From assembly GCF_050920415.1 (NCBI RefSeq), contig NZ_CP169309.1: a stretch of 64,000 nucleotides of DNA; one strand, written 5' to 3'. Shown piece by piece: positions 1 through 64,000 of the stretch. The position numbers were made by a program, and so were the translations under genes. The stretch is from Escherichia coli (lineage in GTDB: Bacteria; Pseudomonadota; Gammaproteobacteria; Enterobacterales; Enterobacteriaceae). Positions within the stretch are counted from its first letter, which is position 1, and every line of letters starts with the position of its first letter. Below the pieces are notes generated by a model that did no database searches, was not told where the DNA came from, and was given only the letters and a program-made list of their open reading frames with translations.

Positions 1-196
1 GCCCTCGTCATGAGGGCTTTATCCTTATATTGCTCAAATCACCAGCAAACACCGACATATTTGCAACTCAATATTCACAACAACCTTACACTGCGACACT
101 ATTTTCGCTATGGTTATGCGTAAGCATTGCCGTTGCTTCGTCACGGCAATATAATGAGAATTATTATCATTAAAAGATGGTTTGAGGAGTAAGTAT

Positions 197-949
197 ATGG
201 CTGTAACTAAGCTGGTTCTGGTTCGTCATGGCGAAAGTCAGTGGAACAAAGAAAACCGTTTTACCGGTTGGTACGACGTGGATCTGTCTGAGAAAGGCGT
301 AAGCGAAGCAAAAGCAGCTGGTAAGCTGCTGAAAGAGGAAGGTTACAGCTTTGATTTTGCTTACACCTCTGTGCTGAAACGCGCTATCCATACCCTGTGG
401 AATGTGCTGGACGAACTGGATCAGGCATGGCTGCCCGTTGAGAAATCCTGGAAACTGAACGAACGTCACTACGGTGCGTTGCAGGGTCTGAACAAAGCGG
501 AAACTGCTGAAAAGTATGGCGACGAGCAGGTGAAACAGTGGCGTCGTGGTTTTGCGGTAACTCCGCCGGAACTGACTAAAGATGATGAACGTTATCCGGG
601 CCACGATCCACGTTACGCGAAGCTGAGCGAGAAAGAGCTGCCACTGACGGAAAGCCTGGCGCTGACCATTGACCGCGTGATCCCTTACTGGAATGAAACT
701 ATTCTGCCGCGAATGAAGAGCGGTGAGCGCGTGATCATCGCCGCACACGGTAACTCGTTACGTGCGCTGGTGAAATATCTCGATAATATGAGCGAAGAAG
801 AGATTCTTGAGCTGAATATCCCGACTGGCGTGCCACTGGTTTATGAATTCGACGAGAATTTCAAACCGCTGAAACGCTATTATCTGGGTAATGCTGACGA
901 GATCGCGGCGAAAGCAGCGGCCGTTGCTAACCAGGGTAAAGCGAAGTAA
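197..949 (+). CDS. gpmA: 2,3-bisphosphoglycerate-dependent phosphoglycerate mutase
   Basis: Translation from ATG 197 ([17 protein letters not shown]...) matches GpmA with the RHGE catalytic motif; GAGGAG RBS at 184-189; the track ORF starts 5 codons upstream at TTG. Confidence 0.95.
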
Positions 950-972
950 ACGTCATTCGCTTAAAAATGAGA

Positions 973-1003
973 AAGCCGACTGCAAGTGAGTCGGCTTTTT
1001 TGT
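973..1003 (+). terminator. Rho-independent terminator after gpmA
   Basis: Stem aagccgact/agtcggctt (973-981 / 989-997) followed by a T-run. Confidence 0.7.
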
Positions 1004-1107
1004 TGCTAACAATGGAGCACATTGCCTGATGCGACGCTGCGCGTCTTGTCAGGGCTACGGTGATTCATCAGATACGCCACTCTGACGGCGCATCCGACAA
1101 TTAAACC

Positions 1108-2160
1108 TTACCCGCGACGCGCTTTTACTGCATTCGCCAGTTGACGTAACAGAGCATCGGTATCTTCCCAGCCGATGCAGGCATCAGTGATGCTCTTACC
1201 GTAGGCCAGCGGCTCCCCGCTCTCGAGGCTCTGATTGCCTTCCACCAGATGGCTTTCCACCATCACGCCAATAATGGCCTTTTCGCCACCGGCAATCTGC
1301 TGGCAAACGTCAGCACAAACATCCATCTGCTTTTTGAATTGTTTCGACGAGTTAGCATGGCTGAAATCGATCATCACCTGTGCTGGCAGGCCTGCCTTGT
1401 TCAGCCCTTCTTTCACTTCAGCAACGTGCTTCGCGCTGTAGTTAGGCTCTTTACCGCCGCGCAGAATGATATGGCAATCGCCGTTACCGCTGGTGTTCAC
1501 GATCGCCGAATGCCCCCATTTGGTTACGGACAGGAAGCAGTGCGGCGCACCGGCGGCATTTATGGCATCGATAGCCACTTTAATCGTACCGTCGGTGCCA
1601 TTTTTGAAGCCGACCGGACAAGAAAGCCCAGACGCCAGTTCGCGGTGCACCTGCGATTCCGTTGTACGTGCGCCAATTGCGCCCCAGCTCATCAGGTCCG
1701 CGAGATATTGCGGGGTGATCATATCCAGGAATTCACCCGCCGCTGGCAGACCGCTGTCGTTAATATCGAGCAGCAATTTGCGGGCAATACGCAGACCGTC
1801 GTTGATCTGGAAGCTGTTATCCATATGCGGATCGTTAATCAGCCCTTTCCAGCCCACTGTGGTACGCGGCTTTTCAAAGTAGACGCGCATTACGATTTCC
1901 AGCTCATCTTTCAGCTCTTCACGCAGCGCCAGCAAGCGAGTGGCATACTCTTTAGCCGCGACGGGATCATGAATAGAACACGGACCAATCACCACCAACA
2001 GGCGATCATCATTACCTTTCAGGATCTTATGGATCGCTTTTCGGGCATGGGCAACCGTATTCGCGGCATTTTCAGTAGCGGGGAATTTTTCCAGCAATGC
2101 GACAGGAGGAAGTAACTCTTTGATTTCTTTGATTCGTAAATCGTCGTTCTGATAATTCAT
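1108..2160 (-). CDS. aroG: Phe-sensitive DAHP synthase
   Basis: 350-aa translation MNYQNDDLRIKEIKELLPP... matches AroG end to end. Confidence 0.95.
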   Translation of the reverse strand: MNYQNDDLRIKEIKELLPPVALLEKFPATENAANTVAHARKAIHKILKGNDDRLLVVIGPCSIHDPVAAKEYATRLLALREELKDELEIVMRVYFEKPRTTVGWKGLINDPHMDNSFQINDGLRIARKLLLDINDSGLPAAGEFLDMITPQYLADLMSWGAIGARTTESQVHRELASGLSCPVGFKNGTDGTIKVAIDAINAAGAPHCFLSVTKWGHSAIVNTSGNGDCHIILRGGKEPNYSAKHVAEVKEGLNKAGLPAQVMIDFSHANSSKQFKKQMDVCADVCQQIAGGEKAIIGVMVESHLVEGNQSLESGEPLAYGKSITDACIGWEDTDALLRQLANAVKARRG

Positions 2161-2230
2161 GTCTGTTCCAGTGTTGCCATACTTATCTTAGTGAATGCAA
2201 TACTTCCAATCTATATCTTCCGTCAGAATG

Positions 2231-2248
2231 TGTAAACGGGGTTTTACA
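2231..2248. promoter_or_regulatory. TyrR box upstream of aroG
   Basis: Perfect TGTAAA-N6-TTTACA palindrome 71-88 bp upstream of the aroG start codon. Confidence 0.6.
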
Positions 2249-2475
2249 CTATGAACGGATTAATCCTGGAATTAGCAAGAAAAACGCCAGATTGTCGCGA
2301 AAAACGAGATCTCTCCTACAATTTCTAACTGTAACTCCTTTGTTTGTTAATTATTTCAAGATTCTCTTCTGGGTATCTTTGCCTAGCTGAAATCTTAAAC
2401 AATTACTTTATATTCACCTGCAAATGCACTGTTGGAAGAGGTTATCCGACATAACGACCATAACAGGAGCATCCT

Positions 2476-2856
2476 ATGAAAATGACAAAACTGGCCACAC
2501 TATTTTTGACTGCCACTCTAAGCCTTGCCAGCGGTGCCGCACTGGCTGCCGATAGCGGAGCGCAAAGCAATAACGGCCAGGCAAACGCCGCAGCTGATGC
2601 GGGCCAGGTAGCCCCTGACGCCCGTGAAAATGTCGCGCCAAATAACGTCGACAATAACGGGGTAAATACCGGTTCTGGCGGCACAATGCTGCATCCGGAT
2701 GGTTCTTCAATGAACAATGACGGCATGACCAAAGATGAAGAGCACAAGAACACCATGTGCAAAGATGGTCGCTGCCCGGATATCAATAAAAAAGTCCAAA
2801 CCGGTGATGGCATCAACAATGATGTCGATACCAAAACCGACGGTACCACGCAGTAA
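2476..2856 (+). CDS. ybgS: Secreted Gly/Asn-rich protein YbgS
   Basis: Signal-peptide-like N-terminus ([24 protein letters not shown]), AGGAG RBS at 2465-2469, K-12 synteny. Confidence 0.85.
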
Positions 2857-2877
2857 CCCTGCGAAATAGCCAATAAT

Positions 2878-2905
2878 GGGAGAGCGGAGTCTCTCCTTTT
2901 TTATT
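2878..2905 (+). terminator. Rho-independent terminator after ybgS
   Basis: ggagag-cggagt-ctctcc hairpin followed by TTTTTT. Confidence 0.65.
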
Positions 2906-2969
2906 TTTCTCTTCTAAAAGCAGTATGATGTCATAAAGTTAAGTGAGAATAATTAAGGGATGACTCGTC

Positions 2970-3905
2970 ATGGCACACTCACACAGTTCCTCACACCTGC
3001 CAGAAGATAATAATGCTCGTCGCTTGTTATATGCTTTCGGCGTGACTGCCGGGTTTATGCTGGTAGAAGTCATTGGTGGTTTTCTTTCCGGTTCTCTGGC
3101 ATTGCTGGCCGATGCGGGTCATATGTTGACCGATACTGCCGCCCTGCTTTTCGCCCTACTCGCCGTGCAATTCTCCCGTCGTCCTCCCACCATTCGCCAC
3201 ACTTTCGGTTGGCTAAGATTGACCACGCTCGCGGCGTTTGTGAATGCCATCGCTCTGGTGGTGATTACCATTTTGATTGTCTGGGAGGCGATAGAACGCT
3301 TCCGCACGCCGCGTCCGGTCGAGGGTGGCATGATGATGGCTATTGCCGTGGCTGGGCTGCTGGCCAATATACTTTCTTTCTGGTTACTTCATCACGGTAG
3401 CGAAGAGAAAAACCTCAACGTGCGCGCAGCGGCACTGCATGTTCTCGGGGACCTACTGGGTTCGGTTGGGGCTATTATTGCCGCGTTGATTATTATCTGG
3501 ACCGGCTGGACACCTGCAGACCCCATTCTCTCGATACTGGTATCGCTTCTGGTTCTGCGCAGCGCCTGGCGGTTATTGAAAGACAGCGTGAATGAATTAC
3601 TTGAAGGTGCGCCCGTTTCGCTGGATATCGCTGAAATGAAACGCCGCATGTGCCGGAAAATCCCGGAAGTCCGCAATGTGCACCATGTACATGTGTGGAT
3701 GGTGGGCGAAAAGCCAGTGATGACGCTGCATGTGCAGGTGATCCCGCCACACGATCACGACGCGTTGTTGGATCAGATCCAACATTATCTGATGGATCAC
3801 TATCAGATTGCACACGCCACCATCCAGATGGAATATCAACCTTGTCATGGGCCAGAGTGCCACCTGAACGAAGGGGTGTCTGGCCATTCACATCATCATC
3901 ATTAA
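2970..3905 (+). CDS. zitB: Zn(II) efflux transporter, cation diffusion facilitator family
   Basis: Multi-TM CDF-like protein with His-rich N- and C-termini (SHSSSH ... HSHHHH); synteny. Confidence 0.9.
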
Positions 3906-4621
3906 TGGGACAGCGCGCGTGAACCTCTTTCGCGTGCGCTGTTGATCCACATCCGGCTGCCGTTGAGGGCAATAAAGGTCAGGATGATGTACTCCAGAGA
4001 CATGGCGTAAACGCCCTGAAGTGCAAAAATAACGACGCTAATCACGTTAATAATCACCCACAATAGCCAGTTTTCCACATACTTACGTGTCATCAGAATC
4101 ATTGCCACGATAGATAACACCATCATGCAGGAATCCCAGAACGGGAAGGCATCCGGTTGCAGTTCAGGCATTGCAACCTGTAATCCTAACGCTTGCATGA
4201 TCATAACTGCCACGCGGGTCAAAAATGCAAACACCGGATTGATAAATACCGTCATCAGACTAATCGAAACAACGCAAACCGCAATCCAGCTTAGCGCCTT
4301 CGGCAATGGCAACCAGCGAATTTTCAACTCCGCCTCGTTCTGACTGGTTTGTCGCGACCACGCATACCAACCGTAAATATTCGCGGCAAAGAAAAACACC
4401 TGTAATAGCAGGCTGGCATACAGCTGAATCTGAAAGAAAATAATGCCAAACAAGGTGACGTTGATCAGGCCAAAGAAGTAGTTGCTGATCTTCTCCAGAC
4501 TGGCAAGGCCAATACACAGCAACCCGGCGATCGTGCCTACCGCTTCGATCCATGAGAGATCATAACCGCCTGCTCCTATTGGTATATGTACCAGGATATT
4601 CTGCACACTAAAAAAATCCAT
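3902..4621 (-). CDS. pnuC: Nicotinamide riboside transporter
   Basis: 239-aa polytopic membrane protein matching PnuC; convergent with zitB, stops overlap by 4 nt. Confidence 0.9.
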
Positions 4622-4658
4622 CTTTCCCCCAAAGCGTAACGTGACGCCTTATTATTAG

Positions 4659-5702
4659 TTATCCACGTAGTGTAGCCGCAAAATCCAGCATACGATTGAG
4701 CGGCACCAGCGCCTTCTCTCGCAGCCTTTCCTCAACATGAACCTCGTGATTGCTTCCTTCCTGTTCTAATGCCTCTGCGATGGCCTGAAGGCCATTCATG
4801 GCCATCCACGGACAATGCGCGCAGCTGCGGCAGGTTGCGCCCTCACCCGCGGTTGGTGCTTCCCGTAACTCTTTATCTGGCACCGCCTGCTGCATTTTGT
4901 AGAAAATACCCCGATCGGTTGCCACGATAAGTCGCTGATGTGGCAATGTTTTCGCAGCAGCGATCAGTTGACTGGTGGAACCGACCGCATCCGCCATATC
5001 TACAATAGCTTGCGGTGATTCTGGATGCACCAGTATGGCAGCATCCGGGTATTCTTCTTGCAAGCGGGTTAACGCCTGAGTCTTAAACTCATCATGCACA
5101 ATGCAGGCACCCTGCCAGCATAAAATGTCTGCGCCCGTCTGTTTTTGCACGTAACGCCCCAGATGTTTGTCGGGAGCCCAGATGATTTTTTCCCCCAAAC
5201 TATCCAGATGATCAATAAGTTCGACGGCAATGCTTGAAGTTACCACCCAATCTGCGCGCGCTTTTACCGCAGCAGAAGTGTTGGCGTAGACGACGACAGT
5301 ACGATCGGGATGGGCATCGCAAAATGCGTTAAATTCTTCAACAGGGCAGCCGAGATCCAGTGAACATTCAGCCTGAAGTGTCGGCATCAGAATTGTTTTT
5401 TCCGGACTGAGAATTTTGGCGGTTTCTCCCATAAATCTCACCCCAGCGACTAACAACGTAGAAGCGGGATGCTTTGCACCGAAGCGCGCCATTTCCAGAG
5501 AATCAGAAATACAGCCACCCGTTTCTTCTGCCAGTTGTTGAATTTCGGGATCGGTATAGTAGTGGGCAACCATCACCGCATTACGTTCTTTTAGCAGACG
5601 TTTTATCTTCTCACGGTAATACGCTTTTTCATCAATACTTAACGGCGTCGGCTTCGGGGGGAAAGGATAAATCGCCGCTTCAGGATCAAACATCACGCTC
5701 AT
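4659..5702 (-). CDS. nadA: Quinolinate synthase
   Basis: 347-aa translation [18 protein letters not shown]... matches NadA. Confidence 0.95.
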
Positions 5703-5950
5703 CTTACCATCTCGTTTTACAGGCTTAACATTAAAACCGACATAAGCGTGATATTCGCTATTATCGGCATGATTTGTTTTATATGCTAAACAAGATAGTC
5801 GAATGGTGGGGAAAAGTCACTCGAAATACGTATGAGATGACGAATGCCACACTTTGCGTCTTATTCCTCCGACGTAGAGTCGTTTACGCAGCAAGCGCGG
5901 AGTATGTCATCAGGGTCAAGAATTGAAATTGAGAGATGCCTGAATAGCAA

Positions 5951-6130
5951 AAAAGCGCCTTTAGGGCGCTTTTTTACATTGGTGGGTCGTGCAGGATGAC
6001 TCACTTCGCTCGCCCTTCGGGCCGTCGCCGCGAGCGGCTCCGTTGTTTCGCTGCGCTCAACTCGAACCTGCTGCAGGTTCGAATCTTTGAATATCCCAGA
6101 TAGCAAAAAAGCGCCTTTAGGGCGCTTTTT
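5951..6130 (-). repeat. Duplicated terminator hairpin plus vestigial tRNA-Lys 3' end, distal to lysQ
   Basis: aaaagcgcctttagggcgcttttt occurs at about 5951-5975 and 6106-6131; TTGGTGGGTCGTGCAGGAT (tRNA-Lys 3' end) recurs at 5979-5997 without the rest of the tRNA. Confidence 0.7.
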
Positions 6131-6136
6131 TTACAT

Positions 6137-6212
6137 TGGTGGGTCGTGCAGGATTCGAACCTGCGACCAATTGATTAAAAGTCAACTGCTCTACCAACTG
6201 AGCTAACGACCC
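6137..6212 (-). tRNA. lysQ: tRNA-Lys (anticodon UUU)
   Basis: Reverse complement gives a 76-nt tRNA GGGTCGTTAGCTCAG...CTTTTAATC...CACCA; position 7 of the operon. Confidence 0.93.
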
Positions 6213-6344
6213 CTTGCGGGATTATGCTGCTTTAATCATTCAGGATGGTGGGTCGTGCAGGATGACTCGACTTCGTCTCGCCCTTCGGGCCGTTGCTGAC
6301 GCAACGTTATCCTTCACATTCTCTACCAGTAACCACCTTTAAAT

Positions 6345-6420
6345 TGGTGGGTCGTGCAGGATTCGAACCTGCGACCAATTGATTAAAAGTCAACTGCTCT
6401 ACCAACTGAGCTAACGACCC
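6345..6420 (-). tRNA. lysZ: tRNA-Lys (anticodon UUU)
   Basis: Identical 76-nt tRNA-Lys copy. Confidence 0.93.
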
Positions 6421-6566
6421 ATACGGGTGTTACCTGAATGATTTCTACTCGGGACCAATCTTTAATATTGGTGGATCGTGCAGGATGACTCGCTTCGCTC
6501 GCCCTACGGGCCGTTGCTGGCGCAACGTTATCCTTCACGCTTAACATCTGAGTTTGATGTTAAAAC

Positions 6567-6642
6567 TGGTGGGTCGTGCAGGATTCGAACCTGCGACCAA
6601 TTGATTAAAAGTCAACTGCTCTACCAACTGAGCTAACGACCC
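6567..6642 (-). tRNA. lysY: tRNA-Lys (anticodon UUU)
   Basis: Identical 76-nt tRNA-Lys copy. Confidence 0.93.
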
Positions 6643-6645
6643 GAG

Positions 6646-6721
6646 TGGTGGGTGATGACGGGATCGAACCGCCGACCCCCTCCTTGTAAGGGAGGTGCTC
6701 TCCCAGCTGAGCTAATCACCC
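6646..6721 (-). tRNA. valZ: tRNA-Val (anticodon UAC)
   Basis: Reverse complement gives GGGTGATTAGCTCAGCTGGGAGAGCACCTCCCTTACAAGGAGG...CACCA; 3 nt from lysY. Confidence 0.93.
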
Positions 6722-6771
6722 GATACTGCGCTGGATACTACAAACTACTTCCACCGAACCCACCGCATTAG

Positions 6772-6847
6772 TGGTGGGTCGTGCAGGATTCGAACCTGCG
6801 ACCAATTGATTAAAAGTCAACTGCTCTACCAACTGAGCTAACGACCC
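6772..6847 (-). tRNA. lysW: tRNA-Lys (anticodon UUU)
   Basis: Identical 76-nt tRNA-Lys copy. Confidence 0.93.
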
Positions 6848-6849
6848 GG

Positions 6850-6925
6850 TGGTGGGTGATGACGGGATCGAACCGCCGACCCCCTCCTTGTAAGGGAGGT
6901 GCTCTCCCAGCTGAGCTAATCACCC
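6850..6925 (-). tRNA. valT: tRNA-Val (anticodon UAC)
   Basis: Identical tRNA-Val copy, 2 nt from lysW. Confidence 0.93.
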
Positions 6926-7060
6926 GATACTACGCTGGATACTACAACTAACTAGGTTAGTGGTGGGTCGTGCAGGATGACTCGACTTCGTCTCGCCCTT
7001 CGGGCCGTTGCTGACGCAACGTTATCCTTCACGTTTTACTACCGCTTCCACCTTAGCGAT

Positions 7061-7136
7061 TGGTGGGTCGTGCAGGATTCGAACCTGCGACCAATTGATT
7101 AAAAGTCAACTGCTCTACCAACTGAGCTAACGACCC
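7061..7136 (-). tRNA. lysT: tRNA-Lys (anticodon UUU)
   Basis: First gene of the operon; identical 76-nt tRNA-Lys. Confidence 0.93.
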
Positions 7137-7300
7137 ACTTTTTCGTTGCTTTCGGTTTGTTTGATATCCCGTGGCAACGGCGGCATATATTACTGATTTC
7201 AGACTTGAGCGCAACAAAAATTTCGATGTAGATCACTCAACTGCTTATGATTCGCACGACACGACCAGAAATAATGCGACTTCTGGTCGTGTGTTATGCA

Positions 7301-8092
7301 TTACATCGCGTTCAGACGTTTTTGCGCCTGTTTTGCGCCATCAGTACCAGGGTATTTACTGATAACCTGCTGGTATACGGCTTTCGCTTTTGCGGTGTCA
7401 CCTTTCTCCTGCATGATGACGCCGACTTTAAACATCGCATCTGCAGCCTTCGGTGACTTCGGATAGTTTTTCACTACCGAAGCAAAATAATACGCCGCAT
7501 CATCTTTTTTACCCTTGTTGTAGTTTAACTGACCCAGCCAATAATTGGCGTTTGGCAGGTAAGTTGAATCAGGGTAATTTTTGATGAAATTCTGAAATGC
7601 CACCATTGCGTCATCCTGGCGGGATTTATCCTGCACCAGCGCAATAGCTGCATTGTAATCCGTGTTTGCATCACCGCTTTTCACCGGCGCGCCAGCATTC
7701 GCAGTACCAGCATCAGCTGTCGGCGTCGTTGATGCCGCCGCACCGCTTTGATCGCCGCTGGTTGATTGCGCCGCTGCACCACCGCTGCTGAGGCTATCGA
7801 TCTGCAACAGGATCTGCTTTTGCCGCTCCACGACCTGATTCAGTTGATACTGATTTTCCTGAATCTGACCACGCAGGGAATCAATATCGGATTGATTATC
7901 AGAGAGTTGTTGCTGGAGTTGGGTTAAAAGCTGGCTGTGAGCATTAGAAATACGCTCAAGTTGAGTGACGCGGTCTTCGACCGAGCCTGAGCCGACACTA
8001 CTGATTGGTGCCTGAGCAAAAGCGGCCCAGGGGGCCGCTATACCAACCAGTAACGACAGACTCAATAGTTGATGTCTGAAGTTACTGCTCAT
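7301..8092 (-). CDS. cpoB: Cell-division coordinator CpoB (YbgF), TPR protein
   Basis: 263-aa protein with signal peptide, coiled-coil/Q-rich region and C-terminal TPR repeats; last gene of tol-pal. Confidence 0.9.
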   Translation of the reverse strand: MSSNFRHQLLSLSLLVGIAAPWAAFAQAPISSVGSGSVEDRVTQLERISNAHSQLLTQLQQQLSDNQSDIDSLRGQIQENQYQLNQVVERQKQILLQIDSLSSGGAAAQSTSGDQSGAAASTTPTADAGTANAGAPVKSGDANTDYNAAIALVQDKSRQDDAMVAFQNFIKNYPDSTYLPNANYWLGQLNYNKGKKDDAAYYFASVVKNYPKSPKAADAMFKVGVIMQEKGDTAKAKAVYQQVISKYPGTDGAKQAQKRLNAM

Positions 8093-8101
8093 GCAATTCT
8101 C

Positions 8102-8647
<546 letters not shown>

Positions 8648-8657
8648 TTAATTATTA

Positions 8658-9950
8658 TCACAGATACGGCGACCAGGCAGGGAATTTGACCTGTCCATCA
8701 GTTGCCGGAAGACGCGCTTTGAAACGCCCATCTGTAGAAACCAAATTCAGCACGGATCCCATCCCCTGAGAAGAGCTGTAGATTACCATAGTGCCGTTAG
8801 GTGCCAGACTTGGCGTTTCATCCAGGAACGTGGACGACAGAACTTGTACGCCTCCCGTTGCCAGATCTTGTTTGGCAATGTGCTGCTGCCCACCATTGGA
8901 GCTGACCATTACCATAAATTTACCGTCGCTGCTGACATCCGCATCCTGGTTCTGCGAACCTTCCCAGGTAATACGTTGTGGCGCACCGCCGTTGATATTC
9001 ACTTTATAAACCTGCGGACGACCGGCCTGGTCAGAAGTAAATGCCAGGTTCTGGCTGTCCGGGAACCAGGTCGGTTCGGTATTGTTACTGCGACCATCAG
9101 TCACCTGGCGGATCTGACCAGAAGCCAAATCCATTACGTACAGGTTCAGGCTACCGGTTTTCGACAAGGCGAATGCCAGTTTGCTGCCGTCTGGCGAGAA
9201 TGCAGGGGCACCGTTGTGACGCGGGAATGAAGCCACCTGACGTACAGCACCATTTGCCAGCGTTTGAATAACCAGCGCTGAACGACCGCTCTCGAAAGTC
9301 ACATAGGCCAGTTTAGAACCATCCGGTGACCATGCCGGAGACATCAGCGGCTGCGGAGAACGGTGAACGACAAACTGGTTGTAACCGTCATAGTCAGATA
9401 CGCGCAGTTCATACGGGAACTGACCGCCGTTGGTCTGAACAACGTAGGCAATACGGGTACGGAACGCACCTTTAATGCCGGTCAGTTTTTCAAACACTTC
9501 ATCACTGGCGGTATGACCAGCATAACGCAGCCACTGCTTGTTCACTTTGTACGAGTTCTGAGCAAGTACAGTACCCGGTGCGCCGCCAGTGTCAACCAGC
9601 TGATAAGCAACATTGTAAGAGCCGTCCGGATTCGGAGTGACCTGGCCGACAACCACAGCGTCAATGCCCAGCGCAGACCATGCTGCTGGTTGTACTTCCT
9701 GTGCACTACCCGGCTGCTGTGGCAGACGAGCGCGATCTAATGGATTAAATTTACCGCTGTTACGCAAGTCAGCAGCAACGATGCCGCCAATATCTTCAGG
9801 TGCTGCACCAGGACCCGCCCACTGGAAAGGAACAACGCCAATAGGACGACCGGAATCTACACCGCTGTCGATCACAATGCGGACTTCAGCATGCAGAACT
9901 GATGCCCACAGTATGAGAAAACCAAATGCTACTCGTAATGCCTGCTTCAT
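8658..9950 (-). CDS. tolB: Tol-Pal system periplasmic beta-propeller protein TolB
   Basis: Matches TolB; start taken at the second Met ([12 protein letters not shown]...). Confidence 0.93.
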
Positions 9951-10082
9951 CATATCTCCCTTATCTGGACCGATGGCCCACGATAATTTAGCAGAATGTT
10001 AACAAACTAAAATACACAAAACTACCAGAACCCCGTGGCAACCGGTGTCTGATGTTGACCGTCGGAACAGTCAGCATCGCGA

Positions 10083-11348
10083 TTACGGTTTGAAGTCCAA
10101 TGGCGCGTTTTTGAACACTTCATATACTGCCTGGCTTGGTGGTTTCGGGATCTTCGCAAGTTTAGCTGCTGCCAACGCAGCCTGACAAAGTGCGGGATCG
10201 CCACCTTCAGGTTTGATATCCAGTAACATACCATCGGGTGCCAGTTTTATGCGCAGCGTACAGGTCTTGCCTGCATAGGACGATGCGTCATAGAACTTAC
10301 TTTCGATAGCAGATTTAATCTGCCCGGCATAGTTATTGATATCGGCCCCTGATGCGCCATTGTTTTTAGTATTACCACTCCCGGCAGGCGAAGCATTGTT
10401 CCCTTTCGCCCCTCCCCCCGTTTTCGGTGCATTCTTACCAGAGCTTAGCTCACCGAAAATATCATCTGCCTCTGCGGCCGCTTTTGCTGCAGCGGCTTTT
10501 TCAGCTGCAGCTTTTGCCGCTGCCGCTTTTTTGTCTGCGGCGGCTTTTTCTGCCGCTGCTTTCTTATCAGCTGCTGCCTTTTCAGCAGCCGCTTTTTCTG
10601 CTGCTTTTTTGTCGGCTGCAGCTTTCTCTGTCGCTGCTTTCTTATCAGCTGCAGCCTTTTCAGCAGCCGCTTTCTTCTCAGCTTCTGCCTTGGTTTTTTC
10701 AGCAGCTTCAGTTGCCGCTTTTTTTCTTGCTTCAGCTGCAGCTGCTTCTGCCGCTTCCGCTTTCTTCTTCAGCGCCGCAGCGGCTGCTTCGGCTTTTTTC
10801 TGCGCTTCGGCTGCGGCTTTGGCGGCTTCTGCTTCTGCTTTTTTCTTCGCGTCTGCAGCCGCTTTCTTCGCTGCTTCTTCCGCAGCTTTTGCATCCGCTT
10901 CAGCCTTCGCTTTAGCATCTGCCGCCGCTTTCGCTGCCGCCTCTTCCGCTTGCTTCTGCTTTAACTCGGCCTGTTTTGCGGCTTCTTCAGCCTGCTTTTT
11001 CTGCTCCTGAGCCGCTAACCGCTCTTTCTCAAGTTGCTTCAGGCGTTCCTGTTCAGCCGCTTGTTTCTCACGCAGTTCTTCCGCAGCCTGCTGTTCCTTC
11101 ATCTTGCGCTGCTCATCAGAACGCTTCGCGCTTGATTCCTGGCTTTGCATGCGTTTGTACTGCTCAACTACCGCACCTGAATCAACCATTACAGCGTCGA
11201 TGGACGAACCACCGCCGCCTCCGGCTGAAGCTTCTATATTCTCATCGAACGAACTCCAGATCAGCGCCGCAAATAAGATGACATGCAGCACTGCTGAAAT
11301 AATTATCGCCCGCTTGAGCTTGTCGTTTTGTTCGGTTGCCTTTGACAC
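10083..11348 (-). CDS. tolA: Tol-Pal system protein TolA
   Basis: 421-aa protein with N-terminal TM helix, long Ala/Lys/Glu-rich helical domain II (imperfect repeats about 10440-11050) and C-terminal domain III. Confidence 0.93.
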   Translation of the reverse strand: MSKATEQNDKLKRAIIISAVLHVILFAALIWSSFDENIEASAGGGGGSSIDAVMVDSGAVVEQYKRMQSQESSAKRSDEQRKMKEQQAAEELREKQAAEQERLKQLEKERLAAQEQKKQAEEAAKQAELKQKQAEEAAAKAAADAKAKAEADAKAAEEAAKKAAADAKKKAEAEAAKAAAEAQKKAEAAAAALKKKAEAAEAAAAEARKKAATEAAEKTKAEAEKKAAAEKAAADKKAATEKAAADKKAAEKAAAEKAAADKKAAAEKAAADKKAAAAKAAAEKAAAAKAAAEADDIFGELSSGKNAPKTGGGAKGNNASPAGSGNTKNNGASGADINNYAGQIKSAIESKFYDASSYAGKTCTLRIKLAPDGMLLDIKPEGGDPALCQAALAAAKLAKIPKPPSQAVYEVFKNAPLDFKP

Positions 11349-11412
11349 TCTCGGTTTCCAAAAACTGTTCGCCTGTTACCCGCTCTCTTTCAAGCAAGGG
11401 AAACGCAGATGT

Positions 11413-11841
11413 TTAGATAGGCTGCGTCATTAAACCAACCGATTTCACACCCGCACTATGTAACAAGTTCAGTGCTTTAATTATTTCATCGTAAGGCACA
11501 TCTTTTGCGCCACCGATCAGAAAGACCGTTTTCGGGTTGGCCTTGAAACGGCTGGACACTTCCGCCACCACCTGCTCTGGTGGTAAACGCTCCAGGCGAT
11601 CTTTCTCAACCATCACGGTGTACTGACCAATACCAGACACTTCAACAATCACTGGCGGATTATCGTTACTGCTCACCGCCTGTGATTCAGTAGCGTCTGG
11701 CAGATCGACCTCCACGCTCTGGGTGATGATGGGCGCTGTCGCCATAAAGATCAGCAACAGCACCAGCAGTACGTCCAGCAACGGTACAATGTTGATTTCG
11801 GACTTGAGATCGCGACGACCTCGTCCACGCGCTCTGGCCAT
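11413..11841 (-). CDS. tolR: Tol-Pal system protein TolR
   Basis: 142-aa ExbD/TolR-family protein. Confidence 0.93.
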   Translation of the reverse strand: MARARGRGRRDLKSEINIVPLLDVLLVLLLIFMATAPIITQSVEVDLPDATESQAVSSNDNPPVIVEVSGIGQYTVMVEKDRLERLPPEQVVAEVSSRFKANPKTVFLIGGAKDVPYDEIIKALNLLHSAGVKSVGLMTQPI

Positions 11842-11844
11842 GGC

Positions 11845-12938
<1,094 letters not shown>

Positions 12939-13087
12939 TTTACATCCCGGTAATGCAACAAAAGTTAGAGCTTTTAAACGCTGCTACTATACGCGCGCGA
13001 TTGAGGTTTGGGAATGAGGGCAAGTTAAGGGAGCGTAAAAATTTATGGGCCTGAAGCGGCCCATAAATTTTTAAAGAGAATTCTGAT

Positions 13088-13381
13088 TTAAAAGAAGAAG
13101 AAAATCAGCCCGACAATGAGAACAATATCGGCAAGCAAAGGGCAAAAAATCCCTTGCCAGAGAACCTTCTGCGGACGAAAGCCCACGCCGTGAATAACAC
13201 CAGCACAGACGGCCCACATCAGCAATAAACCATGCCAGATTTCCAGTTCACTGGTCTTCGCGGCGAAACGTGACGGGTCCCAAAACATACATCCTGCTAA
13301 CAGAAGCGCCATCACGAAGGAAAGCGCCCGCAGGGGGCGCTTGTCCATTACCGCATACAAGGTTGCGATAATCTTACTCAT
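13088..13381 (-). CDS. ybgE: cyd operon membrane protein YbgE
   Basis: 97-aa hydrophobic protein downstream of cydX. Confidence 0.85.
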   Translation of the reverse strand: MSKIIATLYAVMDKRPLRALSFVMALLLAGCMFWDPSRFAAKTSELEIWHGLLLMWAVCAGVIHGVGFRPQKVLWQGIFCPLLADIVLIVGLIFFFF

Positions 13382-13494
13382 CAGATGTCTTCTTGACCGG
13401 CTTTGCCTGATTCGACGTGCTCAAGCGCCAGCGCGGTGATTACCCCAAACGAACAGGCAAGAAGCGTTCCCAGAATCCATGCGAAATACCACAT
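13381..13494 (-). CDS. cydX: Cytochrome bd-I small subunit CydX (YbgT)
   Basis: Not in the ORF track (under 60 aa). Reverse strand translates to the 37-aa MWYFAWILGTLLACSFGVITALALEHVESGKAGQEDI; stop overlaps the ybgE start (ATGA). Confidence 0.85.
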   Translation of the reverse strand: MWYFAWILGTLLACSFGVITALALEHVESGKAGQEDI

Positions 13495-13508
13495 TTTTAG
13501 CTCCTTAC

Positions 13509-14648
13509 TTAGTACAGAGAGTGGGTGTTACGTTCAATATCTTCTTTGGTGATACGACCGAACATTTTCCAGTAGCACCAGGCGGTGTAGAGCAGAATGA
13601 TCGGTACCAGAACCACCGCAACCCAGGTCATGACGTTAAGCGTCAGCTGGCTGGAAGTTGCATCCCACATTGTCAGACTTGCGTTCATCATGGTGCTGGA
13701 CGGCATCACAAACGGGAACATTGCAATACCGGCAGTCAGGATGATGCAGGCCAGCGTCAGGGAGGAGAACACAAACGCCCACGCCGCTTTATCCATACGT
13801 GCAGTCAGAATGGTCAGCAGAGGCAGAACCACACCCAGTACCGGAATAGCCCACAGAATCGGCGTGTTGTTGAAGTTCACCAACCATGCGCCAGCTTCAC
13901 GAACCACTTCTTTATTCAGCGGGTTAGATGCCGCGTAATGGTCCATTGTTGATTTCACAACATAACCATCGATACCGTACATCACCCATACGCCAGCCAG
14001 TGCGAAGCAGACCAGTGTCACCAGAGCCGCCACCTGAGCCGTTGCACGAGTACGCAGGTGCAGTTCGCCCACGGTGCGCATCTGCAGATAAGTCGCGCCC
14101 TGTGTAATGATCATCCCTACGCTCACCACACCTGCCAGCAAGCCGAACGGGTTAAGCAGCTGGAAGAAGTTACCGGTGTAGTACAGACGCAGATATTCAT
14201 CCACGTTGAACGGTACGCCCTGCAACAGGTTACCAAACGCCACGCCAATCACCAGCGGCGGAACGAAGCTACCAATGAAGATGCCCCAGTCCCACATGTT
14301 ACGCCAGCGGGTTTCTTCAATCTTGGAGCGGTAGTCAAAACCGACCGGACGGAAGAACAGAGACGCCAGCACGAGGATCATCGCGACATAGAAGCCGGAG
14401 AACGCAGCGGCATAGACCATCGGCCAGGCAGCAAACAGAGCGCCACCCGCAGTGATCAGCCATACCTGGTTACCGTCCCAGTGTGGTGCGATGGAGTTAA
14501 TCATAATTCGACGCTCGGTGTCGTTACGACCGAGGAAACGGGTGAGCATGCCCACCCCCATGTCGAAACCGTCAGTGACTGCAAAACCAATCAGCAGAAC
14601 GCCAACCAGCAGCCACCAGATAAAACGCAATACTTCATAATCGATCAT
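13509..14648 (-). CDS. cydB: Cytochrome bd-I ubiquinol oxidase subunit II
   Basis: 379-aa match to CydB. Confidence 0.95.
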   Translation of the reverse strand: MIDYEVLRFIWWLLVGVLLIGFAVTDGFDMGVGMLTRFLGRNDTERRIMINSIAPHWDGNQVWLITAGGALFAAWPMVYAAAFSGFYVAMILVLASLFFRPVGFDYRSKIEETRWRNMWDWGIFIGSFVPPLVIGVAFGNLLQGVPFNVDEYLRLYYTGNFFQLLNPFGLLAGVVSVGMIITQGATYLQMRTVGELHLRTRATAQVAALVTLVCFALAGVWVMYGIDGYVVKSTMDHYAASNPLNKEVVREAGAWLVNFNNTPILWAIPVLGVVLPLLTILTARMDKAAWAFVFSSLTLACIILTAGIAMFPFVMPSSTMMNASLTMWDATSSQLTLNVMTWVAVVLVPIILLYTAWCYWKMFGRITKEDIERNTHSLY

Positions 14649-14663
14649 TTGACGACTCCTGTC

Positions 14664-16232
14664 TTAGCGTGCCGGCTGAGTAGTCGTGGAAGACTGCTCA
14701 AAGTGATAGCGACCGGTTTTCAGGCTGCTTGGGCCGAGGCGTGCAAACTTGAACATCAAGAACAATTCTGCCACCAGGAACAGGGTATACAGGCCACAAA
14801 TCAGCACCATCGAGAAGATGAGGTCGCCTGCGGTCAGTGACGAGTTCGCTACAGCTGTCGGCAGCACTTCACCGATAGCCCAAGGTTGGCGACCATATTC
14901 AGCCACGAACCAGCCCGCTTCTACAGCAATCCACGGCAGCGGAATACCGTACAGTGCGGCGCGCAGCAGCCATTTTTTCTCGCCAATACGGTTGCGGATG
15001 ACACTCCAGAAAGAGAGCGCGATGATTGCCAGCAGCAGGAAGCCACACGCCACCATGATACGGAACGCGAAGTACAGCGGCGCTACACGTGGAATGGAGT
15101 CTTTGGTTGCCTGTTGAATCTGCGCTTCAGTCGCATCCGCCACGTTTGGCGTGTAGCGTTTCAGCAACAGACCGTAACCGAGGTCTTTCTTCATGCTATT
15201 GAACTGGTCACGAACCGCCTGGTCAGTAGACCCAGAACGCAGTTGCTCGAGCAGAGAGTACGCCTTCATCCCGTTACGGATGCGTTCTTCATGCTGCACC
15301 ATCAGCTCTTTCAGGCCGATAACCGGGGTATCCACGGAACGCGTTGCAATGATGCCCAGCGCGTAAGGGATCTGGATCGCAAATTTGTTCGTCTCCTCTT
15401 CCTGATCAGGAATGCCGAACAGAGTAAAGGCAGCAGGTGCAGGTTGCGTTTCCCACTCGGCTTCAATAGCAGCCAGTTTGGTTTTCTGCACGTCGCCCAT
15501 TTCATAACCAGATTCATCACCCAGAACAATAACAGACAGAACGGCAGCCATACCGAAGCTGGCAGCGATAGCAAAGGAGCGTTTAGCGAAGGCGAAGTCA
15601 CGACCTTTCAGCATATACCATGCGCTGATACCGAGGATGAACATCGCGCCAGTCACATAACCAGACGCTACCGTGTGAACGAATTTCACCTGAGCAACCG
15701 GGTTAAGCACCAGCTCGGAGAAGCTCACCATCTCCATACGCATAGTTTCAAAGTTGAAATCGGACGCGATTGGGTTTTGCATCCAGCCGTTCGCAACCAG
15801 AATCCACAGCGCGGACAGGTTTGAACCGAGCGCCACCAGCCAGGTGACACACATATGCTGAACTTTACCCAGACGATCCCAACCGAAGAAGAACAGACCT
15901 ACAAAGGTGGATTCGAGGAAGAAGGCCATCAGACCTTCGATTGCCAGCGGCGCGCCGAAAATATCCCCTACATAGTGGGAATAGTAAGACCAGTTAGTCC
16001 CGAACTGGAACTCCATGGTCAGACCGGTTGCCACACCCAGAGCGAAGTTGATACCAAACAACTTGCCCCAGAACTTGGTCATATCTTTATAAATCTGTTT
16101 GCCGGAAAGGACGTAGACCGTTTCCATAATGGCCAGCAGGAACGCCATACCGAGCGTCAGTGGCACAAAAAGGAAGTGGTACATCGCGGTCAAGGCAAAC
16201 TGTAAGCGCGACAGTTCGACTATATCTAACAT
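14664..16232 (-). CDS. cydA: Cytochrome bd-I ubiquinol oxidase subunit I
   Basis: Match to CydA; start at the second Met of the track ORF ([15 protein letters not shown]...). Confidence 0.95.
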
Positions 16233-16568
16233 CATGACTCCTTGCTCATCGCATGAAGACTCCGAGAGTGAACCCCGTTAGAAAGGGTCACACGCATGCC
16301 CCAATACAAAATTATTTGCTCGCCTCTATCGCTGCCTTTTCCTCAAAAGTGGAAAAGACAATGATAAAAAGTTACAAATATGTTAATGAATAAACCAAAT
16401 TGATCCCGTAATTATATTACGCCGCAAAATCCTTACAATAAACAGGTTTTTATTGAGCAAATTTGCATTTTTCGACAGTGATCAATTTATAGCGAAATTG
16501 TCACGACCTCACCAATTTGATCTACGACAATTTATCGTGTTTTGCAGATTTTTTTCAAGAATTAAAAA

Positions 16569-16582
16569 TTGATTTATATCAA
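16569..16582. promoter_or_regulatory. FNR/CRP-family half-site palindrome in the cydA upstream region
   Basis: Perfect TTGAT-TTAT-ATCAA about 335 bp upstream of the cydA start, in a roughly 800-bp AT-rich leader/promoter region. Confidence 0.55.
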
Positions 16583-17035
16583 AACCAATCAAATATGTTA
16601 ATTATGTATAAACCATAGACCATTGGTAATTTTATTGTTAATTTATTGTGAAATATTTATGTAACACAATTATTACAATAAAAAGACATAGATAAAAAAC
16701 CAGTGTTTTATTTAACAGAATCGCCTTATCAACTTTTTATAATACCAATTGATTAGAGTAGCCAATTTGTTGCTATTTTACATAACATATTTTTATCAAA
16801 GTTAATTGATTGTTGCCTTTATGAGCATCGCCGTAAGACCGCCATGTTATTGTTTCATTTGTAATAATCACCAATAAGTATCGATGAGAGAGATATCGCT
16901 TAACAGAGGCGACTGTGTCTGCATGAACACAGGCAACTTTCGCCTGATAAACGAAAAATGAGCGATTTTTGCAAGTTAGTTTTTCTATAGCTGGGTACGC
17001 TGAGCGCCTCGCTTGATTACAATGAGGTTGCTGCC

Positions 17036-17980
17036 ATGGGTCTTGATAATATAGGTTCTGTTGTCAATCGCTTCTCTGGTTGGCCATCAAATGATCCTCT
17101 AAAAACAGATAACGAATCAATGACATCACCCGTGACTGTGCAGGTAATAAAGTTGATTGCCGCCATCCTTGACCCACATCGGATAGTCGTTGGTATCGAT
17201 ACACTCTATACAACGCAGCGCAAAACATTTACCTCAGAGGGTCAACAACTCATTGAATCAGCATTGAAAACACTTAATGTGATGAATTTAAATAACCTGG
17301 AAACAGATCGCGATGAGGAGGGTAACTATCTGGCTTTTGGATATAACGTTGACACTCCTGACAGAATAACCGTTTCTGCTTATAATGAAAAAAAACCTTT
17401 CTGTTATGGCCAATGTCTTTTAATACAGGATGAAGAACCAGATTTATTTAACCTGGTAAAAATTAAAACCTTTGAAGCCAGGCATAATTATGTTTCTAAA
17501 TTGATGAGCGATCCGGAATTTATGTTTAAATTCAGTTATAGCGCCCAACAAAATAGATTAGAACCTCATCTTCTGGTTCCCACTTATTTCCCTCTGAAAA
17601 CAAACCAACCGGTTACGCTAGAGGATTTACTGATACTTTATCGTTTCTTTAAAATGAATGGCGATTTTAATATATTAACATCAGATGAATACATGAGTAT
17701 CATGACACCTCTGATGAAGTGTGAGCGTAGTGTCCACGACCATAACAGGTATGTGACGGGCAAAGATGCTCTTCTTCTGGACAATCCTCCGTCTGGTAAC
17801 CAGATATATTTCCATATTTCCCCTGACGAATCAGCAACACTTGTCCTTTATTTTTCAGACAATAACCTTGAATCCTTCGTCTTTGAAAATGATATTCCGA
17901 GCCAGTATCGACATTTCAAAATGTTTACCAATTTAGCACTAGTTATTGATCAGTTAACCGACGCCAATCAAATACTTTAA
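17036..17980 (+). CDS. Hypothetical protein, 314 aa, acidic, no recognised domain
   Basis: Clean ORF with GAGG RBS 8 nt upstream of the ATG; strongly AT-rich codon usage (N/K/I/F/Y-rich) unlike the flanking core genes; no signal peptide or TM segment evident. Confidence 0.6.
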   Translation: MGLDNIGSVVNRFSGWPSNDPLKTDNESMTSPVTVQVIKLIAAILDPHRIVVGIDTLYTTQRKTFTSEGQQLIESALKTLNVMNLNNLETDRDEEGNYLAFGYNVDTPDRITVSAYNEKKPFCYGQCLLIQDEEPDLFNLVKIKTFEARHNYVSKLMSDPEFMFKFSYSAQQNRLEPHLLVPTYFPLKTNQPVTLEDLLILYRFFKMNGDFNILTSDEYMSIMTPLMKCERSVHDHNRYVTGKDALLLDNPPSGNQIYFHISPDESATLVLYFSDNNLESFVFENDIPSQYRHFKMFTNLALVIDQLTDANQIL

Positions 17981-18059
17981 TTTTCTATACAGCCCTGTGT
18001 AAAATATTGCTAAACAGTGCCCGGGGTTGATTTTTATTCCTCACGGTGATATTTAAATC

Positions 18060-18482
18060 ATGACACCATCTCAGCTCTCTTTTAATACTCTTCCTGTCAA
18101 TGCAACATGCACTTCAGAGATAACAGTAAACACACAAAAATTCTCTGACATCCTCTACTCAGTGGGGTATTCCCTAAAGGATCTGGCTTATCTGAGCAGA
18201 TGTCTGGCATCATTACACCCAACACTCGCCAAAAACATTTATGAAACGGAAAATCTCAGCGATCAAAAATTACTTTATATAGATTGCCGTAGTACAAATG
18301 AAATCAAGATAAATATATTTTTGGGTCAAAAAAGAGAAGAATTAATCGAAATTAGTTCTGATACAGTCATTTTTTCGATACTGTCTTCATTGATTGACTC
18401 AGCTATTTCTGAACATCGACATCAAATCACCGTTAATGATTCAAATAATTCTGAACTATTTTATGAGGATTATACTGATTAA
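18060..18482 (+). CDS. Hypothetical small acidic protein, 140 aa
   Basis: ORF 80 bp downstream of the previous gene, same strand and same AT-rich composition; about 21 acidic versus 10 basic residues; Ser/Thr/Asn-rich N-terminus. Confidence 0.5.
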   Translation: MTPSQLSFNTLPVNATCTSEITVNTQKFSDILYSVGYSLKDLAYLSRCLASLHPTLAKNIYETENLSDQKLLYIDCRSTNEIKINIFLGQKREELIEISSDTVIFSILSSLIDSAISEHRHQITVNDSNNSELFYEDYTD

Positions 18483-19024
18483 ATCCACTCTGTGCGAACC
18501 TGTCCTGCATTTATGCCAGAAGTATTAGAATCTTTGCTTAACGTTACTCATACAGTAGCACCTTCATGTGTCTCTCTTTTTTACGAACAATCAAAAGAAC
18601 TAACAAGGGGCATAATTCGTATAAATTATTAACCATTTGTTATATTCAACATTTTTTTACATTAAGCAGAGATGAATTGCAGTGAAATTCAAGTTAAATT
18701 TTACGAAATGTATTACTCATGGCTAAAAAATCTTCCCAAAATGCAAATTAGAAGTTGATCACAATTATCTCAATCCATCAAATCAAGATAATTTTAAAAA
18801 TTTAACATCAATGACAGCGGTTGGCATAACACACTGAATTAAAATGAAAATTTAAAAAACAATTTTTAAACAATCATTTCCCGAAAGACATTTTGAAAAT
18901 AGATCAATTGCAACATTACGGTCAGATAAAGACACTCCTCTGATATTAAACCTGTGCCGTTATGAACGGCCATAAATACGACGTGTGTAACTTAATTTAC
19001 TCTCTGTCTTACAAAGGATTACCC

Positions 19025-19474
19025 ATGAAGAAAGCAACACTTGTGATTGGCGTTATTGGCGCGGACTGCCATGCAGTAGGCAATAAAGTTCTGGACCGCG
19101 TTTTTAGCAACCATGACTTCAGAGTCATTAATCTGGGCGTAATGGTCAGCCAGGACGAATATATTGATGCTGCCATTGAAACTGGCGCTGACGCGATTGT
19201 CGTCTCCTCTATCTATGGGCATGGCGATATCGACTGTCTGGGCATGCGCGAACGCTGCATTGAGCGTGGCTTGGGGGACATCCTGCTCTATGTGGGCGGC
19301 AACCTGGTGGTCGGAAAACATGACTTCGCTGACGTGGAAACCAAGTTCAAAGAGATGGGATTTGATCGCGTCTTCGCCCCAAGTCATGACTTAGAAGATG
19401 TCTGCCAGCTGATGGCCCACGATATCAACCAACGTCATGGCGTTGAAACTTGCATTCTTGAAGAGGCAATCTGA
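19025..19474 (+). CDS. glmS: Glutamate mutase sigma (S) subunit, B12-binding (methylaspartate mutase small subunit)
   Basis: [24 protein letters not shown]... carries the DxHxxG cobalamin-binding motif and resembles clostridial GlmS/MutS end to end; symbol is glutamate-mutase nomenclature, not GlcN-6-P synthase. The track ORF is extended 21 codons upstream. Confidence 0.85.
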
Positions 19475-20862
19475 TGCAAATCGTCTCTGTCGATATTGGA
19501 TCGACGTGGACCAAAGCAGCCCTCTTCACCCGGGAGGGGGACGCGTTAACGTTGGTTAACCACGTTCTGACCCCAACCACCATCCATCATCTGGCAGAGG
19601 GATTTTTCTCCAGCCTTAACCAGGTGTTAAACGTAGATAATGCCCTCCCCCTGTTAAACCGCGGTGAGGTTGCATTGAAGTATTCCTCTTCTGCCAAAGG
19701 TGGGCTGGCGGTTGCCGCAATGGGAATAGTGCCTTCTATCACTCTGGAAACCGCGAAAGTAACCGCTCACTCTGCAGGTGCTAAAATTGCGCAATATTAC
19801 TCCTACAAGCTGAACCGCCGTGATATCCAGGCACTAGAAGAAACGCAGCCCGATATTCTCTTGTTCACCGGCGGCACCGACGGCGGAGAAGAAAGCTACG
19901 GACTGAATAACGCCCGTGTGCTGGCAGAATCCAAACTCGACTGCGCCATTATTTATGCCGGAAACCGGGATATTCAGGACAAGGTGCAGGAGACCCTCGG
20001 GCATAAAGACCTGACCATCGTCGACAACGTTCTGCCCGATCTTGACCATCCGAACCCTTTAGCTGCACGCCAGGCTATCTGCGACATATTCCTTAAACGC
20101 ATCGTTAAAGGGAAAGGGCTGGATGTCATTGTTGATAAAACAGGCGAAGAACCAATGCCGACACCATGGACGGTCTTTGAACTGGTGAAGGCAATCAGTA
20201 ACGTCGATCACAGCTGGAAAGAGTTCATGCTGATCGACATGGGCGGCGCAACCACCGATGTCTATTCCGCCTGTGCCAACACGCTCTCGCCCGACACTGT
20301 TTTACATGGCGTACCGGAACCCTTCGTAAAACGGACGGTGGAAGGCGATCTGGGAATGCGCGTCTCGGCAATGGTGGTTGGTGAAAGTGCGAAAGAGTTA
20401 GTCAGTGTGAATTTTGCTCAGCAACCCGCACAGTTGGACGCTTTTTATCATTACCTCCGTCATCTAGTCGCTCATCCCGACTACTTACCCGCGAATGCAG
20501 ATGAAAAATATTTCGATACCGTCCTGGCCGGACTGTGTGTGGGTTATGCCACCGAAAGACATGCGGGCACCAAAAAAGAGGTCTGCACCTGCGTCGGCAA
20601 TGTCGATTTACAGATGGGACGTGACCTGACAACCGTGCGTAAAGTCGTGGGTTCCGGCGGATGGCTCTCGCGTGCCAGTCAGTTCGATATGCATCACTGG
20701 TTGAAATACCGCGAGTTAAACGACGACGGTAAACGCATTCTCTTACCGACCGAATTTGAATATTACCGCGATTCCCGGGGGCTATTACCACTGCTGGCAA
20801 ACGTCGCCAGAGTCGATCCGCTGGCCGCCGCGCGCACCAGTATTCAATGCTTAACCCTATAA
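19474..20862 (+). CDS. glmL: Glutamate mutase-associated component L (MutL/GlmL-like, predicted actin/hexokinase-fold ATPase)
   Basis: 462-aa ORF translationally coupled to glmS (TGATG) in the conserved S-L-E order; N-terminal DIGSTWTKAA ATPase-like motif. Confidence 0.7.
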   Translation: MQIVSVDIGSTWTKAALFTREGDALTLVNHVLTPTTIHHLAEGFFSSLNQVLNVDNALPLLNRGEVALKYSSSAKGGLAVAAMGIVPSITLETAKVTAHSAGAKIAQYYSYKLNRRDIQALEETQPDILLFTGGTDGGEESYGLNNARVLAESKLDCAIIYAGNRDIQDKVQETLGHKDLTIVDNVLPDLDHPNPLAARQAICDIFLKRIVKGKGLDVIVDKTGEEPMPTPWTVFELVKAISNVDHSWKEFMLIDMGGATTDVYSACANTLSPDTVLHGVPEPFVKRTVEGDLGMRVSAMVVGESAKELVSVNFAQQPAQLDAFYHYLRHLVAHPDYLPANADEKYFDTVLAGLCVGYATERHAGTKKEVCTCVGNVDLQMGRDLTTVRKVVGSGGWLSRASQFDMHHWLKYRELNDDGKRILLPTEFEYYRDSRGLLPLLANVARVDPLAAARTSIQCLTL

Positions 20863-20880
20863 CAATTAAGGCTGCAATCA

Positions 20881-22326
20881 ATGGAACTTCGAAATAAGAA
20901 ATTAACCCATGACGAATTCATGACCGAGCGGCAACAGGTATTGAAAACCTGGGAAACCGGCAAGGATGTTGAAAACTTTGAAGATGGCGTTAAATACCAA
21001 CAAACCATTCCTGAGCATAAACGCTTCTCTCTTGCCCTGCTGAAAGCAGACAAGGAAGGTAAAACCCTTAGCCAACCGCGCGCAGGCGTGGCGCTGATGG
21101 ACGAACACATCGAACTACTGAAAACACTACAAGAAGAGTGCGATCTGCTGCCGAGCACTATCGATGCATATACCCGTCTGAATCGGTACGAAGAAGCGGC
21201 TGTAGGGATTAAAAAATCCATCGAAGCCGGAACCTCTAAACTGAACGGTTTACCGGTAGTTAACCACGGCGTCGCAGCTTGCCGTCGCCTCACCGAAACT
21301 CTGCAAAAACCGCTACAGATCCGCCACGGCACGCCTGATGCGCGTCTGCTGGCTGAAATCTCGATGGCCAGCGGCTTTACCAGTTATGAAGGCGGCGGCA
21401 TTTCCTACAATATTCCGTATGCCAAGCGCGTAACGCTGGAAAAATCGATCCGCGACTGGCAGTACTGCGATCGTTTAATGGGGATGTATGAAGAACACGG
21501 GATCCGCATCAACCGCGAACCGTTTGGCCCACTAACGGGTACGCTAATCCCGCCGTTTATCTCGCACTCTATCGCAATAATCGAAGGCTTGCTGGCACTG
21601 GAACAGGGTGTGAAGTCTATCACCGTTGGTTATGGTCAGGTCGGTAGCCTGACGCAGGATGTTGCGGCGATCCAGTCTCTGCGGGAACTTGCACACGAAT
21701 ATTTTCAGAGCTATGGCTATACCGACTACGAATTAAGTACCGTGTTTCACCAGTGGATGGGAGGCTTTCCGGAGGACGAATCGAAAGCGTTCGCCATTAT
21801 CTCCTGGGGTGCTGCCGTCGCGGGGATGTCTGGTGCTACCAAAGTCATCACCAAAAGTCCGCACGAAGCCTGGGGCATCCCGACTGCTGCTGCCAACATT
21901 CAGGGGCTAAAAGCCTCCCGCCAGATGCTCAACATGGTCAACGAGCAGAAATTCCCGCCGTGCCCGGCGGTTGAACTAGAAATTGAACTGATTAAGAGCG
22001 AGGTTCGCGCTGTACTGAACAAAGTGTTCGAACTGGGCAATGGTGATATTGCGCGCGGTACGGTGCTGGCATTTGAAGCGGGCGTACTGGATGTGCCGTT
22101 TGCGCCAGCCGCCTGCAACGCAGGCAAAATTCTTCCGGTCCGTGACAACACCGGCGCGATACGCGTACTGGAAGCCGGAGCCGTTCCATTGCCAAAAGAT
22201 ATTCTCGACCTCCACCACGATTACGTTGCTGAACGCGCGCGCTTTGAAGGACGCCAACCGACATTCCAGATGGTTGTAGATGACATCAATGCTGTATCCC
22301 ACAGTAAATTAATAGGAAGACCATAA
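20881..22326 (+). CDS. glmE: Glutamate mutase epsilon (E) catalytic subunit
   Basis: 481 aa; long colinear similarity to clostridial GlmE/MutE (LSQPRAGVAL, PSTIDAYTR, NREPFGPLTGTL, FQMVVDDI...). Confidence 0.88.
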   Translation: MELRNKKLTHDEFMTERQQVLKTWETGKDVENFEDGVKYQQTIPEHKRFSLALLKADKEGKTLSQPRAGVALMDEHIELLKTLQEECDLLPSTIDAYTRLNRYEEAAVGIKKSIEAGTSKLNGLPVVNHGVAACRRLTETLQKPLQIRHGTPDARLLAEISMASGFTSYEGGGISYNIPYAKRVTLEKSIRDWQYCDRLMGMYEEHGIRINREPFGPLTGTLIPPFISHSIAIIEGLLALEQGVKSITVGYGQVGSLTQDVAAIQSLRELAHEYFQSYGYTDYELSTVFHQWMGGFPEDESKAFAIISWGAAVAGMSGATKVITKSPHEAWGIPTAAANIQGLKASRQMLNMVNEQKFPPCPAVELEIELIKSEVRAVLNKVFELGNGDIARGTVLAFEAGVLDVPFAPAACNAGKILPVRDNTGAIRVLEAGAVPLPKDILDLHHDYVAERARFEGRQPTFQMVVDDINAVSHSKLIGRP

Positions 22327-23567
22327 TGAAAATAAAACAGGCCCTTTTTACCGCTGGCTACTCCTCATTCTATTTCGATGATCAGCAGGCGATAAAAAAC
22401 GGAGCGGGTCACGACGGCTTTTTTTATACCGGAGAGCCGGTAACACAGGGGTTTAACGCCGTACGTCAGGCCGGGGAGTGCGTTTCGGTTCAGTTGATTC
22501 TGGAAAACGGTGCGGTCGCCGTAGGCGACTGTGCTGCCGTACAGTATTCCGGGGCAGGCGGTCGCGATCCACTGTTCCTCGCAGAGCACTTTATTCCGTT
22601 CCTCAACGACCATATCAAGCCATTACTGGTAGGCCGCGATGTGGATGCTTTCCTGCCGAATGCCCGTTTCTTCGACAAATTGCGTATTGACGGAAACTTG
22701 CTGCATACCGCCGTACGTTATGGATTATCACAGGCGCTGCTTGATGCTACCGCGCTGGCAACCGGCCGTCTAAAAACTGAAGTGGTCTGTGATGAATGGC
22801 AGTTGCCACGCGTGGCGGAATCCATTCCATTATTTGGTCAGAGCGGAGACGATCGATATATCGCTGTCGATAAGATGATCCTTAAGGGCATCGACGTGCT
22901 ACCTCATGCGCTGATTAATAACGTCGAAGAGAAACTGGGCTTTAAAGGAGAAAAACTGCGCGAATATGTCCGTTGGCTATCCGATCGGATTCTAAGCAAA
23001 CGCACCAGCGCACGCTACCACCCTACCCTACACATCGATGTATACGGCACTATTGGTCTGATCTTCGATATGGATCCGCTTCGCTGTGCGCAATACATCG
23101 CCAGTCTGGAAAAAGAGGCGCAAGGCCTGCCGCTCTACATTGAGGGGCCGGTCGATGCCGGTAACAAGCCCGATCAAATCCGCCTGCTGACCGCGATTAC
23201 CAAAGAGCTGACGCGCCTCGGTTCCGGCGTGAAAATTGTGGCCGATGAATGGTGTAACACCTACCAGGATATTGTTGATTTCACTGATGCCGCCAGTTGC
23301 CACATGGTGCAAATCAAAACCCCGGATCTGGGCAGTATTCACAACATCGTCGATGCAGTTCTTTATTGCAACAGCCACAGCATGGAAGCGTACCAGGGCG
23401 GCACCTGCAATGAAACCGATGTCAGCGCCCGCACGTGTGTCCACGTCGCCCTTGCCGCTCGCCCCATGCGTATGCTGGTAAAACCGGGGATGGGCTTTGA
23501 CGAAGGCCTCGATATCGTCTTCAACGAAATGAATCGTACTATCGCGCTGTTGCAGGCTAAGGATTAA
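22326..23567 (+). CDS. mal: 3-methylaspartate ammonia-lyase (beta-methylaspartase)
   Basis: 413-aa enolase-superfamily protein of typical MAL length; start overlaps the glmE stop (TAATG). Confidence 0.85.
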   Translation: MKIKQALFTAGYSSFYFDDQQAIKNGAGHDGFFYTGEPVTQGFNAVRQAGECVSVQLILENGAVAVGDCAAVQYSGAGGRDPLFLAEHFIPFLNDHIKPLLVGRDVDAFLPNARFFDKLRIDGNLLHTAVRYGLSQALLDATALATGRLKTEVVCDEWQLPRVAESIPLFGQSGDDRYIAVDKMILKGIDVLPHALINNVEEKLGFKGEKLREYVRWLSDRILSKRTSARYHPTLHIDVYGTIGLIFDMDPLRCAQYIASLEKEAQGLPLYIEGPVDAGNKPDQIRLLTAITKELTRLGSGVKIVADEWCNTYQDIVDFTDAASCHMVQIKTPDLGSIHNIVDAVLYCNSHSMEAYQGGTCNETDVSARTCVHVALAARPMRMLVKPGMGFDEGLDIVFNEMNRTIALLQAKD

Positions 23568-23570
23568 CAA

Positions 23571-24941
23571 ATGGCTCGTTCTTTTAAAGTCTTATCGCCA
23601 ACGGCAATCCTCGGGTATGGATTCCCGGAAGAGAGCTTCCGCAAAGCGATGGCAGAATCGCCCGATCTGATCGCCGTTGATGCAGGATCTTCCGATCCAG
23701 GTCCCCACTACCTCGGGGCAGGCAAACCGTTTACCGATCGCGCAGGGGTCAAGCGCGATCTGCGCTATATGATCACCGCAGGCGTGCAAAATAATATACC
23801 GGTGGTGATCGGAACGGCCGGCGGTTCTGGTGCCGCTCCACACCTGGAGTGGTGCCGAGAAATAATTCATGAGATTGCCCGGGAAGAGCGCCTCGCGTTC
23901 TCGATGGCGCTGATCCCGGCAGACGTTGACAAAGCCATCGTCCACCAGGCGCTGGATAACGGCAAAATCACGGCGCTGGATTTTGTCCCGCCGTTAACCC
24001 ACGACTCGATTGACGAAAGTACGTATATCGTCGCGCAAATGGGCATCGAACCCTTCCAGCGGGCGCTGAAAGAAGGAGCGCAAGTGGTGCTGGGCGGGCG
24101 CGCTTACGACCCGGCCTGCTTTGCTGCGCTTCCGATCATGCAAGGCTTTGATGAAGGTCTGGCACTGCATTGTGGGAAAATCCTTGAATGTGCGGCAATC
24201 GCTGCAACACCCGGCTCAGGCTCTGACTGTGCGATGGGCATCATTGATGACAACGGCTTTACGCTGAAGACGTTTAATCCGAAGCGTAAATTTACCGAAA
24301 CGTCAGCTGCTGCACACACACTGTATGAGAAATCCGATCCCTACTTTCTGCCAGGACCTGGCGGCGTGCTAAACCTGAAAGGTTGCACATTTAAAGCGAT
24401 CAATGATGGCGAAGTGTACGTCAGCGGTTCTAAGCATGAAGAAACGCCCTATGCCCTGAAACTGGAAGGTGCGCGGCGGGTGGGTTTCCGCTGTTTGACC
24501 ATCGCCGGAACGCGCGACCCGATCATGATCGCCGGGATCGATAACATCATCGATGAAGTCAAAACCAGCGTTTCGCGTAATCTGTCCTTAGACGATGACA
24601 GCATTCGCATCAATTTCCACCTGTACGGCAAAAACGGGGTGATGGGTGACCATGAACCGATGCAAACTGCCGGGCATGAGCTGGGGATTGTCCTTGATGT
24701 AGTTGCACCGACCCAGGAAATTGCCAACAGCGTTTGCTCGCTGGTGCGCTCTACCATGCTGCACTACGGCTATGAAAACCGCATCGCTACCGCAGGCAAC
24801 CTGGCGTTCCCGTTCTCCCCTTCTGATATCCAGGGCGGGCCGGTATACGAATTTTCCATATATCACCTGATTGAAGCCAACGACGCTCTGCGTTTTGATT
24901 TCCATATTGAACAGGTGACGCCAGAAGGAGTTCAGGCATGA
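23571..24941 (+). CDS. Uncharacterised protein, probably DUF1446 (AtuA-like) family
   Basis: 456-aa soluble protein inside the operon, 4 bp after mal; family assignment is from memory of the AtuA-like family and is tentative. Confidence 0.5.
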   Translation: MARSFKVLSPTAILGYGFPEESFRKAMAESPDLIAVDAGSSDPGPHYLGAGKPFTDRAGVKRDLRYMITAGVQNNIPVVIGTAGGSGAAPHLEWCREIIHEIAREERLAFSMALIPADVDKAIVHQALDNGKITALDFVPPLTHDSIDESTYIVAQMGIEPFQRALKEGAQVVLGGRAYDPACFAALPIMQGFDEGLALHCGKILECAAIAATPGSGSDCAMGIIDDNGFTLKTFNPKRKFTETSAAAHTLYEKSDPYFLPGPGGVLNLKGCTFKAINDGEVYVSGSKHEETPYALKLEGARRVGFRCLTIAGTRDPIMIAGIDNIIDEVKTSVSRNLSLDDDSIRINFHLYGKNGVMGDHEPMQTAGHELGIVLDVVAPTQEIANSVCSLVRSTMLHYGYENRIATAGNLAFPFSPSDIQGGPVYEFSIYHLIEANDALRFDFHIEQVTPEGVQA

Positions 24942-25255
24942 AACAGTCAATTGTCTCACTGGCGCAAGTCATTCGTTCGAAAAATGCCGGACCTTACGAA
25001 CTGGTTTTAGATATTTTATTTAAAACGAAAGAAAACTATGAGCGAGTAAAATCATCAGGGCAATTAACCCCAGAACTGATTGCGCGCTTATATCATGTTG
25101 AACCTGACTTTATTCATCGTATTGTCTGGTTTGATCCTTCTAACGCAGTAAAAATTGTCATGCCACGAGATATTATCTCCGGGAATGTAGGTGACAATGA
25201 TGTCTATGGCGCACAGCAACATGCACCTTTATTAAATATGAGTTTCGATTTGTAA
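24938..25255 (+). CDS. Small uncharacterised protein, probably DUF4387-like partner of the preceding gene
   Basis: 105-aa ORF overlapping the upstream stop by 4 nt (ATGA coupling). Confidence 0.5.
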   Translation: MKQSIVSLAQVIRSKNAGPYELVLDILFKTKENYERVKSSGQLTPELIARLYHVEPDFIHRIVWFDPSNAVKIVMPRDIISGNVGDNDVYGAQQHAPLLNMSFDL

Positions 25256-25341
25256 AAATCCGAACACTTTTAGCCAACTGACATCCCGTCACTTATTGCA
25301 GCTCAACACTTCAGCTATTTGTAAGGTTGTTATAGCAGGTA

Positions 25342-25367
25342 GATGCCTGAATCTCTATTCAGGCATC
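25342..25367 (+). promoter_or_regulatory. Perfect 11-bp inverted repeat (stem-loop or operator) between the DUF4387-like gene and the transporter gene
   Basis: gatgcctgaat-ctct-attcaggcatc; no downstream T-run, so not a classic intrinsic terminator. Confidence 0.4.
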
Positions 25368-25415
25368 CACTTCTCCTGATTCTGATTTATCGCCGTGCAC
25401 CTGATGGAGGAAAAA

Positions 25416-26696
25416 ATGAAGAAAATAAGTTTAACTACGATGATTCTTTTGGCGCTGGTACTTGGAATGATTATCGGCGTAGTGCTCAATAACACTGCTT
25501 CACCGGAAACAGCAAAACTCTATGCGCAAGAAATATCGATATTCACGACGATTTTCTTACGACTGATAAAAATGATTATCGCTCCGTTAGTGGTCTCTAC
25601 CCTGGTGGTAGGTATTGCTAAAATGGGCGATGCCAAAGCCCTTGGTCGTATTTTTTCTAAAACACTCTTTTTATTTATTTGCGCCTCATTGCTGTCAATT
25701 GCCTTAGGCTTGATAACGGTAAATTTCTTCATGCCAGGCACAGGAATTAATTTTGTTGCACACGGTGCCGAAACCACCGGAGTGGTCGCGTCAGAACCCT
25801 TTACACTAAAAGTATTTATTTCGCATGCTTTCCCCACCAGCATTGTCGATGCCATGGCGCACAATGAAATTTTGCAAATCGTGGTGTTCTCAATTTTCCT
25901 CGGCTGTAGCCTGACGGCGATTGGTGAGAAAGGCAGCGCCATCGTTCACGCCTTAGATTCGCTGGCACATGCCATGTTAAAGCTCACTGGCTACGTCATG
26001 CTCTTCGCTCCCCTGACCGTATTCGCCGCTATTTCAGCATTGATTGCTGAACGAGGACTGGCAGTTATGGTGAGCGCCGGGATCTTTATGGGTGAATTTT
26101 ATTTCACCATGTTATTACTTTGGGTGCTGCTTATCGGTCTGGCCATCGTTTATGTCGGCCCCTGCATCAGACGCCTGACCCGCGCCCTTTCAGAACCCGC
26201 CCTGCTGGCATTTACCACATCCAGTTCTGAAGCTGCTTTTCCGGGAACGCTTGAAAAACTGGAGCAATTTGGCGTTTCCCCCAAAATTGCCAGCTTTGTC
26301 TTACCCATTGGCTACTCATTTAATCTCGTTGGATCAATGGCCTACTGCTCCTTCGCCACAGTTTTCATCGCCCAGGCCTGCAATATCCATTTATCCATCG
26401 GTGAGCAAATCACCATGCTGTTGATCCTGATGTTGACCTCGAAAGGAATGGCTGGCGTACCACGCGCCTCAATGGTGGTTATCGCCGCCACGCTCAACCA
26501 GTTCAATATTCCGGAAGCGGGGCTGATCTTGCTGATGGGCGTTGATCCGTTCCTTGATATGGGGCGTTCCGCGACAAACGTCATGAGCAACGCAATGGGC
26601 GCTGCGATGGTGAGTCGGTGGGAAGGCGAACATTTCGGCGAGGGTTGTCGGGGTAAAGCATTAAAACCCAATGAATCGAACGTTGCTCTGCCCTGA
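25416..26696 (+). CDS. Dicarboxylate/amino acid:cation symporter (DAACS/GltP-DctA family)
   Basis: Polytopic membrane protein with an AFTTSSSEAAFP motif typical of the family; GGAGG RBS 5 nt before ATG 25416; the track ORF starts at an upstream GTG. Confidence 0.8.
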   Translation: MKKISLTTMILLALVLGMIIGVVLNNTASPETAKLYAQEISIFTTIFLRLIKMIIAPLVVSTLVVGIAKMGDAKALGRIFSKTLFLFICASLLSIALGLITVNFFMPGTGINFVAHGAETTGVVASEPFTLKVFISHAFPTSIVDAMAHNEILQIVVFSIFLGCSLTAIGEKGSAIVHALDSLAHAMLKLTGYVMLFAPLTVFAAISALIAERGLAVMVSAGIFMGEFYFTMLLLWVLLIGLAIVYVGPCIRRLTRALSEPALLAFTTSSSEAAFPGTLEKLEQFGVSPKIASFVLPIGYSFNLVGSMAYCSFATVFIAQACNIHLSIGEQITMLLILMLTSKGMAGVPRASMVVIAATLNQFNIPEAGLILLMGVDPFLDMGRSATNVMSNAMGAAMVSRWEGEHFGEGCRGKALKPNESNVALP

Positions 26697-26803
26697 GGGG
26701 GATCTTAAGCAATCAGAAGCCAATGACTACGCATTTTTATAAGCCGGATCATGAAGTTAGACGGCAATTAAGTAACACTAACGTTTAAGGTGAAAAGTGA
26801 AAT

Positions 26804-28456
26804 ATGTCCAAACCATTTATCTGGCAAGAACCGTTTCTACAAAATAAAGACGGTACAGAATATACATTAATTAGCGATCAACATATTACAGTAACGGAAT
26901 TAGACGGCGAAGAAGTGATAAAAATCGCTCCTGAAGCATTAACGCTGCTTGCCCGGCAGGCATTTTATGAAGCCTCTTTTTTCTTACGTTCCGCTCATTT
27001 GCAACAGGTCGCCAGCATTCTTAGCGATCCGCAGGCCAGTAGTAATGATAAATACGTTGCGTTGCAGTTATTACGTAATGCTGAAGTCTCAGCAAAAGGG
27101 GTATTACCCAACTGTCAGGATACCGGCACCGCAACTATTGTTGCCAGTAAAGGGCAACAGATATGGACGGGAGGTAACGACGCTGAAGCCTTAAGCAAAG
27201 GCATTTACAGTACTTTCCAGGAAAATAATCTGCGCTTTTCACAAAATGCGCCGCTGGATATGTATACCGAAGTCAATACGCAAACCAATCTCCCGGCGCA
27301 GATTGATATCAGCGCTGTCGCTGGTAATGAGTACCATTTTCTCTGTGTTAATAAAGGGGGCGGCTCCGCCAATAAAGCCGCGCTTTATCAGGAAACCAAA
27401 TCCTTATTGCAACCAGAAAAACTGACCGCGTTTTTAATCGACAAAATGAAATCGTTGGGCACGGCCGCCTGCCCGCCCTACCACATCGCCTTTGTCATCG
27501 GAGGGCTTTCAGCCGATCAAACCTTAAAAGTTGCCAAGCTGGCCTCTACGAAATATTACGACAATTTGCCCACCAGCGGAAACGAGCAGGGACAAGCATT
27601 CCGTGATATTGAGCTGGAAAAAGCGTTGCTCGAAGCCAGTCAGCAATTTGGTATTGGTGCGCAATTTGGGGGTAAATATTTCGCTCATGATATTCGCGTC
27701 ATTCGTCTGCCGCGTCACGGTGGCTCTTGCCCGATAGCTATGGCGCTCTCCTGTTCTGCCGATCGCAATATCAAAGCAAAAATTAACAAGCACGGTATCT
27801 GGCTGGAAAAACTCGAACACAATCCGGGGCAATATATTCCAGCCTCATTGCGGGAAGAAAATCACGCGCAACATGTACACCTGGATCTAAACCGTCCGTT
27901 GCGTGACGTGATGCAGGATCTCGCCAGATTACCGGTAGGTACCCGCGTGTCGTTAAGTGGTCCCATCGTAGTGGCGCGCGATATCGCCCACGCAAAAATA
28001 AAAGCGCGGCTGGATAGCGGCGAATCGATGCCGGATTACCTGAAGCATCATATTGTCTATTACGCTGGCCCGGCGAAAACACCGGAGAACATGGCCTGCG
28101 GTTCACTGGGTCCAACCACGGGCGGTCGAATGGACGGTTATGTCGAAACCTTCCAGGCGGCTGGCGGCAGTCTGGTAATGTTATCGAAAGGTAACCGCAG
28201 CCAGCAGGTCACCGATGCCTGTCACAAACATGGCGGCTTCAATCTGGGAAGTATTGGCGGTGCAGCTGCGTTACTGGCGCAAGAATATGTCAAAAGTCTG
28301 CGTTGCCTGGAATACCCGGAGCTGGGTATGGAGGCGGTGTGGATGATGGAAGTGGAAAATCTGCCCGCATTCATCCTGGTCGATGATAAAGGCAATAATT
28401 TCTTTAGTCAGTTTGAGCAGCAACACCGCTGCGCCAGTTGCCCTGCGGGACATTAA
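26804..28456 (+). CDS. fumD: Class I (Fe-S) fumarate hydratase paralogue, mesaconase-type
   Basis: 550 aa, colinear with FumA/FumB ([45 protein letters not shown]); the fumD name is by analogy to the O157:H7 mesaconase, as I recall it. Confidence 0.8.
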
Positions 28457-28465
28457 GGAAAATGA

Positions 28466-29068
28466 ATGGAAGCGCGAATTTCAACTGAACGGCATGTGCA
28501 GCGCCAGCAGAAATTGAAGGAACAGGTCGATACGCGCGTCGCGGCGGCGATAGAGAAAAAAGGGATCTTGATTGTTTTCACCGGCAACGGCAAAGGGAAA
28601 TCCACTGCCGCGTTTGGTACTGTGACGCGCGCGGTGGGTCATGGCAAAACGGTGGGGGTTGCACAGTACATCAAGGGGCAATGGGACAACGGCGAATACA
28701 ACCTTCTCCAGCCGCTGGGGGTTGAGTTTCATATTATGGGAACCGGTTTTACCTGGGAGACTCAGAACCGGCAAGCGGATATCGATGCGGCGAAAGAGGT
28801 CTGGTCGGAAAGCAAACGGATGCTGGCTGACAAGCGTTACGACTTAGTGGTGCTTGATGAGCTCACCTATATGCTGGCTTACCATTATCTGGATACAGAA
28901 GAAGTGATCACTTCTCTGCAAAACCGTCCGGCACAACAAAGTGTCATTGTCACCGGACGCGGTTGCCACAGTCAGATATTAAAAATGGCGGATACGGTAA
29001 GTGAAATCCGCCCCGTCAAACATGCTTTTGATAACGGCATTCAGGCCCAGCCGGGGATCGACTGGTAA
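28466..29068 (+). CDS. Cob(I)alamin adenosyltransferase (CobA/BtuR family) paralogue
   Basis: 200 aa with P-loop VFTGNGKGKST; colinear with E. coli BtuR. Confidence 0.85.
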   Translation: MEARISTERHVQRQQKLKEQVDTRVAAAIEKKGILIVFTGNGKGKSTAAFGTVTRAVGHGKTVGVAQYIKGQWDNGEYNLLQPLGVEFHIMGTGFTWETQNRQADIDAAKEVWSESKRMLADKRYDLVVLDELTYMLAYHYLDTEEVITSLQNRPAQQSVIVTGRGCHSQILKMADTVSEIRPVKHAFDNGIQAQPGIDW

Positions 29069-29071
29069 TAA

Positions 29072-29105
29072 CTGCGCCTGGCATCCCGCCAGGCGCAGGT
29101 TTTAC
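29072..29105. terminator. Bidirectional hairpin terminator between the cobA-like and LysR genes
   Basis: ctgcgcctgg-catcccg-ccaggcgcag with flanking T/A runs; lies between convergent stop codons. Confidence 0.6.
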
Positions 29106-30007
29106 ATCTCCTGCGGTACGACCGATTTCGCCAGCAACCATTCACGAAATTGCTGCAAGTGCGGAGAGTCAGACTTCTCTTCCTGCCACGTCATAATAAA
29201 ACGATTACCGGTACGAATAGGCACATCACAGGGGATCACCATATCGCCACTATCCAAATCATGTTGAATAGCGAACCGTGGTAACAGCGCCACGCCGAGA
29301 TTAGAGCGCACGGCGGCAATCAGCATTGAAAGCAAATCGAAACGTGGTCCGTTATTGACCAGCGGACTGCTAACGCCAGATAAAGCAAACCACTCTTCCC
29401 AGCCAGTAATACGGGTGCTTTGATGCAGAAGTGGTAACTCAGTAAGCAGTTCTGCCACTGACAGTTTTTGATCGGACATTGCAAGCAAACTGCCGCTGCA
29501 TACCGGCAAAATCTCCTCTTCAAAGAGATATTCTACTTCCGCCCAGGGCGCGCAAAAATTTTCGCGCATAATGACAGCATCGTACTCCCGATTAAGAAAA
29601 TCGCCGTTATTAGCTAAAGAATGAATATTAACAATAATATCGGGATGTAACTTTGTGAATTCATGTAAATTTGGGATTAACCAGTGGGTACTAAACGTAG
29701 GATTAACGGCAAGTTCAATAACCTGAACCGTAGGCTGCCAGGTCATAATCGTATTGGTATCGCGTTCCAGCTTATTTAATGTTTCTTTTACTATCCCCAG
29801 GTAATACTTCCCTGCATCATTAAGAAAAATGCGTTTTTTAGAGTGTGAAAATAACGGAGTATGTAAAAATTCCTCCAGCGCACTTACTTGTCTGAATACA
29901 GCACTTTGGGTTAACGCTAACTCCTCAGCCGCTCTGGTATAACTTTCATGTCGTGCGACGACCTCAAAAGTCACCAGCAGCTCCGTTTTAGGTATTTTTC
30001 CTCGCAT
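29102..30007 (-). CDS. LysR-family transcriptional regulator
   Basis: N-terminal helix-turn-helix (YTRAAEELALTQSAVFRQV) plus co-inducer-binding domain; start chosen at the internal Met (MRGKIP...), the track ORF extends to 30037. Confidence 0.8.
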   Translation of the reverse strand: MRGKIPKTELLVTFEVVARHESYTRAAEELALTQSAVFRQVSALEEFLHTPLFSHSKKRIFLNDAGKYYLGIVKETLNKLERDTNTIMTWQPTVQVIELAVNPTFSTHWLIPNLHEFTKLHPDIIVNIHSLANNGDFLNREYDAVIMRENFCAPWAEVEYLFEEEILPVCSGSLLAMSDQKLSVAELLTELPLLHQSTRITGWEEWFALSGVSSPLVNNGPRFDLLSMLIAAVRSNLGVALLPRFAIQHDLDSGDMVIPCDVPIRTGNRFIMTWQEEKSDSPHLQQFREWLLAKSVVPQEM

Positions 30008-30596
30008 AATGCCGTCCGTGAAAAAATAACAACTCAAAAATTATTTTATAAAAAACAGTAGCACTAATGAATATCATAATTCAAATAAACAAACCAGTCA
30101 GCTATATGTCTAACCAGGAAAATAAAGTGACAATAATCCTAAAACAGGAATTTCACCTCAGTTATCCGCATGCAATACTTTAAAGCTATTATTGCAAGAA
30201 TATTATTCATATACATGAATATACTCTAAATAAGTCAAGTTGCAGGAAGGGAACAAATAATGAATTTCCAGAAGCTTACATAAGTAAGTGACCTGGGTGA
30301 GCGAACATCGATGCAGCACATGCAACTTGAATTATGACAAGTATACAATGATAAATTTATATACCCTATGTTATATATTATCTATGTCCGGTTAAATTGA
30401 ATGAGTCATAGCCTTAAAAGACTTCACAAAAGATAATTCCTCTTTAACAATAAGCCAGATTTACCACTTGTAAAACTTGCTATCGCCACATACACTACGC
30501 GCGTTTTCTTTCCCTTTTGCTGGCTGCTGACCGGAAAGACAAAATTACCCTCGCAATACAGGGGGTTGTTTAACGTCTATATTTCAGGACAGCGTT

Positions 30597-31994
30597 ATGC
30601 ATCATCTTTTAAGGCTTGATAAAGCCTTTCTGCGCAAAGGGATCCAACTTTCCCGTGCCAACAATATTGTTTCATTATGTCGTCCATCAGGAGCCAGTGC
30701 CCGCGTACTGCTGCCGGACGAACTGCCGCTGGAAGAAAAAGCAGTGACACAACTGCTTGATTTTGCAGAAGTGAAGATACCAGGCCATCCAGGTTACGTA
30801 CGCCAGACGTGCGCGACGCCAGATTTTCATCCCGGCAATGGCGTCCCCGTTGGCGCGGTGGTGGCCTCAACGCCGGATTTAGTCATTCCCGCCGCCATCG
30901 GCACCGATATTTCTTGTGGCATGCGGCTGCTGACGACCGGATTAACACTTGAGCAAGCCGAAGCGCATAAAGACGTCATCGCTCAGCGGTTAACGCAAGT
31001 GCTACTGCAAAATGAGCGCGATGTTCCGTTATCCGCACAGGCGTTCACCGCGCTTTTTGATGGCGGACCGGCAGATTGCGTGTCGACCTTGCCATCAGCA
31101 GGTCTCTGGACACGCACGAATATCCCCCGAATGGTACAAGAGATTGACCGCTGCATTGGGCTTAACGAGCATAACAGTCATTCGCGTTATGCCCCACCCG
31201 CCCTGCTGGCAACGGACCGCGCATTACTCCGCGATCCTTGTCTGGGTACGCCGGGTTCAGGTAATCATTTTATTGAACTTCAGGTCGTTGATAGCGTGGT
31301 TGATCGCCATGTAGCCTGGCAACAAGGGCTGAAAACAGGCGATATTGTGGTGATGATCCACAGTGGATCGCGAGATGTTGGCTTTTACGTCGGAAGACGC
31401 TGGATGGATCGCGCCCGTGCTGAATGGCCCACCGGACATAAACATCCACAAAGCGGGTTATATGGTCTGGCAGGCGGACTGGCGGAGGAATATCTACAAG
31501 CGATAGGAATGGCGGCGCGTTACGCGTGGTTAAATCGCGTGACAATTGCCGAAATGGTGCGCGTATGTCTTGCCAATCTCTTTCATCAGGACAATTCGCA
31601 TCTGGTGGTGGATGTGCCACATAACATCATCCTTCGCGAGCATGAAATGAATATTCATCGCAAAGGCGCAACACCGGCACGAGTGGGCAATCTGGCGTTA
31701 ATCCCTGGTTCAATGGGCGATTATTCGTGGCTTGCGGTAGGTTGCGGCAACCCGGAGTGGCTGTGGTCATGCAGTCACGGAGCAGGACGCAGCCAGCGTC
31801 GGCAGGCCATGCGCTCACGCGCGACTGAAGAGTCAACGCTGCCGTGGCAATGCGTCACATTGCGCGAAGAACGACGTCTTGAAGAAGCGCCAGCGGCTTA
31901 TAAAGATATTGGTCCGGTTATCGAAGCTCAACAAGAAGCCGGATTAATTCAGCCAGCGGTCAGATTTCGACCGTGGTTAACGTTTAAAGCATAA
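30597..31994 (+). CDS. RtcB-family RNA ligase paralogue (3'-phosphate/5'-OH ligase)
   Basis: 465 aa with the RtcB signature blocks IPAAIGTDISCGMRL, GSGNHFIEL, MIHSGSRDVG, IPGSMGDYS and CSHGAGR; about 30-aa N-terminal extension relative to K-12 RtcB. Confidence 0.8.
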   Translation: MHHLLRLDKAFLRKGIQLSRANNIVSLCRPSGASARVLLPDELPLEEKAVTQLLDFAEVKIPGHPGYVRQTCATPDFHPGNGVPVGAVVASTPDLVIPAAIGTDISCGMRLLTTGLTLEQAEAHKDVIAQRLTQVLLQNERDVPLSAQAFTALFDGGPADCVSTLPSAGLWTRTNIPRMVQEIDRCIGLNEHNSHSRYAPPALLATDRALLRDPCLGTPGSGNHFIELQVVDSVVDRHVAWQQGLKTGDIVVMIHSGSRDVGFYVGRRWMDRARAEWPTGHKHPQSGLYGLAGGLAEEYLQAIGMAARYAWLNRVTIAEMVRVCLANLFHQDNSHLVVDVPHNIILREHEMNIHRKGATPARVGNLALIPGSMGDYSWLAVGCGNPEWLWSCSHGAGRSQRRQAMRSRATEESTLPWQCVTLREERRLEEAPAAYKDIGPVIEAQQEAGLIQPAVRFRPWLTFKA

Positions 31995-32091
31995 AAAAGG
32001 CCATCATATGATGGCCAACCATGTCGAAACCGACAGCCCTTCGCCATTCCTGTAGAGGGAAGCGGCGAGGGCTATTTCTTATTACAAGTAT
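31993..32091 (-). ncRNA. sdhX: 3'-UTR-derived sRNA SdhX (RybD) with the sucD terminator
   Basis: About 97 nt directly after the sucD stop, ending in the ggccatcat-atgatggcc hairpin plus U-run (31993-32016); assigned from position relative to sucD, sequence identity to K-12 not verified. Confidence 0.45.
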
Positions 32092-32961
32092 TTATTTCAG
32101 AACAGTTTTCAGAGCTTCACCGATGTCAGCCAGGCTGCGAACGGTTTTCACGCCTGCGGCTTCCAGAGCAGCGAATTTCTCATCCGCAGTCCCTTTCCCA
32201 CCGGCAATGATGGCACCCGCGTGGCCCATACGTTTGCCTTTCGGCGCAGTTACACCAGCGATGTAACCTACAACTGGCTTGGTAACGTGCTCTTTGATGT
32301 ACGCAGCCGCTTCTTCTTCAGCGCTACCGCCGATCTCACCGATCATCACGATCGCTTCGGTCTGCGGATCTTTTTCGAACATTTCGAGGATGTCGATAAA
32401 GTTAGAACCAGGGATCGGGTCGCCGCCGATACCGACACAGGTCGACTGACCGAAACCGTAATCCGTGGTCTGTTTAACCGCTTCATAGGTCAGTGTACCG
32501 GAACGGGAAACGATACCCACTTTACCCGGTTTGTGAATGTGACCAGGCTGGATGCCGATTTTACATTCACCCGGAGTGATAACGCCCGGGCAGTTCGGGC
32601 CGATCATGCGTACGCCAGCTTCGTCCAGTTTCACTTTCACCGTCAGCATATCCAGCGTCGGGATGCCTTCAGTGATGGTGATAATCAGTTTGATACCTGC
32701 GTCGATGGCTTCCAGAATGGAGTCTTTGCAGAACGGAGCCGGTACGTAGATAACAGAAGCGGTAGCGCCAGTGGCAGCAACGGCTTCACGCACGGTGTTG
32801 AACACCGGCAGACCAAGGTGGGTAGTACCGCCTTTACCTGGGGTTACGCCGCCAACCATTTTAGTGCCGTATGCAATGGCCTGTTCAGAGTGGAAAGTCC
32901 CCTGGCTACCAGTAAAGCCCTGGCAGATAACCTTGGTGTTTTTATCAATTAAAATGGACAT
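32092..32961 (-). CDS. sucD: Succinyl-CoA synthetase alpha subunit
   Basis: 289-aa match to SucD. Confidence 0.95.
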
Positions 32962-34127
32962 TATTTCCCCTCCACTGCGGCAACAACCTGCTGAGCTGCA
33001 TCCGTCAGACCTTTTGCTGCAATAATATTCAGGCCGCTGTCAGCCAGTTTCTTCGCGCCGAGTTCGGCGTTGTTACCTTCCAGACGTACCACGACCGGTA
33101 CGTTAACACCCACTTCCGCTACCGCGCCGATGATACCGTCAGCGATCAGGTCGCAACGAACGATACCGCCGAAGATGTTAACCAGAACGGCTTTCACTTT
33201 GTCGTCAGAGAGGATGATTTTGAATGCTTCGGTTACACGTTCTTTGGTTGCGCCACCGCCAACGTCCAGGAAGTTAGCCGGTTCGCCGCCGTGCAGTTTA
33301 ACGATGTCCATGGTGCCCATCGCCAGACCTGCGCCGTTAACCATACAACCGATGTTACCGTCCAGCGCAACGTAGTTCAGTTCCCACTGTGCAGCCTGTG
33401 CTTCACGTGGATCTTCCTGCGACTGGTCGCGCATTTCGCGCAGATCAGGCTGGCGGAACAGTGCGTTGCCGTCAGCGCCCAGTTTGCCGTCGAGGCAAAT
33501 CAGATCGCCCTGTTTGGTGATGACCAGCGGGTTGATTTCGATCAACGCCAGGTCGCGCTCCAGGAAAATGGTCGCCAGGCCCATGAAGATTTTGGTGAAC
33601 TGCTGAACCAGTTTACCTTCCAGACCCAGTTTGAACGCCAGCTCGCGTCCCTGATACGGCATCGGGCCAGTCAGCGGATCAAGCGCAACTTTGTGGATCA
33701 GGTGCGGAGTTTCTTCCGCCACTTTTTCGATTTCCACGCCGCCTTCGGTGGAGGCCATAAAGACCACGCGACGGGAACTACGGTCTACAACGGCACCAAG
33801 ATACAGCTCTTTAGCGATATCGGTCGCTGCTTCAACCAGAATCTGGTTAACCGGTTGACCATTGGCATCTGTTTGATACGTTACCAGACGCTTGCCCAGC
33901 CAGTTTTCTGCAAAAGCACGGATGTCTTCTTTGCTGTTTACAACTTTCACACCGCCCGCTTTACCGCGGCCACCAGCGTGAACCTGACATTTCACTACCC
34001 ACGGACCGGCACCGATTTTTGAAGCGGCTTCTTCTGCTTCGCGCGGAGTAGTACAGGCATAACCCACCGGTGCTGGTAAGCCATAGCGGGCAAACAGTTG
34101 TTTTGCCTGATATTCATGTAAGTTCAT
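32961..34127 (-). CDS. sucC: Succinyl-CoA synthetase beta subunit
   Basis: 388-aa match to SucC. Confidence 0.95.
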
Positions 34128-34209
34128 GTGTTCTGTCCATCCTTCAGTAATCGTTATCTTTTAAACCGTAGACCGAATATTTCGTATCGCTTCCGGGTAT
34201 TGTCGGTCA

Positions 34210-34380
34210 CCCGTAGGCCTGATAAGACGCGCAAGCGTCGCATCAGGCATCGCGTGTCGGATGCGGCGCGAGCGCCTTATCCGACCTACATCGGTGCTTC
34301 CCGTAGGCCTGATAAGACGCGTTAAGCGTCGCATCAGGCTTCAATTGCCGGAGAAAGCGATAATGCCTCATCCGGTCTAC
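34210..34380. repeat. REP/BIME cluster in the sucB-sucC spacer
   Basis: Three or more REP palindromes of the gcctgataagacgcg...cgtcgcatcaggc / gccggatgcggcg types. Confidence 0.75.
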
Positions 34381-34402
34381 AGTGCAGGTGAAACTTAAAC
34401 TA

Positions 34403-35620
34403 CTACACGTCCAGCAGCAGACGCGTCGGATCTTCCAGCAACTCTTTGATCGTTACCAGGAAGCCCACGGACTCGCGACCATCGATCAGACGGTGATCGT
34501 AGGACAGCGCCAGGTACATCATCGGCAGGATCTCAACCTGACCATTCACTGCCATCGGACGATCTTTGATAGCGTGCATACCCAGAATTGCGCTCTGCGG
34601 CGGGTTGATGATAGGCGTAGACATCAGGGAACCGAACACACCACCGTTGGTGATGGTAAAGTTACCACCGGTCAGATCTTCAACCGTCAGCTTGCCGTCA
34701 CGGCCTTTAACTGCCAGCTCTTTAATTTTCTTCTCGATGTCTGCCATGCCGAGGGTATCGACATCACGCAGAACCGGCGTCACCAGGCCGCGCGGCGTAG
34801 ATACCGCCATGCTGACGTCGAAATAGTTGTGGTAAACCACATCATCGCCGTCGATAGAAGCATTCACTTCCGGATAACGTTTCAGGGCTTCAACCACTGC
34901 TTTAACGTAGAAGGACATAAAGCCCAGACGGATGCCGTGACGTTTTTCAAACGCTTCACCATACTGCTTACGCAGATCCATAATCGGCTTCATGTTGACT
35001 TCGTTGAACGTGGTCAGCATGGCAGTAGAGTTTTTCGCTTCCAGCAGACGCTCTGCCACACGCTTACGCAGGCGAGTCATCGGAACACGTTTTTCGCTAC
35101 GTGCAGCCAGAGCCGGTTGCGCCGCCGTAGTAGCTGCTGCTGGTGCAGACTCTTTCGCCGGGGCTTTCGCCAGATGTTTTTCCACATCTTCACGGGTCAG
35201 ACGACCACCTACACCGGTGCCTTTAATGGCGCTGGCATCAAGATTGTGTTCAGCCAAAAGGCGACGGATCGCCGGGCTTAAGGCATCGTTGTTTTGCTCT
35301 TCCAGAGACGCCTGTTGGCGTTGTGCCGGAGTTGACGCTTTCTCTTCAGATTTGGCGCTGGTTTCTTTACCGGCGCTGTTGCCTTCACGCAGGCGACCAA
35401 GGATCTGACGAGACGTTACGGTTGTACCTTCATCTTCCAGAACCGCATCCAGAATGCCGTCTGCTGATGCCGGTACTTCCAGTACCACTTTGTCAGTTTC
35501 GATTTCTACCAGCACTTCATCACGTACGACTGCGTCGCCGGGTTTTTTATGCCAGGTTGCGACGGTGGCATCGGCTACGGATTCAGGCAGGTCAGGGACC
35601 AGAATATCTACGCTACTCAT
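34403..35620 (-). CDS. sucB: 2-oxoglutarate dehydrogenase E2 (dihydrolipoyl succinyltransferase)
   Basis: 405 aa with lipoyl domain and catalytic core. Confidence 0.95.
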
Positions 35621-35634
35621 TGTGTATCCTTTAT

Positions 35635-38436
35635 TTATTCGACGTTCAGCGCGTCATTAACCAGATCTTGTTGCTGTTTCTGGTGAACGGACATATACCC
35701 TACCGCCGGAGAGGCGGAGGCCGGGCGGCCTGCATAACGCAGAGAAGCCCCAAACGGAATCACTTCACGGAAATGATGCTGGCTACAGTACCATGCGCCC
35801 TGGTTGAGCGGCTCTTCCTGGCACCAGACAAAATCCTTGACGTGAGCAAACTGCTGCAACACTTCCTGCATCGCTTTATGCGGGAACGGGTAGAGTTGCT
35901 CGATACGCACGATGGCGACATCGTGTTGATTGTTCTTACGACGTTGTTCCAGCAGGTCGTAATAAACCTTACCAGAACACATCACTACGCGCTTCACGCC
36001 CTTCGGATCAAGCTCGTCGATTTCACCAATGGCAGGCAGGAAGGTGCCGTTCGCCAGTTCTTCGAGGCTGGAAACCGCCAGCGGATGACGCAGCAGGGAT
36101 TTCGGCGACATCACCACCAGCGGACGACGCATCCCGCGCAGCGCCTGACGACGCAGCATATGGTAAACCTGTGCCGGGGTAGACGGTACGCACACCTGCA
36201 TGTTTTGTTCAGCACAAAGTTGCAGATAACGTTCCAGACGCGCGGAGGAGTGCTCCGGCCCTTGCCCTTCATACCCGTGCGGCAGCAGCATTACCAGACC
36301 ACACATCCGGCCCCATTTCTGTTCGCCAGAGGAGATGAACTGGTCGATAACCACCTGCGCACCGTTAGCGAAGTCACCAAACTGCGCTTCCCAGATGGTC
36401 AGCGTGCGCGGCTCTGCGGTGGCATAACCGTATTCAAACGCCAGCACTGCTTCTTCAGACAGTACGGAGTCCCAGACGCGGAACGCGCCCTGACCATTAT
36501 GGATATGTTGCAGCGGCGTGTAAGTGGAACCGTTGGACTGATTGTGGATCACCGCATGACGATGGAAGAAGGTACCGCGACCGGAGTCTTCACCCGACAG
36601 GCGGACCGGAATGCCTTCATCAACCAGCGTGGCGTAAGCGAGGTTTTCCGCGCCGCCCCAGTCGAACAGTTTCTCACCGGCAGCCATTGCCTGGCGATCG
36701 CCATAAATCTTGGCAACGCGAGACTGCATTTCAACCGCTTCCGGCACCGTACTGATACGTTTAGCCAGTTCCTGCAGGCGCTTCATCTCAACTTTGTTCG
36801 GGTACTCTTCGTCCCATTCGTGGTTGAGGTACGGCGACCAGGTGAAAGAGTGCATGTTCATCGGACGCCACTCTGCTACCACGCAATCGCCAGCATCCAG
36901 CGCATCACGGTACAGGTTAACCATCTCGGTGGCATCTTCCAGCGTCGCGACTTTTTCCTGCTCCAGCTTGTCAGCGTAGATTTTGCGCGGCGTCGGATGT
37001 TTTTTGATTTTCTGATACATCAGCGGCTGAGTTGCACTCGGCTCGTCGGCTTCGTTGTGGCCGTGACGGCGGTAGCACACCAGGTCGATGAAGACATCAC
37101 GTTTAAAGGTGTTACGGAAATCGAGCGCCAGACGGGTCACAAAGGCAACGGCTTCCGGATCATCCGCATTAACGTGGAAAATCGGTGCCTGTACCATCTT
37201 GCCGATATCAGTACAGTACGGCGTAGAACGGGCATCCAGCGGGTTAGAGGTAGTGAAACCGACCTGGTTGTTGATAACGATACGTACCGTACCGCCAACT
37301 TCATAACCACGCGCTTTCGACATGTTCAGGGTTTCCTGAACCACGCCCTGCCCGGTCACTGCGGCGTCACCGTGGATGGTGATTGGCAGCACTTTGTTGC
37401 TGCTCGGCTCATCGAGTCTGTCCAGACGGGCGCGAACAGAACCGATAACTACCGGGCTTACAATCTCAAGGTGAGACGGGTTAAACGCCAGCGCCAGGTG
37501 AACCAGGCCGCCGTCGGTCTGGAAGTCAGACGAGAAGCCCATGTGGTATTTCACGTCGCCCGTGCCGAGGTGTTCTTTATGTTTACCGGCAAACTCGTCG
37601 AACAAGTCTTGCGGTTTTTTACCCAGCACGTTAACCAGCACGTTCAGACGACCACGGTGCGCCATCCCGAGAACCACTTCACGGGTGCCGCTATTGCCAG
37701 CATGGCGGATAATCTCTTTAAGCATCGGGATTAACGCGTCACCGCCTTCCAGCGAGAAGCGTTTTGCGCCAGGGAATTTTGCGCCGAGGTAACGTTCAAG
37801 GCCTTCAGCGGCGGTCAGTTCGCTTAAGAAGCGTTTTTTCTCTTCGCTATTGAAAGTCGCGCGACCAGACTCGATACGCTGTTGGATCCAGCGTTTTTCT
37901 TCGGTGCTGGTAATGTGCATGTACTCGGCACCAATCGGGCCGCAGTAGGTTTGCTTGAGGGCTTCCAGCAGCTCGCCGAGTTTCATGGTTTCTTTGCCGC
38001 TGGCAAATGAACCGACGTTGAAGGTCTCCTGGAAGTCTGCTTCGGTCAGATCGTGGAAAGACGGATCCAGATCGGCCACTTTATCTTGCTGCCACAGTCC
38101 CAGCGGATCGAGATTCGCATGCTGGTGACCGCGGAAGCGGTATGCGTTAATGAGCTGCAGGACTTTAACCTGCTTCACATTGGTGTCAGGGTCGGAGATC
38201 GTTGAAGAGTAACGTGAAGCGTCTTTCGCCAGGCGGCGGAAATATTCACGCGTTTGAGAGTGGAATTGATCCGGTTTGACTCCCGTACCAGGTAACTGCT
38301 GGAACGTCGAACGCCAGTTAGCGTCAACCGAGTCAGGATCGGTTAAGAAGTCTTCATAGAGCTGTTCTATCCAGCTCTGGTTTGCGCCAGAGAGGTAAGA
38401 AGAGTCCAACCAGGCTTTCAAAGCGCTGTTCTGCAT
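35635..38436 (-). CDS. sucA: 2-oxoglutarate dehydrogenase E1
   Basis: 933-aa match to SucA. Confidence 0.95.
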
Positions 38437-38609
38437 CGTGATCCCTTAAGCATCTTTTTTATGCTTACTTCGCCGTGGATACTACCACGCACAGTGATGT
38501 GCGTGCCGGGGTTCACTTGCGAGCTCTTGTCTACGTAGTGGCTCGCGAAGGAACCTTTAAAAACTGTCTTAGTGTCAGGGGCAGTTTTTAAAGATTTCCT
38601 GCATTTCTT

Positions 38610-38688
38610 TTGTAGGCCGGATAACGCATTCACGCCGCATCCGGCACTGGTTGCCTGATGCGACGCTTGTGCGTCTTATCAGGCCTGG
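38610..38688. repeat. REP pair in the sdhB-sucA spacer
   Basis: Two REP palindromes; an additional aaaaactg...cagttttt hairpin lies at about 38556-38590. Confidence 0.7.
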
Positions 38689-38690
38689 GT

Positions 38691-39407
38691 TTACGCATTA
38701 CGCTGCAACAACATCGACTTGATATGGCCGATGGCGCGCGTCGGGTTCAGCCCCTTCGGACATACACTGACGCAGTTCATGATGCTGTGACAGCGGAATA
38801 CACTGAATGCATCGCTCAAACCGTCGAGGCGGCTGTCAGTCTCGGTATCACGGCTATCGATCAGGAAACGATATGCCGCTAACAAGCCTGCCGGGCCGAT
38901 AAACTTATCGGGATTCCACCAGAAAGACGGACAAGAGGTTGAACAACATGCGCAGAGAATACATTCATACAGCCCGTCGAGTTTTTCGCGCTGCTCTGGC
39001 ATCTGTAAATGCTCGCGAGCTGGCGGATTTTGTCCATTATTCAACAGGTAAGGCTTAATTTTCTCATATTGCGCATAGAATTGTCCCATGTCTACCACCA
39101 AATCGCGGATCACCGGTAAACCTGGCAGCGGGCGAATCACAATCTTCTTGCCCGGCTGGTTGAGTGCCGAAATCGGGGTAATACAGGCCAGACCATTCTT
39201 ACCGTTCATGTTCAGACCGTCGGAACCGCACACACCTTCACGGCAGGAACGACGGAACGACAGGCTGGGATCTTTCTCTTTCAACTGGATAAGCGCATCC
39301 AGCAGCATCATGTCGCGACCTTCTTCCGCTTCCAGGGTGTAATCCTGCATACGCGGAGCATCATCAACATCCGGGTTATAGCGATAAATTGAAAACTCGA
39401 GTCTCAT
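38691..39407 (-). CDS. sdhB: Succinate dehydrogenase iron-sulfur subunit
   Basis: 238 aa with Cys clusters. Confidence 0.95.
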   Translation of the reverse strand: MRLEFSIYRYNPDVDDAPRMQDYTLEAEEGRDMMLLDALIQLKEKDPSLSFRRSCREGVCGSDGLNMNGKNGLACITPISALNQPGKKIVIRPLPGLPVIRDLVVDMGQFYAQYEKIKPYLLNNGQNPPAREHLQMPEQREKLDGLYECILCACCSTSCPSFWWNPDKFIGPAGLLAAYRFLIDSRDTETDSRLDGLSDAFSVFRCHSIMNCVSVCPKGLNPTRAIGHIKSMLLQRNA

Positions 39408-39422
39408 TTTCCTGTCTCCGCA

Positions 39423-41189
39423 TTAGTAAGTACGAATCTTCGGCGGGAATGCCGGGCGCAGTTTCGGTTCCATGTTGACGCTTCGGCGCGTCATGGATTC
39501 CGACTCTGGCAGATACAGGGAGTGGCACAGCCAGTTTTCATCATCACGATCTGGGAAGTCGAAGCGGCTATGCGCGCCACGGCTTTCGGTACGGAAGTTG
39601 GCAGAAACAGCCGTTGCATACGCCGTTTCCATCAGGTTATCCAGTTCCAGGCATTCAACGCGCTGGGTGTTGAACTCGCTGGAAGTGTCATCCAGACGGG
39701 CATTTTTCAAACGCTCGCGGATCACTTTCAACTGCTCAAGCCCTTTTGCCATCGCATCACCTTCACGGAAGACCGAGAAGTTATGCTGCATACATTCTTG
39801 CAGTGCTTTACGAATCGCCACTGGATCTTCACCATTACGGTTGTTGTTCCAGCGATTCAGACGCTCCAGAGACGCTTCAACATCAGACTCGCTGGCATCG
39901 CGCAGTGCGCCCTGCTCGGCAATAGACTCTTGCAGATGCAGGCCCGCTGCGCGACCAAAGACCACCAGGTCCAGCAGCGAGTTGCCGCCAAGACGGTTAG
40001 CGCCGTGTACCGATACACAAGCGATTTCACCTACCGCGAACAGCCCCGGAACAACCACATCTTCGCCTTTCTCGTTCACCGTCAGCGCCTGACCGGTCAC
40101 TTTGGTCGGAATACCGCCCATCATGTAGTGACAGGTTGGGATAACCGGAATCGGCTCTTTCACCGGATCGACGTGTGCGAAGGTACGGGAGAGTTCAAGG
40201 ATACCCGGCAGACGGGATTCGAGAACTTCTTTACCCAGGTGGTCGAGTTTCAGTTTTGCATGTGGCCCCCATGGACCATCACAGCCGCGACCTTCACGGA
40301 TTTCGATCATGATGGAACGCGCCACCACGTCACGGCCCGCCAGATCTTTGGCGTTCGGCGCATAACGCTCCATAAAGCGTTCGCCATGTTTGTTCAGCAG
40401 ATAACCGCCTTCACCACGGCAACCTTCGGTGACCAGTACGCCCGCACCTGCTATACCGGTCGGGTGGAACTGCCACATTTCCATATCCTGCACAGGTACA
40501 CCTGCACGGATAGCCATGCCGACGCCATCGCCGGTGTTAATGTGCGCGTTGGTGGTGGACTGATAAATACGCCCTGCCCCGCCGGTTGCCAGCACAGTCG
40601 CACGGGCTTTGAAGTAAACCACTTCACCGGTTTCGATGCACAGTGCGGTACAACCAACTACCGCGCCATCCTGGTTCTTCACCAGATCCAGCGCATACCA
40701 CTCGGAGAAAATGGTGGTGTGGTTTTTCAGGTTCTGCTGATAAAGCGTGTGCAACAGTGCGTGACCGGTACGGTCAGCTGCCGCCGCAGTACGTGCCGCT
40801 TGCTCGCCACCGAAGTTTTTCGACTGGCCGCCAAACGGACGTTGATAGATACGACCATCATCAAGACGCGAGAACGGTAGCCCCATGTGTTCCAGTTCCA
40901 GAATCGCTTCCGGCCCGGTTTTACACATATATTCAATCGCGTCCTGGTCACCGATATAGTCCGACCCTTTTACGGTGTCGTACATATGCCATTCCCAGTT
41001 ATCTTCATGGGTATTACCCAGCGCAACGGTAATGCCGCCTTGCGCAGAAACGGTATGGGAACGGGTCGGGAAGACTTTGGAGAGCAGCGCACAGGTTTGG
41101 CCGCTCTGGGAAATTTGCAGCGCCGCGCGCATACCTGCGCCACCGGCACCAATCACAACTGCATCAAATTCTCTGACTGGCAATTTCAT
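39423..41189 (-). CDS. sdhA: Succinate dehydrogenase flavoprotein subunit
   Basis: Start at [19 protein letters not shown] (FAD-binding motif); the track ORF is 4 codons longer. Confidence 0.95.
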
Positions 41190-41536
41190 CACACACCCCA
41201 CACCACAACGAATCCATAAATCACGTAAACCACCAGTGCAACGACAATCACCAGTTGCAGCATCAGGCGCAAAGCCAGTGGTTTAACGTAGTCGGTCAAC
41301 ACCTGCCACATGCCGATCCAGGCATGGATCAAGATAGAAAACAGCGCCAGCAGGGTGAACACTTTGGTGAACGCAGAGGCGAAGAAACCAATCCAGACTT
41401 CATATGTCAGCTCGCCACTGGTAGCGAAAAAACCGACCATATAAATGATGTAGAGCGTCAGGACGATAGCGGTAGCGCGAACGAGGATAAAATCATGTAC
41501 GCCATTGCGTCCTAATGCGGAGGCGTTGCTTACCAT
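41189..41536 (-). CDS. sdhD: Succinate dehydrogenase membrane anchor subunit
   Basis: 115-aa hydrophobic protein. Confidence 0.93.
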
Positions 41537-41919
41537 ACGAGGACTCCTGCGAGAAGTGAAAGCACGACAGTAATAACAAAGGAGATTTTGGCGGAGCGTT
41601 TACCCGCTTCGAATGTTTCTTCCAGATAGCCAAAATCCATCATCATGTGGCGAATACCTACGACGACGTGATACGCCAGAGCGGTAAGGATGCCCCACAT
41701 GATAAATTTGACGAAGAAGCTGCCCATAATCGCGGAAGCTTGCTCGAAACCTTCAGGGGAAGAGAGGCTGGTACCCAGAAGCCACAGCAGGATGCCCACT
41801 GCAACAAAGGTGATCACACCGGAAACGCGATGGAGAATGGACGCTATCGCCGTGACGGGGAACCGGATGGTCTGTAGGTCCAGATTAACAGGTCTTTGTT
41901 TTTTCACATTTCTTATCAT
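41530..41919 (-). CDS. sdhC: Succinate dehydrogenase cytochrome b556 subunit
   Basis: Start at [15 protein letters not shown]; the track ORF is 5 codons longer. Confidence 0.93.
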
Positions 41920-42627
41920 GAATAACGCCCACATGCTGTTCTTATTATTCCCTGGGGACTACGGGCACAGAGGTTAACTTTCTGTTACCTGGAGACGTCG
42001 GGATTTCCTTCCTCCGGTCTGCTTGCGGGTCAGACAGCGTCCTTTCTATAACTGCGCGTCATGCAAAACACTGCTTCCAGATGCGAAAACGACACGTTAC
42101 AACGCTGGGTGGCTCGGGATTGCAGGGTGTTCCGGAGACCTGGCGGCAGTATAGGCCGTTCACAAAATCATTACAATTAACCTACATATAGTTTGTCGGG
42201 TTTTATCCCGAACAGTGATCTGGGTCACGATAACAACATTTATTTAATTTTTAATCATCTAATTTGACAATCATTCAACAAAGTTGTTACAAACATCACT
42301 AGGAAAAGCATATAATGCGTAAAAGTTATGAAGTCAGTATTTCACCTAAGATTAACTTATGTAACAGTGTGGAAGTATTGACCAATTCATTCGGGACAGT
42401 TATTAGTGGTAGACAAGTTTAATAATTCGGATTGCTAAGTACTTGATTCGCCATTTATTCGTCATCAATGGATCCTTTACCTGCAAGCGCCCAGAGCTCT
42501 GTACCCAGGTTTTCCCCTCTTTCACAGAGCGGCGAGCCAAATAACAAACGGGTAAAGCCAGGTTGATGTGCGAAGGCAAATTTAAGTTCCGGCAGTCTTA
42601 CGCAATAAGGCGCTAAGGAGACCTTAA

Positions 42628-43911
42628 ATGGCTGATACAAAAGCAAAACTCACCCTCAACGGGGACACAGCTGTTGAACTGGATGTGCTGAAAGGCACGC
42701 TGGGTCAAGATGTTATTGATATCCGTACTCTCGGTTCAAAAGGTGTGTTCACCTTTGACCCAGGCTTCACTTCAACCGCATCCTGCGAATCTAAAATTAC
42801 TTTTATTGATGGTGATGAAGGTATTTTGCTGCACCGCGGTTTCCCGATCGATCAGCTGGCGACCGATTCTAACTACCTGGAAGTTTGTTACATCCTGCTG
42901 AATGGTGAAAAACCAACTCAGGAACAGTATGACGAATTTAAAACTACGGTGACCCGTCATACCATGATCCACGAGCAGATTACCCGTCTGTTCCATGCTT
43001 TCCGTCGCGACTCGCATCCAATGGCAGTTATGTGTGGTATTACCGGCGCGCTGGCGGCGTTCTATCACGACTCGCTGGATGTTAACAATCCTCGTCATCG
43101 TGAAATTGCCGCGTTCCGCCTGCTGTCAAAAATGCCGACCATGGCCGCGATGTGTTACAAGTATTCCATTGGTCAGCCATTCGTTTACCCGCGCAACGAT
43201 CTCTCCTATGCCGGTAACTTCCTGAATATGATGTTCTCCACGCCGTGCGAACCGTATGAAGTTAATCCGATTCTGGAACGTGCTATGGACCGTATTCTGA
43301 TCCTGCACGCTGACCATGAACAGAACGCCTCTACCTCCACCGTGCGTACCGCTGGCTCTTCGGGGGCGAACCCGTTTGCCTGTATCGCAGCAGGTATTGC
43401 TTCGTTGTGGGGACCAGCGCACGGTGGTGCTAACGAAGCGGCTCTGAAAATGCTGGAAGAAATCAGCTCCGTTAAACACATTCCGGAATTTGTTCGTCGT
43501 GCGAAAGACAAGAATGACTCTTTCCGCCTGATGGGCTTCGGTCACCGCGTGTACAAAAACTACGACCCGCGCGCCACCGTCATGCGTGAAACCTGCCACG
43601 AAGTCCTGAAAGAGCTGGGCACGAAGGATGACCTGCTGGAAGTAGCTATGGAGCTGGAAAATATCGCGCTGAACGACCCGTACTTTATTGAGAAAAAACT
43701 GTACCCTAACGTCGATTTCTACTCTGGTATCATCCTGAAAGCGATGGGTATTCCGTCTTCCATGTTCACCGTCATATTCGCTATGGCACGTACAGTTGGC
43801 TGGATCGCCCACTGGAGCGAAATGCACAGTGATGGCATGAAGATTGCCCGTCCACGTCAGCTGTATACCGGCTATGAAAAACGCGATTTTAAAAGCGACA
43901 TCAAACGTTAA
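42628..43911 (+). CDS. gltA: Citrate synthase
   Basis: 427-aa match to GltA; divergent from sdhC across a 708-bp regulatory region. Confidence 0.95.
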
Positions 43912-43940
43912 CTGCTGATTCCTAAGCTGTAAATTCTGTT

Positions 43941-43971
43941 AACCCGCCTTTAAAAGGCGGGTTAATTTTTA
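43941..43971 (+). terminator. Rho-independent terminator after gltA
   Basis: aacccgcctttaaaaggcgggtt hairpin followed by a T-run. Confidence 0.7.
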
Positions 43972-44302
43972 TCTACCTGAACACAAAAAATGTAAAAATA
44001 AAATTAATTAACCGGCTGACATTAATATTGAAAAATAATAGAATTGTTCATTTTATCGGCAAAATAATAAATTTTAATTAAGGTATCTGCTTTTAGTTAC
44101 ATTTATAACCTCATGAAAATGAGGTATATCTCTCTCATTCCCCCCGATAACATTCATTAAATTATTAATTCATCACATCAATTAGTTAACCTTGCATTTA
44201 ATATAATTAATAATATTTTTAAGTAAAACTAAAAACATTCGACAATCAAATAAGATATTCTGATATCGCTATACTTTTTCTATTTCTGTAAAGGACTCAG
44301 TT

Positions 44303-44869
44303 ATGTTTAAAGGACAAAAAACATTGGCCGCATTGGCCGTATCTCTGTTATTCACTGCACCGGTTTATGCAGCTGATGAAGGTTCTGGTGAAATTCACTT
44401 TAAAGGTGAGGTTATAGAAGCACCATGTGAAATACATCATGATGATATTGATAAAGAAATTGAGCTAGGTCAGGTGACCACCAGCCACATTAATCAGTCT
44501 CATCACAGCGATGCGGTTGCTGTCGACCTGCGTTTAATCAACTGCGACCTGGAAAACTCTAATAACGGTTCCGGTGGCAAGATTTCTAAAGTCGCGGTCA
44601 CCTTCGATAGCTCAGCGAAAACCACTGGCGCAGATCCGATACTCAACAATACCAGCACTGGCGAAGCCACCGGTGTCGGCGTGCGTTTAATGAATAAGGA
44701 TCAAAGCAATATCATTTTAGGCACTGCTTCTCCGGATATCGACCTCGCACCAACGTCCAGTGAACAAACACTGAACTTCTTTGCCTGGATGGAACAAATT
44801 GATCAAGCGACACCAGTAACGGCAGGGGCTGTTACAGCGAATGCAACCTACGTACTGGATTATAAATAA
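44303..44869 (+). CDS. ybgD: Fimbrial subunit (chaperone-usher fimbriae)
   Basis: 188 aa with signal peptide and the conserved fimbrin Cys pair; preceded by a 340-bp AT-rich region. Confidence 0.85.
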   Translation: MFKGQKTLAALAVSLLFTAPVYAADEGSGEIHFKGEVIEAPCEIHHDDIDKEIELGQVTTSHINQSHHSDAVAVDLRLINCDLENSNNGSGGKISKVAVTFDSSAKTTGADPILNNTSTGEATGVGVRLMNKDQSNIILGTASPDIDLAPTSSEQTLNFFAWMEQIDQATPVTAGAVTANATYVLDYK

Positions 44870-44918
44870 GCGTTATTGGGCGGCATCACTGCCGCCTTTC
44901 TTAAAATATTTATCTGGT

Positions 44919-45431
44919 ATGGACACCGTGAATATTTATCGACTCTCTTTTGTATCCTGCCTGGTCATGGCGATGCCTTCCGCCATGGCGGTTGAATTCA
45001 ACCTGAATGTCCTCGACAAATCGATGCGTGAGCGCATTGATATTTCATTATTAAAGGAAAAAGGTGTCATTGCTCCCGGTGAATATTTTGTCAGCATTGC
45101 AGTAAATAATAACCAAATCAGTAATGGGCAAAAAATTAACTGGCAAAAAAAGGGTGACAATACCATTCCGTGCATCAATGATTTATTGGTCGATAAATTT
45201 GGCTTAAAACCTGAAGTCCGTCAGTCGTTACCCCTGATTAATCAGTGCGTCGATTTTAGCACCCGACCAGAAATGCTCTTCAATTTTGATCAGGCCAGTC
45301 AGCAACTGAATATCACCATCCCACAGGCCTGGCTGGCGTGGCACTCAGATAACTGGACTCCACCCTCCACATGGAAAGAAGGTGTCCCCGGTGTCCTGAT
45401 GGATTACAACTTGTTTGCCAGCAGCTACCGC
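44919..45431 (+). pseudogene. ybgQ: Fimbrial usher gene, 5' fragment, truncated by the IS21-family insertion
   Basis: Usher N-terminal domain (MDTVNIYRLSFVSCLVMAMPSAMA...) runs in frame up to the IS terminus, then meets a stop 5 codons into the IS. Confidence 0.8.
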
Positions 45432-45532
45432 TGTCAGCGCCAATGATATAAGACAGTAATTCACCATTTGGATTGTCCGCTCCACCCAACATGTTGTTTC
45501 CTTAAGGTTCCTACACCACAAAGGGAACACTC

Positions 45533-46579
45533 ATGCTGAGCAGAGAGGACTTTTACATGATAAAGCAAATGCGCCAGCAAGGTGCGTATATTGTTGATAT
45601 TGCCACTCAGGTTGGTTGCTCTGAGCGGACTGTCAGACGGTACCTGAAATACCCGGAACCTCCGGCCAGAAAAACACGCCACAAAATGGCCAAACTCAAG
45701 CCGTTCATGGACTATATCGACATGCGTCTGGCTGAGAATGTCTGGAACGGCGAGGTCATCCTGGCGGAAATCAAAGCGATGGGTTATACCGGTGGCCGTT
45801 CCATGTTGCGTTACTACATCCAGCCCAAACGTAAGATGCGGCCATCGAAGAAAACGGTTCGCTTCGAAACTCAGCCCGGTTACCAGCTACAGCATGACTG
45901 GGGAGAAGTTGAGGCTGAGGTTGCCGGGCAACGATGCAGGGTTAACTTCGCGGTTAATACGCTGGGGTTCTCACGTCGCTTCCATGTCTTCGCGGCACCA
46001 AAGCAGGATGCTGAACATACCTATGAGTCACTGGTCCGCGCCTTTCGCTACTTCGGCGGCAGCGTGAAAACCGTGCTGGTCGATAACCAGAAAGCCGCAG
46101 TGCTGAAAAATAACAACGGGAAGGTGGTGTTCAACTCCGGGTTCCTGCTGCTGGCCGATCACTATGGCTTCCTGCCACGGGCCTGCCGTCCACGAAGGGC
46201 CAGAACCAAAGGTAAGGTGGAACGGATGGTGAAATACCTCAAGGAAAACTTCTTCGTCCGGTACCGCCGGTTCGACAGCTTCGCCCATGTTAATCAGCTA
46301 CTGGAGCAGTGGATGGCTGACGTTGCCGACAGGCGGGAACTTCGCCAGTTCAGGCAGACACCGGAACAGCGCTTCACGCAGGAACAGGTGCATCTGCAGG
46401 CGCTGCCAGGTACGGACTTCGATACCAGCTACTTCGATATCCGTCATGTCTCCTGGGATGGCTATATCGAGGTTGGCGGGAACCGTTACAGCGTGCCGGA
46501 AAGCCTGTGTGGCCAGCCGGTATCAATACGGATCTCGCTGGATGATGAACTGCGATTTACAGTAATGAGCAACAGGTAG
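45533..46579 (+). pseudogene. istA: IS21-family transposase istA, C-terminally truncated
   Basis: MLSREDFYMIKQMRQQGAYIVDIATQVGCSERTVRRYL... with HTH; ORF ends about 40 codons before the expected overlap with istB at about 46701. Confidence 0.7.
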
Positions 46580-46700
46580 CATCGCACCGTCTCTGTTCGG
46601 CTGTATACGGCTGGCAGACCGTGCCGGAGCATCACGCCCCACTCTGGCAGCAGGTCAGTCAGGTGGAACACAGGCCGTTGAGTGCCTATGAGGAGCTGTT

Positions 46701-47499
<799 letters not shown>

Positions 47500-47556
47500 T
47501 GACCAATAGCGGACATTAAAAATGGCGAAAAACGGCCAATAATCTTGGCGTTGACA

Positions 47557-49508
47557 ACCGCCCACAGGATGGCAGCAGCAGCACTAATCTTAACGCCTAC
47601 GGAACAGCCGGAATTAACGCGGGGGCATGGCGCTTACGCAGTGACTATCAGTTGAATCAAAATGATGGCAATGATAACCATGAACAGTCAGGCGAAATAT
47701 CACGTACCTATCTTTTTCGCCCGCTACCGCAATTAGGTTCAAAATTAACCCTCGGCGAAACGGATTTTAGTTCCAATATTTTCGACGGTTTTTCTTATAC
47801 CGGCGCGGCACTGGCGAGTGACGACCGGATGTTACCGTGGGAACTGCGCGGCTACGCTCCACAAATTAGCGGTATTGCACAAACCAATGCCACGGTGACG
47901 ATCAGTCAATCAGGCCGCGTCATCTACCAGAAAAAAGTCCCGCCAGGTCCGTTTATCATTGATGACCTTAATCAGTCCGTCCAGGGTACGTTGGATGTCA
48001 AAGTGACGGAAGAAGATGGTCGGGTGAACAATTTCCAGGTTTCGGCAGCATCGACGCCTTTCCTTACGCGCCAGGGGCAGGTTCGCTATAAACTTGCTGC
48101 CGGTCAGCCGCGAACATCTATGTCTCATCAAACTGAAAATGAAACCTTTTTTAGCAATGAAGTTTCCTGGGGGATGCTGTCAAATACCTCGCTGTACGGC
48201 GGCCTGCTGATTTCGGGTGACGACTACCATTCTGCCGCAATGGGTATCGGGCAAAATATGCTCTGGCTTGGCGCGCTATCGTTTGATGTCACCTGGGCCA
48301 GTAGTCAGTTTGATACTCAGCAGGACGAGCGGGGCTTAAGTTACCGCTTTAATTACAGCAAACAAGTGGATGCCACTAACAGCACGATTTCGCTCGCCGC
48401 TTATCGCTTCTCAGATCGTCATTTTCACAGCTACGCCAACTATCTGGATCACAAATACAACGACAACGATGCGCAGGACGAAAAACAGACGATCAGCTTA
48501 TCCGTGGGGCAACCGATTACCCCACTGAACCTCAATCTGTACGCCAACCTGCTGCATCAAACCTGGTGGAATGCAGACGCCTCCACGACCGCCAACATCA
48601 CGGCGGGTTTTAATGTTGATATTGGTAACTGGAGAGATATCTCTATTTCGACGTCATTCAATACAACCCATTACGAAGATAAAGATCGCGACAACCAGAT
48701 TTACCTGTCGATTTCGCTTCCCTTCGGTAACGGTGGTCGGGTCGGTTATGACATGCAAAACAGTAGCCACAGCACCACACACCGCATGTCGTGGAACGAT
48801 ACGCTGGATGAACGAAATAGCTGGGGGATGTCTGCTGGACTACAATCCGACCGTCCGGACAATGGAGCCCAGGTGAGCGGTAACTATCAGCACCTGAGTT
48901 CAGCGGGTGAGTGGGATCTTTCTGGTACTTATGCTGCCAATGACTACAGTTCTGTTAGCAGCAGCTGGAGTGGTTCTTTCACGGCGACGCAATATGGTGC
49001 AGCCTTCCATCGCCGCAGCTCCACCAATGAACCACGCCTGATGGTCAGCACCGATGGCGTGGCAGATATTCCGGTTCAGGGCAATCTCGACTACACCAAC
49101 CATTTTGGCATTGCAGTGGTACCGCTGGTTTCCAGTTATCAACCTTCCACCGTGGCCGTGAACATGAACGACTTACCCGACGGCGTGACGGTGACAGAAA
49201 ACGTCATCAAAGAAACGTGGATTGAAGGCGCAATAGGTTACAAATCACTGGCATCCCGTTCCGGTAAAGACATTAACGTCATCATTCGCAACGCCAGCGG
49301 TCAGTTCCCTCCCCTCGGTGCGGATATCCGTCAGGATGGCAGCAGCATTAGCGTGGGGATGGTTGGCGAGGAAGGACACGCCTGGTTAAGCGGAGTCGCT
49401 GAAAATCAAAAGTTTACCGTGGTCTGGGGTGATAGTCAGCGTTGCTCGATCCATCTTCCTGAACATATGGAAGACACCGCAAATCGCCTGATTTTACCTT
49501 GTCATTAA
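47557..49508 (+). pseudogene. ybgQ: Fimbrial usher gene, 3' fragment
   Basis: Usher reading frame resumes immediately after the IS (..RPQDGSSSTNLNAYGTAGINAGAWRLRSDYQLN..) and continues to the stop at 49508. Confidence 0.8.
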
Positions 49509-49522
49509 TTAAGGAAATGAAA

Positions 49523-50254
49523 ATGACATTTATGAAAGGACTTCCCCTTTTGTTGTTGGTTACCAGTCTGTGTAGCCACGCTGCACTACAACCCGACCGC
49601 ACTCGCATTGTGTTTAACGCTAATGATAAAGCTACCAGTCTGCGAGTAGATAATCGTAGCGATAAACTCCCCTACCTCGCTTATTCCTGGCTCGAAAATG
49701 AAAAAGGGGAGAAAAGCGACGATCTTCTGGTCGCCCTGCCACCGATACAACGTCTGGAACCGAAAGCAACAACGCAGGTGCGGATAGTCAAGCAAGCCTC
49801 GACCGCGAAATTACCGGGCGATCGCGAAACGCTATTTTTCTACAATATGCGTGAAATTCCTCCCGCCCCGGAAAAAAACAGCGACCATGCCGTTCTGCAA
49901 GTCGCCATCCAGAGCCGTATCAAGGTGTTCTGGCGACCGTCTGCATTACGCAAGAAAGCAGGAGAAAAGGTCGAACTGCAGTTACAGGTCAGCCAGCAGG
50001 GCAATCAGCTTAGCTTAAAAAACCCTACTGGCTATTATCTGACCATCGCGTATCTTGGGCGAAATGAGCAAAGCGTTCTCCCGGGCTTCAAAACTGTGAT
50101 GATTGCGCCTTTTAGTACAGTAAGTACAACCACTGGAAATTATAGTGGCAGCCAGTTTTATCTCGGTTATATGGATGATTATGGCGCATTACGCATGACA
50201 ACGCTCAACTGTAACGGGCAATGCCGTTTACAGGCTGTGGAGGCGAAGAAATGA
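49523..50254 (+). CDS. ybgP: Periplasmic fimbrial chaperone (PapD-like)
   Basis: Signal peptide and chaperone fold signature; AAGGA RBS; start chosen at ATG 49523. Confidence 0.85.
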
Positions 50255-51312
50255 GTGCTGGCAAGGGATTGTTGCTCATCATCTGTCTGTTATTTCTACC
50301 GTTAAAATCTGCGCTTGCCCTGAACTGTTACTTTGGTTCATCCGGTGGTTCGGTAGAAAAATCGGAATCTATTCAACCATTTGCTGTGCCAGGGAATGCC
50401 AAACCCGGCGATAAGATCTGGGAGTCTGACGATATTAAAATTCCCGTCTATTGTGACAACAATACTAACGGCAACTTTGAGAGCGAGCATGTCTACGCCT
50501 GGGTAAACCCGTACCCGGGAATTCAGGATCGCTATTATCAACTCGGCGTAACTTACAATGGTGTTGATTATGATGCTAACCAGGGAAAAAGCCGCATCGA
50601 CACTAACCAGTGCATCGACAGCAAAAACATTAATATTTATACCCCTGAGCAGATCATCGCGATGGGATGGCAGAACAAAATTTGCTCTGGTGATCCCAAT
50701 AATATTCATATGTCGCGTACGTTTCTCGCTCGCATGCGGTTATACGTCAAGATACGAGAGATACCGCCGCATGATTATCAAAGTACGCTCAGCGATTACA
50801 TTGTGGTGCAATTTGATGGCGAAGGAAGCATTAATGAGGACCCAACCGCCCAAAACCTGAAATATCATATTACCGGTCTGGAAAACATTCGGGTATTGGA
50901 TTGCAGCGTCAATTTTTCTATTACCCCAGCCAACCAGGTCATTGATTTTGGTAAATTTAATGTACTGGATATCCGGCGACACAACATGACAAAAACATTC
51001 GGTATTAAAACGACAAAATCACAAAACGATCAATGTACCGACGGATTCAAAGTCAGCTCCTCGTTTTATACCGAAGAAACGTTGGTTGAAGAAGATAAAG
51101 CATTGCTGATTGGTAATGGTCTGAAACTACGTTTACTGGATGAAAACGCTTCGCCCTATACCTTCAACAAATACAGCGAATATGCCGACTTCACCAGTGA
51201 CATGCTGATCTACGAAAAAACCTATACGGCTGAACTTTCGTCTATTCCCGGCACTCCCATTGAGGCTGGCTCCTTCGATACCGTGGTGCTTTTTAAGATT
51301 AACTATAACTAA
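50251..51312 (+). CDS. ybgO: Fimbrial protein or tip adhesin
   Basis: 353-aa secreted protein from [31 protein letters not shown]; overlaps the ybgP stop. Confidence 0.8.
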
Positions 51313-51462
51313 TTTCCCATGATGCCCTTTGCAACCGAAAGGGCATCTCTTTCAGAAAATTGCTGATTTTCCCCTTTTCCTTGATTGCTGTTATTTTTTC
51401 CTGGCCCGGCTTTCTTTATGCTGTATCGATACACCAAAGAGAAAATAATGAGGAAGCGAAGG

Positions 51463-52509
51463 ATGCCAGTTTTGCAGTGGGGAATGTTATGTGTGCTTTC
51501 ACTTCTCCTTTCTATTGGCTTCCTCGCGGTACATCTTCCGGCGGCACTATTACTTGGGCCAATGATCGCCGGAATCATCTTTAGTATGCGCGGAATTACT
51601 CTGCAACTTCCCCGATCCGCTTTTCTCGCCGCCCAAGCCATTCTTGGCTGCATGATTGCACAAAACCTAACCGGTTCGATTCTCACCACGCTAGCGGTGA
51701 ACTGGCCGATTGTGTTAGCTATTTTACTGGTGACGTTACTTTCCAGCGCCATCGTGGGTTGGTTATTGGTGCGCTATAGCTCACTGCCTGGAAATACCGG
51801 TGCCTGGGGTTCTTCTCCTGGCGGCGCGGCGGCAATGGTCGCTATGGCGCAAGATTACGGCGCAGATATTCGCCTGGTGGCATTTATGCAATATCTGCGA
51901 GTGCTGTTCGTCGCGGGGGCCGCTGTTCTGGTCACCCGCATGATGCTGGGCGATAACGCTGAAGCGGTTAACCAGCAGATCGTCTGGTTCCCGCCAGTGA
52001 GCATTAATCTCCTGCTTACAATTTTGCTCGCGGTCGCTGCCGGTACGGCGGGATGCTTGCTACGTCTTCCTTCCGGCACGATGCTCATCCCGATGCTGGC
52101 AGGCGCGCTGCTCCAGTCTGGTGAGTACATAACCATCGAACTACCGGAATGGCTTCTGGCGATAGCCTATATGGCAATTGGCTGGCGGATTGGTCTTGGT
52201 TTCGATAAACAAATATTACTGCGAGCATTGCGCCCGCTACCGCAAATCTTGCTGTCGATTTTTGCTCTGCTGGCTATTTGTGCAGGTATGGCGTGGGGAC
52301 TGACCCGGTTTATGCATATTGATTTTATGACTGCCTACCTCGCCACCAGTCCCGGCGGGCTTGATACCGTGGCGGTCATCGCCGCAGGGAGCAATGCCGA
52401 TATGGCGCTTATTATGGCGATGCAAACCCTACGCCTGTTCAGTATTTTGCTGACGGGGCCAGCCATTGCGCGGTTTATTTCAACCTATGCGCCGAAGCGG
52501 TCGGCCTAG
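51463..52509 (+). CDS. abrB: AbrB-family membrane protein (putative regulator/transporter)
   Basis: 348-aa polytopic membrane protein from [14 protein letters not shown]...; the track ORF is extended upstream. Confidence 0.85.
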
Positions 52510-53297
52510 TGCTGGCAGCCTGGACACCAGTAAAACGGGCGCGAGGACAACGTGGTTTTCTCAATGATGCTGCCACAACGTTCGCACGGTTCGCCATCAC
52601 GATGAAAAACCTTAAAGCGAAACAGCGCCCCATGATGTTTATTCTCATCCACCTGCCCCCGCGTAGCGTAAGAAAGTCGAGGAATCTCCAGTAACGCGTG
52701 TGCGAGTGCATCCAGTTGCGCCGCATTGAGATCTTTCGCTTTATGATTGCCGGTTAACCCCACCTGCCAGAGGATCTCCACCCGCAAATAATTGCCAAGC
52801 CCAGCCAGAAACGCCTGATCGAGTAGTAATCCAGCAAACTGACGGTTACGAAAGCGCGGCGACAATAACCGTTCTTTCGCCGCCTCCGGCGTCAGTTTCG
52901 GATCCAGCACATCGGGGCCAACGCGTTGTAAAAACGGATGCGTGGTCAGTTGTTCCGGGGTCAACATCTCAATATCCGAGGCGCTATAAAGCAGAATGGT
53001 TTTGTCAGCCGTTTGCAGTTTTACCCGCAATACTCGCGTGGTCTGCGGCTCTTCGCCGGTATCAACCACGCGCCAGACGCCGTAAAGCTGATTATGGCTG
53101 TAGAGCGTTAACCCGTTGGAAAAATGAGTTAACAACGCCTTACCTCGCGTTTCCACATGGGTAACGTGTTGACCGATAAGTTGTGATTGATAAGGTTTTA
53201 ACTGCGGGAAGGCAAACCAGACATCAGTTAGAGGTTTGCCTTTGATCGCCGCCTCCAGGTTATCCGCTGCACGGCGGATCTCCGGGCCTTCAGGCAT
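52506..53297 (-). CDS. nei: Endonuclease VIII
   Basis: [15 protein letters not shown]... (Fpg/Nei N-terminal Pro-Glu) with a C-terminal zinc finger. Confidence 0.95.
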
Positions 53298-53332
53298 GGT
53301 GATATCCTTTTTTCATTCTTTATTAAGCGGGG

Positions 53333-54067
53333 TTATGCTGCGACAACAATCCCCTTTTCGGCAAATGTAGAGCGTAGTCGGCGGGCGAACGCCAGTGCGT
53401 GTTCTCCATCGCCATGCAGGCAGACCGTTTGCGCCGTGACCGTTGCCCATTCGCCGTTGATACTTTTGACTCTGCCGTGTTGCACCATCTCCAACGTTTG
53501 CGCCAGCGCCTGTTCTTCGTTTTCAATCAACGCGCCTGGCTGGCTTCGCGGCACCAGCGAGCCGTCAGCCTGATAACCGCGATCGGCAAACACTTCCTCG
53601 CGCGTTGTCAGGCCATATTGCTTGCCTGCACGAATCAGCTCGCTTCCCGCCAGCCCGACGAGAATCAATGCCGGATCGCAAGCGTAAACCGCTCTGGCGA
53701 TGGCGTCTGCCAGTTGTGCCTCTTTCGCCGCCTGGTTGTATAACATGCCGTGCGGTTTGACATGACGCATTACGCCGCCTTGCGCACGGGCAATCGCTGC
53801 CAGCGCGCCAATTTGATACAGCGTCTGGGCATAAACGGTTTCTGGCGGCAGCTGCATAGCGCTGCGACCAAAATTTTCCCTGTCGGGAAAACTCGGATGA
53901 GCGCCAATCGCGACACCATTTTTTATTGCTTCACGCACGCAAGCGTGCATGATTTGCGCATCGCCAGCATGAAATCCACAGGCAATATTGGCAGAGGAAA
54001 CCAGCGTTAATAGCTCTGCGTCGCTGACACAGCCTTCGCCCAGATCGGCGTTCAGGTCAATTTTCAT
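53333..54067 (-). CDS. pxpA: 5-oxoprolinase subunit A (LamB/YcsF family)
   Basis: 244 aa; K-12 ybgL equivalent. Confidence 0.9.
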
Positions 54068-54989
54068 TGTGCAGCCGCCACGCTAATTGTTCGAAATAAC
54101 GTTGCTGATCTTGCCGTGCTTTCAGTGCCTCTTCCAGTGAACACTGGACAAAATGAATCGGCTGACCGAGCGGAATTTGCGCCAGATGGTACATATCAGC
54201 CTCAATGATACAGGCAATACGCGGATAACCACCGGTGGTCTGTGCGTCGTTCATCAATACAATCGGCTGGCCGTTATGCGGCACCTGCACCACGCCCGGC
54301 AACAAACCATGAGATAACAGTTCGCGATCGGTGGTGCGTTTTAAAATTTGCCCCTGTAAGCGATAACCCATACGGTTACTTTGCGGACTAAGCTGCCACG
54401 GCGAACGCCAGAATGCATCCTGCGAGGCGCGATCGAACTCATGATATTCCGGCCCCGGCAAGGCGCGAATGCGGTTGCCCCACAGCAGCTGTTTAACGCC
54501 CTGCGCTTCCATAAAATCACGCTTCGATTTGCCCATCGGGAGTCGGTCACCATCCTTCAGTAAACGGCCTTCCAGCCCACCAATCCCCACTTTAAGATCG
54601 GTACTGCATGACCCCATTACCGGCGGAACATCAATACCACCCGCGACCGCCAGATAACTGCGCATCCCGTGCTGCGGGCGTTTAAGCGTTAAACGCTGGC
54701 CTGCTTTCATCGGCAATCGCCAGCCAGTCCAGACGGCATTATCATCCAGCCGCGCTTCGCAACCTGCCCCCGTCAGGGCAAACCAACCATCAGTTTCGAA
54801 CTCTACCGTTAACTGACCGAGCGTTATCTCCAGCGCGGGGGCATTGGCGTCATTACCCACCAGCAGGTTAGCAATGCGTAACGCAGGCATATCCAGTGCG
54901 CCGCAGTGGCTGATACCAGACTGGCGAAAACCGTGACGACCGCCATCCTGCACAGTGGTATACATGCCCGCACGAATAATCTTCAGCAT
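54057..54989 (-). CDS. pxpC: 5-oxoprolinase subunit C
   Basis: 310 aa; K-12 ybgK equivalent. Confidence 0.9.
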
Positions 54990-55639
54990 ACTCCCTCCTT
55001 CTGCGGTACAAAGCGCACGCTGTCTCCCGGACGTAATAAGATGGGTTCGTCACGCGCCGGATCAAACAGGCTGAGTGAGGTATGACCAATCAACTGCCAG
55101 CCGCCCGGCGTTGCCAGCGGATAAACACCGGTCTGCGGCCCGCCGATCCCGACAGAACCTGCCGGAACGAGCAAGCGCGGTTCAGCGCGCCGTGGCGTGT
55201 GTAGTTGTTCCGGCAAACTCCCGAGATACGGGAAGCCCGGTTGAAAACCTAAAAACCAGACCACGTATTCCACAGAGGAGTGCAATTCAACAACCTGTTT
55301 TTCGCTCAATCCACAATGCGCCGCGACCACCGCCAAATCCGGTCCGCCTGCGCCACCGTAAACCACCGGAATTTCAATAAAACGAGACTCCGGCTCCAGC
55401 GCCTCACTCTCCTCCCACCAGCGTTGCAAACGCTCTATGGCATCCAGCGCCAGCGACTCAGGATTACGTAAAATCACCGTGATATTGTTCATGCCGGGAA
55501 TGGCTTCAACCACATTCGGCATATCCACCAGACGCTGCGCCAGTCGCCAGATCCGTTTCTGGCTAGCCAGCGTCACCGGCGGTTCCAGCTCCAGCACTAC
55601 CGCCGTTTCACCTATCAGATAACAACGCGCTCGTTGCAC
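54983..55639 (-). CDS. pxpB: 5-oxoprolinase subunit B
   Basis: 218 aa; K-12 ybgJ equivalent. Confidence 0.9.
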
Positions 55640-55661
55640 TTTCGATCCCTCTGATTATTCG

Positions 55662-56405
55662 TTATGCAGGATTAGGAATATCAATAAAGGTCACATCAAG
55701 ATCGGTATTTTCATTCAGCCACTCACTCAATGCGCGAATACCACCGCGTTCAGTGGCATGGTGACCCGCAGCATAAAAATGCAATCCCTGCTCGCGGGCT
55801 GAATGAATGGTCTGTTCAGAAACTTCGCCAGTAATAAAAGCATCCACGCCAAAACGCGCGGCGCTATCGATAAAACTTTGCCCGCCGCCCGTGCACCAGG
55901 CAACGCGCTGAATCACCTCAGGTCCGGTATCGCCACACCATAACGGCTTACGTCCCAGACGCGCTTCAATCCAGGAAGCCAATTCCAGTCCCGGCACAGG
56001 CATAGTCAGTTCGCCCCACGGCACTAACGGCTCAATTTCACCCAAGACCGTAATCCCAAGTAACGCCGCCAGCTGTGCGTTATTGCCCAGCTCCGGATGC
56101 GCGTCCAACGGCAGATGCCAGCCATACAGGTTGATATCATTCGCCAACAATGTTTTTAAGCGGTTACGCTTCATACCGCGAATTACTGGCGATTCCCCTT
56201 TCCAGAAATAACCATGATGCACAATGACCGCATCCGCGCCCAGACGCACCGCTTCATCGAGCAAAGCCTGGCTGGCGGTGACACCGGTAACAATTTTTTG
56301 CACCGTCTCTTTGCCTTCCACCTGCAAACCATTCGGCGCGTAATCACTAATCGCCGCGCTGTTCAGTTTTTCGTTAATCAGTTGTTCCAGTTCGGTGTTT
56401 TTCAT
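55662..56405 (-). CDS. ybgI: Nif3-family dinuclear metal-centre protein (GTP cyclohydrolase 1 type 2 homologue)
   Basis: 247-aa match to YbgI. Confidence 0.9.
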   Translation of the reverse strand: MKNTELEQLINEKLNSAAISDYAPNGLQVEGKETVQKIVTGVTASQALLDEAVRLGADAVIVHHGYFWKGESPVIRGMKRNRLKTLLANDINLYGWHLPLDAHPELGNNAQLAALLGITVLGEIEPLVPWGELTMPVPGLELASWIEARLGRKPLWCGDTGPEVIQRVAWCTGGGQSFIDSAARFGVDAFITGEVSEQTIHSAREQGLHFYAAGHHATERGGIRALSEWLNENTDLDVTFIDIPNPA

Positions 56406-56492
56406 CTTCGCGCCTTCCGTATTCTGATAGCTACACCGTTAACATAGCGTTACCTCGCCTGTTCGTCGATAGCCAATCTTTTGACATATTAA

Positions 56493-58157
<1,665 letters not shown>

Positions 58158-58169
58158 CAGGCCAGCACC

Positions 58170-58285
58170 GATGCCTGATAAGACGCTTAATGCGTCTTAT
58201 CAGGTCTGGATGTCCCTGCAATATATTGAATTTGCACTATTTGCCAGGCCGGAGAAGGCGTTCACGCAGTATCCGGCATCCGGGC
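58170..58285. repeat. REP elements after dtpD
   Basis: gatgcctgataagacgcttaatgcgtcttatcaggtc palindrome plus a second REP-like unit. Confidence 0.7.
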
Positions 58286-58305
58286 AAGATTGCCTGACGC
58301 GTCTG

Positions 58306-59724
58306 TTATTTCCCCTTCCTCGCCGCCTCATACGCTGCTAACGTTCGTACTCTCGCTTCTTTGTGATCGACTATCGGTTGCGGATAATCCAGCGTCACAC
58401 CTGCTTTCTGCGCCCACTTCCACGGTTCATGCACCGCTTTCCCTGGTACATCACGCAACTCTGGTAACCACTGGCGGATAAACTCACCTTCGTGGTCAAA
58501 TTTCTCGCCCTGAGTTGTCGGGTTGAAAATACGGAAATACGGTGCAGCATCAGTTCCAGTAGAAGCCGCCCATTGCCAGCCACCGTTATTGGCTGCCAAA
58601 TCACCATCAATCAGTTGCGACATGAAATATCGCTCGCCTTCCCGCCAGTCGATCAGCAAATCTTTCACCAGAAAACTGGCAGTAATCATCCGCAGGCGAT
58701 TATGCATCCAGCCAGTGCTGTTAAGCTGACGCATGGCCGCATCAACAATCGGGTATCCCGTTTTGCCTTCCTGCCAGGCCTTTAAATGGGCGGGATTGCT
58801 TTGCCATTGCACGCGGTCGGTCCAGGCAATAAACGGTCGATGTTTACACAACGAGGGGTAATACGTCATCAGATGACGGTAGAACTCGCGCCAGATCAAC
58901 TCATTAAGCCAGACGCTACCGGCCCCACCGTCCAGCGCCTGCGGCTGTTCCGCCAACAGGCGATGCAGACACTGGCGAGGCGATAACCCGCCCGTTGCCA
59001 GGCTGGCGGACAAACGGCTGGTGCCTTCCACTGCAGGAAAATCTCGTTGTTGCTCGTACTCCCCTGCTCCGCTCTGGCAAAACTGGCGTAATTGCGCAAT
59101 CGCCGCTTTCTCTTCCACCGGGAAATGCGCAGTATCGAAAGGCTGACGAGGATAATTCAGCGTAATGGATGGCGCGGCTTCTATCATTACGCTACTACGT
59201 ACTTTTGGCGCAGCGACGCACTCCGGCACCCCTTCTCGCAGCCGTTTCAGCCAGGCGTTTTTAAATGGAGTAAAGACTTTGTACATCTCATGATTACCAG
59301 TCATCACCGCCCCCGGCGGCAGGATCACGCTGTCATCAAATCCTTCACACACCACGTTACGCAGCGTTCTCTCAACCTGCACATCCCGCGCCCGCTCATT
59401 CACCTCATACTGATAGTTATAAAACAGATGAGTAACACGATTTTCCGCGCACACCTGTTTAACTATTTCGACGCTGGCGGCAAAGTCATCCACTTCATGA
59501 AACAGCAAAGGAATGCCTTTTTCCGCCAGCGCGATTTGTAGCCCGTTCAGTTGTGCATTGATAAATTCAGCCTGACGCGGCGACACATTATGCGCCGCCC
59601 ACTGGCGTGGTGTAGCGATATACAACGCCAGCACGCGTGCAGACGAATTGCGGCAGGCGGCAGCAAGCGCGAGATTGTCGTGCAGACGTAAATCCTGGCG
59701 AAACCAGACCAGATGGGTAGTCAT
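58306..59724 (-). CDS. phr: Deoxyribodipyrimidine photolyase
   Basis: 472-aa match to photolyase. Confidence 0.95.
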   Translation of the reverse strand: MTTHLVWFRQDLRLHDNLALAAACRNSSARVLALYIATPRQWAAHNVSPRQAEFINAQLNGLQIALAEKGIPLLFHEVDDFAASVEIVKQVCAENRVTHLFYNYQYEVNERARDVQVERTLRNVVCEGFDDSVILPPGAVMTGNHEMYKVFTPFKNAWLKRLREGVPECVAAPKVRSSVMIEAAPSITLNYPRQPFDTAHFPVEEKAAIAQLRQFCQSGAGEYEQQRDFPAVEGTSRLSASLATGGLSPRQCLHRLLAEQPQALDGGAGSVWLNELIWREFYRHLMTYYPSLCKHRPFIAWTDRVQWQSNPAHLKAWQEGKTGYPIVDAAMRQLNSTGWMHNRLRMITASFLVKDLLIDWREGERYFMSQLIDGDLAANNGGWQWAASTGTDAAPYFRIFNPTTQGEKFDHEGEFIRQWLPELRDVPGKAVHEPWKWAQKAGVTLDYPQPIVDHKEARVRTLAAYEAARKGK

Positions 59725-60230
59725 AAAACTCCTGCATGGCGCAAGTTAATCACCCGCGGCCAAAGTTCGAAATAACGCTGCTCTGAAAGCCAGGCGTCAG
59801 GATAAAGCGCCATATAGTGTTTGATACGCATCAGCGGCGCAAGAAGCGGTTGCTCGCCACGGCGATAACTGTCGATAAGCGCCGCCAGTTGTAGACGTGC
59901 TGCGGAGTCAAGGTGTGGGCGAAAATAACCCTGAACGTGCATCAAAACGTTTGTATGATCGCGCCGATTGGCGGGATGAGAAAGCAAAACAATGACGCGT
60001 TGGCGGTACTGGTTGTAATAATCATCCAGATTTTGCCACTGGTGAATATCTGCCACAAACGGGCCAAGTTTGCGGTATTCCGGCTGGGAATGGGCCAGAA
60101 AGACGAGTTTATAGCGGCTGTGATAATCGAGAAGCGCCCCGCGCGTTAAGCCGTGTGATTTCAGTCGATGTAACTCATGAAGGGCGAAGATACGGATTAG
60201 AGTGCTGTCATCAAATCGTTGCTGATTCAT
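59721..60230 (-). CDS. ybgA: DUF1722-family protein YbgA
   Basis: 169 aa, overlapping the phr start; K-12 synteny. Confidence 0.9.
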   Translation of the reverse strand: MNQQRFDDSTLIRIFALHELHRLKSHGLTRGALLDYHSRYKLVFLAHSQPEYRKLGPFVADIHQWQNLDDYYNQYRQRVIVLLSHPANRRDHTNVLMHVQGYFRPHLDSAARLQLAALIDSYRRGEQPLLAPLMRIKHYMALYPDAWLSEQRYFELWPRVINLRHAGVL

Positions 60231-60347
60231 TACTGCTCCTGAACGGTTTACAGGAGTAAGTGTAGACGTTGGGAAATGATATTTGTGAAGTTAATCCTGT
60301 TGTAGCAGGGCAAGATTACGAAAGCCCGCTCCCCGCAAGGACTGACG

Positions 60348-60893
60348 TCAGCTAGTTTCTGTCCATAGCTGCCCTTTCCATTCAAACGTGAAATCAATAA
60401 GTTCATCAGGGACATCGCAAACAATGTGAAGACGGATTTCTTCTCTGCCGTGACTCTTTTCACTAATTGCGTAACTGTCATGCTCTGGATTATTTAATTC
60501 TTTCAGCGGAAATTTTTCCTCGAAGGCTTTATTTAGCCGCCCCTGGTTTCCTTTTACAGCGAATAAATAATCACCTCCCTGTTTTTGTATCTTCTCTGCA
60601 ATATCTTTCTGGCAACCCATCGCATCAGTTGTGATGATTTTTCCTTTAATATCCAGCATGTTAAGAAGTTCCGGGGTAGCTGTAATCTCAATACCATTTT
60701 CAAAATCACCATATTGCTTCAAAAAATCGAGATGTGTTTCCCCAAAATCCTCTATATCTTCCCAACCTTCCGCACCCGAAATAACGGCGCAAATAGTCAA
60801 CAGTAGAATATCCGATAATTTATGCTCCACTTTCCAGGCTTGTCTGTAATCGGGGATAATAGAAATATGTTCCATCAATTTTTTAAGTTCCAT
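60348..60893 (-). pseudogene. ybfD: H-repeat-associated (ISAs1-family transposase-like) protein, shortened copy
   Basis: N-terminal 70 aa and a later block ([47 protein letters not shown]) match H-repeat proteins, but the ORF is 181 aa with an apparent internal deletion and early stop. Confidence 0.6.
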
Positions 60894-61099
60894 TTTGTTC
60901 TCCTTAATTATGTAAGGAGTATTTGATCATGTATAAGCAATAAAAAACAGCTTCAGGTAATGAGGAATATCTCAATTTTTAAACATAAAATGCGAATTAT
61001 TTAGTACAAAAAAGCAGCGTTAAGTGAGTAGGCCACCGGAACCTCCCCGACAGCCTCTCGCAGAACCGTACGTGAAACTCTCGCTTCATACGGCTCCCG

Positions 61100-62353
61100 T
61101 CAGGCAAACGCGCTTCCTGGTCCTGCTTTCCAGTGGGCAAACAACTCCGGCTTCTCTTTTGACAGCCTTTCCATTAGCTGACACGCCTTCGTCTTTCTAT
61201 ACCGCAGGGTTTTATATTTCTTTCTCGCCCACGCAATCAGCGTCAGATTAATATATCTGCATACTTTCTTCATCGCTGATTTGTGGTATCTCGCGTAATA
61301 ATTCAGCCACCCCGATATTATCGGATTCAGCCACTTCGCAATATCTTCGAGACTCATCTCCACCCTGCGTCTGATCCACAGTTTCCTGAGTTTTCCAATC
61401 ATGCCTTTCTGCGCACGGTTACTCGCCGCCGGGCTGAAACTCGTAAAGAGGTTTCCCCGCCGGTGGTTACGTGCTCTTCGCGCTCTGAACGTATACCCCA
61501 GAAAATCAAACTGCACTGTTTCATGGTTCGCCTGTCGTTCGCTGTCTTTGCAGTAAACTACTTTCGTTTTCTCCGGATGTAATTCCAGTCCACATTCCTG
61601 AAAACGTTTTGCCAGCTTATTCAGTAATTCCTCTGCCTGTTGTTTACTGCCACAATGAATTAATCCATCATCTGCATAACGGCACCAGGGAATTTCCGGA
61701 TAATGTAACGTCAGCCATTTATCAAACACATAGTGCAGAAATAAATTCGCCAGTACCGGGCTGATGACTCCACCCTGTGGCGTACCTTTATTTCTTTCCT
61801 TCAGTGTTCCATCCGGCATCTGCACCGGCGCTGTCAGCCACCGGCGAATAGACAGTCTTACCCATTTATCCGCACAATGTTTATCTACTGCCCTGAGTAA
61901 TAAATCGTGGGAGATATTATCGAATAACCCTTTAATATCAAACTCAAGACACCAGTCGTATTGCCAGCAACGTTTTCTGGTGACTGCTATTGCATCCAGC
62001 GCTGATTTTCCATGCCGGTATCCGTATGAATCATTCAGGAAATAACGCTCCACTAATGGTTCAAACGTTACCAGCACCGTCATCTGCGCTATTCGATCGC
62101 TTACTGTCGGTATTCCTAAAAGTCTTTTGCTGCCATCCTTCTTCGGAATTTCCACCGCACGCACTGGCGGCGGCATCCAGCTTCCCGACGATAACCTGTT
62201 CCAGATTTTGTACAGATTTCCTTTCAGATCCCGCTCAAAATCTTTCAGCGTCTGGTTATCCACTCCGGCAGCTCCGGCATTCGCCTTTATCCGCCGGTAC
62301 GCTTCCACCACATGCAATTTACTGACCTGAAACGGTTTTGTCTGTTCACACAC
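61100..62353 (-). CDS. Group II intron-encoded reverse transcriptase/maturase
   Basis: 417 aa; RT blocks (PVRAVEIPKKDGSKRLLGIPTVSDRIAQ, GTPQGGVISPVLANLFL, YADD) and maturase X domain (ISGWLNYYARY); GTG start with AGGAGGAGG RBS. Confidence 0.8.
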   Translation of the reverse strand: MCEQTKPFQVSKLHVVEAYRRIKANAGAAGVDNQTLKDFERDLKGNLYKIWNRLSSGSWMPPPVRAVEIPKKDGSKRLLGIPTVSDRIAQMTVLVTFEPLVERYFLNDSYGYRHGKSALDAIAVTRKRCWQYDWCLEFDIKGLFDNISHDLLLRAVDKHCADKWVRLSIRRWLTAPVQMPDGTLKERNKGTPQGGVISPVLANLFLHYVFDKWLTLHYPEIPWCRYADDGLIHCGSKQQAEELLNKLAKRFQECGLELHPEKTKVVYCKDSERQANHETVQFDFLGYTFRARRARNHRRGNLFTSFSPAASNRAQKGMIGKLRKLWIRRRVEMSLEDIAKWLNPIISGWLNYYARYHKSAMKKVCRYINLTLIAWARKKYKTLRYRKTKACQLMERLSKEKPELFAHWKAGPGSAFA

Positions 62354-62481
62354 AGCCTCCTCCTGCCTACAGTTGGGCTGTGATGCAGACTAGACTGGCC
62401 CCCTGAATCTCCAGACAACCAGTATCACTTAAATAAGTGATAGTCTTAATACTAGTTTTTAGACTAGTCATTGGAGAACAG

Positions 62482-62847
62482 ATGATTGATGTCTTAGGGC
62501 CGGAGAAACGCAGACGGCGTACCACACAGGAAAAGATCGCAATTGTTCAGCAGAGCTTTGAACCGGGGATGACGGTCTCCCTCGTTGCCCGGCAACATGG
62601 TGTAGCAGCCAGCCAGTTATTTCTCTGGCGTAAGCAATACCAGGAAGGAAGTCTTACTGCTGTCGCCGCCGGAGAACAGGTTGTTCCTGCCTCTGAACTT
62701 GCTGCCGCCATGAAGCAGATTAAAGAACTCCAGCGCCTGCTCGGCAAGAAAACGATGGAAAATGAACTCCTCAAAGAAGCCGTTGAATATGGACGGGCAA
62801 AAAAGTGGATAGCGCACGCGCCCTTATTGCCCGGGGATGGGGAGTAA
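62482..62847 (+). CDS. insC: IS2 OrfA (InsC) HTH protein
   Basis: [53 protein letters not shown]... Confidence 0.9.
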
Positions 62848-63710
62848 GCTTAGTCAGCCGTTGTCTCCGGGTGTCGCGTGCGCAGTTGCACGTCATTCTC
62901 AGACGAACCGATGACTGGATGGATGGCCGCCGCAGTCGTCACACTGATGATACGGATGTGCTTCTCCGTATACACCATGTTATCGGAGAGCTGCCCACGT
63001 ATGGTTATCGTCGGGTATGGGCGCTGCTTCGCAGACAGGCAGAACTTGATGGTATGCCTGCAATCAATGCCAAACGTGTTTACCGGATCATGCGCCAGAA
63101 TGCGCTGTTGCTTGAGCGAAAACCTGCTGTACCGCCATCGAAACGGGCACATACAGGCAGAGTGGCCGTGAAAGAAAGCAATCAGCGATGGTGCTCTGAC
63201 GGGTTCGAGTTCTGCTGTGATAACGGAGAGAGACTGCGTGTCACGTTCGCGCTGGACTGCTGTGATCGTGAGGCACTGCACTGGGCGGTGACTACTGGCG
63301 GCTTCAACAGTGAAACAGTACAGGACGTCATGCTGGGAGCGGTGGAACGCCGCTTCGGCAACGATCTTCCGTCGTCTCCAGTGGAGTGGCTGACGGATAA
63401 TGGTTCATGCTACCGGGCTAATGAAACACGCCAGTTCGCCCGGATGTTGGGACTTGAACCGAAGAACACGGCGGTGCGGAGTCCGGAGAGTAACGGAATA
63501 GCAGAGAGCTTCGTGAAAACGATAAAGCGTGACTACATCAGTATCATGCCCAAACCAGACGGGTTAACGGCAGCAAAGAACCTTGCAGAGGCGTTCGAGC
63601 ATTATAACGAATGGCATCCGCATAGTGCGCTGGGTTATCGCTCGCCACGGGAATATCTGCGGCAGCGGGCTTGTAATGGGTTAAGTGATAACAGATGTCT
63701 GGAAATATAG
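62805..63710 (+). CDS. insD: IS2 OrfB (InsD) DDE transposase domain, normally expressed by -1 frameshift from insC
   Basis: 301-aa integrase-core ORF overlapping insC in the -1 frame. Confidence 0.9.
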
Positions 63711-64000
63711 GGGCAAATCCACAGACTGCCCGACGCTGTCCCTTCGCTCCACGTTCATTACAAACGCTTCCTCACTACTACGAACAGCTCTGCCCCGGTT
63801 TCGCACATCGATACTCTCATACTCATAATTTCGGTTATTTGTATTTCTCTCTTGAAATTGCGACGACCGGTTCCCGTAGTTCCTGCAAAGAGCCTGATAC
63901 AGCGTCATGCCTGCTATACACCGGACACCATTCACGCAGCATTCGGAATTCACCCGTAAATTAATCCCGGCGGTATCACGAAACCTCCGGTTTTGATGTC

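Follow-up and report, generated by a model that had tools for sequence, protein, structure and literature searches.

Introduction

A 64-kb stretch of Escherichia coli DNA, here called the window, carries a gene for an RtcB-family RNA ligase that diverges from a gene for a LysR-type transcriptional regulator (LTTR), and the locus raises the question of whether the regulator governs the ligase or whether two unrelated genes have come to lie side by side. Bacterial RtcB is known from two contexts, namely the rtcBA operon controlled by RtcR and sigma-54, and the RtcB2–PrfH ribosome-repair pair. The latter constitutes a ribosome rescue and repair module (PMC9304027, PMC9223846). The original prediction for this locus held that the gene has neither set of partners and that the divergent LysR gene stands to it as regulator to target. 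We analyzed the protein, its relatives, the DNA between the two genes and the history of their adjacency.

Results

Layout of the locus

The arrangement of reading frames was as first described: a 465-aa RtcB on the plus strand, a LysR-type gene on the minus strand and an AT-rich spacer, of 589 bp, between them. The rtcB gene (30597–31994, plus strand), delimited by its open reading frame, Pfam and alignment, encodes a long-form RtcB-family 3′-phosphate/5′-OH RNA ligase. The longest reading of the LysR-type gene begins at a TTG and covers 29102–30037 on the minus strand. The start in RefSeq and in all 301-aa LysR orthologues is the ATG at 30007, which gives a GcvA-like regulator of 301 aa (29102–30007, minus strand), and the spacer is therefore 30008–30596 (GC about 0.32–0.35). 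Beyond rtcB, a GC-rich palindromic hairpin (31999–32016) lies between the convergent rtcB and sucD genes, and was scored as the sucD terminator. The B12-dependent catabolic island that was said to adjoin rtcB is real, and its genes are glmS, glmL, glmE, mal, AtuA, a DUF4387 gene, a transporter gene, fumD and cobO.

The absence of rtcA, rtcR and prfH was likewise upheld, as tblastn searches of the whole 64-kb window with RtcA, RtcR and PrfH returned only matches with E>0.2. No sigma-54 site (TGGCAC-N5-TTGCW, allowing up to two mismatches) was found on the plus strand of 30008–30596. The defense models of PADLOC gave no match.

A third class of RtcB in E. coli

The 465-aa protein matched Pfam RtcB (PF01139) with E=1.5e-94 across residues 63–464, and gave a PHROG tRNA-splicing ligase match of 1.1e-67. 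The signature residues are retained, as had been claimed: in an alignment of 54 sequences, including K-12 RtcB1 and E. coli RtcB2, the catalytic Asp, Cys, Asn and His residues (D104, C107, N223, H224, H255, H342, and H394 of HGAGR) are all present and invariant. The metal-binding and guanylylation residues align with the catalytic residues of the Pyrococcus horikoshii enzyme (PH1602). The AF2 model of the protein (pLDDT 95.2) was matched by Foldseek at TM 0.82 to 4DWQ, the structure of RtcB with GMP and Mn2+, and to 1UC2. On the evidence of these alignments, the gene is an intact rtcB gene with a complete active site. We infer that its product is an active ligase, predicted to depend on GTP and Mn2+ and to seal 2′,3′-cyclic-phosphate or 3′-phosphate ends to 5′-OH ends. 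The reaction is presumably the same as that of E. coli RtcB1, with which the protein has its family and catalytic residues in common.

The two enzymes differ in other respects. RtcB1 has 408 aa and is only 30% identical to the present protein, which differs from RtcB1 in having, as the archaeal and Thermus enzymes do, a subdomain at the N-terminus and an insertion in the center. The RtcB1 system includes rtcA, rtcR and a sigma-54 promoter, none of which was found at this rtcB. RtcB2 is likewise an accessory E. coli paralogue outside RtcR control, but the identity to it is 28% (RtcB1 and RtcB2 are 27% identical to each other), the TIGR03073 profile (release_rtcB, PrfH-coupled) gave 168.9 bits, short of its 271.8-bit cut-off, and no prfH was present in the window or at 86 homologous loci. 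The protein also fell below the NCBIfam cut-off for PRK09588. Its best sequence and fold matches were the long-form RtcB enzymes of P. horikoshii, Thermus thermophilus and human (E about 1e-41 to 1e-43; TM 0.82), which have the same N-terminal subdomain. Identity to these in the fold-search alignments was nevertheless 22–27%, and the E. coli gene stands in a bacterial, stand-alone context. Judged by these identities, the 465-aa protein is a third RtcB class in E. coli, no nearer to RtcB1 than to RtcB2.

Of 5426 E. coli genomes, 289 have this rtcB and 4850 have RtcB1. Among species genomes 590 relatives were confirmed and 80 loci were kept; the resulting clade spans Beta- and Gammaproteobacteria, cyanobacteria and myxobacteria. 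Within 8 kb of the clade gene there was no conserved neighbor, no rtcA and no prfH (80–86 homologous loci), so that the reported lack of a standard rtcA or prfH partner extends to all 86 loci searched. Clustering of the neighborhoods revealed no conserved regulator gene accompanying the clade, and the general clustering showed no archease gene at the RtcB loci. This class of RtcB normally stands alone.

A conserved leader upstream of rtcB

Directly upstream of rtcB lies a structured leader, which the original prediction did not mention. It was delineated at 30506–30596 (plus strand) by conservation, a covariance model and covariation, is approximately 95 nt long, reaches to the start codon and contains three covarying stems. 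P1 (30507–30513 with 30533–30539) carries in its loop the invariant sequence GCUGCUG (30523–30529), and is followed by P2 (about 30538–30546 with 30566–30577) and P3 (30548–30552 with 30561–30565), all on the plus strand. The P1 loop is complementary to a 3′ box over the ribosome-binding site, CAGGACAGC (30585–30593, plus strand), which spans the Shine–Dalgarno AGGA. The 3′ strand of this loop–box pairing ends 0–5 nt before the AUG in most Proteobacteria and overlaps the AUG in cyanobacteria. Conservation is higher in the leader than in the rtcB coding sequence: compared with the homologous locus L005, it is 93% identical and the coding sequence 81%. The region upstream of K-12 rtcB (RtcB1), in contrast, is without the structured leader.

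We regard the conserved leader as a candidate cis-regulatory RNA. Rfam 15 gave no match at E≤1 in the window, a scan of eight loci found only a tRNA outside the leaders, and two leaders scanned at E≤10 gave only chance-level miRNA and snoRNA matches. The word "rtcB" was absent from the text of the main ncRNA-discovery papers examined. Two resemblances, that of the CAGCAGCC box to the 530-loop region of 16S rRNA or to SRP RNA, and that of the GCU repeats to MqsR cleavage sites, were dropped as speculation.

Statistical support for the leader structure

In 49 of the 50 species loci analyzed, the heptamer GCTGCTG preceded the start codon at a distance of 55–95 nt, where 1.3 occurrences in 80 would be expected (P about 6e-66). 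RNAalifold returned no structure for a plain MAFFT alignment of 30 leaders; the stems had been misaligned in it, and anchored and covariance-model alignments were therefore used. In the anchored alignment, which leans towards the proposed structure and is composed of related sequences, the covariation score was 0.400 versus 0.155 for shuffled alignments, and none of 500 shuffles reached 0.400. Covariance models were built in three rounds, seeded with six bee-gut sequences, to the final model R3. The model-fitted alignment, which leans the same way and is likewise made of relatives, displayed compensatory changes in all 21 pairs of P1, P2 and P3, with 86–91% of cells paired; its covariation score (29 pairs, including the loop–box pairing) was 0.468, compared to 0.168 when shuffled and 0.06–0.15 when slid. 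Conservation of the leader and covariation of its stems are thus evident from sequence comparison.

All 50 matches at E<0.2 in the final search of 1.46 Mb were exactly upstream of a clade gene, and 55 of 58 covariance-model matches were directly upstream of one. The E. coli leader scored 27.0 bits with R3 (E=2.9e-4), a model trained on a 93%-identical relative, and thus came out only just above the best metagenome decoys, which reached 25.6 bits and had been picked for matching the P1 arms and the heptamer. The decoys came from a scan of a single metagenome with CTTCC-N3-9-GCTGCTG-N0-5-GGAAG, in which none of the 120 matches was followed by an RtcB gene. These matches are chance occurrences, of use only as decoys, and the scan is therefore uninformative on other genes that might bear the leader. 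A crude pattern of P1-like helix, heptamer, box and start codon was rejected as unspecific, with 329 matches.

Exchange of pairing partners between sequences yielded a z of 7.7 for P1; for the loop–box pairing z was 3.8. The tests on individual loci were weak, with a median p of 0.10 for P1 and 0.16 for the loop–box pairing against shuffles or random windows, and we find only the pooled and partner-swap tests of the helices convincing. The loop–box pairing was formed in 71.5% of cells versus 68.4% when shuffled, with one clearly covarying flank pair, and in only 60.5% in the model-fitted alignment. A pair count with the register shifted by one column behaved like a negative control, at 38.7% of cells paired. 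Its covariation is modest because the pairing core is nearly invariant. A core-only register finder failed for this pairing, as the 3-nt periodicity of GCUGCUG permits other registers.

Putative promoter and proposed control by the leader

A putative sigma-70 promoter of rtcB was read from the sequence at 30468–30496 (plus strand), with a −35 box TTGTAA (30468–30473), a 17-nt spacer and a −10 box TACACT (30491–30496). It is weak (8 of 12 matches) and was not flagged in E. coli by the promoter scan. In Gilliamella and Pectobacterium, promoters of the form TTTACA-17-TAGAAT were flagged 6–9 nt before the leader, the same position as that of the putative E. coli promoter, and terminator-like sites were present at the expected places of the leader. 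We propose that rtcB is transcribed from its own sigma-70-type promoter, and that transcription probably starts such that the mRNA begins with the conserved leader of about 95 nt. The P1 hairpin, with the invariant GCUGCUG in its loop, would be followed by the extended P2/P3 hairpin, which in AT-rich lineages resembles an intrinsic terminator, and the ribosome-binding site or start codon bears a CAGCAGC-like box that could pair with the P1 loop. Provided that this pairing forms in vivo, the leader most likely controls rtcB in cis by occlusion of the ribosome-binding site, possibly also by transcription attenuation. It would respond to a signal, for example a ligand, a protein or RNA cleavage.

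More tentatively, this RtcB class may regulate itself through the leader, acting as a sensor RNA of a kind not described before; we consider this possible rather than probable. The leader might be a riboswitch whose metabolite has to do with RNA damage or with the enzyme itself (for instance 2′,3′-cyclic nucleotides, GTP/GMP or Mn2+), or else a decoy, whose GCUGCUG loop is cut or bound upon RNA damage, such that the ribosome-binding site is freed.

The conservation could also be that of a DNA element, an operator or promoter site for a transcription factor. The arms of P1 form an inverted repeat, palindromic as DNA and near the −10 box, and the heptamer and the box are invariant in sequence, as protein-binding sites often are. 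Yet three separate stems stay paired through many different sequences, with G-U pairs included, and G-U pairs are meaningless in DNA. The element is moreover downstream of the predicted −10 box, and the clade is without a conserved regulator gene at its side. We therefore judge it improbable that the element acts as DNA, and retain the structured RNA as the preferred reading.

Loss of rtcB and selection on it

About 74% of the E. coli genomes with the island have lost rtcB, which is therefore dispensable in them. Deletion remnants occupy its place, a cluster of 189 member sequences is annotated as an N-terminally truncated form of 398 aa, and the promoter is weak by consensus. These observations would suit a dispensable passenger that is nearing loss and has no current function, with the leader as inherited baggage. 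Against this, the dN/dS of rtcB is 0.154 within E. coli and 0.079 versus the 87%-identical orthologue, the catalytic residues are all intact and the leader is better conserved than the coding sequence. We consider the passenger reading unlikely; the ratios indicate that rtcB is under purifying selection.

The LysR gene and the glutamate-fermentation island

The LysR protein scored 221 bits with the NCBIfam GcvA subfamily, under the cut-off, and the dN/dS of its gene is 0.035–0.05. In E. coli, Salmonella, Yersinia and Yokenella its orthologues (57–100% identity) are found with the glutamate mutase/methylaspartate cluster, and in most cases RtcB is absent. The glutamate mutase island is found in 1117 E. 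coli genomes, only 289 of which have rtcB, and in about 830 the LysR gene is kept with the glm/mal island in the absence of rtcB. An LTTR is drawn inside the enterobacterial glutamate-fermentation cluster in Fig. 5 of Kronen & Berg 2015 (PMC4682846), and it corresponds to the LysR gene here, being in the same island and beside cobO (cobA) and fumD. By this synteny, the LysR gene is a member of the B12-dependent glutamate-fermentation (methylaspartate) island and does not belong to rtcB. We propose that it regulates the adjacent island genes glmS, glmL, glmE, mal, fumD and cobO, and would expect it to act at the DNA preceding glmS, gltP and fumD (about 18483–19024, 25256–25415 and 26697–26803). 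Thirteen candidate regions, taken from ahead of LysR, glmS, gltP and fumD in E. coli and the three other genera, were searched for an LTTR-type dyad, and no 5-mer dyad recurred in three or more of them. The T-N11-A LTTR box is uninformative in the AT-rich DNA of the spacer.

Comparison of haplotypes revealed how the two genes became neighbors. Homology of the LysR side with other E. coli haplotypes stops at 30025 by BLAST, and between there and the rtcB leader lies a haplotype-specific, AT-rich filler of 463 bp (30026–30488, by BLAST breakpoints), which accounts for the larger part of the spacer. Of 5426 E. coli genomes, only 144 contain the filler in full. Within it is a copy (30211–30345) of a dispersed intergenic repeat; 5425 of the 5426 genomes carry copies of 82–85% identity, the median number of places being 6. 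By comparison with the ERIC1R/ERIC2 primer sequences, the repeat is putatively ERIC/IRU-like. At the site of the filler, other E. coli have either an 8.7-kb hut operon or hutH/rtcB remnants. The hut operon separates rtcB from LysR in 145 E. coli genomes, half of the rtcB carriers, and also in an 87%-identical relative. On the far side of rtcB, the sequence from 31951 on is retained in rtcB-less E. coli, and that from about 31990 in Salmonella. O157-type strains retain remnants of both hutH and rtcB, and the LysR–rtcB adjacency (about 140 genomes) is therefore a secondary rearrangement. The hut operon ancestrally stood between LysR and rtcB, and its replacement by the 463-bp filler produced the adjacency seen in the window.

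This history bears on the proposal that rtcB has the LysR-type protein as its dedicated regulator, acting by way of the spacer that the two genes share. In favor of the proposal are the divergent arrangement across 589 bp, which is usual for LTTRs, and the adjacency, which does recur in those 140 or so E. coli genomes. They are, however, a minority of the 1117 genomes with the island; in Salmonella, Yersinia and Yokenella, too, the LysR gene stays with the island without rtcB, and where the hut operon intervenes the two genes are not neighbors. The spacer sequence beside LysR differs from that in other haplotypes. An adjacent divergent LTTR was seen at only 1 of the 80 clade species loci, and that LTTR is not an orthologue of the present one. 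The pairing is thus not conserved among the orthologues of either gene, and the regulator-target reading did not survive; we hold it to be very unlikely. That RtcB is instead tied to the neighboring hut or glutamate-fermentation catabolism, for example through a substrate other than broken RNA, is scarcely credible. In E. coli class B and the 87% relative, rtcB and hutU do diverge from each other, and in every Escherichia case rtcB lies at the island edge, but hut, glm and mal genes were not found beside the clade homologues in 80 other species, and the active site of RtcB is complete.

Discussion

With a probability of roughly 70%, in our estimate, the locus consists of two unrelated units side by side, the LysR gene of the island and a self-contained RtcB RNA-repair module with a cis-acting leader. 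The leader resembles the pseudoknot-type translational riboswitches (preQ1-II, SAM-II) and protein-binding mRNA leaders, which are short, with covarying stems and an invariant loop, and in which the 3′ strand likewise pairs over the ribosome-binding site. Unlike riboswitches of the preQ1-II/SAM-II type, the rtcB leader is without Rfam 15 similarity and goes with a gene for RNA repair, not one for metabolism.

The inference from gene neighborhood that LysR controls rtcB, plausible as it was, is corrected as wrong by these results. The LysR protein is better studied as a regulator of glutamate fermentation (in some strains, of histidine-to-glutamate fermentation) in pathogenic E. coli than in connection with RNA repair. 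The locus represents a third, widespread and stand-alone RtcB class, and the leader, with its invariant loop and its predicted occluded ribosome-binding site, offers a concrete handle on the substrate and the inducing signal of this class. The leader is also a candidate for a new class of regulatory RNA. Were it the sensor RNA suggested above, bacteria from Proteobacteria to cyanobacteria would have an RNA-repair enzyme whose induction comes directly from an RNA element.

An intact ligase of a third RtcB class

The Pfam RtcB family covers nearly the whole of the 465-aa protein encoded at 30597-31994 (+) (E=1.5e-94). The original prediction held that the RtcB signature residues are retained. 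This was confirmed in an alignment of 54 sequences, K-12 RtcB1 (the ligase of rtcBA/RtcR) and an intact E. coli RtcB2 (the PrfH-coupled paralogue) included. The metal-binding and guanylylation residues D104, C107, N223, H224, H255, H342 and H394 are invariant throughout, and the same seven align with the active site of the P. horikoshii enzyme. The AlphaFold model (pLDDT 95.2) superposed on the RtcB-GMP/Mn2+ structure with a TM score of 0.82; in this model the N-terminal 60 residues, which K-12 RtcB lacks, form part of the fold. The enzyme would join 2',3'-cyclic-phosphate or 3'-phosphate to 5'-OH RNA ends with GTP and Mn2+, a chemistry that we carry over from other RtcBs. A 398-aa form (P0004, a cluster of 189 member sequences) is annotated with an internal start at residue 68 (MRQTCATPDFH...), which suggests an N-terminal disruption or a differing start call in some E. 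coli strains.

The protein shares 30% identity with RtcB1 and 28% with RtcB2 (27% between those two), and it does not reach the NCBIfam cut-off of either RtcB model. These values place it, on sequence grounds, in a third class equidistant from the other two. The dN/dS ratio, 0.154 in the comparison with the other E. coli allele and 0.079 in that with an 87%-identical orthologue, shows that the protein is under purifying selection. Among 5426 complete E. coli genomes, RtcB1 is present in 4850, full-length RtcB2 in 2674 and the third-class gene in 289. Full-length relatives with 55-67% identity occur in many Beta- and Gammaproteobacteria (Burkholderia, Variovorax, Janthinobacterium, Comamonas, Pseudomonas aeruginosa, Gilliamella, Snodgrassella, Xenorhabdus and Pectobacterium), and those with 40-49% identity in other Pseudomonas and Massilia, cyanobacteria and myxobacteria.

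That the gene is an orphan was borne out. Neither rtcA, rtcR nor prfH was found anywhere in the 64-kb window, nor was a sigma-54-type site upstream of rtcB, and the 8 kb around each of 86 loci of the class contained neither rtcA nor prfH. When the neighboring ORFs were clustered without bias, no family was present in more than nine loci, and those few were generic. An iterative LTTR profile found a directly adjacent divergent LTTR at one of 80 species loci, and this was not orthologous to the LysR of the window. The orphan state is therefore the normal state of this RtcB class. In Gilliamella (L021, L026, L036) an rtcR-rtcB1 locus is found 1-6 kb away from the stand-alone RtcB, and in a Comamonadaceae MAG (L016) an RtcB1-like gene stands in tandem 321 bp upstream, with the leader described below between both genes; RtcB paralogues thus sometimes cluster. 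At eight cyanobacterial and myxobacterial loci (L064, L065, L077-L079, L081, L088, L092) a protein of ~1047 aa is encoded near the distant homologue, in most cases downstream of it and on the other strand; this protein may be a partner specific to those lineages.

The divergent LysR gene belongs to the glutamate-fermentation island

The window is 100% identical to the chromosome of E. coli strain MFDS1022581. Between cydA and sucD, in place of the K-12 mngR-mngAB, it carries an island of plus-strand genes: two hypothetical genes (17036-17980 and 18060-18482), glmS, glmL, glmE, methylaspartate ammonia-lyase, an AtuA-family gene, a DUF4387 gene, a dicarboxylate/amino-acid symporter, the class I fumarase FumD and cobO. 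The LysR-type gene (-), the gene annotated "RtcB family protein" (+) and sucD (-) follow in that order. The coordinates first assigned were correct, except that LysR starts at ATG 30007 (301 aa, as in all orthologues) and not at the upstream TTG 30037, so that the LysR-rtcB spacer is 589 bp (GC ~0.32-0.35). No citramalate lyase genes were visible in the island. In E. coli, Salmonella, Yersinia and Yokenella alike, a conserved AtuA/DUF4387 pair (23571-25256 in the window), whose role is obscure, immediately follows methylaspartate ammonia-lyase. Farther along, RefSeq annotates in the identical strain an IS21-family ISEc62 with a frameshifted istB (window ~45533-47498), which breaks a fimbrial usher gene downstream of gltA.

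The divergent LysR-rtcB pair had been read as a classic regulator-target arrangement, a reading that the distribution of LysR did not sustain. The 10-kb glmS-cobO block with LysR alongside is present in 1117 of the 5426 E. coli genomes, only 289 of which have the RtcB. The Salmonella orthologue (85% identical) adjoins cobO and fumD, that of Yersinia enterocolitica (63%) is divergent from the glm-mal operon and is itself followed by fumD-cobO, and that of Yokenella (57%) is divergent from a B12-uptake and glm-mal operon, all three with no RtcB. Kronen & Berg had already placed this LTTR in the enterobacterial glutamate-fermentation cluster (PMC4682846, Fig 5). The LysR gene is linked to the glutamate-fermentation genes and travels with the glm-mal pathway mostly without RtcB; its divergence from rtcB is therefore an accident of rearrangement. 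Its exact targets are presumptive, and no shared LTTR box was identified. The 542-bp AT-rich gap between the two hypothetical genes and glmS is the most likely site of the main island promoter and of LysR binding.

Three arrangements of the two genes exist among E. coli genomes. In class A, that of the window, LysR adjoins rtcB (full 2.9-kb query in 138 genomes). In class B (145 of 5426 complete genomes) an 8.7-kb hut operon (hutU, permease, hutD, hutI, hutG, hutH; L002:340-9108 in E. coli LD67-1, corresponding to the junction at window 30025/30489) separates them, which makes hutU the divergent neighbor of rtcB. The species is classically Hut-negative; this operon and the island combined would give a route from histidine via glutamate to mesaconate. 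In class C (~830 genomes, O157:H7 included) LysR is followed by sucD with no rtcB. The class C spacer (L003:6907-7572 in O157:H7 strain 8368) retains the intergenic region between LysR and hutH together with pieces of hutH (aa 445-490 and aa 312-331) and of rtcB (aa 375-394 and aa 451-462), two of each, remnants which show that class C arose from class B by deletion of hut and rtcB. A relative with 87% RtcB and 89% LysR identity has the class B order, with another gene downstream of rtcB.

The homology of class A to the other classes ends 18 bp upstream of the LysR ATG. In BLAST it starts again 108 bp before the rtcB ATG; direct alignment suggested weak similarity continuing to ~30465. The 463 bp between these breakpoints (30026-30488) were found only in the class A haplotype, in 144 genomes. 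Their center (30211-30345, ~135 bp) is a dispersed intergenic repeat. Copies 82-85% identical to it are present in 5425 of 5426 E. coli genomes, with a median copy number of six, and from primer sequences we take it to be an ERIC/IRU element.

A conserved leader RNA precedes rtcB

In the alignment of classes A and B with the 87% relative, the last 108 nt before the rtcB ATG are ~93% identical, compared to 81% for the coding sequence. The layout of this leader recurs upstream of distant homologues: a sigma-70-like promoter, a hairpin (P1) with a loop ending in invariant GCUGCUG, then the extended hairpin P2/P3 with a U-rich stretch behind it, and, at the ribosome-binding site, a box resembling CAGCAGC. 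The heptamer GCUGCUG lies 55-95 nt before the start in 49 of 50 analyzed species loci (background expectation 1.3 in 80, P ~6e-66); the upstream regions of K-12 rtcB1 and E. coli rtcB2 lack it. In most Proteobacteria 0-5 nt separate the AUG from the end of the box strand in the loop-box pairing, and in cyanobacteria this strand overlaps the AUG (AUGCAGCC); the E. coli box, CAGGACAGC, includes the Shine-Dalgarno AGGA. In Gilliamella and Pectobacterium, simple scans put a promoter with 10 of 12 matches at 6-9 nt upstream of the leader and scored P3 with its U-tract as terminator-like; they raised neither flag for Burkholderia and E. coli. In long variants (L017, L019, L020, L074 (Variovorax), L031, L032, L052) the segment between P2 and the ribosome-binding site holds one or two additional hairpins, with the box still next to the start codon. 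No Rfam 15 family matched the leader, "rtcB" is absent from the main text of those large ncRNA-discovery papers that were consulted, and the RNA is apparently undescribed.

The P1 arms occur in at least 29 differing complementary forms (UUUCCUG/CAGGAAA, GAGACG/UGUCUC, UCUUCG/UGAAGA, CCCUCU/GGAGGG and GCGCGC/GCGCGC among them). Swapping partners between sequences reduced complementarity for P1 (z=7.7) and for the loop-box helix (z=3.8). In the alignment anchored on heptamer and box, 76.8% of cells were paired versus 60.9% after shuffling, and covariation was 0.400 versus 0.155 (0/500 shuffles) or 0.09-0.13 when slid. The loop-box helix alone gave a smaller signal (71.5% versus 68.4% paired; covariation 0.190 versus 0.153, 0/500), because both cores are nearly invariant; its 3' strand changes at two positions, to G-U-compatible bases only, and its first flanking pair truly covaries (UA 11, GC 7, GU 4, CG 3, UG 2). 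RNAalifold on a plain MAFFT alignment of the leaders returned no structure.

A covariance model started from six Gilliamella and Snodgrassella sequences detected the Xenorhabdus and Pectobacterium leaders and, in two further rounds, most Beta- and Gammaproteobacterial ones. The last search covered both strands of 1.46 Mb; 55 of its 58 matches at E<=5, and all 50 with E<0.2, lay exactly 5' of a gene of the class, these E-values being rough. The model alignment has compensatory changes at 21 of 21 P1, P2 and P3 pairs, with 86-91% of cells paired, and a whole-structure covariation, loop-box pairs included, of 0.468 versus 0.168 shuffled and 0.06-0.15 slid; the sequences are related, and anchored and model-fitted alignments alike lean towards structure. 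The leader of the window (30506-30597) scored 27.0 bits (E=2.9e-4), slightly above the best of 100 metagenomic decoys picked for matching P1 arms and heptamer (<=25.6 bits), with a model whose training included its 93%-identical relative (L005). The first detection of L005, a weak one (E ~0.5-1.2), came from a model with no Escherichia sequence in its training set. Given this margin and training, identification of the E. coli leader rests mainly on its position, its conservation above that of the coding sequence and its continuity with intermediates (L010, 35.7 bits; L005, 37.1 bits).

Discussion

Our comparisons show an RtcB that is intact, under selection and of a distinct stand-alone class. 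They likewise show that its leader, with stems that covary and a loop that is invariant, has been kept across phyla. Of the original prediction, the intact and catalytically complete orphan ligase stands, with its activity predicted, and control of rtcB by LysR does not: the LysR orthologues stay with the island genes, usually without RtcB, and in class B the hut operon lies between the two. The predicted start of the rtcB mRNA is near 30503. The default fold would have the P1 loop paired to the ribosome-binding site, and P2/P3 would, in some lineages, terminate transcription; RtcB synthesis would stay low until a signal remodels the leader. Candidate signals are a small molecule, RtcB itself, a competing RNA and cleavage of the loop.

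As first framed, the locus held an annotated accessory paralogue beside an unrelated regulator, and the conserved leader adds to that. It makes the question of the inducing signal directly testable, and it may define a new class of regulatory RNA tied to RNA repair.

Follow-up and report, generated by a model that had tools for sequence, protein, structure and literature searches.

The convergence of an RtcB-family gene on the end of a TCA-cycle operon raises the question of how the gene came to lie there, and of what became of the small RNA encoded in between. In the window (the whole 64,000-nucleotide stretch of Escherichia coli DNA that was analysed), an ORF of the RtcB family (465 aa) is found on the plus strand at 30597-31994, with a TAA stop at 31992-31994. 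It faces sucD on the minus strand (32092-32961; stop at 32092-32094), the last gene of sdhCDAB-sucABCD. A previous sequence-only reading of the locus had counted 97 bp between the two stops, and the ORF positions agree (31995-32091); the interval itself was right, while its start at 31993 was not, since that position takes in two bases of the rtcB stop codon. Altogether, we consider it quite probable that SdhX is intact beside rtcB, that an old 5.6-kb deletion brought the two together and that read-through from rtcB is antisense to the sRNA.

SdhX in the 3′ UTR of sucD

SdhX is an Hfq-dependent, 3′UTR-derived sRNA of sdhCDAB-sucABCD in E. coli K-12 and Salmonella (Miyakoshi et al. 2019, PMC6393394), and the SdhX of E. 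coli was also treated by De Mets et al. 2019, as cited in PMC9438474. In this literature the sRNA is reported to be made as the tail of the operon mRNA and to end at its own Rho-independent terminator. RNase E is reported to release species of about 101 and 38 nt, and repression of ackA, and in E. coli also of fdoG and katG, is attributed to the seed UUCGACAUGGU together with upstream bases.

In the window, SdhX (RybD) occupies 31993..32091 on the minus strand, directly 3′ of the sucD stop, on the sucD strand and at the end of the operon. It was delimited by K-12 alignment, literature and fold, and extends over 99 nt from the first base past the sucD stop to the end of U6. Over this whole length, 96 of the 99 nt are identical to SdhX of K-12 MG1655, and the region is taken to correspond to the long SdhX species of roughly 101 nt. 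Its terminator is a minus-strand stem-loop at 31999..32016, GGCCATCATATGATGGCC (read 32016..31999), with a 7-bp stem, 5 G-C pairs and a 4-nt AUAU loop, followed by T6 (U6) at 31998..31993. The earlier assignment of the interval to the sucD terminator and SdhX is thus confirmed by both the hairpin with its T6 and the match to K-12. Moreover, the folding of either strand is far more stable than that of shuffled sequence (z = -5.3 for the minus and -5.2 for the plus strand).

Three positions differ from K-12: UTR nt 4 (32088) has C in place of U, nt 5 (32087) has U in place of C, and nt 83 (32009), in the terminator tetraloop, has A in place of G. The first loop base is A in the window, HB42 and A25, G in K-12 and O157, and U in TPR-type strains. 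The minimal 38-nt core, equivalent to SdhX2 (31993..32030, minus strand; GUUUCGACAUGGUUGGCCAUCAUAUGAUGGCCUUUUUU, its 5′ end placed by length), matches K-12 apart from one loop base that is freely variable among E. coli, and a 38-nt form of SdhX is functional (PMC6393394). Substantial divergence of the seed from K-12 had been named as a finding that would speak against SdhX; the seed (32018..32028, minus strand), directly upstream of the terminator stem, is identical to the one defined in PMC6393394. The nucleotides known to be functional in E. coli are kept as well: G62 (fdoG) is G at 32030 and C34 (katG), tested in PMC6393394, is C at 32058, following the functional definitions in PMC6393394 and PMC9438474. 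As ackA lies outside the window, we used its start region CCAUGUCGAG as present in strain MFDS1022581, whose DNA shares 99.985% identity with the window along 40.9 kb. The seed forms with this ackA region a duplex of 10 bp at -15.3 kcal/mol, equalled by only 3 of 1,000 shuffled seeds. Since every element known to matter is unchanged, SdhX should act as it does in K-12.

An Rfam scan of 29000-35000 at E<=1 returned no SdhX match, only REP-type naRNA4 elements between sucB and sucC; the library apparently has no SdhX model. The identification therefore rests on the K-12 alignment and the literature, and we regard it as homology to an experimentally characterised RNA and not a chance match. In fact, the SdhX region is present at a coverage of at least 80% in 5,424 of 5,426 complete E. 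coli genomes, and it was found broken in one sampled genome only, through an IS1 element. The UC>CU dinucleotide at UTR nt 4-5 (32087..32088, minus strand), which adjoins the sucD stop, appears lineage-specific in alignment. The K-12 form is present in each of the six further complete SdhX sequences that were aligned (K-12, O157, TPR-type, HB42, MAG L007 and A25), and the 121-nt region around SdhX is at least 99% identical to the window in 2 of the 5,426 genomes. The nt 4-5 change is near the place where the long form of SdhX should start.

The junction between rtcB and the SdhX terminator

The slot between cydA and SdhX is variable across E. coli, and the variable DNA ends directly at the SdhX 3′ end, as had been noticed from the sequence. 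The neighbour is mngR in 3,883 genomes, a TPR-type junction in 547, an intact rtcB in 183 and a degraded rtcB (O157-type) in 838. Across the 5,426 complete genomes at least three different genes, mngR, rtcB and the TPR gene, come to an end no more than about 6 nt from the SdhX U-tract, and all junction types are common from ATAAAAAAGG or GCA(T/C)AAAAAAGG inward. Deeper cuts would deprive a highly expressed TCA-cycle operon of its terminator and abolish an sRNA, a loss that could explain why every neighbour type halts a few bases from the U-tract; we infer that purifying selection keeps the boundary fixed.

This boundary had been placed immediately outside the sucD 3′ UTR. It lies instead within the last rtcB codon, between 31989 and 31990, where ...ACGTTTAAAG of rtcB origin passes into CATAAAAAAGG of the SdhX terminator tail, with a 1-nt (G) ambiguity of position. 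It was located by a three-way comparison that included the composite strain A25, and by simulating a deletion of 5,610 bp; the match to rtcB of Escherichia sp. L008 ends at 31987, at which the match to K-12 begins. Backbone sequence thus supplies rtcB with its final sense codon, GCA, and with its TAA stop (31992-31994), and the protein ends in ...TFKA, versus ...TFKG in unfused copies.

In 134 complete E. coli genomes, A25 being one example, a composite order rtcB-mngB-mngA-mngR-SdhX-sucD is found, in which rtcB keeps its own end, followed by 144 bp of 3′ flank that belongs to it. The succession of rtcB and mngB is also seen in Escherichia sp. MOD1-EC7003; a contig search with the RtcB protein yielded 8 loci only, too few to resolve outgroup arrangements. 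Deleting 20483-26092 of locus L015 in silico produces ...ACGTTTAAGG followed by CATAAAAAAGGCC, identical to HB42, MAG L007 and O157, from which the window differs by one synonymous base (AAG>AAA). At the tail base T and the loop base, A25 is as the fused haplotypes are, and K-12 differs. Unfused rtcB copies end in KG with unrelated downstream DNA in three lineages (A25, L008 and L017, the last about 80% identical at the nucleotide level). In L017 a TPR gene lies between rtcB and SdhX, yet the tail GCATAA(T)AAAAAAGG remains beside the terminator, so that the tail belongs to the backbone and not to rtcB.

Sequence identity, the anatomy of the junction and the existence of the composite arrangement are demonstrated; as to the direction of the event, we favour deletion over insertion. 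The ancestral composite would have carried rtcB (+), mngB (-), mngA (-) and mngR (+), followed by SdhX-sucD (-). A single deletion of 5,610 bp, from inside the last rtcB sense codon to just past the mngR stop codon, would have joined rtcB to the 5-6 nt lying beyond the SdhX U-tract. In doing so, it would have changed the C-terminal Gly to Ala and made a new in-frame TAA, whose two A's would open the A-tract opposite the terminator U-tract. The idea that an acquisition had preserved the sRNA therefore survives in one half: SdhX is intact, and the supposed insertion edge is better read as the scar of the mngB-mngA-mngR loss. K-12 itself, which has mngRAB in this slot and lacks the island, does not derive from the composite by a simple deletion, as about 470 bp of its DNA are unique and the 3′ end of its mngB is diverged.

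Deletion or insertion

The opposite direction has the most to be said for it among the alternatives, although we find it unlikely. Accordingly, an rtcB(KA)-SdhX fusion would be ancestral with GCA-TAA as its native end, and mngBAR (in E. coli) or the TPR gene (in the L017 lineage) would have been inserted later between AAGG and CATAA. We had expected KG to be the family norm, and this was overturned: 115 of 120 representatives of the closest subfamily clusters end in KA, as the window does, and 5 in KG. KA was also found in 4 of 5 distant loci with a readable end, and the apparent breakpoint falls at the same bond in A25 and L017. The KA majority argues against a deletion, which was retained with lowered confidence after L017 and L008 had been considered. 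Insertion would require 5.6 kb of non-homologous DNA to enter at one exact bond without mobile-element features, and a pre-insertion allele to persist over lineages about 20% diverged. Moreover, the Escherichia-proximal unfused copies are all KG, and L017 is already a case of an unfused KG rtcB with a GCATAA SdhX tail. The fused type is a minority as well (about 19% of genomes), and it leaves rtcB without a terminator belonging to the gene, whereas in the composite the gene ends are complete.

A native KA end in Escherichia would make the fusion ancestral, with mngBAR or the TPR gene as insertions into exactly this bond. The GCATAA tail common to L017 is only 6 nt long and needs a 3-nt gap to align, a caveat on the deletion.

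The haplotypes are not clustered by junction type, rtcB of the window being 97.4% identical to the composite A25 and 96.0% to the fused HB42, so that the flanks have been shuffled by recombination; in MAG L007 the background of the fused junction is a mosaic. A raised sucD divergence was considered as a sign of an imported segment and rejected, sucD being more polymorphic than sucC in all haplotype pairs.

Less likely again is that an island made of the glutamate-fermentation cluster, a LysR gene and rtcB was inserted beside sucD, with a right edge that happened to spare SdhX. Such an insertion would fit the state of K-12, which has mngRAB and no island, and the start of the variable DNA a few nt from the U-tract. 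It would fit the gene itself too, since the closest relatives of rtcB outside Escherichia are only 57-67% identical (Burkholderiales, Pseudomonas, Gilliamella and Snodgrassella), which makes a horizontal acquisition at some earlier time probable. Against an insertion at this place stand the genomes that hold both mngBAR and an rtcB with its own end and 3′ flank, the equivalence of the window junction to the composite minus 5,610 bp, and a cut through the last rtcB codon that is unexpected at an island edge. A search of the junction for an integrase, a tRNA or direct repeats found none; by genomic-island criteria it does not qualify, and the alternative states of the slot are other cassettes, with no empty site. 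The island is also as diverged from O157 as the backbone is (96.6% identity versus 96.8-97.8% for the flanks), which argues against a recent acquisition. The cluster left of rtcB comprises glmS, glmL, glmE, methylaspartate ammonia-lyase, class I fumarase and cobO, and HB42 has an additional hut cluster between LysR and rtcB.

The RtcB-family ORF gives a full-length match to Pfam RtcB (PF01139, 1.2e-94), scores under the NCBIfam equivalog cut-offs, and has PDFHPGNG, GTDISCG, GSGNHF, IHSGSR and HGAGR motifs that align to the solved RtcB structures 1uc2, 4dwq and 2epg. By its domain and its metal-binding and guanylylation motifs it belongs to the RtcB RNA ligase family as a putative ligase. No rtcA or rtcR partner was found in the neighbourhood. 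Canonical rtcBA is sigma-54 dependent; the search for sigma-54 promoters upstream of rtcB gave matches in the number expected by chance and none in 30038-30596. A promoter-like site at 31983-32012 (+), with a 9/12 match, was likewise taken as chance, 3.5 being expected per region.

Probable read-through from rtcB towards SdhX

Because the rtcB stop ends 4 nt before the terminator stem and overlaps the complement of the U-tract by 2 nt, the rtcB transcript must enter the palindrome. The sequence-only reading was right about this entry; a terminator working in both directions does not follow from it, as the plus-strand hairpin runs on into AACCATG. Bidirectional intrinsic terminators place one hairpin between two convergent genes, which is also the case here, and differ from the window in having symmetric tracts. 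No U-tract was found after the hairpin on the plus strand, where the next bases are AACCATGTCG; the symmetric A-tract/U-tract form being absent on the AACCAUG side and the U-tract present on the SdhX side only, a bidirectional terminator was rejected.

The transcripts of rtcB would now be without their own terminator and would have to cross the SdhX hairpin with no U-tract in that direction, which makes read-through antisense to SdhX likely. The 5′ stem-loop of long SdhX (32035..32073, minus strand), which holds the katG-pairing region with C34 at 32058, is followed on the plus strand by ATTTCTTATT (32074-32083), and this hairpin with its U-rich tail is a candidate terminator for rtcB transcripts, which probably end near 32074-32083 after running antisense to SdhX. 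K-12 mngR shows the same convergent geometry, so that nothing about it is peculiar to the island, and mngR transcripts would likewise run antisense to SdhX.

Perhaps such read-through acts as a cis-antisense RNA or by transcriptional interference, lowering SdhX or the stability of the sucD mRNA 3′ end and coupling rtcB to the control of acetate and the TCA cycle; we hold this to be improbable. The short distance from the rtcB stop to the stem and the missing plus-strand U-tract are consistent with it, and the next hairpin with its U-rich tail (32035-32083) would give about 85 nt of perfect antisense that covers the seed. On the other hand, the geometry is the same at K-12 mngR, and the literature searched for antisense effects of mngR on SdhX, or for a convergent terminator, yielded none. 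Moreover, sdh-suc is very highly expressed and a stand-alone rtcB-family gene probably is not, nor was a strong promoter or sigma-54 site found upstream of rtcB.

A bolder version of this idea, to which we give slightly less credit still, is that the rtcB mRNA would have an obligatory 3′UTR of ~85 nt in perfect antisense to SdhX and its seed, since the deletion would have removed the 3′ end of rtcB itself, and that induction of this RNA-repair-type ligase gene would deplete or sponge SdhX and de-repress ackA. If this is true, a structural variant present with an intact rtcB in about 3% of E. coli (183 genomes out of the 5,426 complete ones) would have created a lineage-specific rewiring of acetate-metabolism and TCA-cycle control. 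Least credible of all is a decay of SdhX that left the interval a mere terminator in this lineage, in spite of the rarity of the allele (2/5,426 genomes at >=99% identity) and two changes close to where the long form should begin, as the 38-nt core is that of K-12 but for one freely variable loop base and the seed, C34, G62 and the ackA site are intact.

Significance and comparison with known systems

The feature is ordinary and largely explained already, SdhX itself being known. The annotation question is mainly settled: the sRNA is intact, this strain should receive an SdhX entry, and the "island edge" next to it calls for no special explanation. A modest evolutionary point is that a terminator doubling as the 3′ end of an sRNA may set a hard limit for structural variation, and that a deletion may borrow a stop codon from the terminator tail of its neighbour.

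Compared to the RtcB RNA ligase family, the window gene shares the full-length domain and the motifs, and its C-terminal residue has probably been changed by the fusion. The cluster beside it is collinear, at 96.6% identity, with the glutamate-fermentation cluster of O157:H7 (methylaspartate/mesaconate, FumD; Kronen and Berg 2015, PMC4682846), in which rtcB is reduced to about 95 nt of remnants, while it is intact in the window. CpxQ, SroC, NarS and MalH, reviewed in PMC9438474 as 3′UTR sRNAs released by RNase E, share with SdhX of the window a seed placed just before the intrinsic terminator of the parental mRNA and conservation past the stop codon, and show no relevant difference from it. 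Finally, SdhX of K-12 has the same locus, strand and place after the sucD stop, with identical seed, C34, G62, terminator stem and U6; the window differs from it in UC>CU at nt 4-5, in one polymorphic tetraloop base and in a convergent neighbour that is an RtcB-family gene and not mngR.

Results

The RNA at 31993-32091 is recognisable from its sequence as the known sRNA SdhX (RybD), and appears intact. The RtcB-family ORF (30597-31994, plus strand) ends in a TAA stop at 31992-31994 and sucD lies on the minus strand at 32092-32961, leaving the 97 bp (31995-32091) proposed in the sequence-only reading, although its start at 31993 took in two bases of the rtcB stop. As that reading also proposed, the sucD terminator hairpin is within the interval, where the minus strand carries GGCCATCATATGATGGCC followed by T6 (32016..31993), a textbook intrinsic terminator, and each strand folds far more stably than shuffled sequence (z = -5.3 and -5.2). 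A search of the region against Rfam gave no SdhX match; the identification thus relies on homology to the RNA characterised in K-12. Alignment with K-12 MG1655 over the 99 nt that follow the sucD stop and close with the U-tract bore it out with three differences only, namely U to C at UTR nt 4 (32088) and C to U at nt 5 (32087), both adjoining the sucD stop, and G to A at nt 83 (32009) in the terminator tetraloop. That loop base varies freely: HB42 and A25 have A, K-12 and O157 have G, and TPR-type strains have U.

The seed UUCGACAUGGU is placed directly upstream of the terminator stem-loop, and compensatory mutations showed E. coli G62 (fdoG) and C34 (katG) to be functional (Miyakoshi et al., PMC6393394); SdhX species of ~101 and 38 nt are described (review PMC9438474). 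Divergence of the seed was looked for and is absent, the seed (32018-32028), G62 (32030) and C34 (32058) all being as in K-12. The ackA gene lies outside the window and was inspected in E. coli MFDS1022581, a near-copy (99.985% over 40.9 kb): its start region CCAUGUCGAG is predicted to pair with the seed over 10 bp (-15.3 kcal/mol), an energy matched by only 3/1,000 shuffled seeds.

Across the tol-cyd-suc-sdh backbone, the window shares ~97% identity with K-12, O157:H7 and a B2-type strain. The sucB-sucC spacer holds two REP-type elements (34211-34381; Rfam naRNA4/CssrE, scoring 76.5 and 46.3 bits), as in K-12, while O157, HB42 and a TPR-type strain are without them and have a 93 bp spacer. 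Downstream of gltA, an IS21-like element (ISEc62, ~45432-47560) interrupts a fimbrial usher gene; its istB is frameshifted in the near-identical strain, and the contig end of an Escherichia sp. locus (L008) has 62 bp identical to its left edge (45432-45493).

The cydA-sucD interval varies between strains, and five states were seen: mngB-mngA-mngR in K-12; two hypothetical genes, the glutamate-fermentation (methylaspartate/FumD) cluster described for E. coli O157:H7 (PMC4682846), a LysR gene and rtcB in the window; the same in O157 with rtcB cut down to ~95 nt remnants; the same in HB42 with a hut cluster between LysR and rtcB; and a TPR-protein gene only in others including ATCC 11775, IHE3034 and Nissle (EcN). 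A composite order, rtcB(+) mngB(-) mngA(-) mngR(+) SdhX-sucD(-), occurs in 134 complete E. coli genomes, among them A25, and Escherichia sp. MOD1-EC7003 has rtcB then mngB as well. The neighbour protein (465 aa) belongs to the RtcB family over its full length and has the catalytic motifs; it scores under the NCBIfam equivalog cut-offs, has no rtcA or rtcR partner here, and its closest relatives outside Escherichia are only 57-67% identical. The ~8 kb hut (histidine utilisation) cluster of HB42 and of a MAG labelled Citrobacter sp. HRGM_Genome_0066 (L007) starts 108 bp upstream of rtcB, in what is a 560-bp LysR-rtcB gap in the window (30038-30596); A25 and the window have 387 bp upstream of rtcB in common, and 30038-30209 is without a match in any locus compared. 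The TPR-repeat gene lies beside SdhX and shares its strand: in a relative ~80% identical it comes after rtcB (L017 9588-10805), and in 547 E. coli genomes it occurs without rtcB (L004 6747-7862).

Junction-specific megablast with queries of 66-78 nt, whose counts are approximate and overlap slightly, classed essentially all 5,426 complete E. coli genomes as mngR-SdhX (3,883), TPR-type (547), rtcB-SdhX with rtcB intact (183) or rtcB-SdhX with rtcB degraded, O157-type (838). Common to all types is the sequence inward from ATAAAAAAGG or GCA(T/C)AAAAAAGG, and SdhX was found at >=80% coverage in 5,424/5,426 genomes. The only clear disruption seen among the 5,426 is the IS1-broken SdhX of FDAARGOS_944. 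There (L005 7248-7945, equivalent to window 32018/32019), IS1 sits after the seed (UUCGACAUGG) and before the terminator stem, so that the terminator is cut off from both the sRNA and sucD. A25 has a natural SdhX variant (L015 26092-26194) in which the first position flanking the seed is changed from U to G (GGUGUCGACAUGG in place of GGUUUCGACAUGG), and its SucD ends in Q, not K. In TPR-type strains (L004 ~8040-8050, e.g. RIVM_C040348), the SdhX 5' hairpin loop reads CAGGAGGGGCG in place of CAGGAAUGGCG (AU to GG), close to the katG-pairing stretch.

Discussion

The rtcB-SdhX junction is most likely what a deletion left behind, not the edge of an insertion. In A25, rtcB ends ...ACG TTT AAG GGG TAA and keeps a 3' flank of its own (144 bp), and mngR closes with ...CGA TAA, after which come GCATAAAAAAGGCC and the terminator. 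In silico removal of A25 20483-26092 (5,610 bp) gives ...ACGTTTAAGG|CATAAAAAAGGCC, which is exactly the junction of HB42, O157 and the MAG; the window has one synonymous difference (AAG to AAA at 31988). This match places the junction at 31989|31990, within the last rtcB codon, and the Ala codon GCA and TAA stop of rtcB are backbone sequence. The two A's of that stop open the A-tract that pairs with the SdhX U-tract; were 31992 to carry the K-12 base (C), the ORF would continue to 537 aa, running antisense across SdhX and sucD. The boundary, read from the sequence as falling immediately outside the sucD 3' UTR, is thus placed more exactly, inside the last rtcB codon. The proposal that an acquisition spared SdhX holds for the intact sRNA, but the composite genomes and the 5,610-bp simulation make its edge most likely a deletion scar. 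All this is a tidy, minor evolutionary note.

The direction of the event is the weakest step of the argument. Among the 120 nearest cluster representatives in this RtcB subfamily, 115 share the Lys-Ala end of the fused gene, which by itself would point to the fusion being native. However, every Escherichia-proximal rtcB copy that has a 3' flank of its own (A25, L008 and L017) ends in Lys-Gly. In L017, whose rtcB has 87% amino-acid and ~80% nucleotide identity, the TPR gene separates rtcB from SdhX, yet GCATAA(T)AAAAAAGG still precedes the terminator, which argues that this tail is backbone and not an rtcB end. A deletion is also mechanistically simpler than an exact 5.6-kb insertion without mobile-element features, and is on balance the more probable direction.

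These haplotypes have clearly been reshuffled by recombination, and the arrangement in K-12 does not derive simply from the composite one. Between K-12 and A25, divergence is 11-15% over the last ~400 nt of mngB, against 0-6% for the rest of mngBAR (L002 541-1300 vs L015); a recombination breakpoint lies inside mngB. Upstream of cydA (16224-16607), K-12-type (mngRAB-only) and island, composite or TPR-type strains are ~80% identical, far more diverged than the flanking genes, suggesting very old or imported haplotypes. The MAG, with the same fused junction, is a mosaic (hut-rtcB-SdhX-sucDC 95-97% to E. coli, sucAB 88%), reflecting either interspecies recombination or a chimeric bin.

Read-through of rtcB into the palindrome, also proposed from the sequence, fits a stop ending 4 nt upstream of the terminator stem. 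On the plus strand, the SdhX hairpin is followed by AACCAUG without a U-tract; it would thus not be a two-way terminator, and is expected to terminate in one direction only. The next plus-strand hairpin (32035-32073), followed by AUUUCUUAUU, is a plausible candidate site for rtcB transcription to stop; the transcripts would in that case run antisense to nearly the whole of SdhX. Upstream of rtcB, a promoter search found no sigma-54 and no strong sigma-70 promoter. A sigma-70-like TTTAAA-18 nt-TATGAT (31983-32012, plus strand; 9/12 match), which includes the window-specific A31988 and loop base T32009, would fire antisense into SdhX and is probably due to chance. The arrangement is not special to the fusion, since mngR in K-12 is placed in the same way, its stop lying 10 nt from the stem, so that the fusion adds nothing qualitatively new.

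SdhX itself offers nothing new relative to the known RNA. The natural explanation for the fixed boundary would be purifying selection on the terminator and the sRNA; removal of the entire 3' UTR lowered SucD protein and impaired growth on acetate (Miyakoshi et al., PMC6393394).

Follow-up and report, generated by a model that had tools for sequence, protein, structure and literature searches.

Mobile elements at the right edge of the window

The window, a 64-kb stretch of Escherichia coli DNA, ends on its right side in a cluster of mobile elements at the RhsC/ybfD locus, beside ybgA. From left to right these are the remains of an H-repeat insertion sequence with a defective transposase frame, the 3′ part of a group II intron that carries an RT/maturase gene, a complete IS2, and a 5′ part of the same intron that runs out of the window (Table 1). 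All features described in an earlier note on this DNA were recovered at the positions it had given.

Table 1. Positions of the mobile elements and of their parts in the window (intron numbering is that of the 1887-nt E.c.I9).
Feature	Position	Strand	Remarks
H-repeat/ISEc1 (ISAs1 family), on 3′ side of intron	60306..61022	-	717 of the 732 bp left from a 1291-bp element; BLAST to intact L002 copy
H-repeat right terminal inverted repeat	60306..60320	-	plus strand cagggcaagattacg; 13/15 match to left repeat CAGGGAAAGATCACG
Defective H-repeat transposase ORF	60348..60893	-	181 aa vs 378 aa intact; DDE_Tnp_1_assoc + DDE_Tnp_1
Intron, 3′ part	61023..62390	-	intron positions 520-1887; most of domain IV with RT/maturase ORF, domains V and VI
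Domain V/VI	61023..61098	-	Rfam RF00029, 62.8 bits vs gathering score 40, E = 5e-11
Domain VI	61026-61059	-	stem pairs covary in relatives
Domain V	61063-61096	-	within RF00029 match
Domain IV basal helix, 3′ strand GCCUGAC	61099..61105	-	overlaps ORF stop codon
RT/maturase ORF as in the earlier note	61100..62353	-	417 codons from GTG; RVT_1 + GIIM
Inner domain IV helix, 3′ strand CAGAC	62340..62344	-	5′ strand GUCUG is the IS2 target
IS2 target-site duplication CAGAC, left copy	62386..62390	.	sequence and IS2-free comparison
IS2	62391..63721	+	1331 bp, full length; transposase genes opposite intron strand
insC-like ORF (orfA, HTH_Tnp_1)	to 62847, start 62437 or 62483	+	frame open
insD-like ORF (orfB, rve)	62805-63710	+	frame open
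IS2 target-site duplication CAGAC, right copy	63722..63726	.	sequence and IS2-free comparison
Intron, 5′ part in window	63722..64000	-	intron positions 246-524; distal domain I with EBS1, domains II and III, 5′ strand of domain IV basal helix
Domain IV basal helix, 5′ strand	63728-63734	-	intron 512-518
Domain III	63735..63788	-	basal helix intron 458-464/505-511; terminal hairpin loop GUAAU
EBS1 CGUGAU	63975..63980	-	complementary to AUCACG, last 6 nt of H-repeat left inverted repeat

The two intron parts (61023-62390 and 63722-64000, minus strand) together correspond to positions 246-1887 of the 1887-nt intron E.c.I9, whose reference copy lies in E. coli ATCC 8739 (CP000946/NC_010468 2411599-2413485, 1887 nt; PMC3552965 Table S1; PMC3522654). 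Identity to this reference is 96.2% over reference positions 248-1887, with 64 substitutions over 246-1887, and with IS2 left out the window intron shows 0 differences over 1,642 nt from the intact copy L005 of strain MFDS1022581. The 3′ part, 61023-62390, is 100% identical to H60/L005, and the 5′ part, without a difference from L005, is 99.6% identical to and colinear with L001, a copy at the IS2-free orthologous locus. In MFDS1022581, a related strain, three places match the 3′ 1,368 nt of the intron, among them an intact ltrA. Intron positions 1-245, the 15-bp left repeat of the H-repeat and the 5′ exon lie beyond the window and are known from the copies of other strains. On either side of IS2 the window intron is colinear with the IS2-free copies L001 and L002, and IS2-free copies begin with GUGUG (GTGTG) and carry a domain I match (RF01999, group-II-D1D4-2; 93.1 bits vs a threshold of 36). 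The intron thus continues on the far side of IS2, as the earlier note had supposed; the absence of domain I-III structure there, which it had named as evidence against its reading, is not what these copies display. At the other end, the RT/maturase ORF is followed by the domain V and the domain-VI-like hairpin that the note had recognized. Domain VI has its bulged branch-point A at 61029, with the 3′ splice site (61023) 7 nt away, and the empty-site comparison described below agrees with the published E.c.I9 coordinates in ending the intron after CTCACT.

The ORF at 61100-62353 matches the Pfam families RVT_1 (E = 1e-41) and GIIM (E = 3e-13), and its full-length version scores 425.6 bits against TIGR04416 (group_II_RT_mat; cutoff 300). 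Profile searches of the ORF, which ends at domain V, found no endonuclease domain. Published tables list E.c.I9 as a class D, RT-X intron of 1887 nt (PMC3552965 Table S1) and likewise as class D (PMC3522654, supplementary tables), so that the window copy would be of class D (IIB3-type), an assignment that follows these two tables. A class C intron inserted after a terminator, considered on account of the short protein without an endonuclease domain, was ruled out by the published class, and is also countered by an insertion site that is the terminal repeat of an insertion sequence and not a terminator.

The inserted IS2 (IS3 family) is covered over 100% of its length at 99.9% identity by annotated IS2 copies, with which it shares the length of 1331 bp, the two overlapping ORFs and the 5-bp target duplication, and from which it differs in insertion site only. 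In agreement with the earlier note, it is an intact element that interrupts the intron between direct CAGAC repeats; it is full length, its frames are open, and L001 is colinear across the gap that it leaves. The IS2/intron junction was absent from all 5,426 complete E. coli genomes searched, and the IS2 allele is private to this strain among them.

Comparison of 10 related introns places the insertion within domain IV: it is 2 nt inward of the basal helix and falls on an inner helix, supported by covariation, at its 5′ strand. The basal helix retains 7 of 7 pairs in all 10 relatives, with compensatory changes, and the inner helix 5 of 5 pairs in 7 of the 10, with several pair types at four of its five positions. 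Domains I-III, V and VI are untouched by IS2. The location ‘within domains I-IV’ given earlier is in this way narrowed: domain IV is hit, whereas domains I-III are not.

The H-repeat as host element and homing site

The intron lies inside the H-repeat and in the orientation of its transposase, 15 bp from the left terminal inverted repeat, as does the reference E.c.I9 copy. The H-repeat sequence of Table 1 accounts for all but 15 bp of what is left of the element, and these 15 bp are the left inverted repeat, located on the far side of the intron beyond the window. An intact element measures 1291 bp after subtraction of the intron (L002, 3741-6918). Similarity to other loci stops exactly at 60306, and the break-points of inter-locus homology coincide with both repeat ends. 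The ends were compared by eye and by script, their longest exact run (5 nt) being below the 6-nt seed of the repeat finder. The transposase frame retains a match to NCBIfam transpos_ISAs1 (NF033564; 152.7 bits, cutoff 70) and has suffered a 246-bp in-frame deletion near 60690 and a 313-bp frameshifting deletion at 60373-60381. The H-repeat gene is therefore degraded, as had been noted, but by two internal deletions with both ends of the element kept, and not by truncation at an end.

Both intron boundaries are fixed by the alignment to the empty site in strain N3, and an exon-junction query is continuous in 157 genomes. The 15-bp terminal inverted repeat supplies both IBS2 (AGGG, -14 to -11) and IBS1 (AUCACG, -6 to -1), the partners of EBS2 (UCCU) and EBS1 (CGUGAU) in domain I. 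The EBS1 assignment was settled by comparing loops and exons across relatives, a single-sequence complementarity scan and an MFE fold having been uninformative; in 8 related introns the corresponding loop forms 6-7 of 7 possible pairs with the intron's own 5′ exon. The EBS1-IBS1 pairing is perfect in copies L015 and L017, and for EBS2 the evidence is weaker, the pairing (UCCU/AGGG) being of 4 bp. In L001 and L005 the 5′ exon ends in AUCAUC, which forms 5 of the 6 pairs with EBS1 (one of them a G-U wobble) and leaves a C-C mismatch at -1, and in the reference E.c.I9 copy EBS1 and the exon are mismatched at two positions. Because of these mismatches, some intron copies may have spread by recombination or together with the insertion sequence, and not by retrohoming.

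The setting is that of known systems. E.c.I9 targets insertion sequences of Rhs elements, equated with ISEc1-5 (PMC3522654). The reference and window introns have in common the length of 1887 nt, the GTGTG and CTCACT ends, the site 15 bp inside the left end of the H-repeat, and an RT-X protein without an endonuclease domain. They differ in the EBS1 loop (CGUGAU in the window, GAUGAU in the reference) and in context, the window copy being IS2-interrupted and at the ybfD/ybgA locus, and the reference at the ydcC/pptA locus. E.c.I2 (IntB; X77508, 1891 nt, 416-aa protein), which resides in the ISEc1 of an Rhs element and is published as class D (PMC3552965 Table S1), has the class, host family and Rhs context in common with the window intron, and targets a different position of the insertion sequence than E.c.I9 (PMC3522654). 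Metagenomic relatives L006 and L007 (proteins 74-79% identical) are in transposase ORFs of the ISAs1 family, between GWEDIE and DFG, and not at the E.c.I9 site. As to the host, the H-rpt/ISEc1 copies of Rhs elements (ybfD, ydcC) have the same terminal repeats and a DDE_Tnp_1_assoc + DDE_Tnp_1 transposase; like them, the window H-repeat sits beside ybgA at the edge of an RhsC-type locus, and it differs from them by its 246- and 313-bp deletions and by the intron.

We conclude, with a probability of roughly 0.9, that the right edge of the window is a three-level nest in which IS2 lies within the group II intron E.c.I9, which in turn lies within an H-repeat insertion sequence.

Start of the maturase frame and competing readings

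The 417-codon ORF is the C-terminal part of a 440-codon ORF annotated in intact copies, whose RefSeq start codon is an AUG at 63756-63758 (intron 488-490) in the loop and closing pair of domain III. This AUG and the first 8 codons belong to domain III, and the rest of the ORF is enclosed by the basal helix of domain IV. On comparison with these copies, IS2 probably splits a family-conserved 440-codon ORF at codon 13, after nucleotide 37.

An alternative is that the composite still functions, with IS2 in peripheral domain IV between the basal and the inner helix, its core folding normally and its protein being restarted at the GTG (417 aa) or supplied in trans, so that a 3.2-kb intron splices and perhaps moves IS2 as cargo. 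It is in domain IV that group II introns tolerate engineered cargo. As GUCUG is present in both copies, the inner helix can pair again on the side of the ORF; an intact copy has the same sequence in domains I-III, V and VI and in the 417 codons; and related strain MFDS1022581 has the three matching places mentioned above, an intact ltrA among them. Against this, a scan for promoter-like sites found none directed from the left end of IS2 toward the ORF (8 sites vs 4.5 +/- 2.2 expected by chance), transcription must cross 1.3 kb of antisense IS2, the RF00029 search of the 64-kb window returned a single match and no second domain V, and the 5,426 genomes hold no such composite in a second location. 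We consider a functional composite unlikely. There is a slender chance, judged from the sequence, that the 3.2-kb composite may still splice and possibly retrohome with IS2 as a natural cargo, the restarted protein beginning one codon before the start of the sister clade.

The reading of the earlier note, in which the intron stands beside an independently truncated ybfD-like gene and IS2 lies upstream of the true ORF start in non-coding domains I-IV, is unlikely. Its first element fails on the H-repeat sequence that flanks the intron on both sides, with 15 bp of left repeat upstream and the rest downstream as far as 60306, and on the presence of both H-repeat ends: the intron is within the element, and not adjacent to it as the note had it. 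The second element concerns the start codon. IS2 does lie 37 nt from the GTG at 62353, as the note had measured, and three lines of evidence speak for this GTG: a strong Shine-Dalgarno-like motif, GGAGGAGG, is found 5 nt upstream of it; the 415-416-aa proteins of a sister clade begin one codon after its position (MSQTKPF); and in alignments to group II RTs of solved structure, about residue 12-16 of the latter corresponds to a point 14 residues past it, where the alignment begins. On the strength of the conserved GGAGGAGG, the sister clade and the solved structures we favoured it for a time as the true start. This was reversed on the DNA of relatives, and the matter is still uncertain. The reference E.c.I9 and 5 of 7 other sampled relatives with proteins of 440-446 aa (L006, L008, L009, L010 and L012) lack any in-frame ATG, GTG or TTG in the interval from the GGAGGAGG motif to the conserved TKPF, and at intron position 557 the window variant has GTG where the reference has GCG. 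The relatives' frame stays open from the AUG of domain III, with length differences of whole codons. Since most relatives are without an in-frame start at the GTG position and the frame is open from the domain III AUG, the GTG is probably a variant-specific downstream start and not the true start of the ORF. The ORF of the E.c.I9 clade appears, from this comparison, to start at the AUG of the domain III hairpin and to read through the basal helix of domain IV. Public annotations of the protein start are three in number and discordant (440, 417 and 405 aa).

An error of assembly, in which a collapsed or misjoined repeat would have put IS2 into the intron, is very improbable. Related strains do have many IS2 copies (20 places on the MFDS1022581 chromosome) and the junction is found in no other complete genome, but a perfect 5-bp target duplication surrounds a complete 1331-bp IS2 and the flanks are colinear with the uninterrupted intron, which therefore points to a true transposition and not to a misjoin. 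The rejected notion of a retron or other defence-type RT with coincidental downstream hairpins has next to no standing, in keeping with the earlier note's own choice of a group II intron, as Drt3a (77 bits) and the model of the retron St85 RT (54 bits) score far below their cutoffs of 200 and 235, TIGR04416 is well exceeded, and the GIIM maturase domain, the domain V/VI and domain I covariance-model matches well over threshold and the precise empty site all favour the intron.

Proposed history and significance

The nest would have been built in three steps. The H-repeat element (ISEc1, ISAs1 family) would be the oldest level, now crippled by its two internal deletions. A copy of E.c.I9 would then have entered at its catalogued homing site, by reverse splicing into DNA followed by reverse transcription. 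We infer this step by analogy with class D introns such as RmInt1 (Sr.me.I1; Sinorhizobium meliloti, ISRm2011-2), the studied intron of class D, which by published tables is of the same class, is about 1.9 kb long, likewise encodes an RT-X protein that lacks an endonuclease domain and has an insertion sequence as its homing target; it differs from the window intron in host element and target sequence, and the likeness in mechanism is one of analogy. On splicing, the exon of the left repeat would be joined to TAACGCTGC... of the remaining H-repeat. Beyond position 64000, 245 further intron nucleotides would be expected, ending in ...CCTACGGCACAC on the plus strand (GTGTGCCGTAGG on the minus strand), and past the 5′ end of the intron the 15-bp left repeat CAGGGAAAGATCAYN (minus strand), followed by unrelated Rhs/T6SS cargo as in L001.

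The last level would be a recent transposition of IS2 into domain IV with duplication of GUCUG (CAGAC on the plus strand). This event would alter neither the ribozyme core (domains I-III, V and VI) nor 417 of the ORF's 440 codons. It would cut the ORF off from the family-conserved AUG and from upstream transcription, and would enlarge domain IV by 1.3 kb of antisense IS2. The likeliest outcome is an intron copy without a maturase of its own, which would neither splice nor move efficiently unless an intact genomic copy supplies the protein; a loss of splicing and mobility, as the sequence would predict, is plausible. The ‘decaying accretion of mobile DNA’ of the earlier note applies in this sense to the degraded H-repeat, but not to the intron, which apart from IS2 is identical to an intact copy elsewhere.

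All three mobile elements are already catalogued, as is the preference of the intron for Rhs-associated insertion sequences, and the nest is an ordinary one that represents no new kind of system, so that its significance beyond annotation is small. A useful by-product is the corrected placement of the intron within the terminal repeat of the H-repeat, whereby RNA pairing at homing recognizes the insertion sequence's own terminal inverted repeat. The IS2-in-E.c.I9 allele may be useful for marking the strain, and as a dated case in which one mobile element would have inactivated another.

Composition of the nest and identity of the intron

The window is E. coli chromosomal DNA. From 60306 to its end, the minus strand holds what is left of an ISAs1-family H-repeat, then the 3′ two-thirds of a group II intron and, beyond a complete IS2, another 279 nt of that intron; IS2 itself lies on the strand opposite to that of the intron and the H-repeat remains (table).

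Features of the nest and its surroundings, with conserved helices in intron coordinates
Feature	Window	Intron	Strand	Remarks
dtpD	56676-58157		+	gene preceding nest
phrB	58306-59724		-	gene preceding nest
ybgA	59721-60230		-	gene preceding nest
H-repeat right end	60306-60320		-	kept in window
Domain V/VI	61023-61098		-	Rfam, 62.8 bits (gathering score 40)
RT/maturase ORF	61100-62353		-	RVT_1 and GIIM maturase domain
CAGAC repeats	62386-62390, 63722-63726			direct duplication of target
IS2	62391-63721		+	1331 bp; end-to-end 99.9% match by annotated IS2 copies
Domain III basal helix		458-464/505-511		7/7 pairs in 10/10 introns; several pair types per position
Domain III terminal hairpin		479-484/490-495		invariant loop GUAAU
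Domain IV basal helix		512-518/1805-1811		7/7 in 10/10; compensatory changes, e.g. GUCGGGC/GCCUGAC to AUCAAGC/GCUUGAU
Inner domain IV helix		520-524/566-570		5/5 in 7/10

The call of a group II intron in the earlier note is upheld by the domain V/VI match, by the RVT_1 and GIIM domains and by the 425.6 bits that the full-length form of the ORF attains on NCBIfam TIGR04416 (cutoff 300). On the same protein, the retron and Drt RT models both fall far below their own cut-offs. Comparison with catalogued introns identifies the window copy as E.c.I9, which is marked class D with its full-length form at NC_010468 2411599-2413485 (-) (supplement of PMC3522654) and is listed with class D introns as RT-X, 1887 nt (Toro and Martinez-Abarca 2013, PMC3552965 Table S1). 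The sequence at those coordinates, from E. coli ATCC 8739, is 1887 nt long, begins with GTGTGCC and ends with CTCACT. Without IS2, the window intron aligns to positions 248-1887 of this reference at 96.2%, so that intron positions 1-245 fall past base 64000 and the window holds the rest, 246-1887. An absence of domain I-III structure on the far side of IS2 was to refute the earlier note, but the counterpart of the missing 5′ part in strain WL297 gives a domain I match (Rfam RF01999, group-II-D1D4-2; 93.1 bits, gathering score 36).

Among 5,426 complete E. coli genomes, the best match comes from the kdp-ybfA...ybgA-phrB locus of strain MFDS1022581 (L001), the same locus as in the window. It matches the flanks of IS2 at 99.7% on either side and is colinear over the gap, the overlap consisting of the duplicated target alone. 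This IS2-free copy and the end-to-end IS2 match bear out the claim that an intact IS2 with a CAGAC duplication interrupts the intron, and all measurable features of the earlier note hold. The WL297 copy, at the ydcC locus (L002), is likewise without IS2, and in it an intact ltrA precedes an H-repeat transposase that is also intact. No record of the region with IS2 in place was found among the 5,426 genomes, the junction being present in none.

In MFDS1022581 (L001 1916-5658, matching DNA beyond the right end of the window), a vgrG (tssI) pseudogene, an S-type pyocin domain gene and a bacteriocin immunity gene precede the H-repeat and intron, and the nest therefore lies at the end of an effector cassette of T6SS/Rhs type. 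The L001 intron copy has a 1-nt deletion that frameshifts ltrA; the window copy is without it. Elsewhere in the window, seven tRNA genes at 5980-7136 (-), five with one identical score and two with another, are interleaved with four RtT RNA family matches (RF00391, 50-61 bits), and a full-length CpoB/ybgF thermometer match (RF02782, 142 bits) lies at 8063-8201 (-). REP-derived naRNA4 (RF02564) exceeds its gathering score at 34216-34286 (-) and 38615-38685 (+) and matches more weakly at 58122-58312; the dtpD-phrB intergenic region holds sub-threshold naRNA4 copies and an ES036-like match.

Position of IS2 in the RNA and start of the ORF

Nine related introns with proteins 60-79% identical were fetched; eight are complete, and the ninth, L007, is clipped at the 5′ end where its contig stops. 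The eight and two E.c.I9 variants formed a set of ten, in which an RNAalifold consensus and direct counts of pairs support four helices. The target of IS2, GUCUG, coincides exactly with the 5′ strand of the inner domain IV helix, 2 nt inside the basal helix, which places IS2 in domain IV and leaves domains I-III, V and VI untouched; the earlier placement within domains I-IV thus stands, narrowed to domain IV. Since the insertion duplicated its target, formation of the inner helix is still possible on the ORF side. Once IS2 and one copy of the duplication are taken out, the intron shows 0 differences over 1,642 nt to another copy in MFDS1022581 (L005) whose ltrA is annotated as intact, and IS2 is therefore the sole lesion in the visible part, and a recent one. 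IS1 insertions occur inside the ORF of the same intron in E. coli strains GmM062 and CX08, so insertion sequences hitting E.c.I9 are not unique to the window.

Three sources give three starts for the protein. RefSeq uses an AUG at intron position 488 (window 63756-63758, -; L002 4243-4245; 440 codons), which belongs to the loop and its closing pair in the conserved terminal hairpin of domain III, so that the conserved N-terminus MxxERR overlaps conserved ribozyme sequence. The earlier note chose the GTG at intron position 557 (62353; 417 codons), and an intron database table lists 405 aa for the reference copy. A start at the GTG agrees with the motif GGAGGAGG 5 nt upstream of it, with a sister clade of 415-416-aa proteins that start one codon past this point, and with TIGR04416 and solved group II RTs, whose alignments to the 440-aa form begin no earlier than residue 37. 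However, the reference and five of the seven other sampled 440-446-aa relatives (L006, L008, L009, L010 and L012) lack any ATG, GTG or TTG in frame from GGAGGAGG to the invariant TKPF, and in these same introns the frame is open from the domain III AUG with lengths differing by whole codons; moreover, in L013, the sole 416-type intron translated (by eye), that AUG is not in the reading frame of the ORF. A substitution peculiar to the window variant supplies the GTG (GCG in the reference), which could act as a restart codon. On these reading frames, the E.c.I9 lineage probably (about 0.6) starts its protein at the domain III AUG, in which case the IS2 insertion would follow nucleotide 37 of the ORF and reduce its front part to a stub of 25 codons with its stop within IS2.

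The H-repeat terminal repeat as insertion target

According to Leclercq and Cordaux 2012 (PMC3522654), the Rhs IS, which they equate with ISEc1-5, is the target of both E.c.I2 and E.c.I9, each at a position of its own. Likeness between loci L001 and L002 starts 15 nt 5′ of GTGTG, at CAGGGAAAGATCA, and the 15 nt 5′ of the intron, CAGGGAAAGATCACG, are an inverted repeat of the other H-repeat end (reverse complement CAGGGCAAGATTACG; 13/15 match). Alignment with the empty site of strain N3 (L003) sets the boundaries at ...GATCACG before the intron and TAACGC... after it, and a synthetic junction of the two flanks has uninterrupted matches in 157 genomes. Similarity to the window stops exactly at the H-repeat end, 60306, and without its intron the L002 H-repeat measures 1291 bp. 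By these alignments the intron lies within the IS, between the left terminal repeat and the transposase gene and in the orientation of that gene; the reference copy occupies the identical position. The intron is thus not next to the H-repeat gene, as the earlier note had it, but inside the element, with the 15-nt left repeat on its 5′ side and the remainder on its 3′ side. The gene, described there as truncated, is indeed defective (181 codons versus 378), but through two internal deletions (one of 246 bp near 60690, in frame, and one of 313 bp at 60373-60381, which shifts the frame) rather than truncation. Promoter-like sites at 60996-61023 (-) and 60907-60935 (-), one straddling the intron/exon junction, lie on the transposase strand between the intron 3′ end and the H-repeat ATG; the scan's total of 8 was not above the shuffled expectation of 4.5 ± 2.2.

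In 8/8 complete relatives, the last 7 nt of the loop following AAAACCGGAGG pair with the last seven nt of their own, mutually unrelated exons (6-7/7), which identifies the loop as EBS1. In the window this loop is UUUCGUGAUA (plus strand 63974-63983), and its EBS1, CGUGAU, is the perfect complement of AUCACG at the inner end of the H-repeat terminal repeat. EBS2, the upstream loop UCCU (UCCA or CCAG in relatives) just outside the window, pairs with the exon at about -14 to -10 (AGGG in the terminal repeat), the 4 bp being weaker evidence than for EBS1. As judged from these pairings, the RNA-paired part of the homing site is the IS terminal repeat itself. From what is established for class D introns, insertion would need no endonuclease and proceed through reverse splicing followed by reverse transcription.

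Across the E.c.I9 copies compared (L001, L002, L004, L005, L015, L017 and L020), EBS1 is CGUGAU, CAUGAU or GAUGAU and the adjacent exon AUCACG or AUCAUC, not always matching. The match is perfect in L015 and in L017, the latter at the same ybfD locus; in MFDS1022581 the exons have AUCAUC at their end, which puts C opposite C at -1, and the reference GAUGAU has two mismatches with its own exon AUCACG. Given such mismatches, some copies may have spread with the IS or through recombination. The reference EBS1 would pair perfectly with the AUCAUC variant. L013 lacks the whole hairpin that bears EBS2 in the others (columns at E.c.I9 about 229-247). Insertion sequences are also the hosts of relatives L006, L007, L010, L012 and L014: two interrupt ISAs1-family transposase ORFs at the conserved GWEDIE|DFG motif (e.g. 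L006), the hosts of two others are an IS3-family (rve) and an IS66-family element, and L014 directly follows an ISAs1-family gene.

Distribution and consequences for splicing and mobility

The 3′ 1,368 nt of the intron are present in 113 of the 5,426 complete genomes, at a median of one place per genome. All three elements, the intron class and the Rhs-IS target are already published, and this IS2 insertion allele is the only new item; the terminal repeat as homing site, the location of IS2 in domain IV and the start-codon question are small refinements, not discoveries.

The window ORF is cut off from the conserved start codon and from upstream transcription, and the promoter scan found no promoter-like site facing from the IS2 left end toward the ORF. 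Domain V occurs only once in the window, and the 3′ 1,368 nt match three places in MFDS1022581 and four in WL297. The likeliest outcome is the loss of autonomous splicing and mobility, as the earlier note proposed; it would stem from a disrupted supply of protein and from the 1.3 kb inserted antisense in domain IV, and not from damage to the ribozyme core; protein from another intron copy could rescue splicing.
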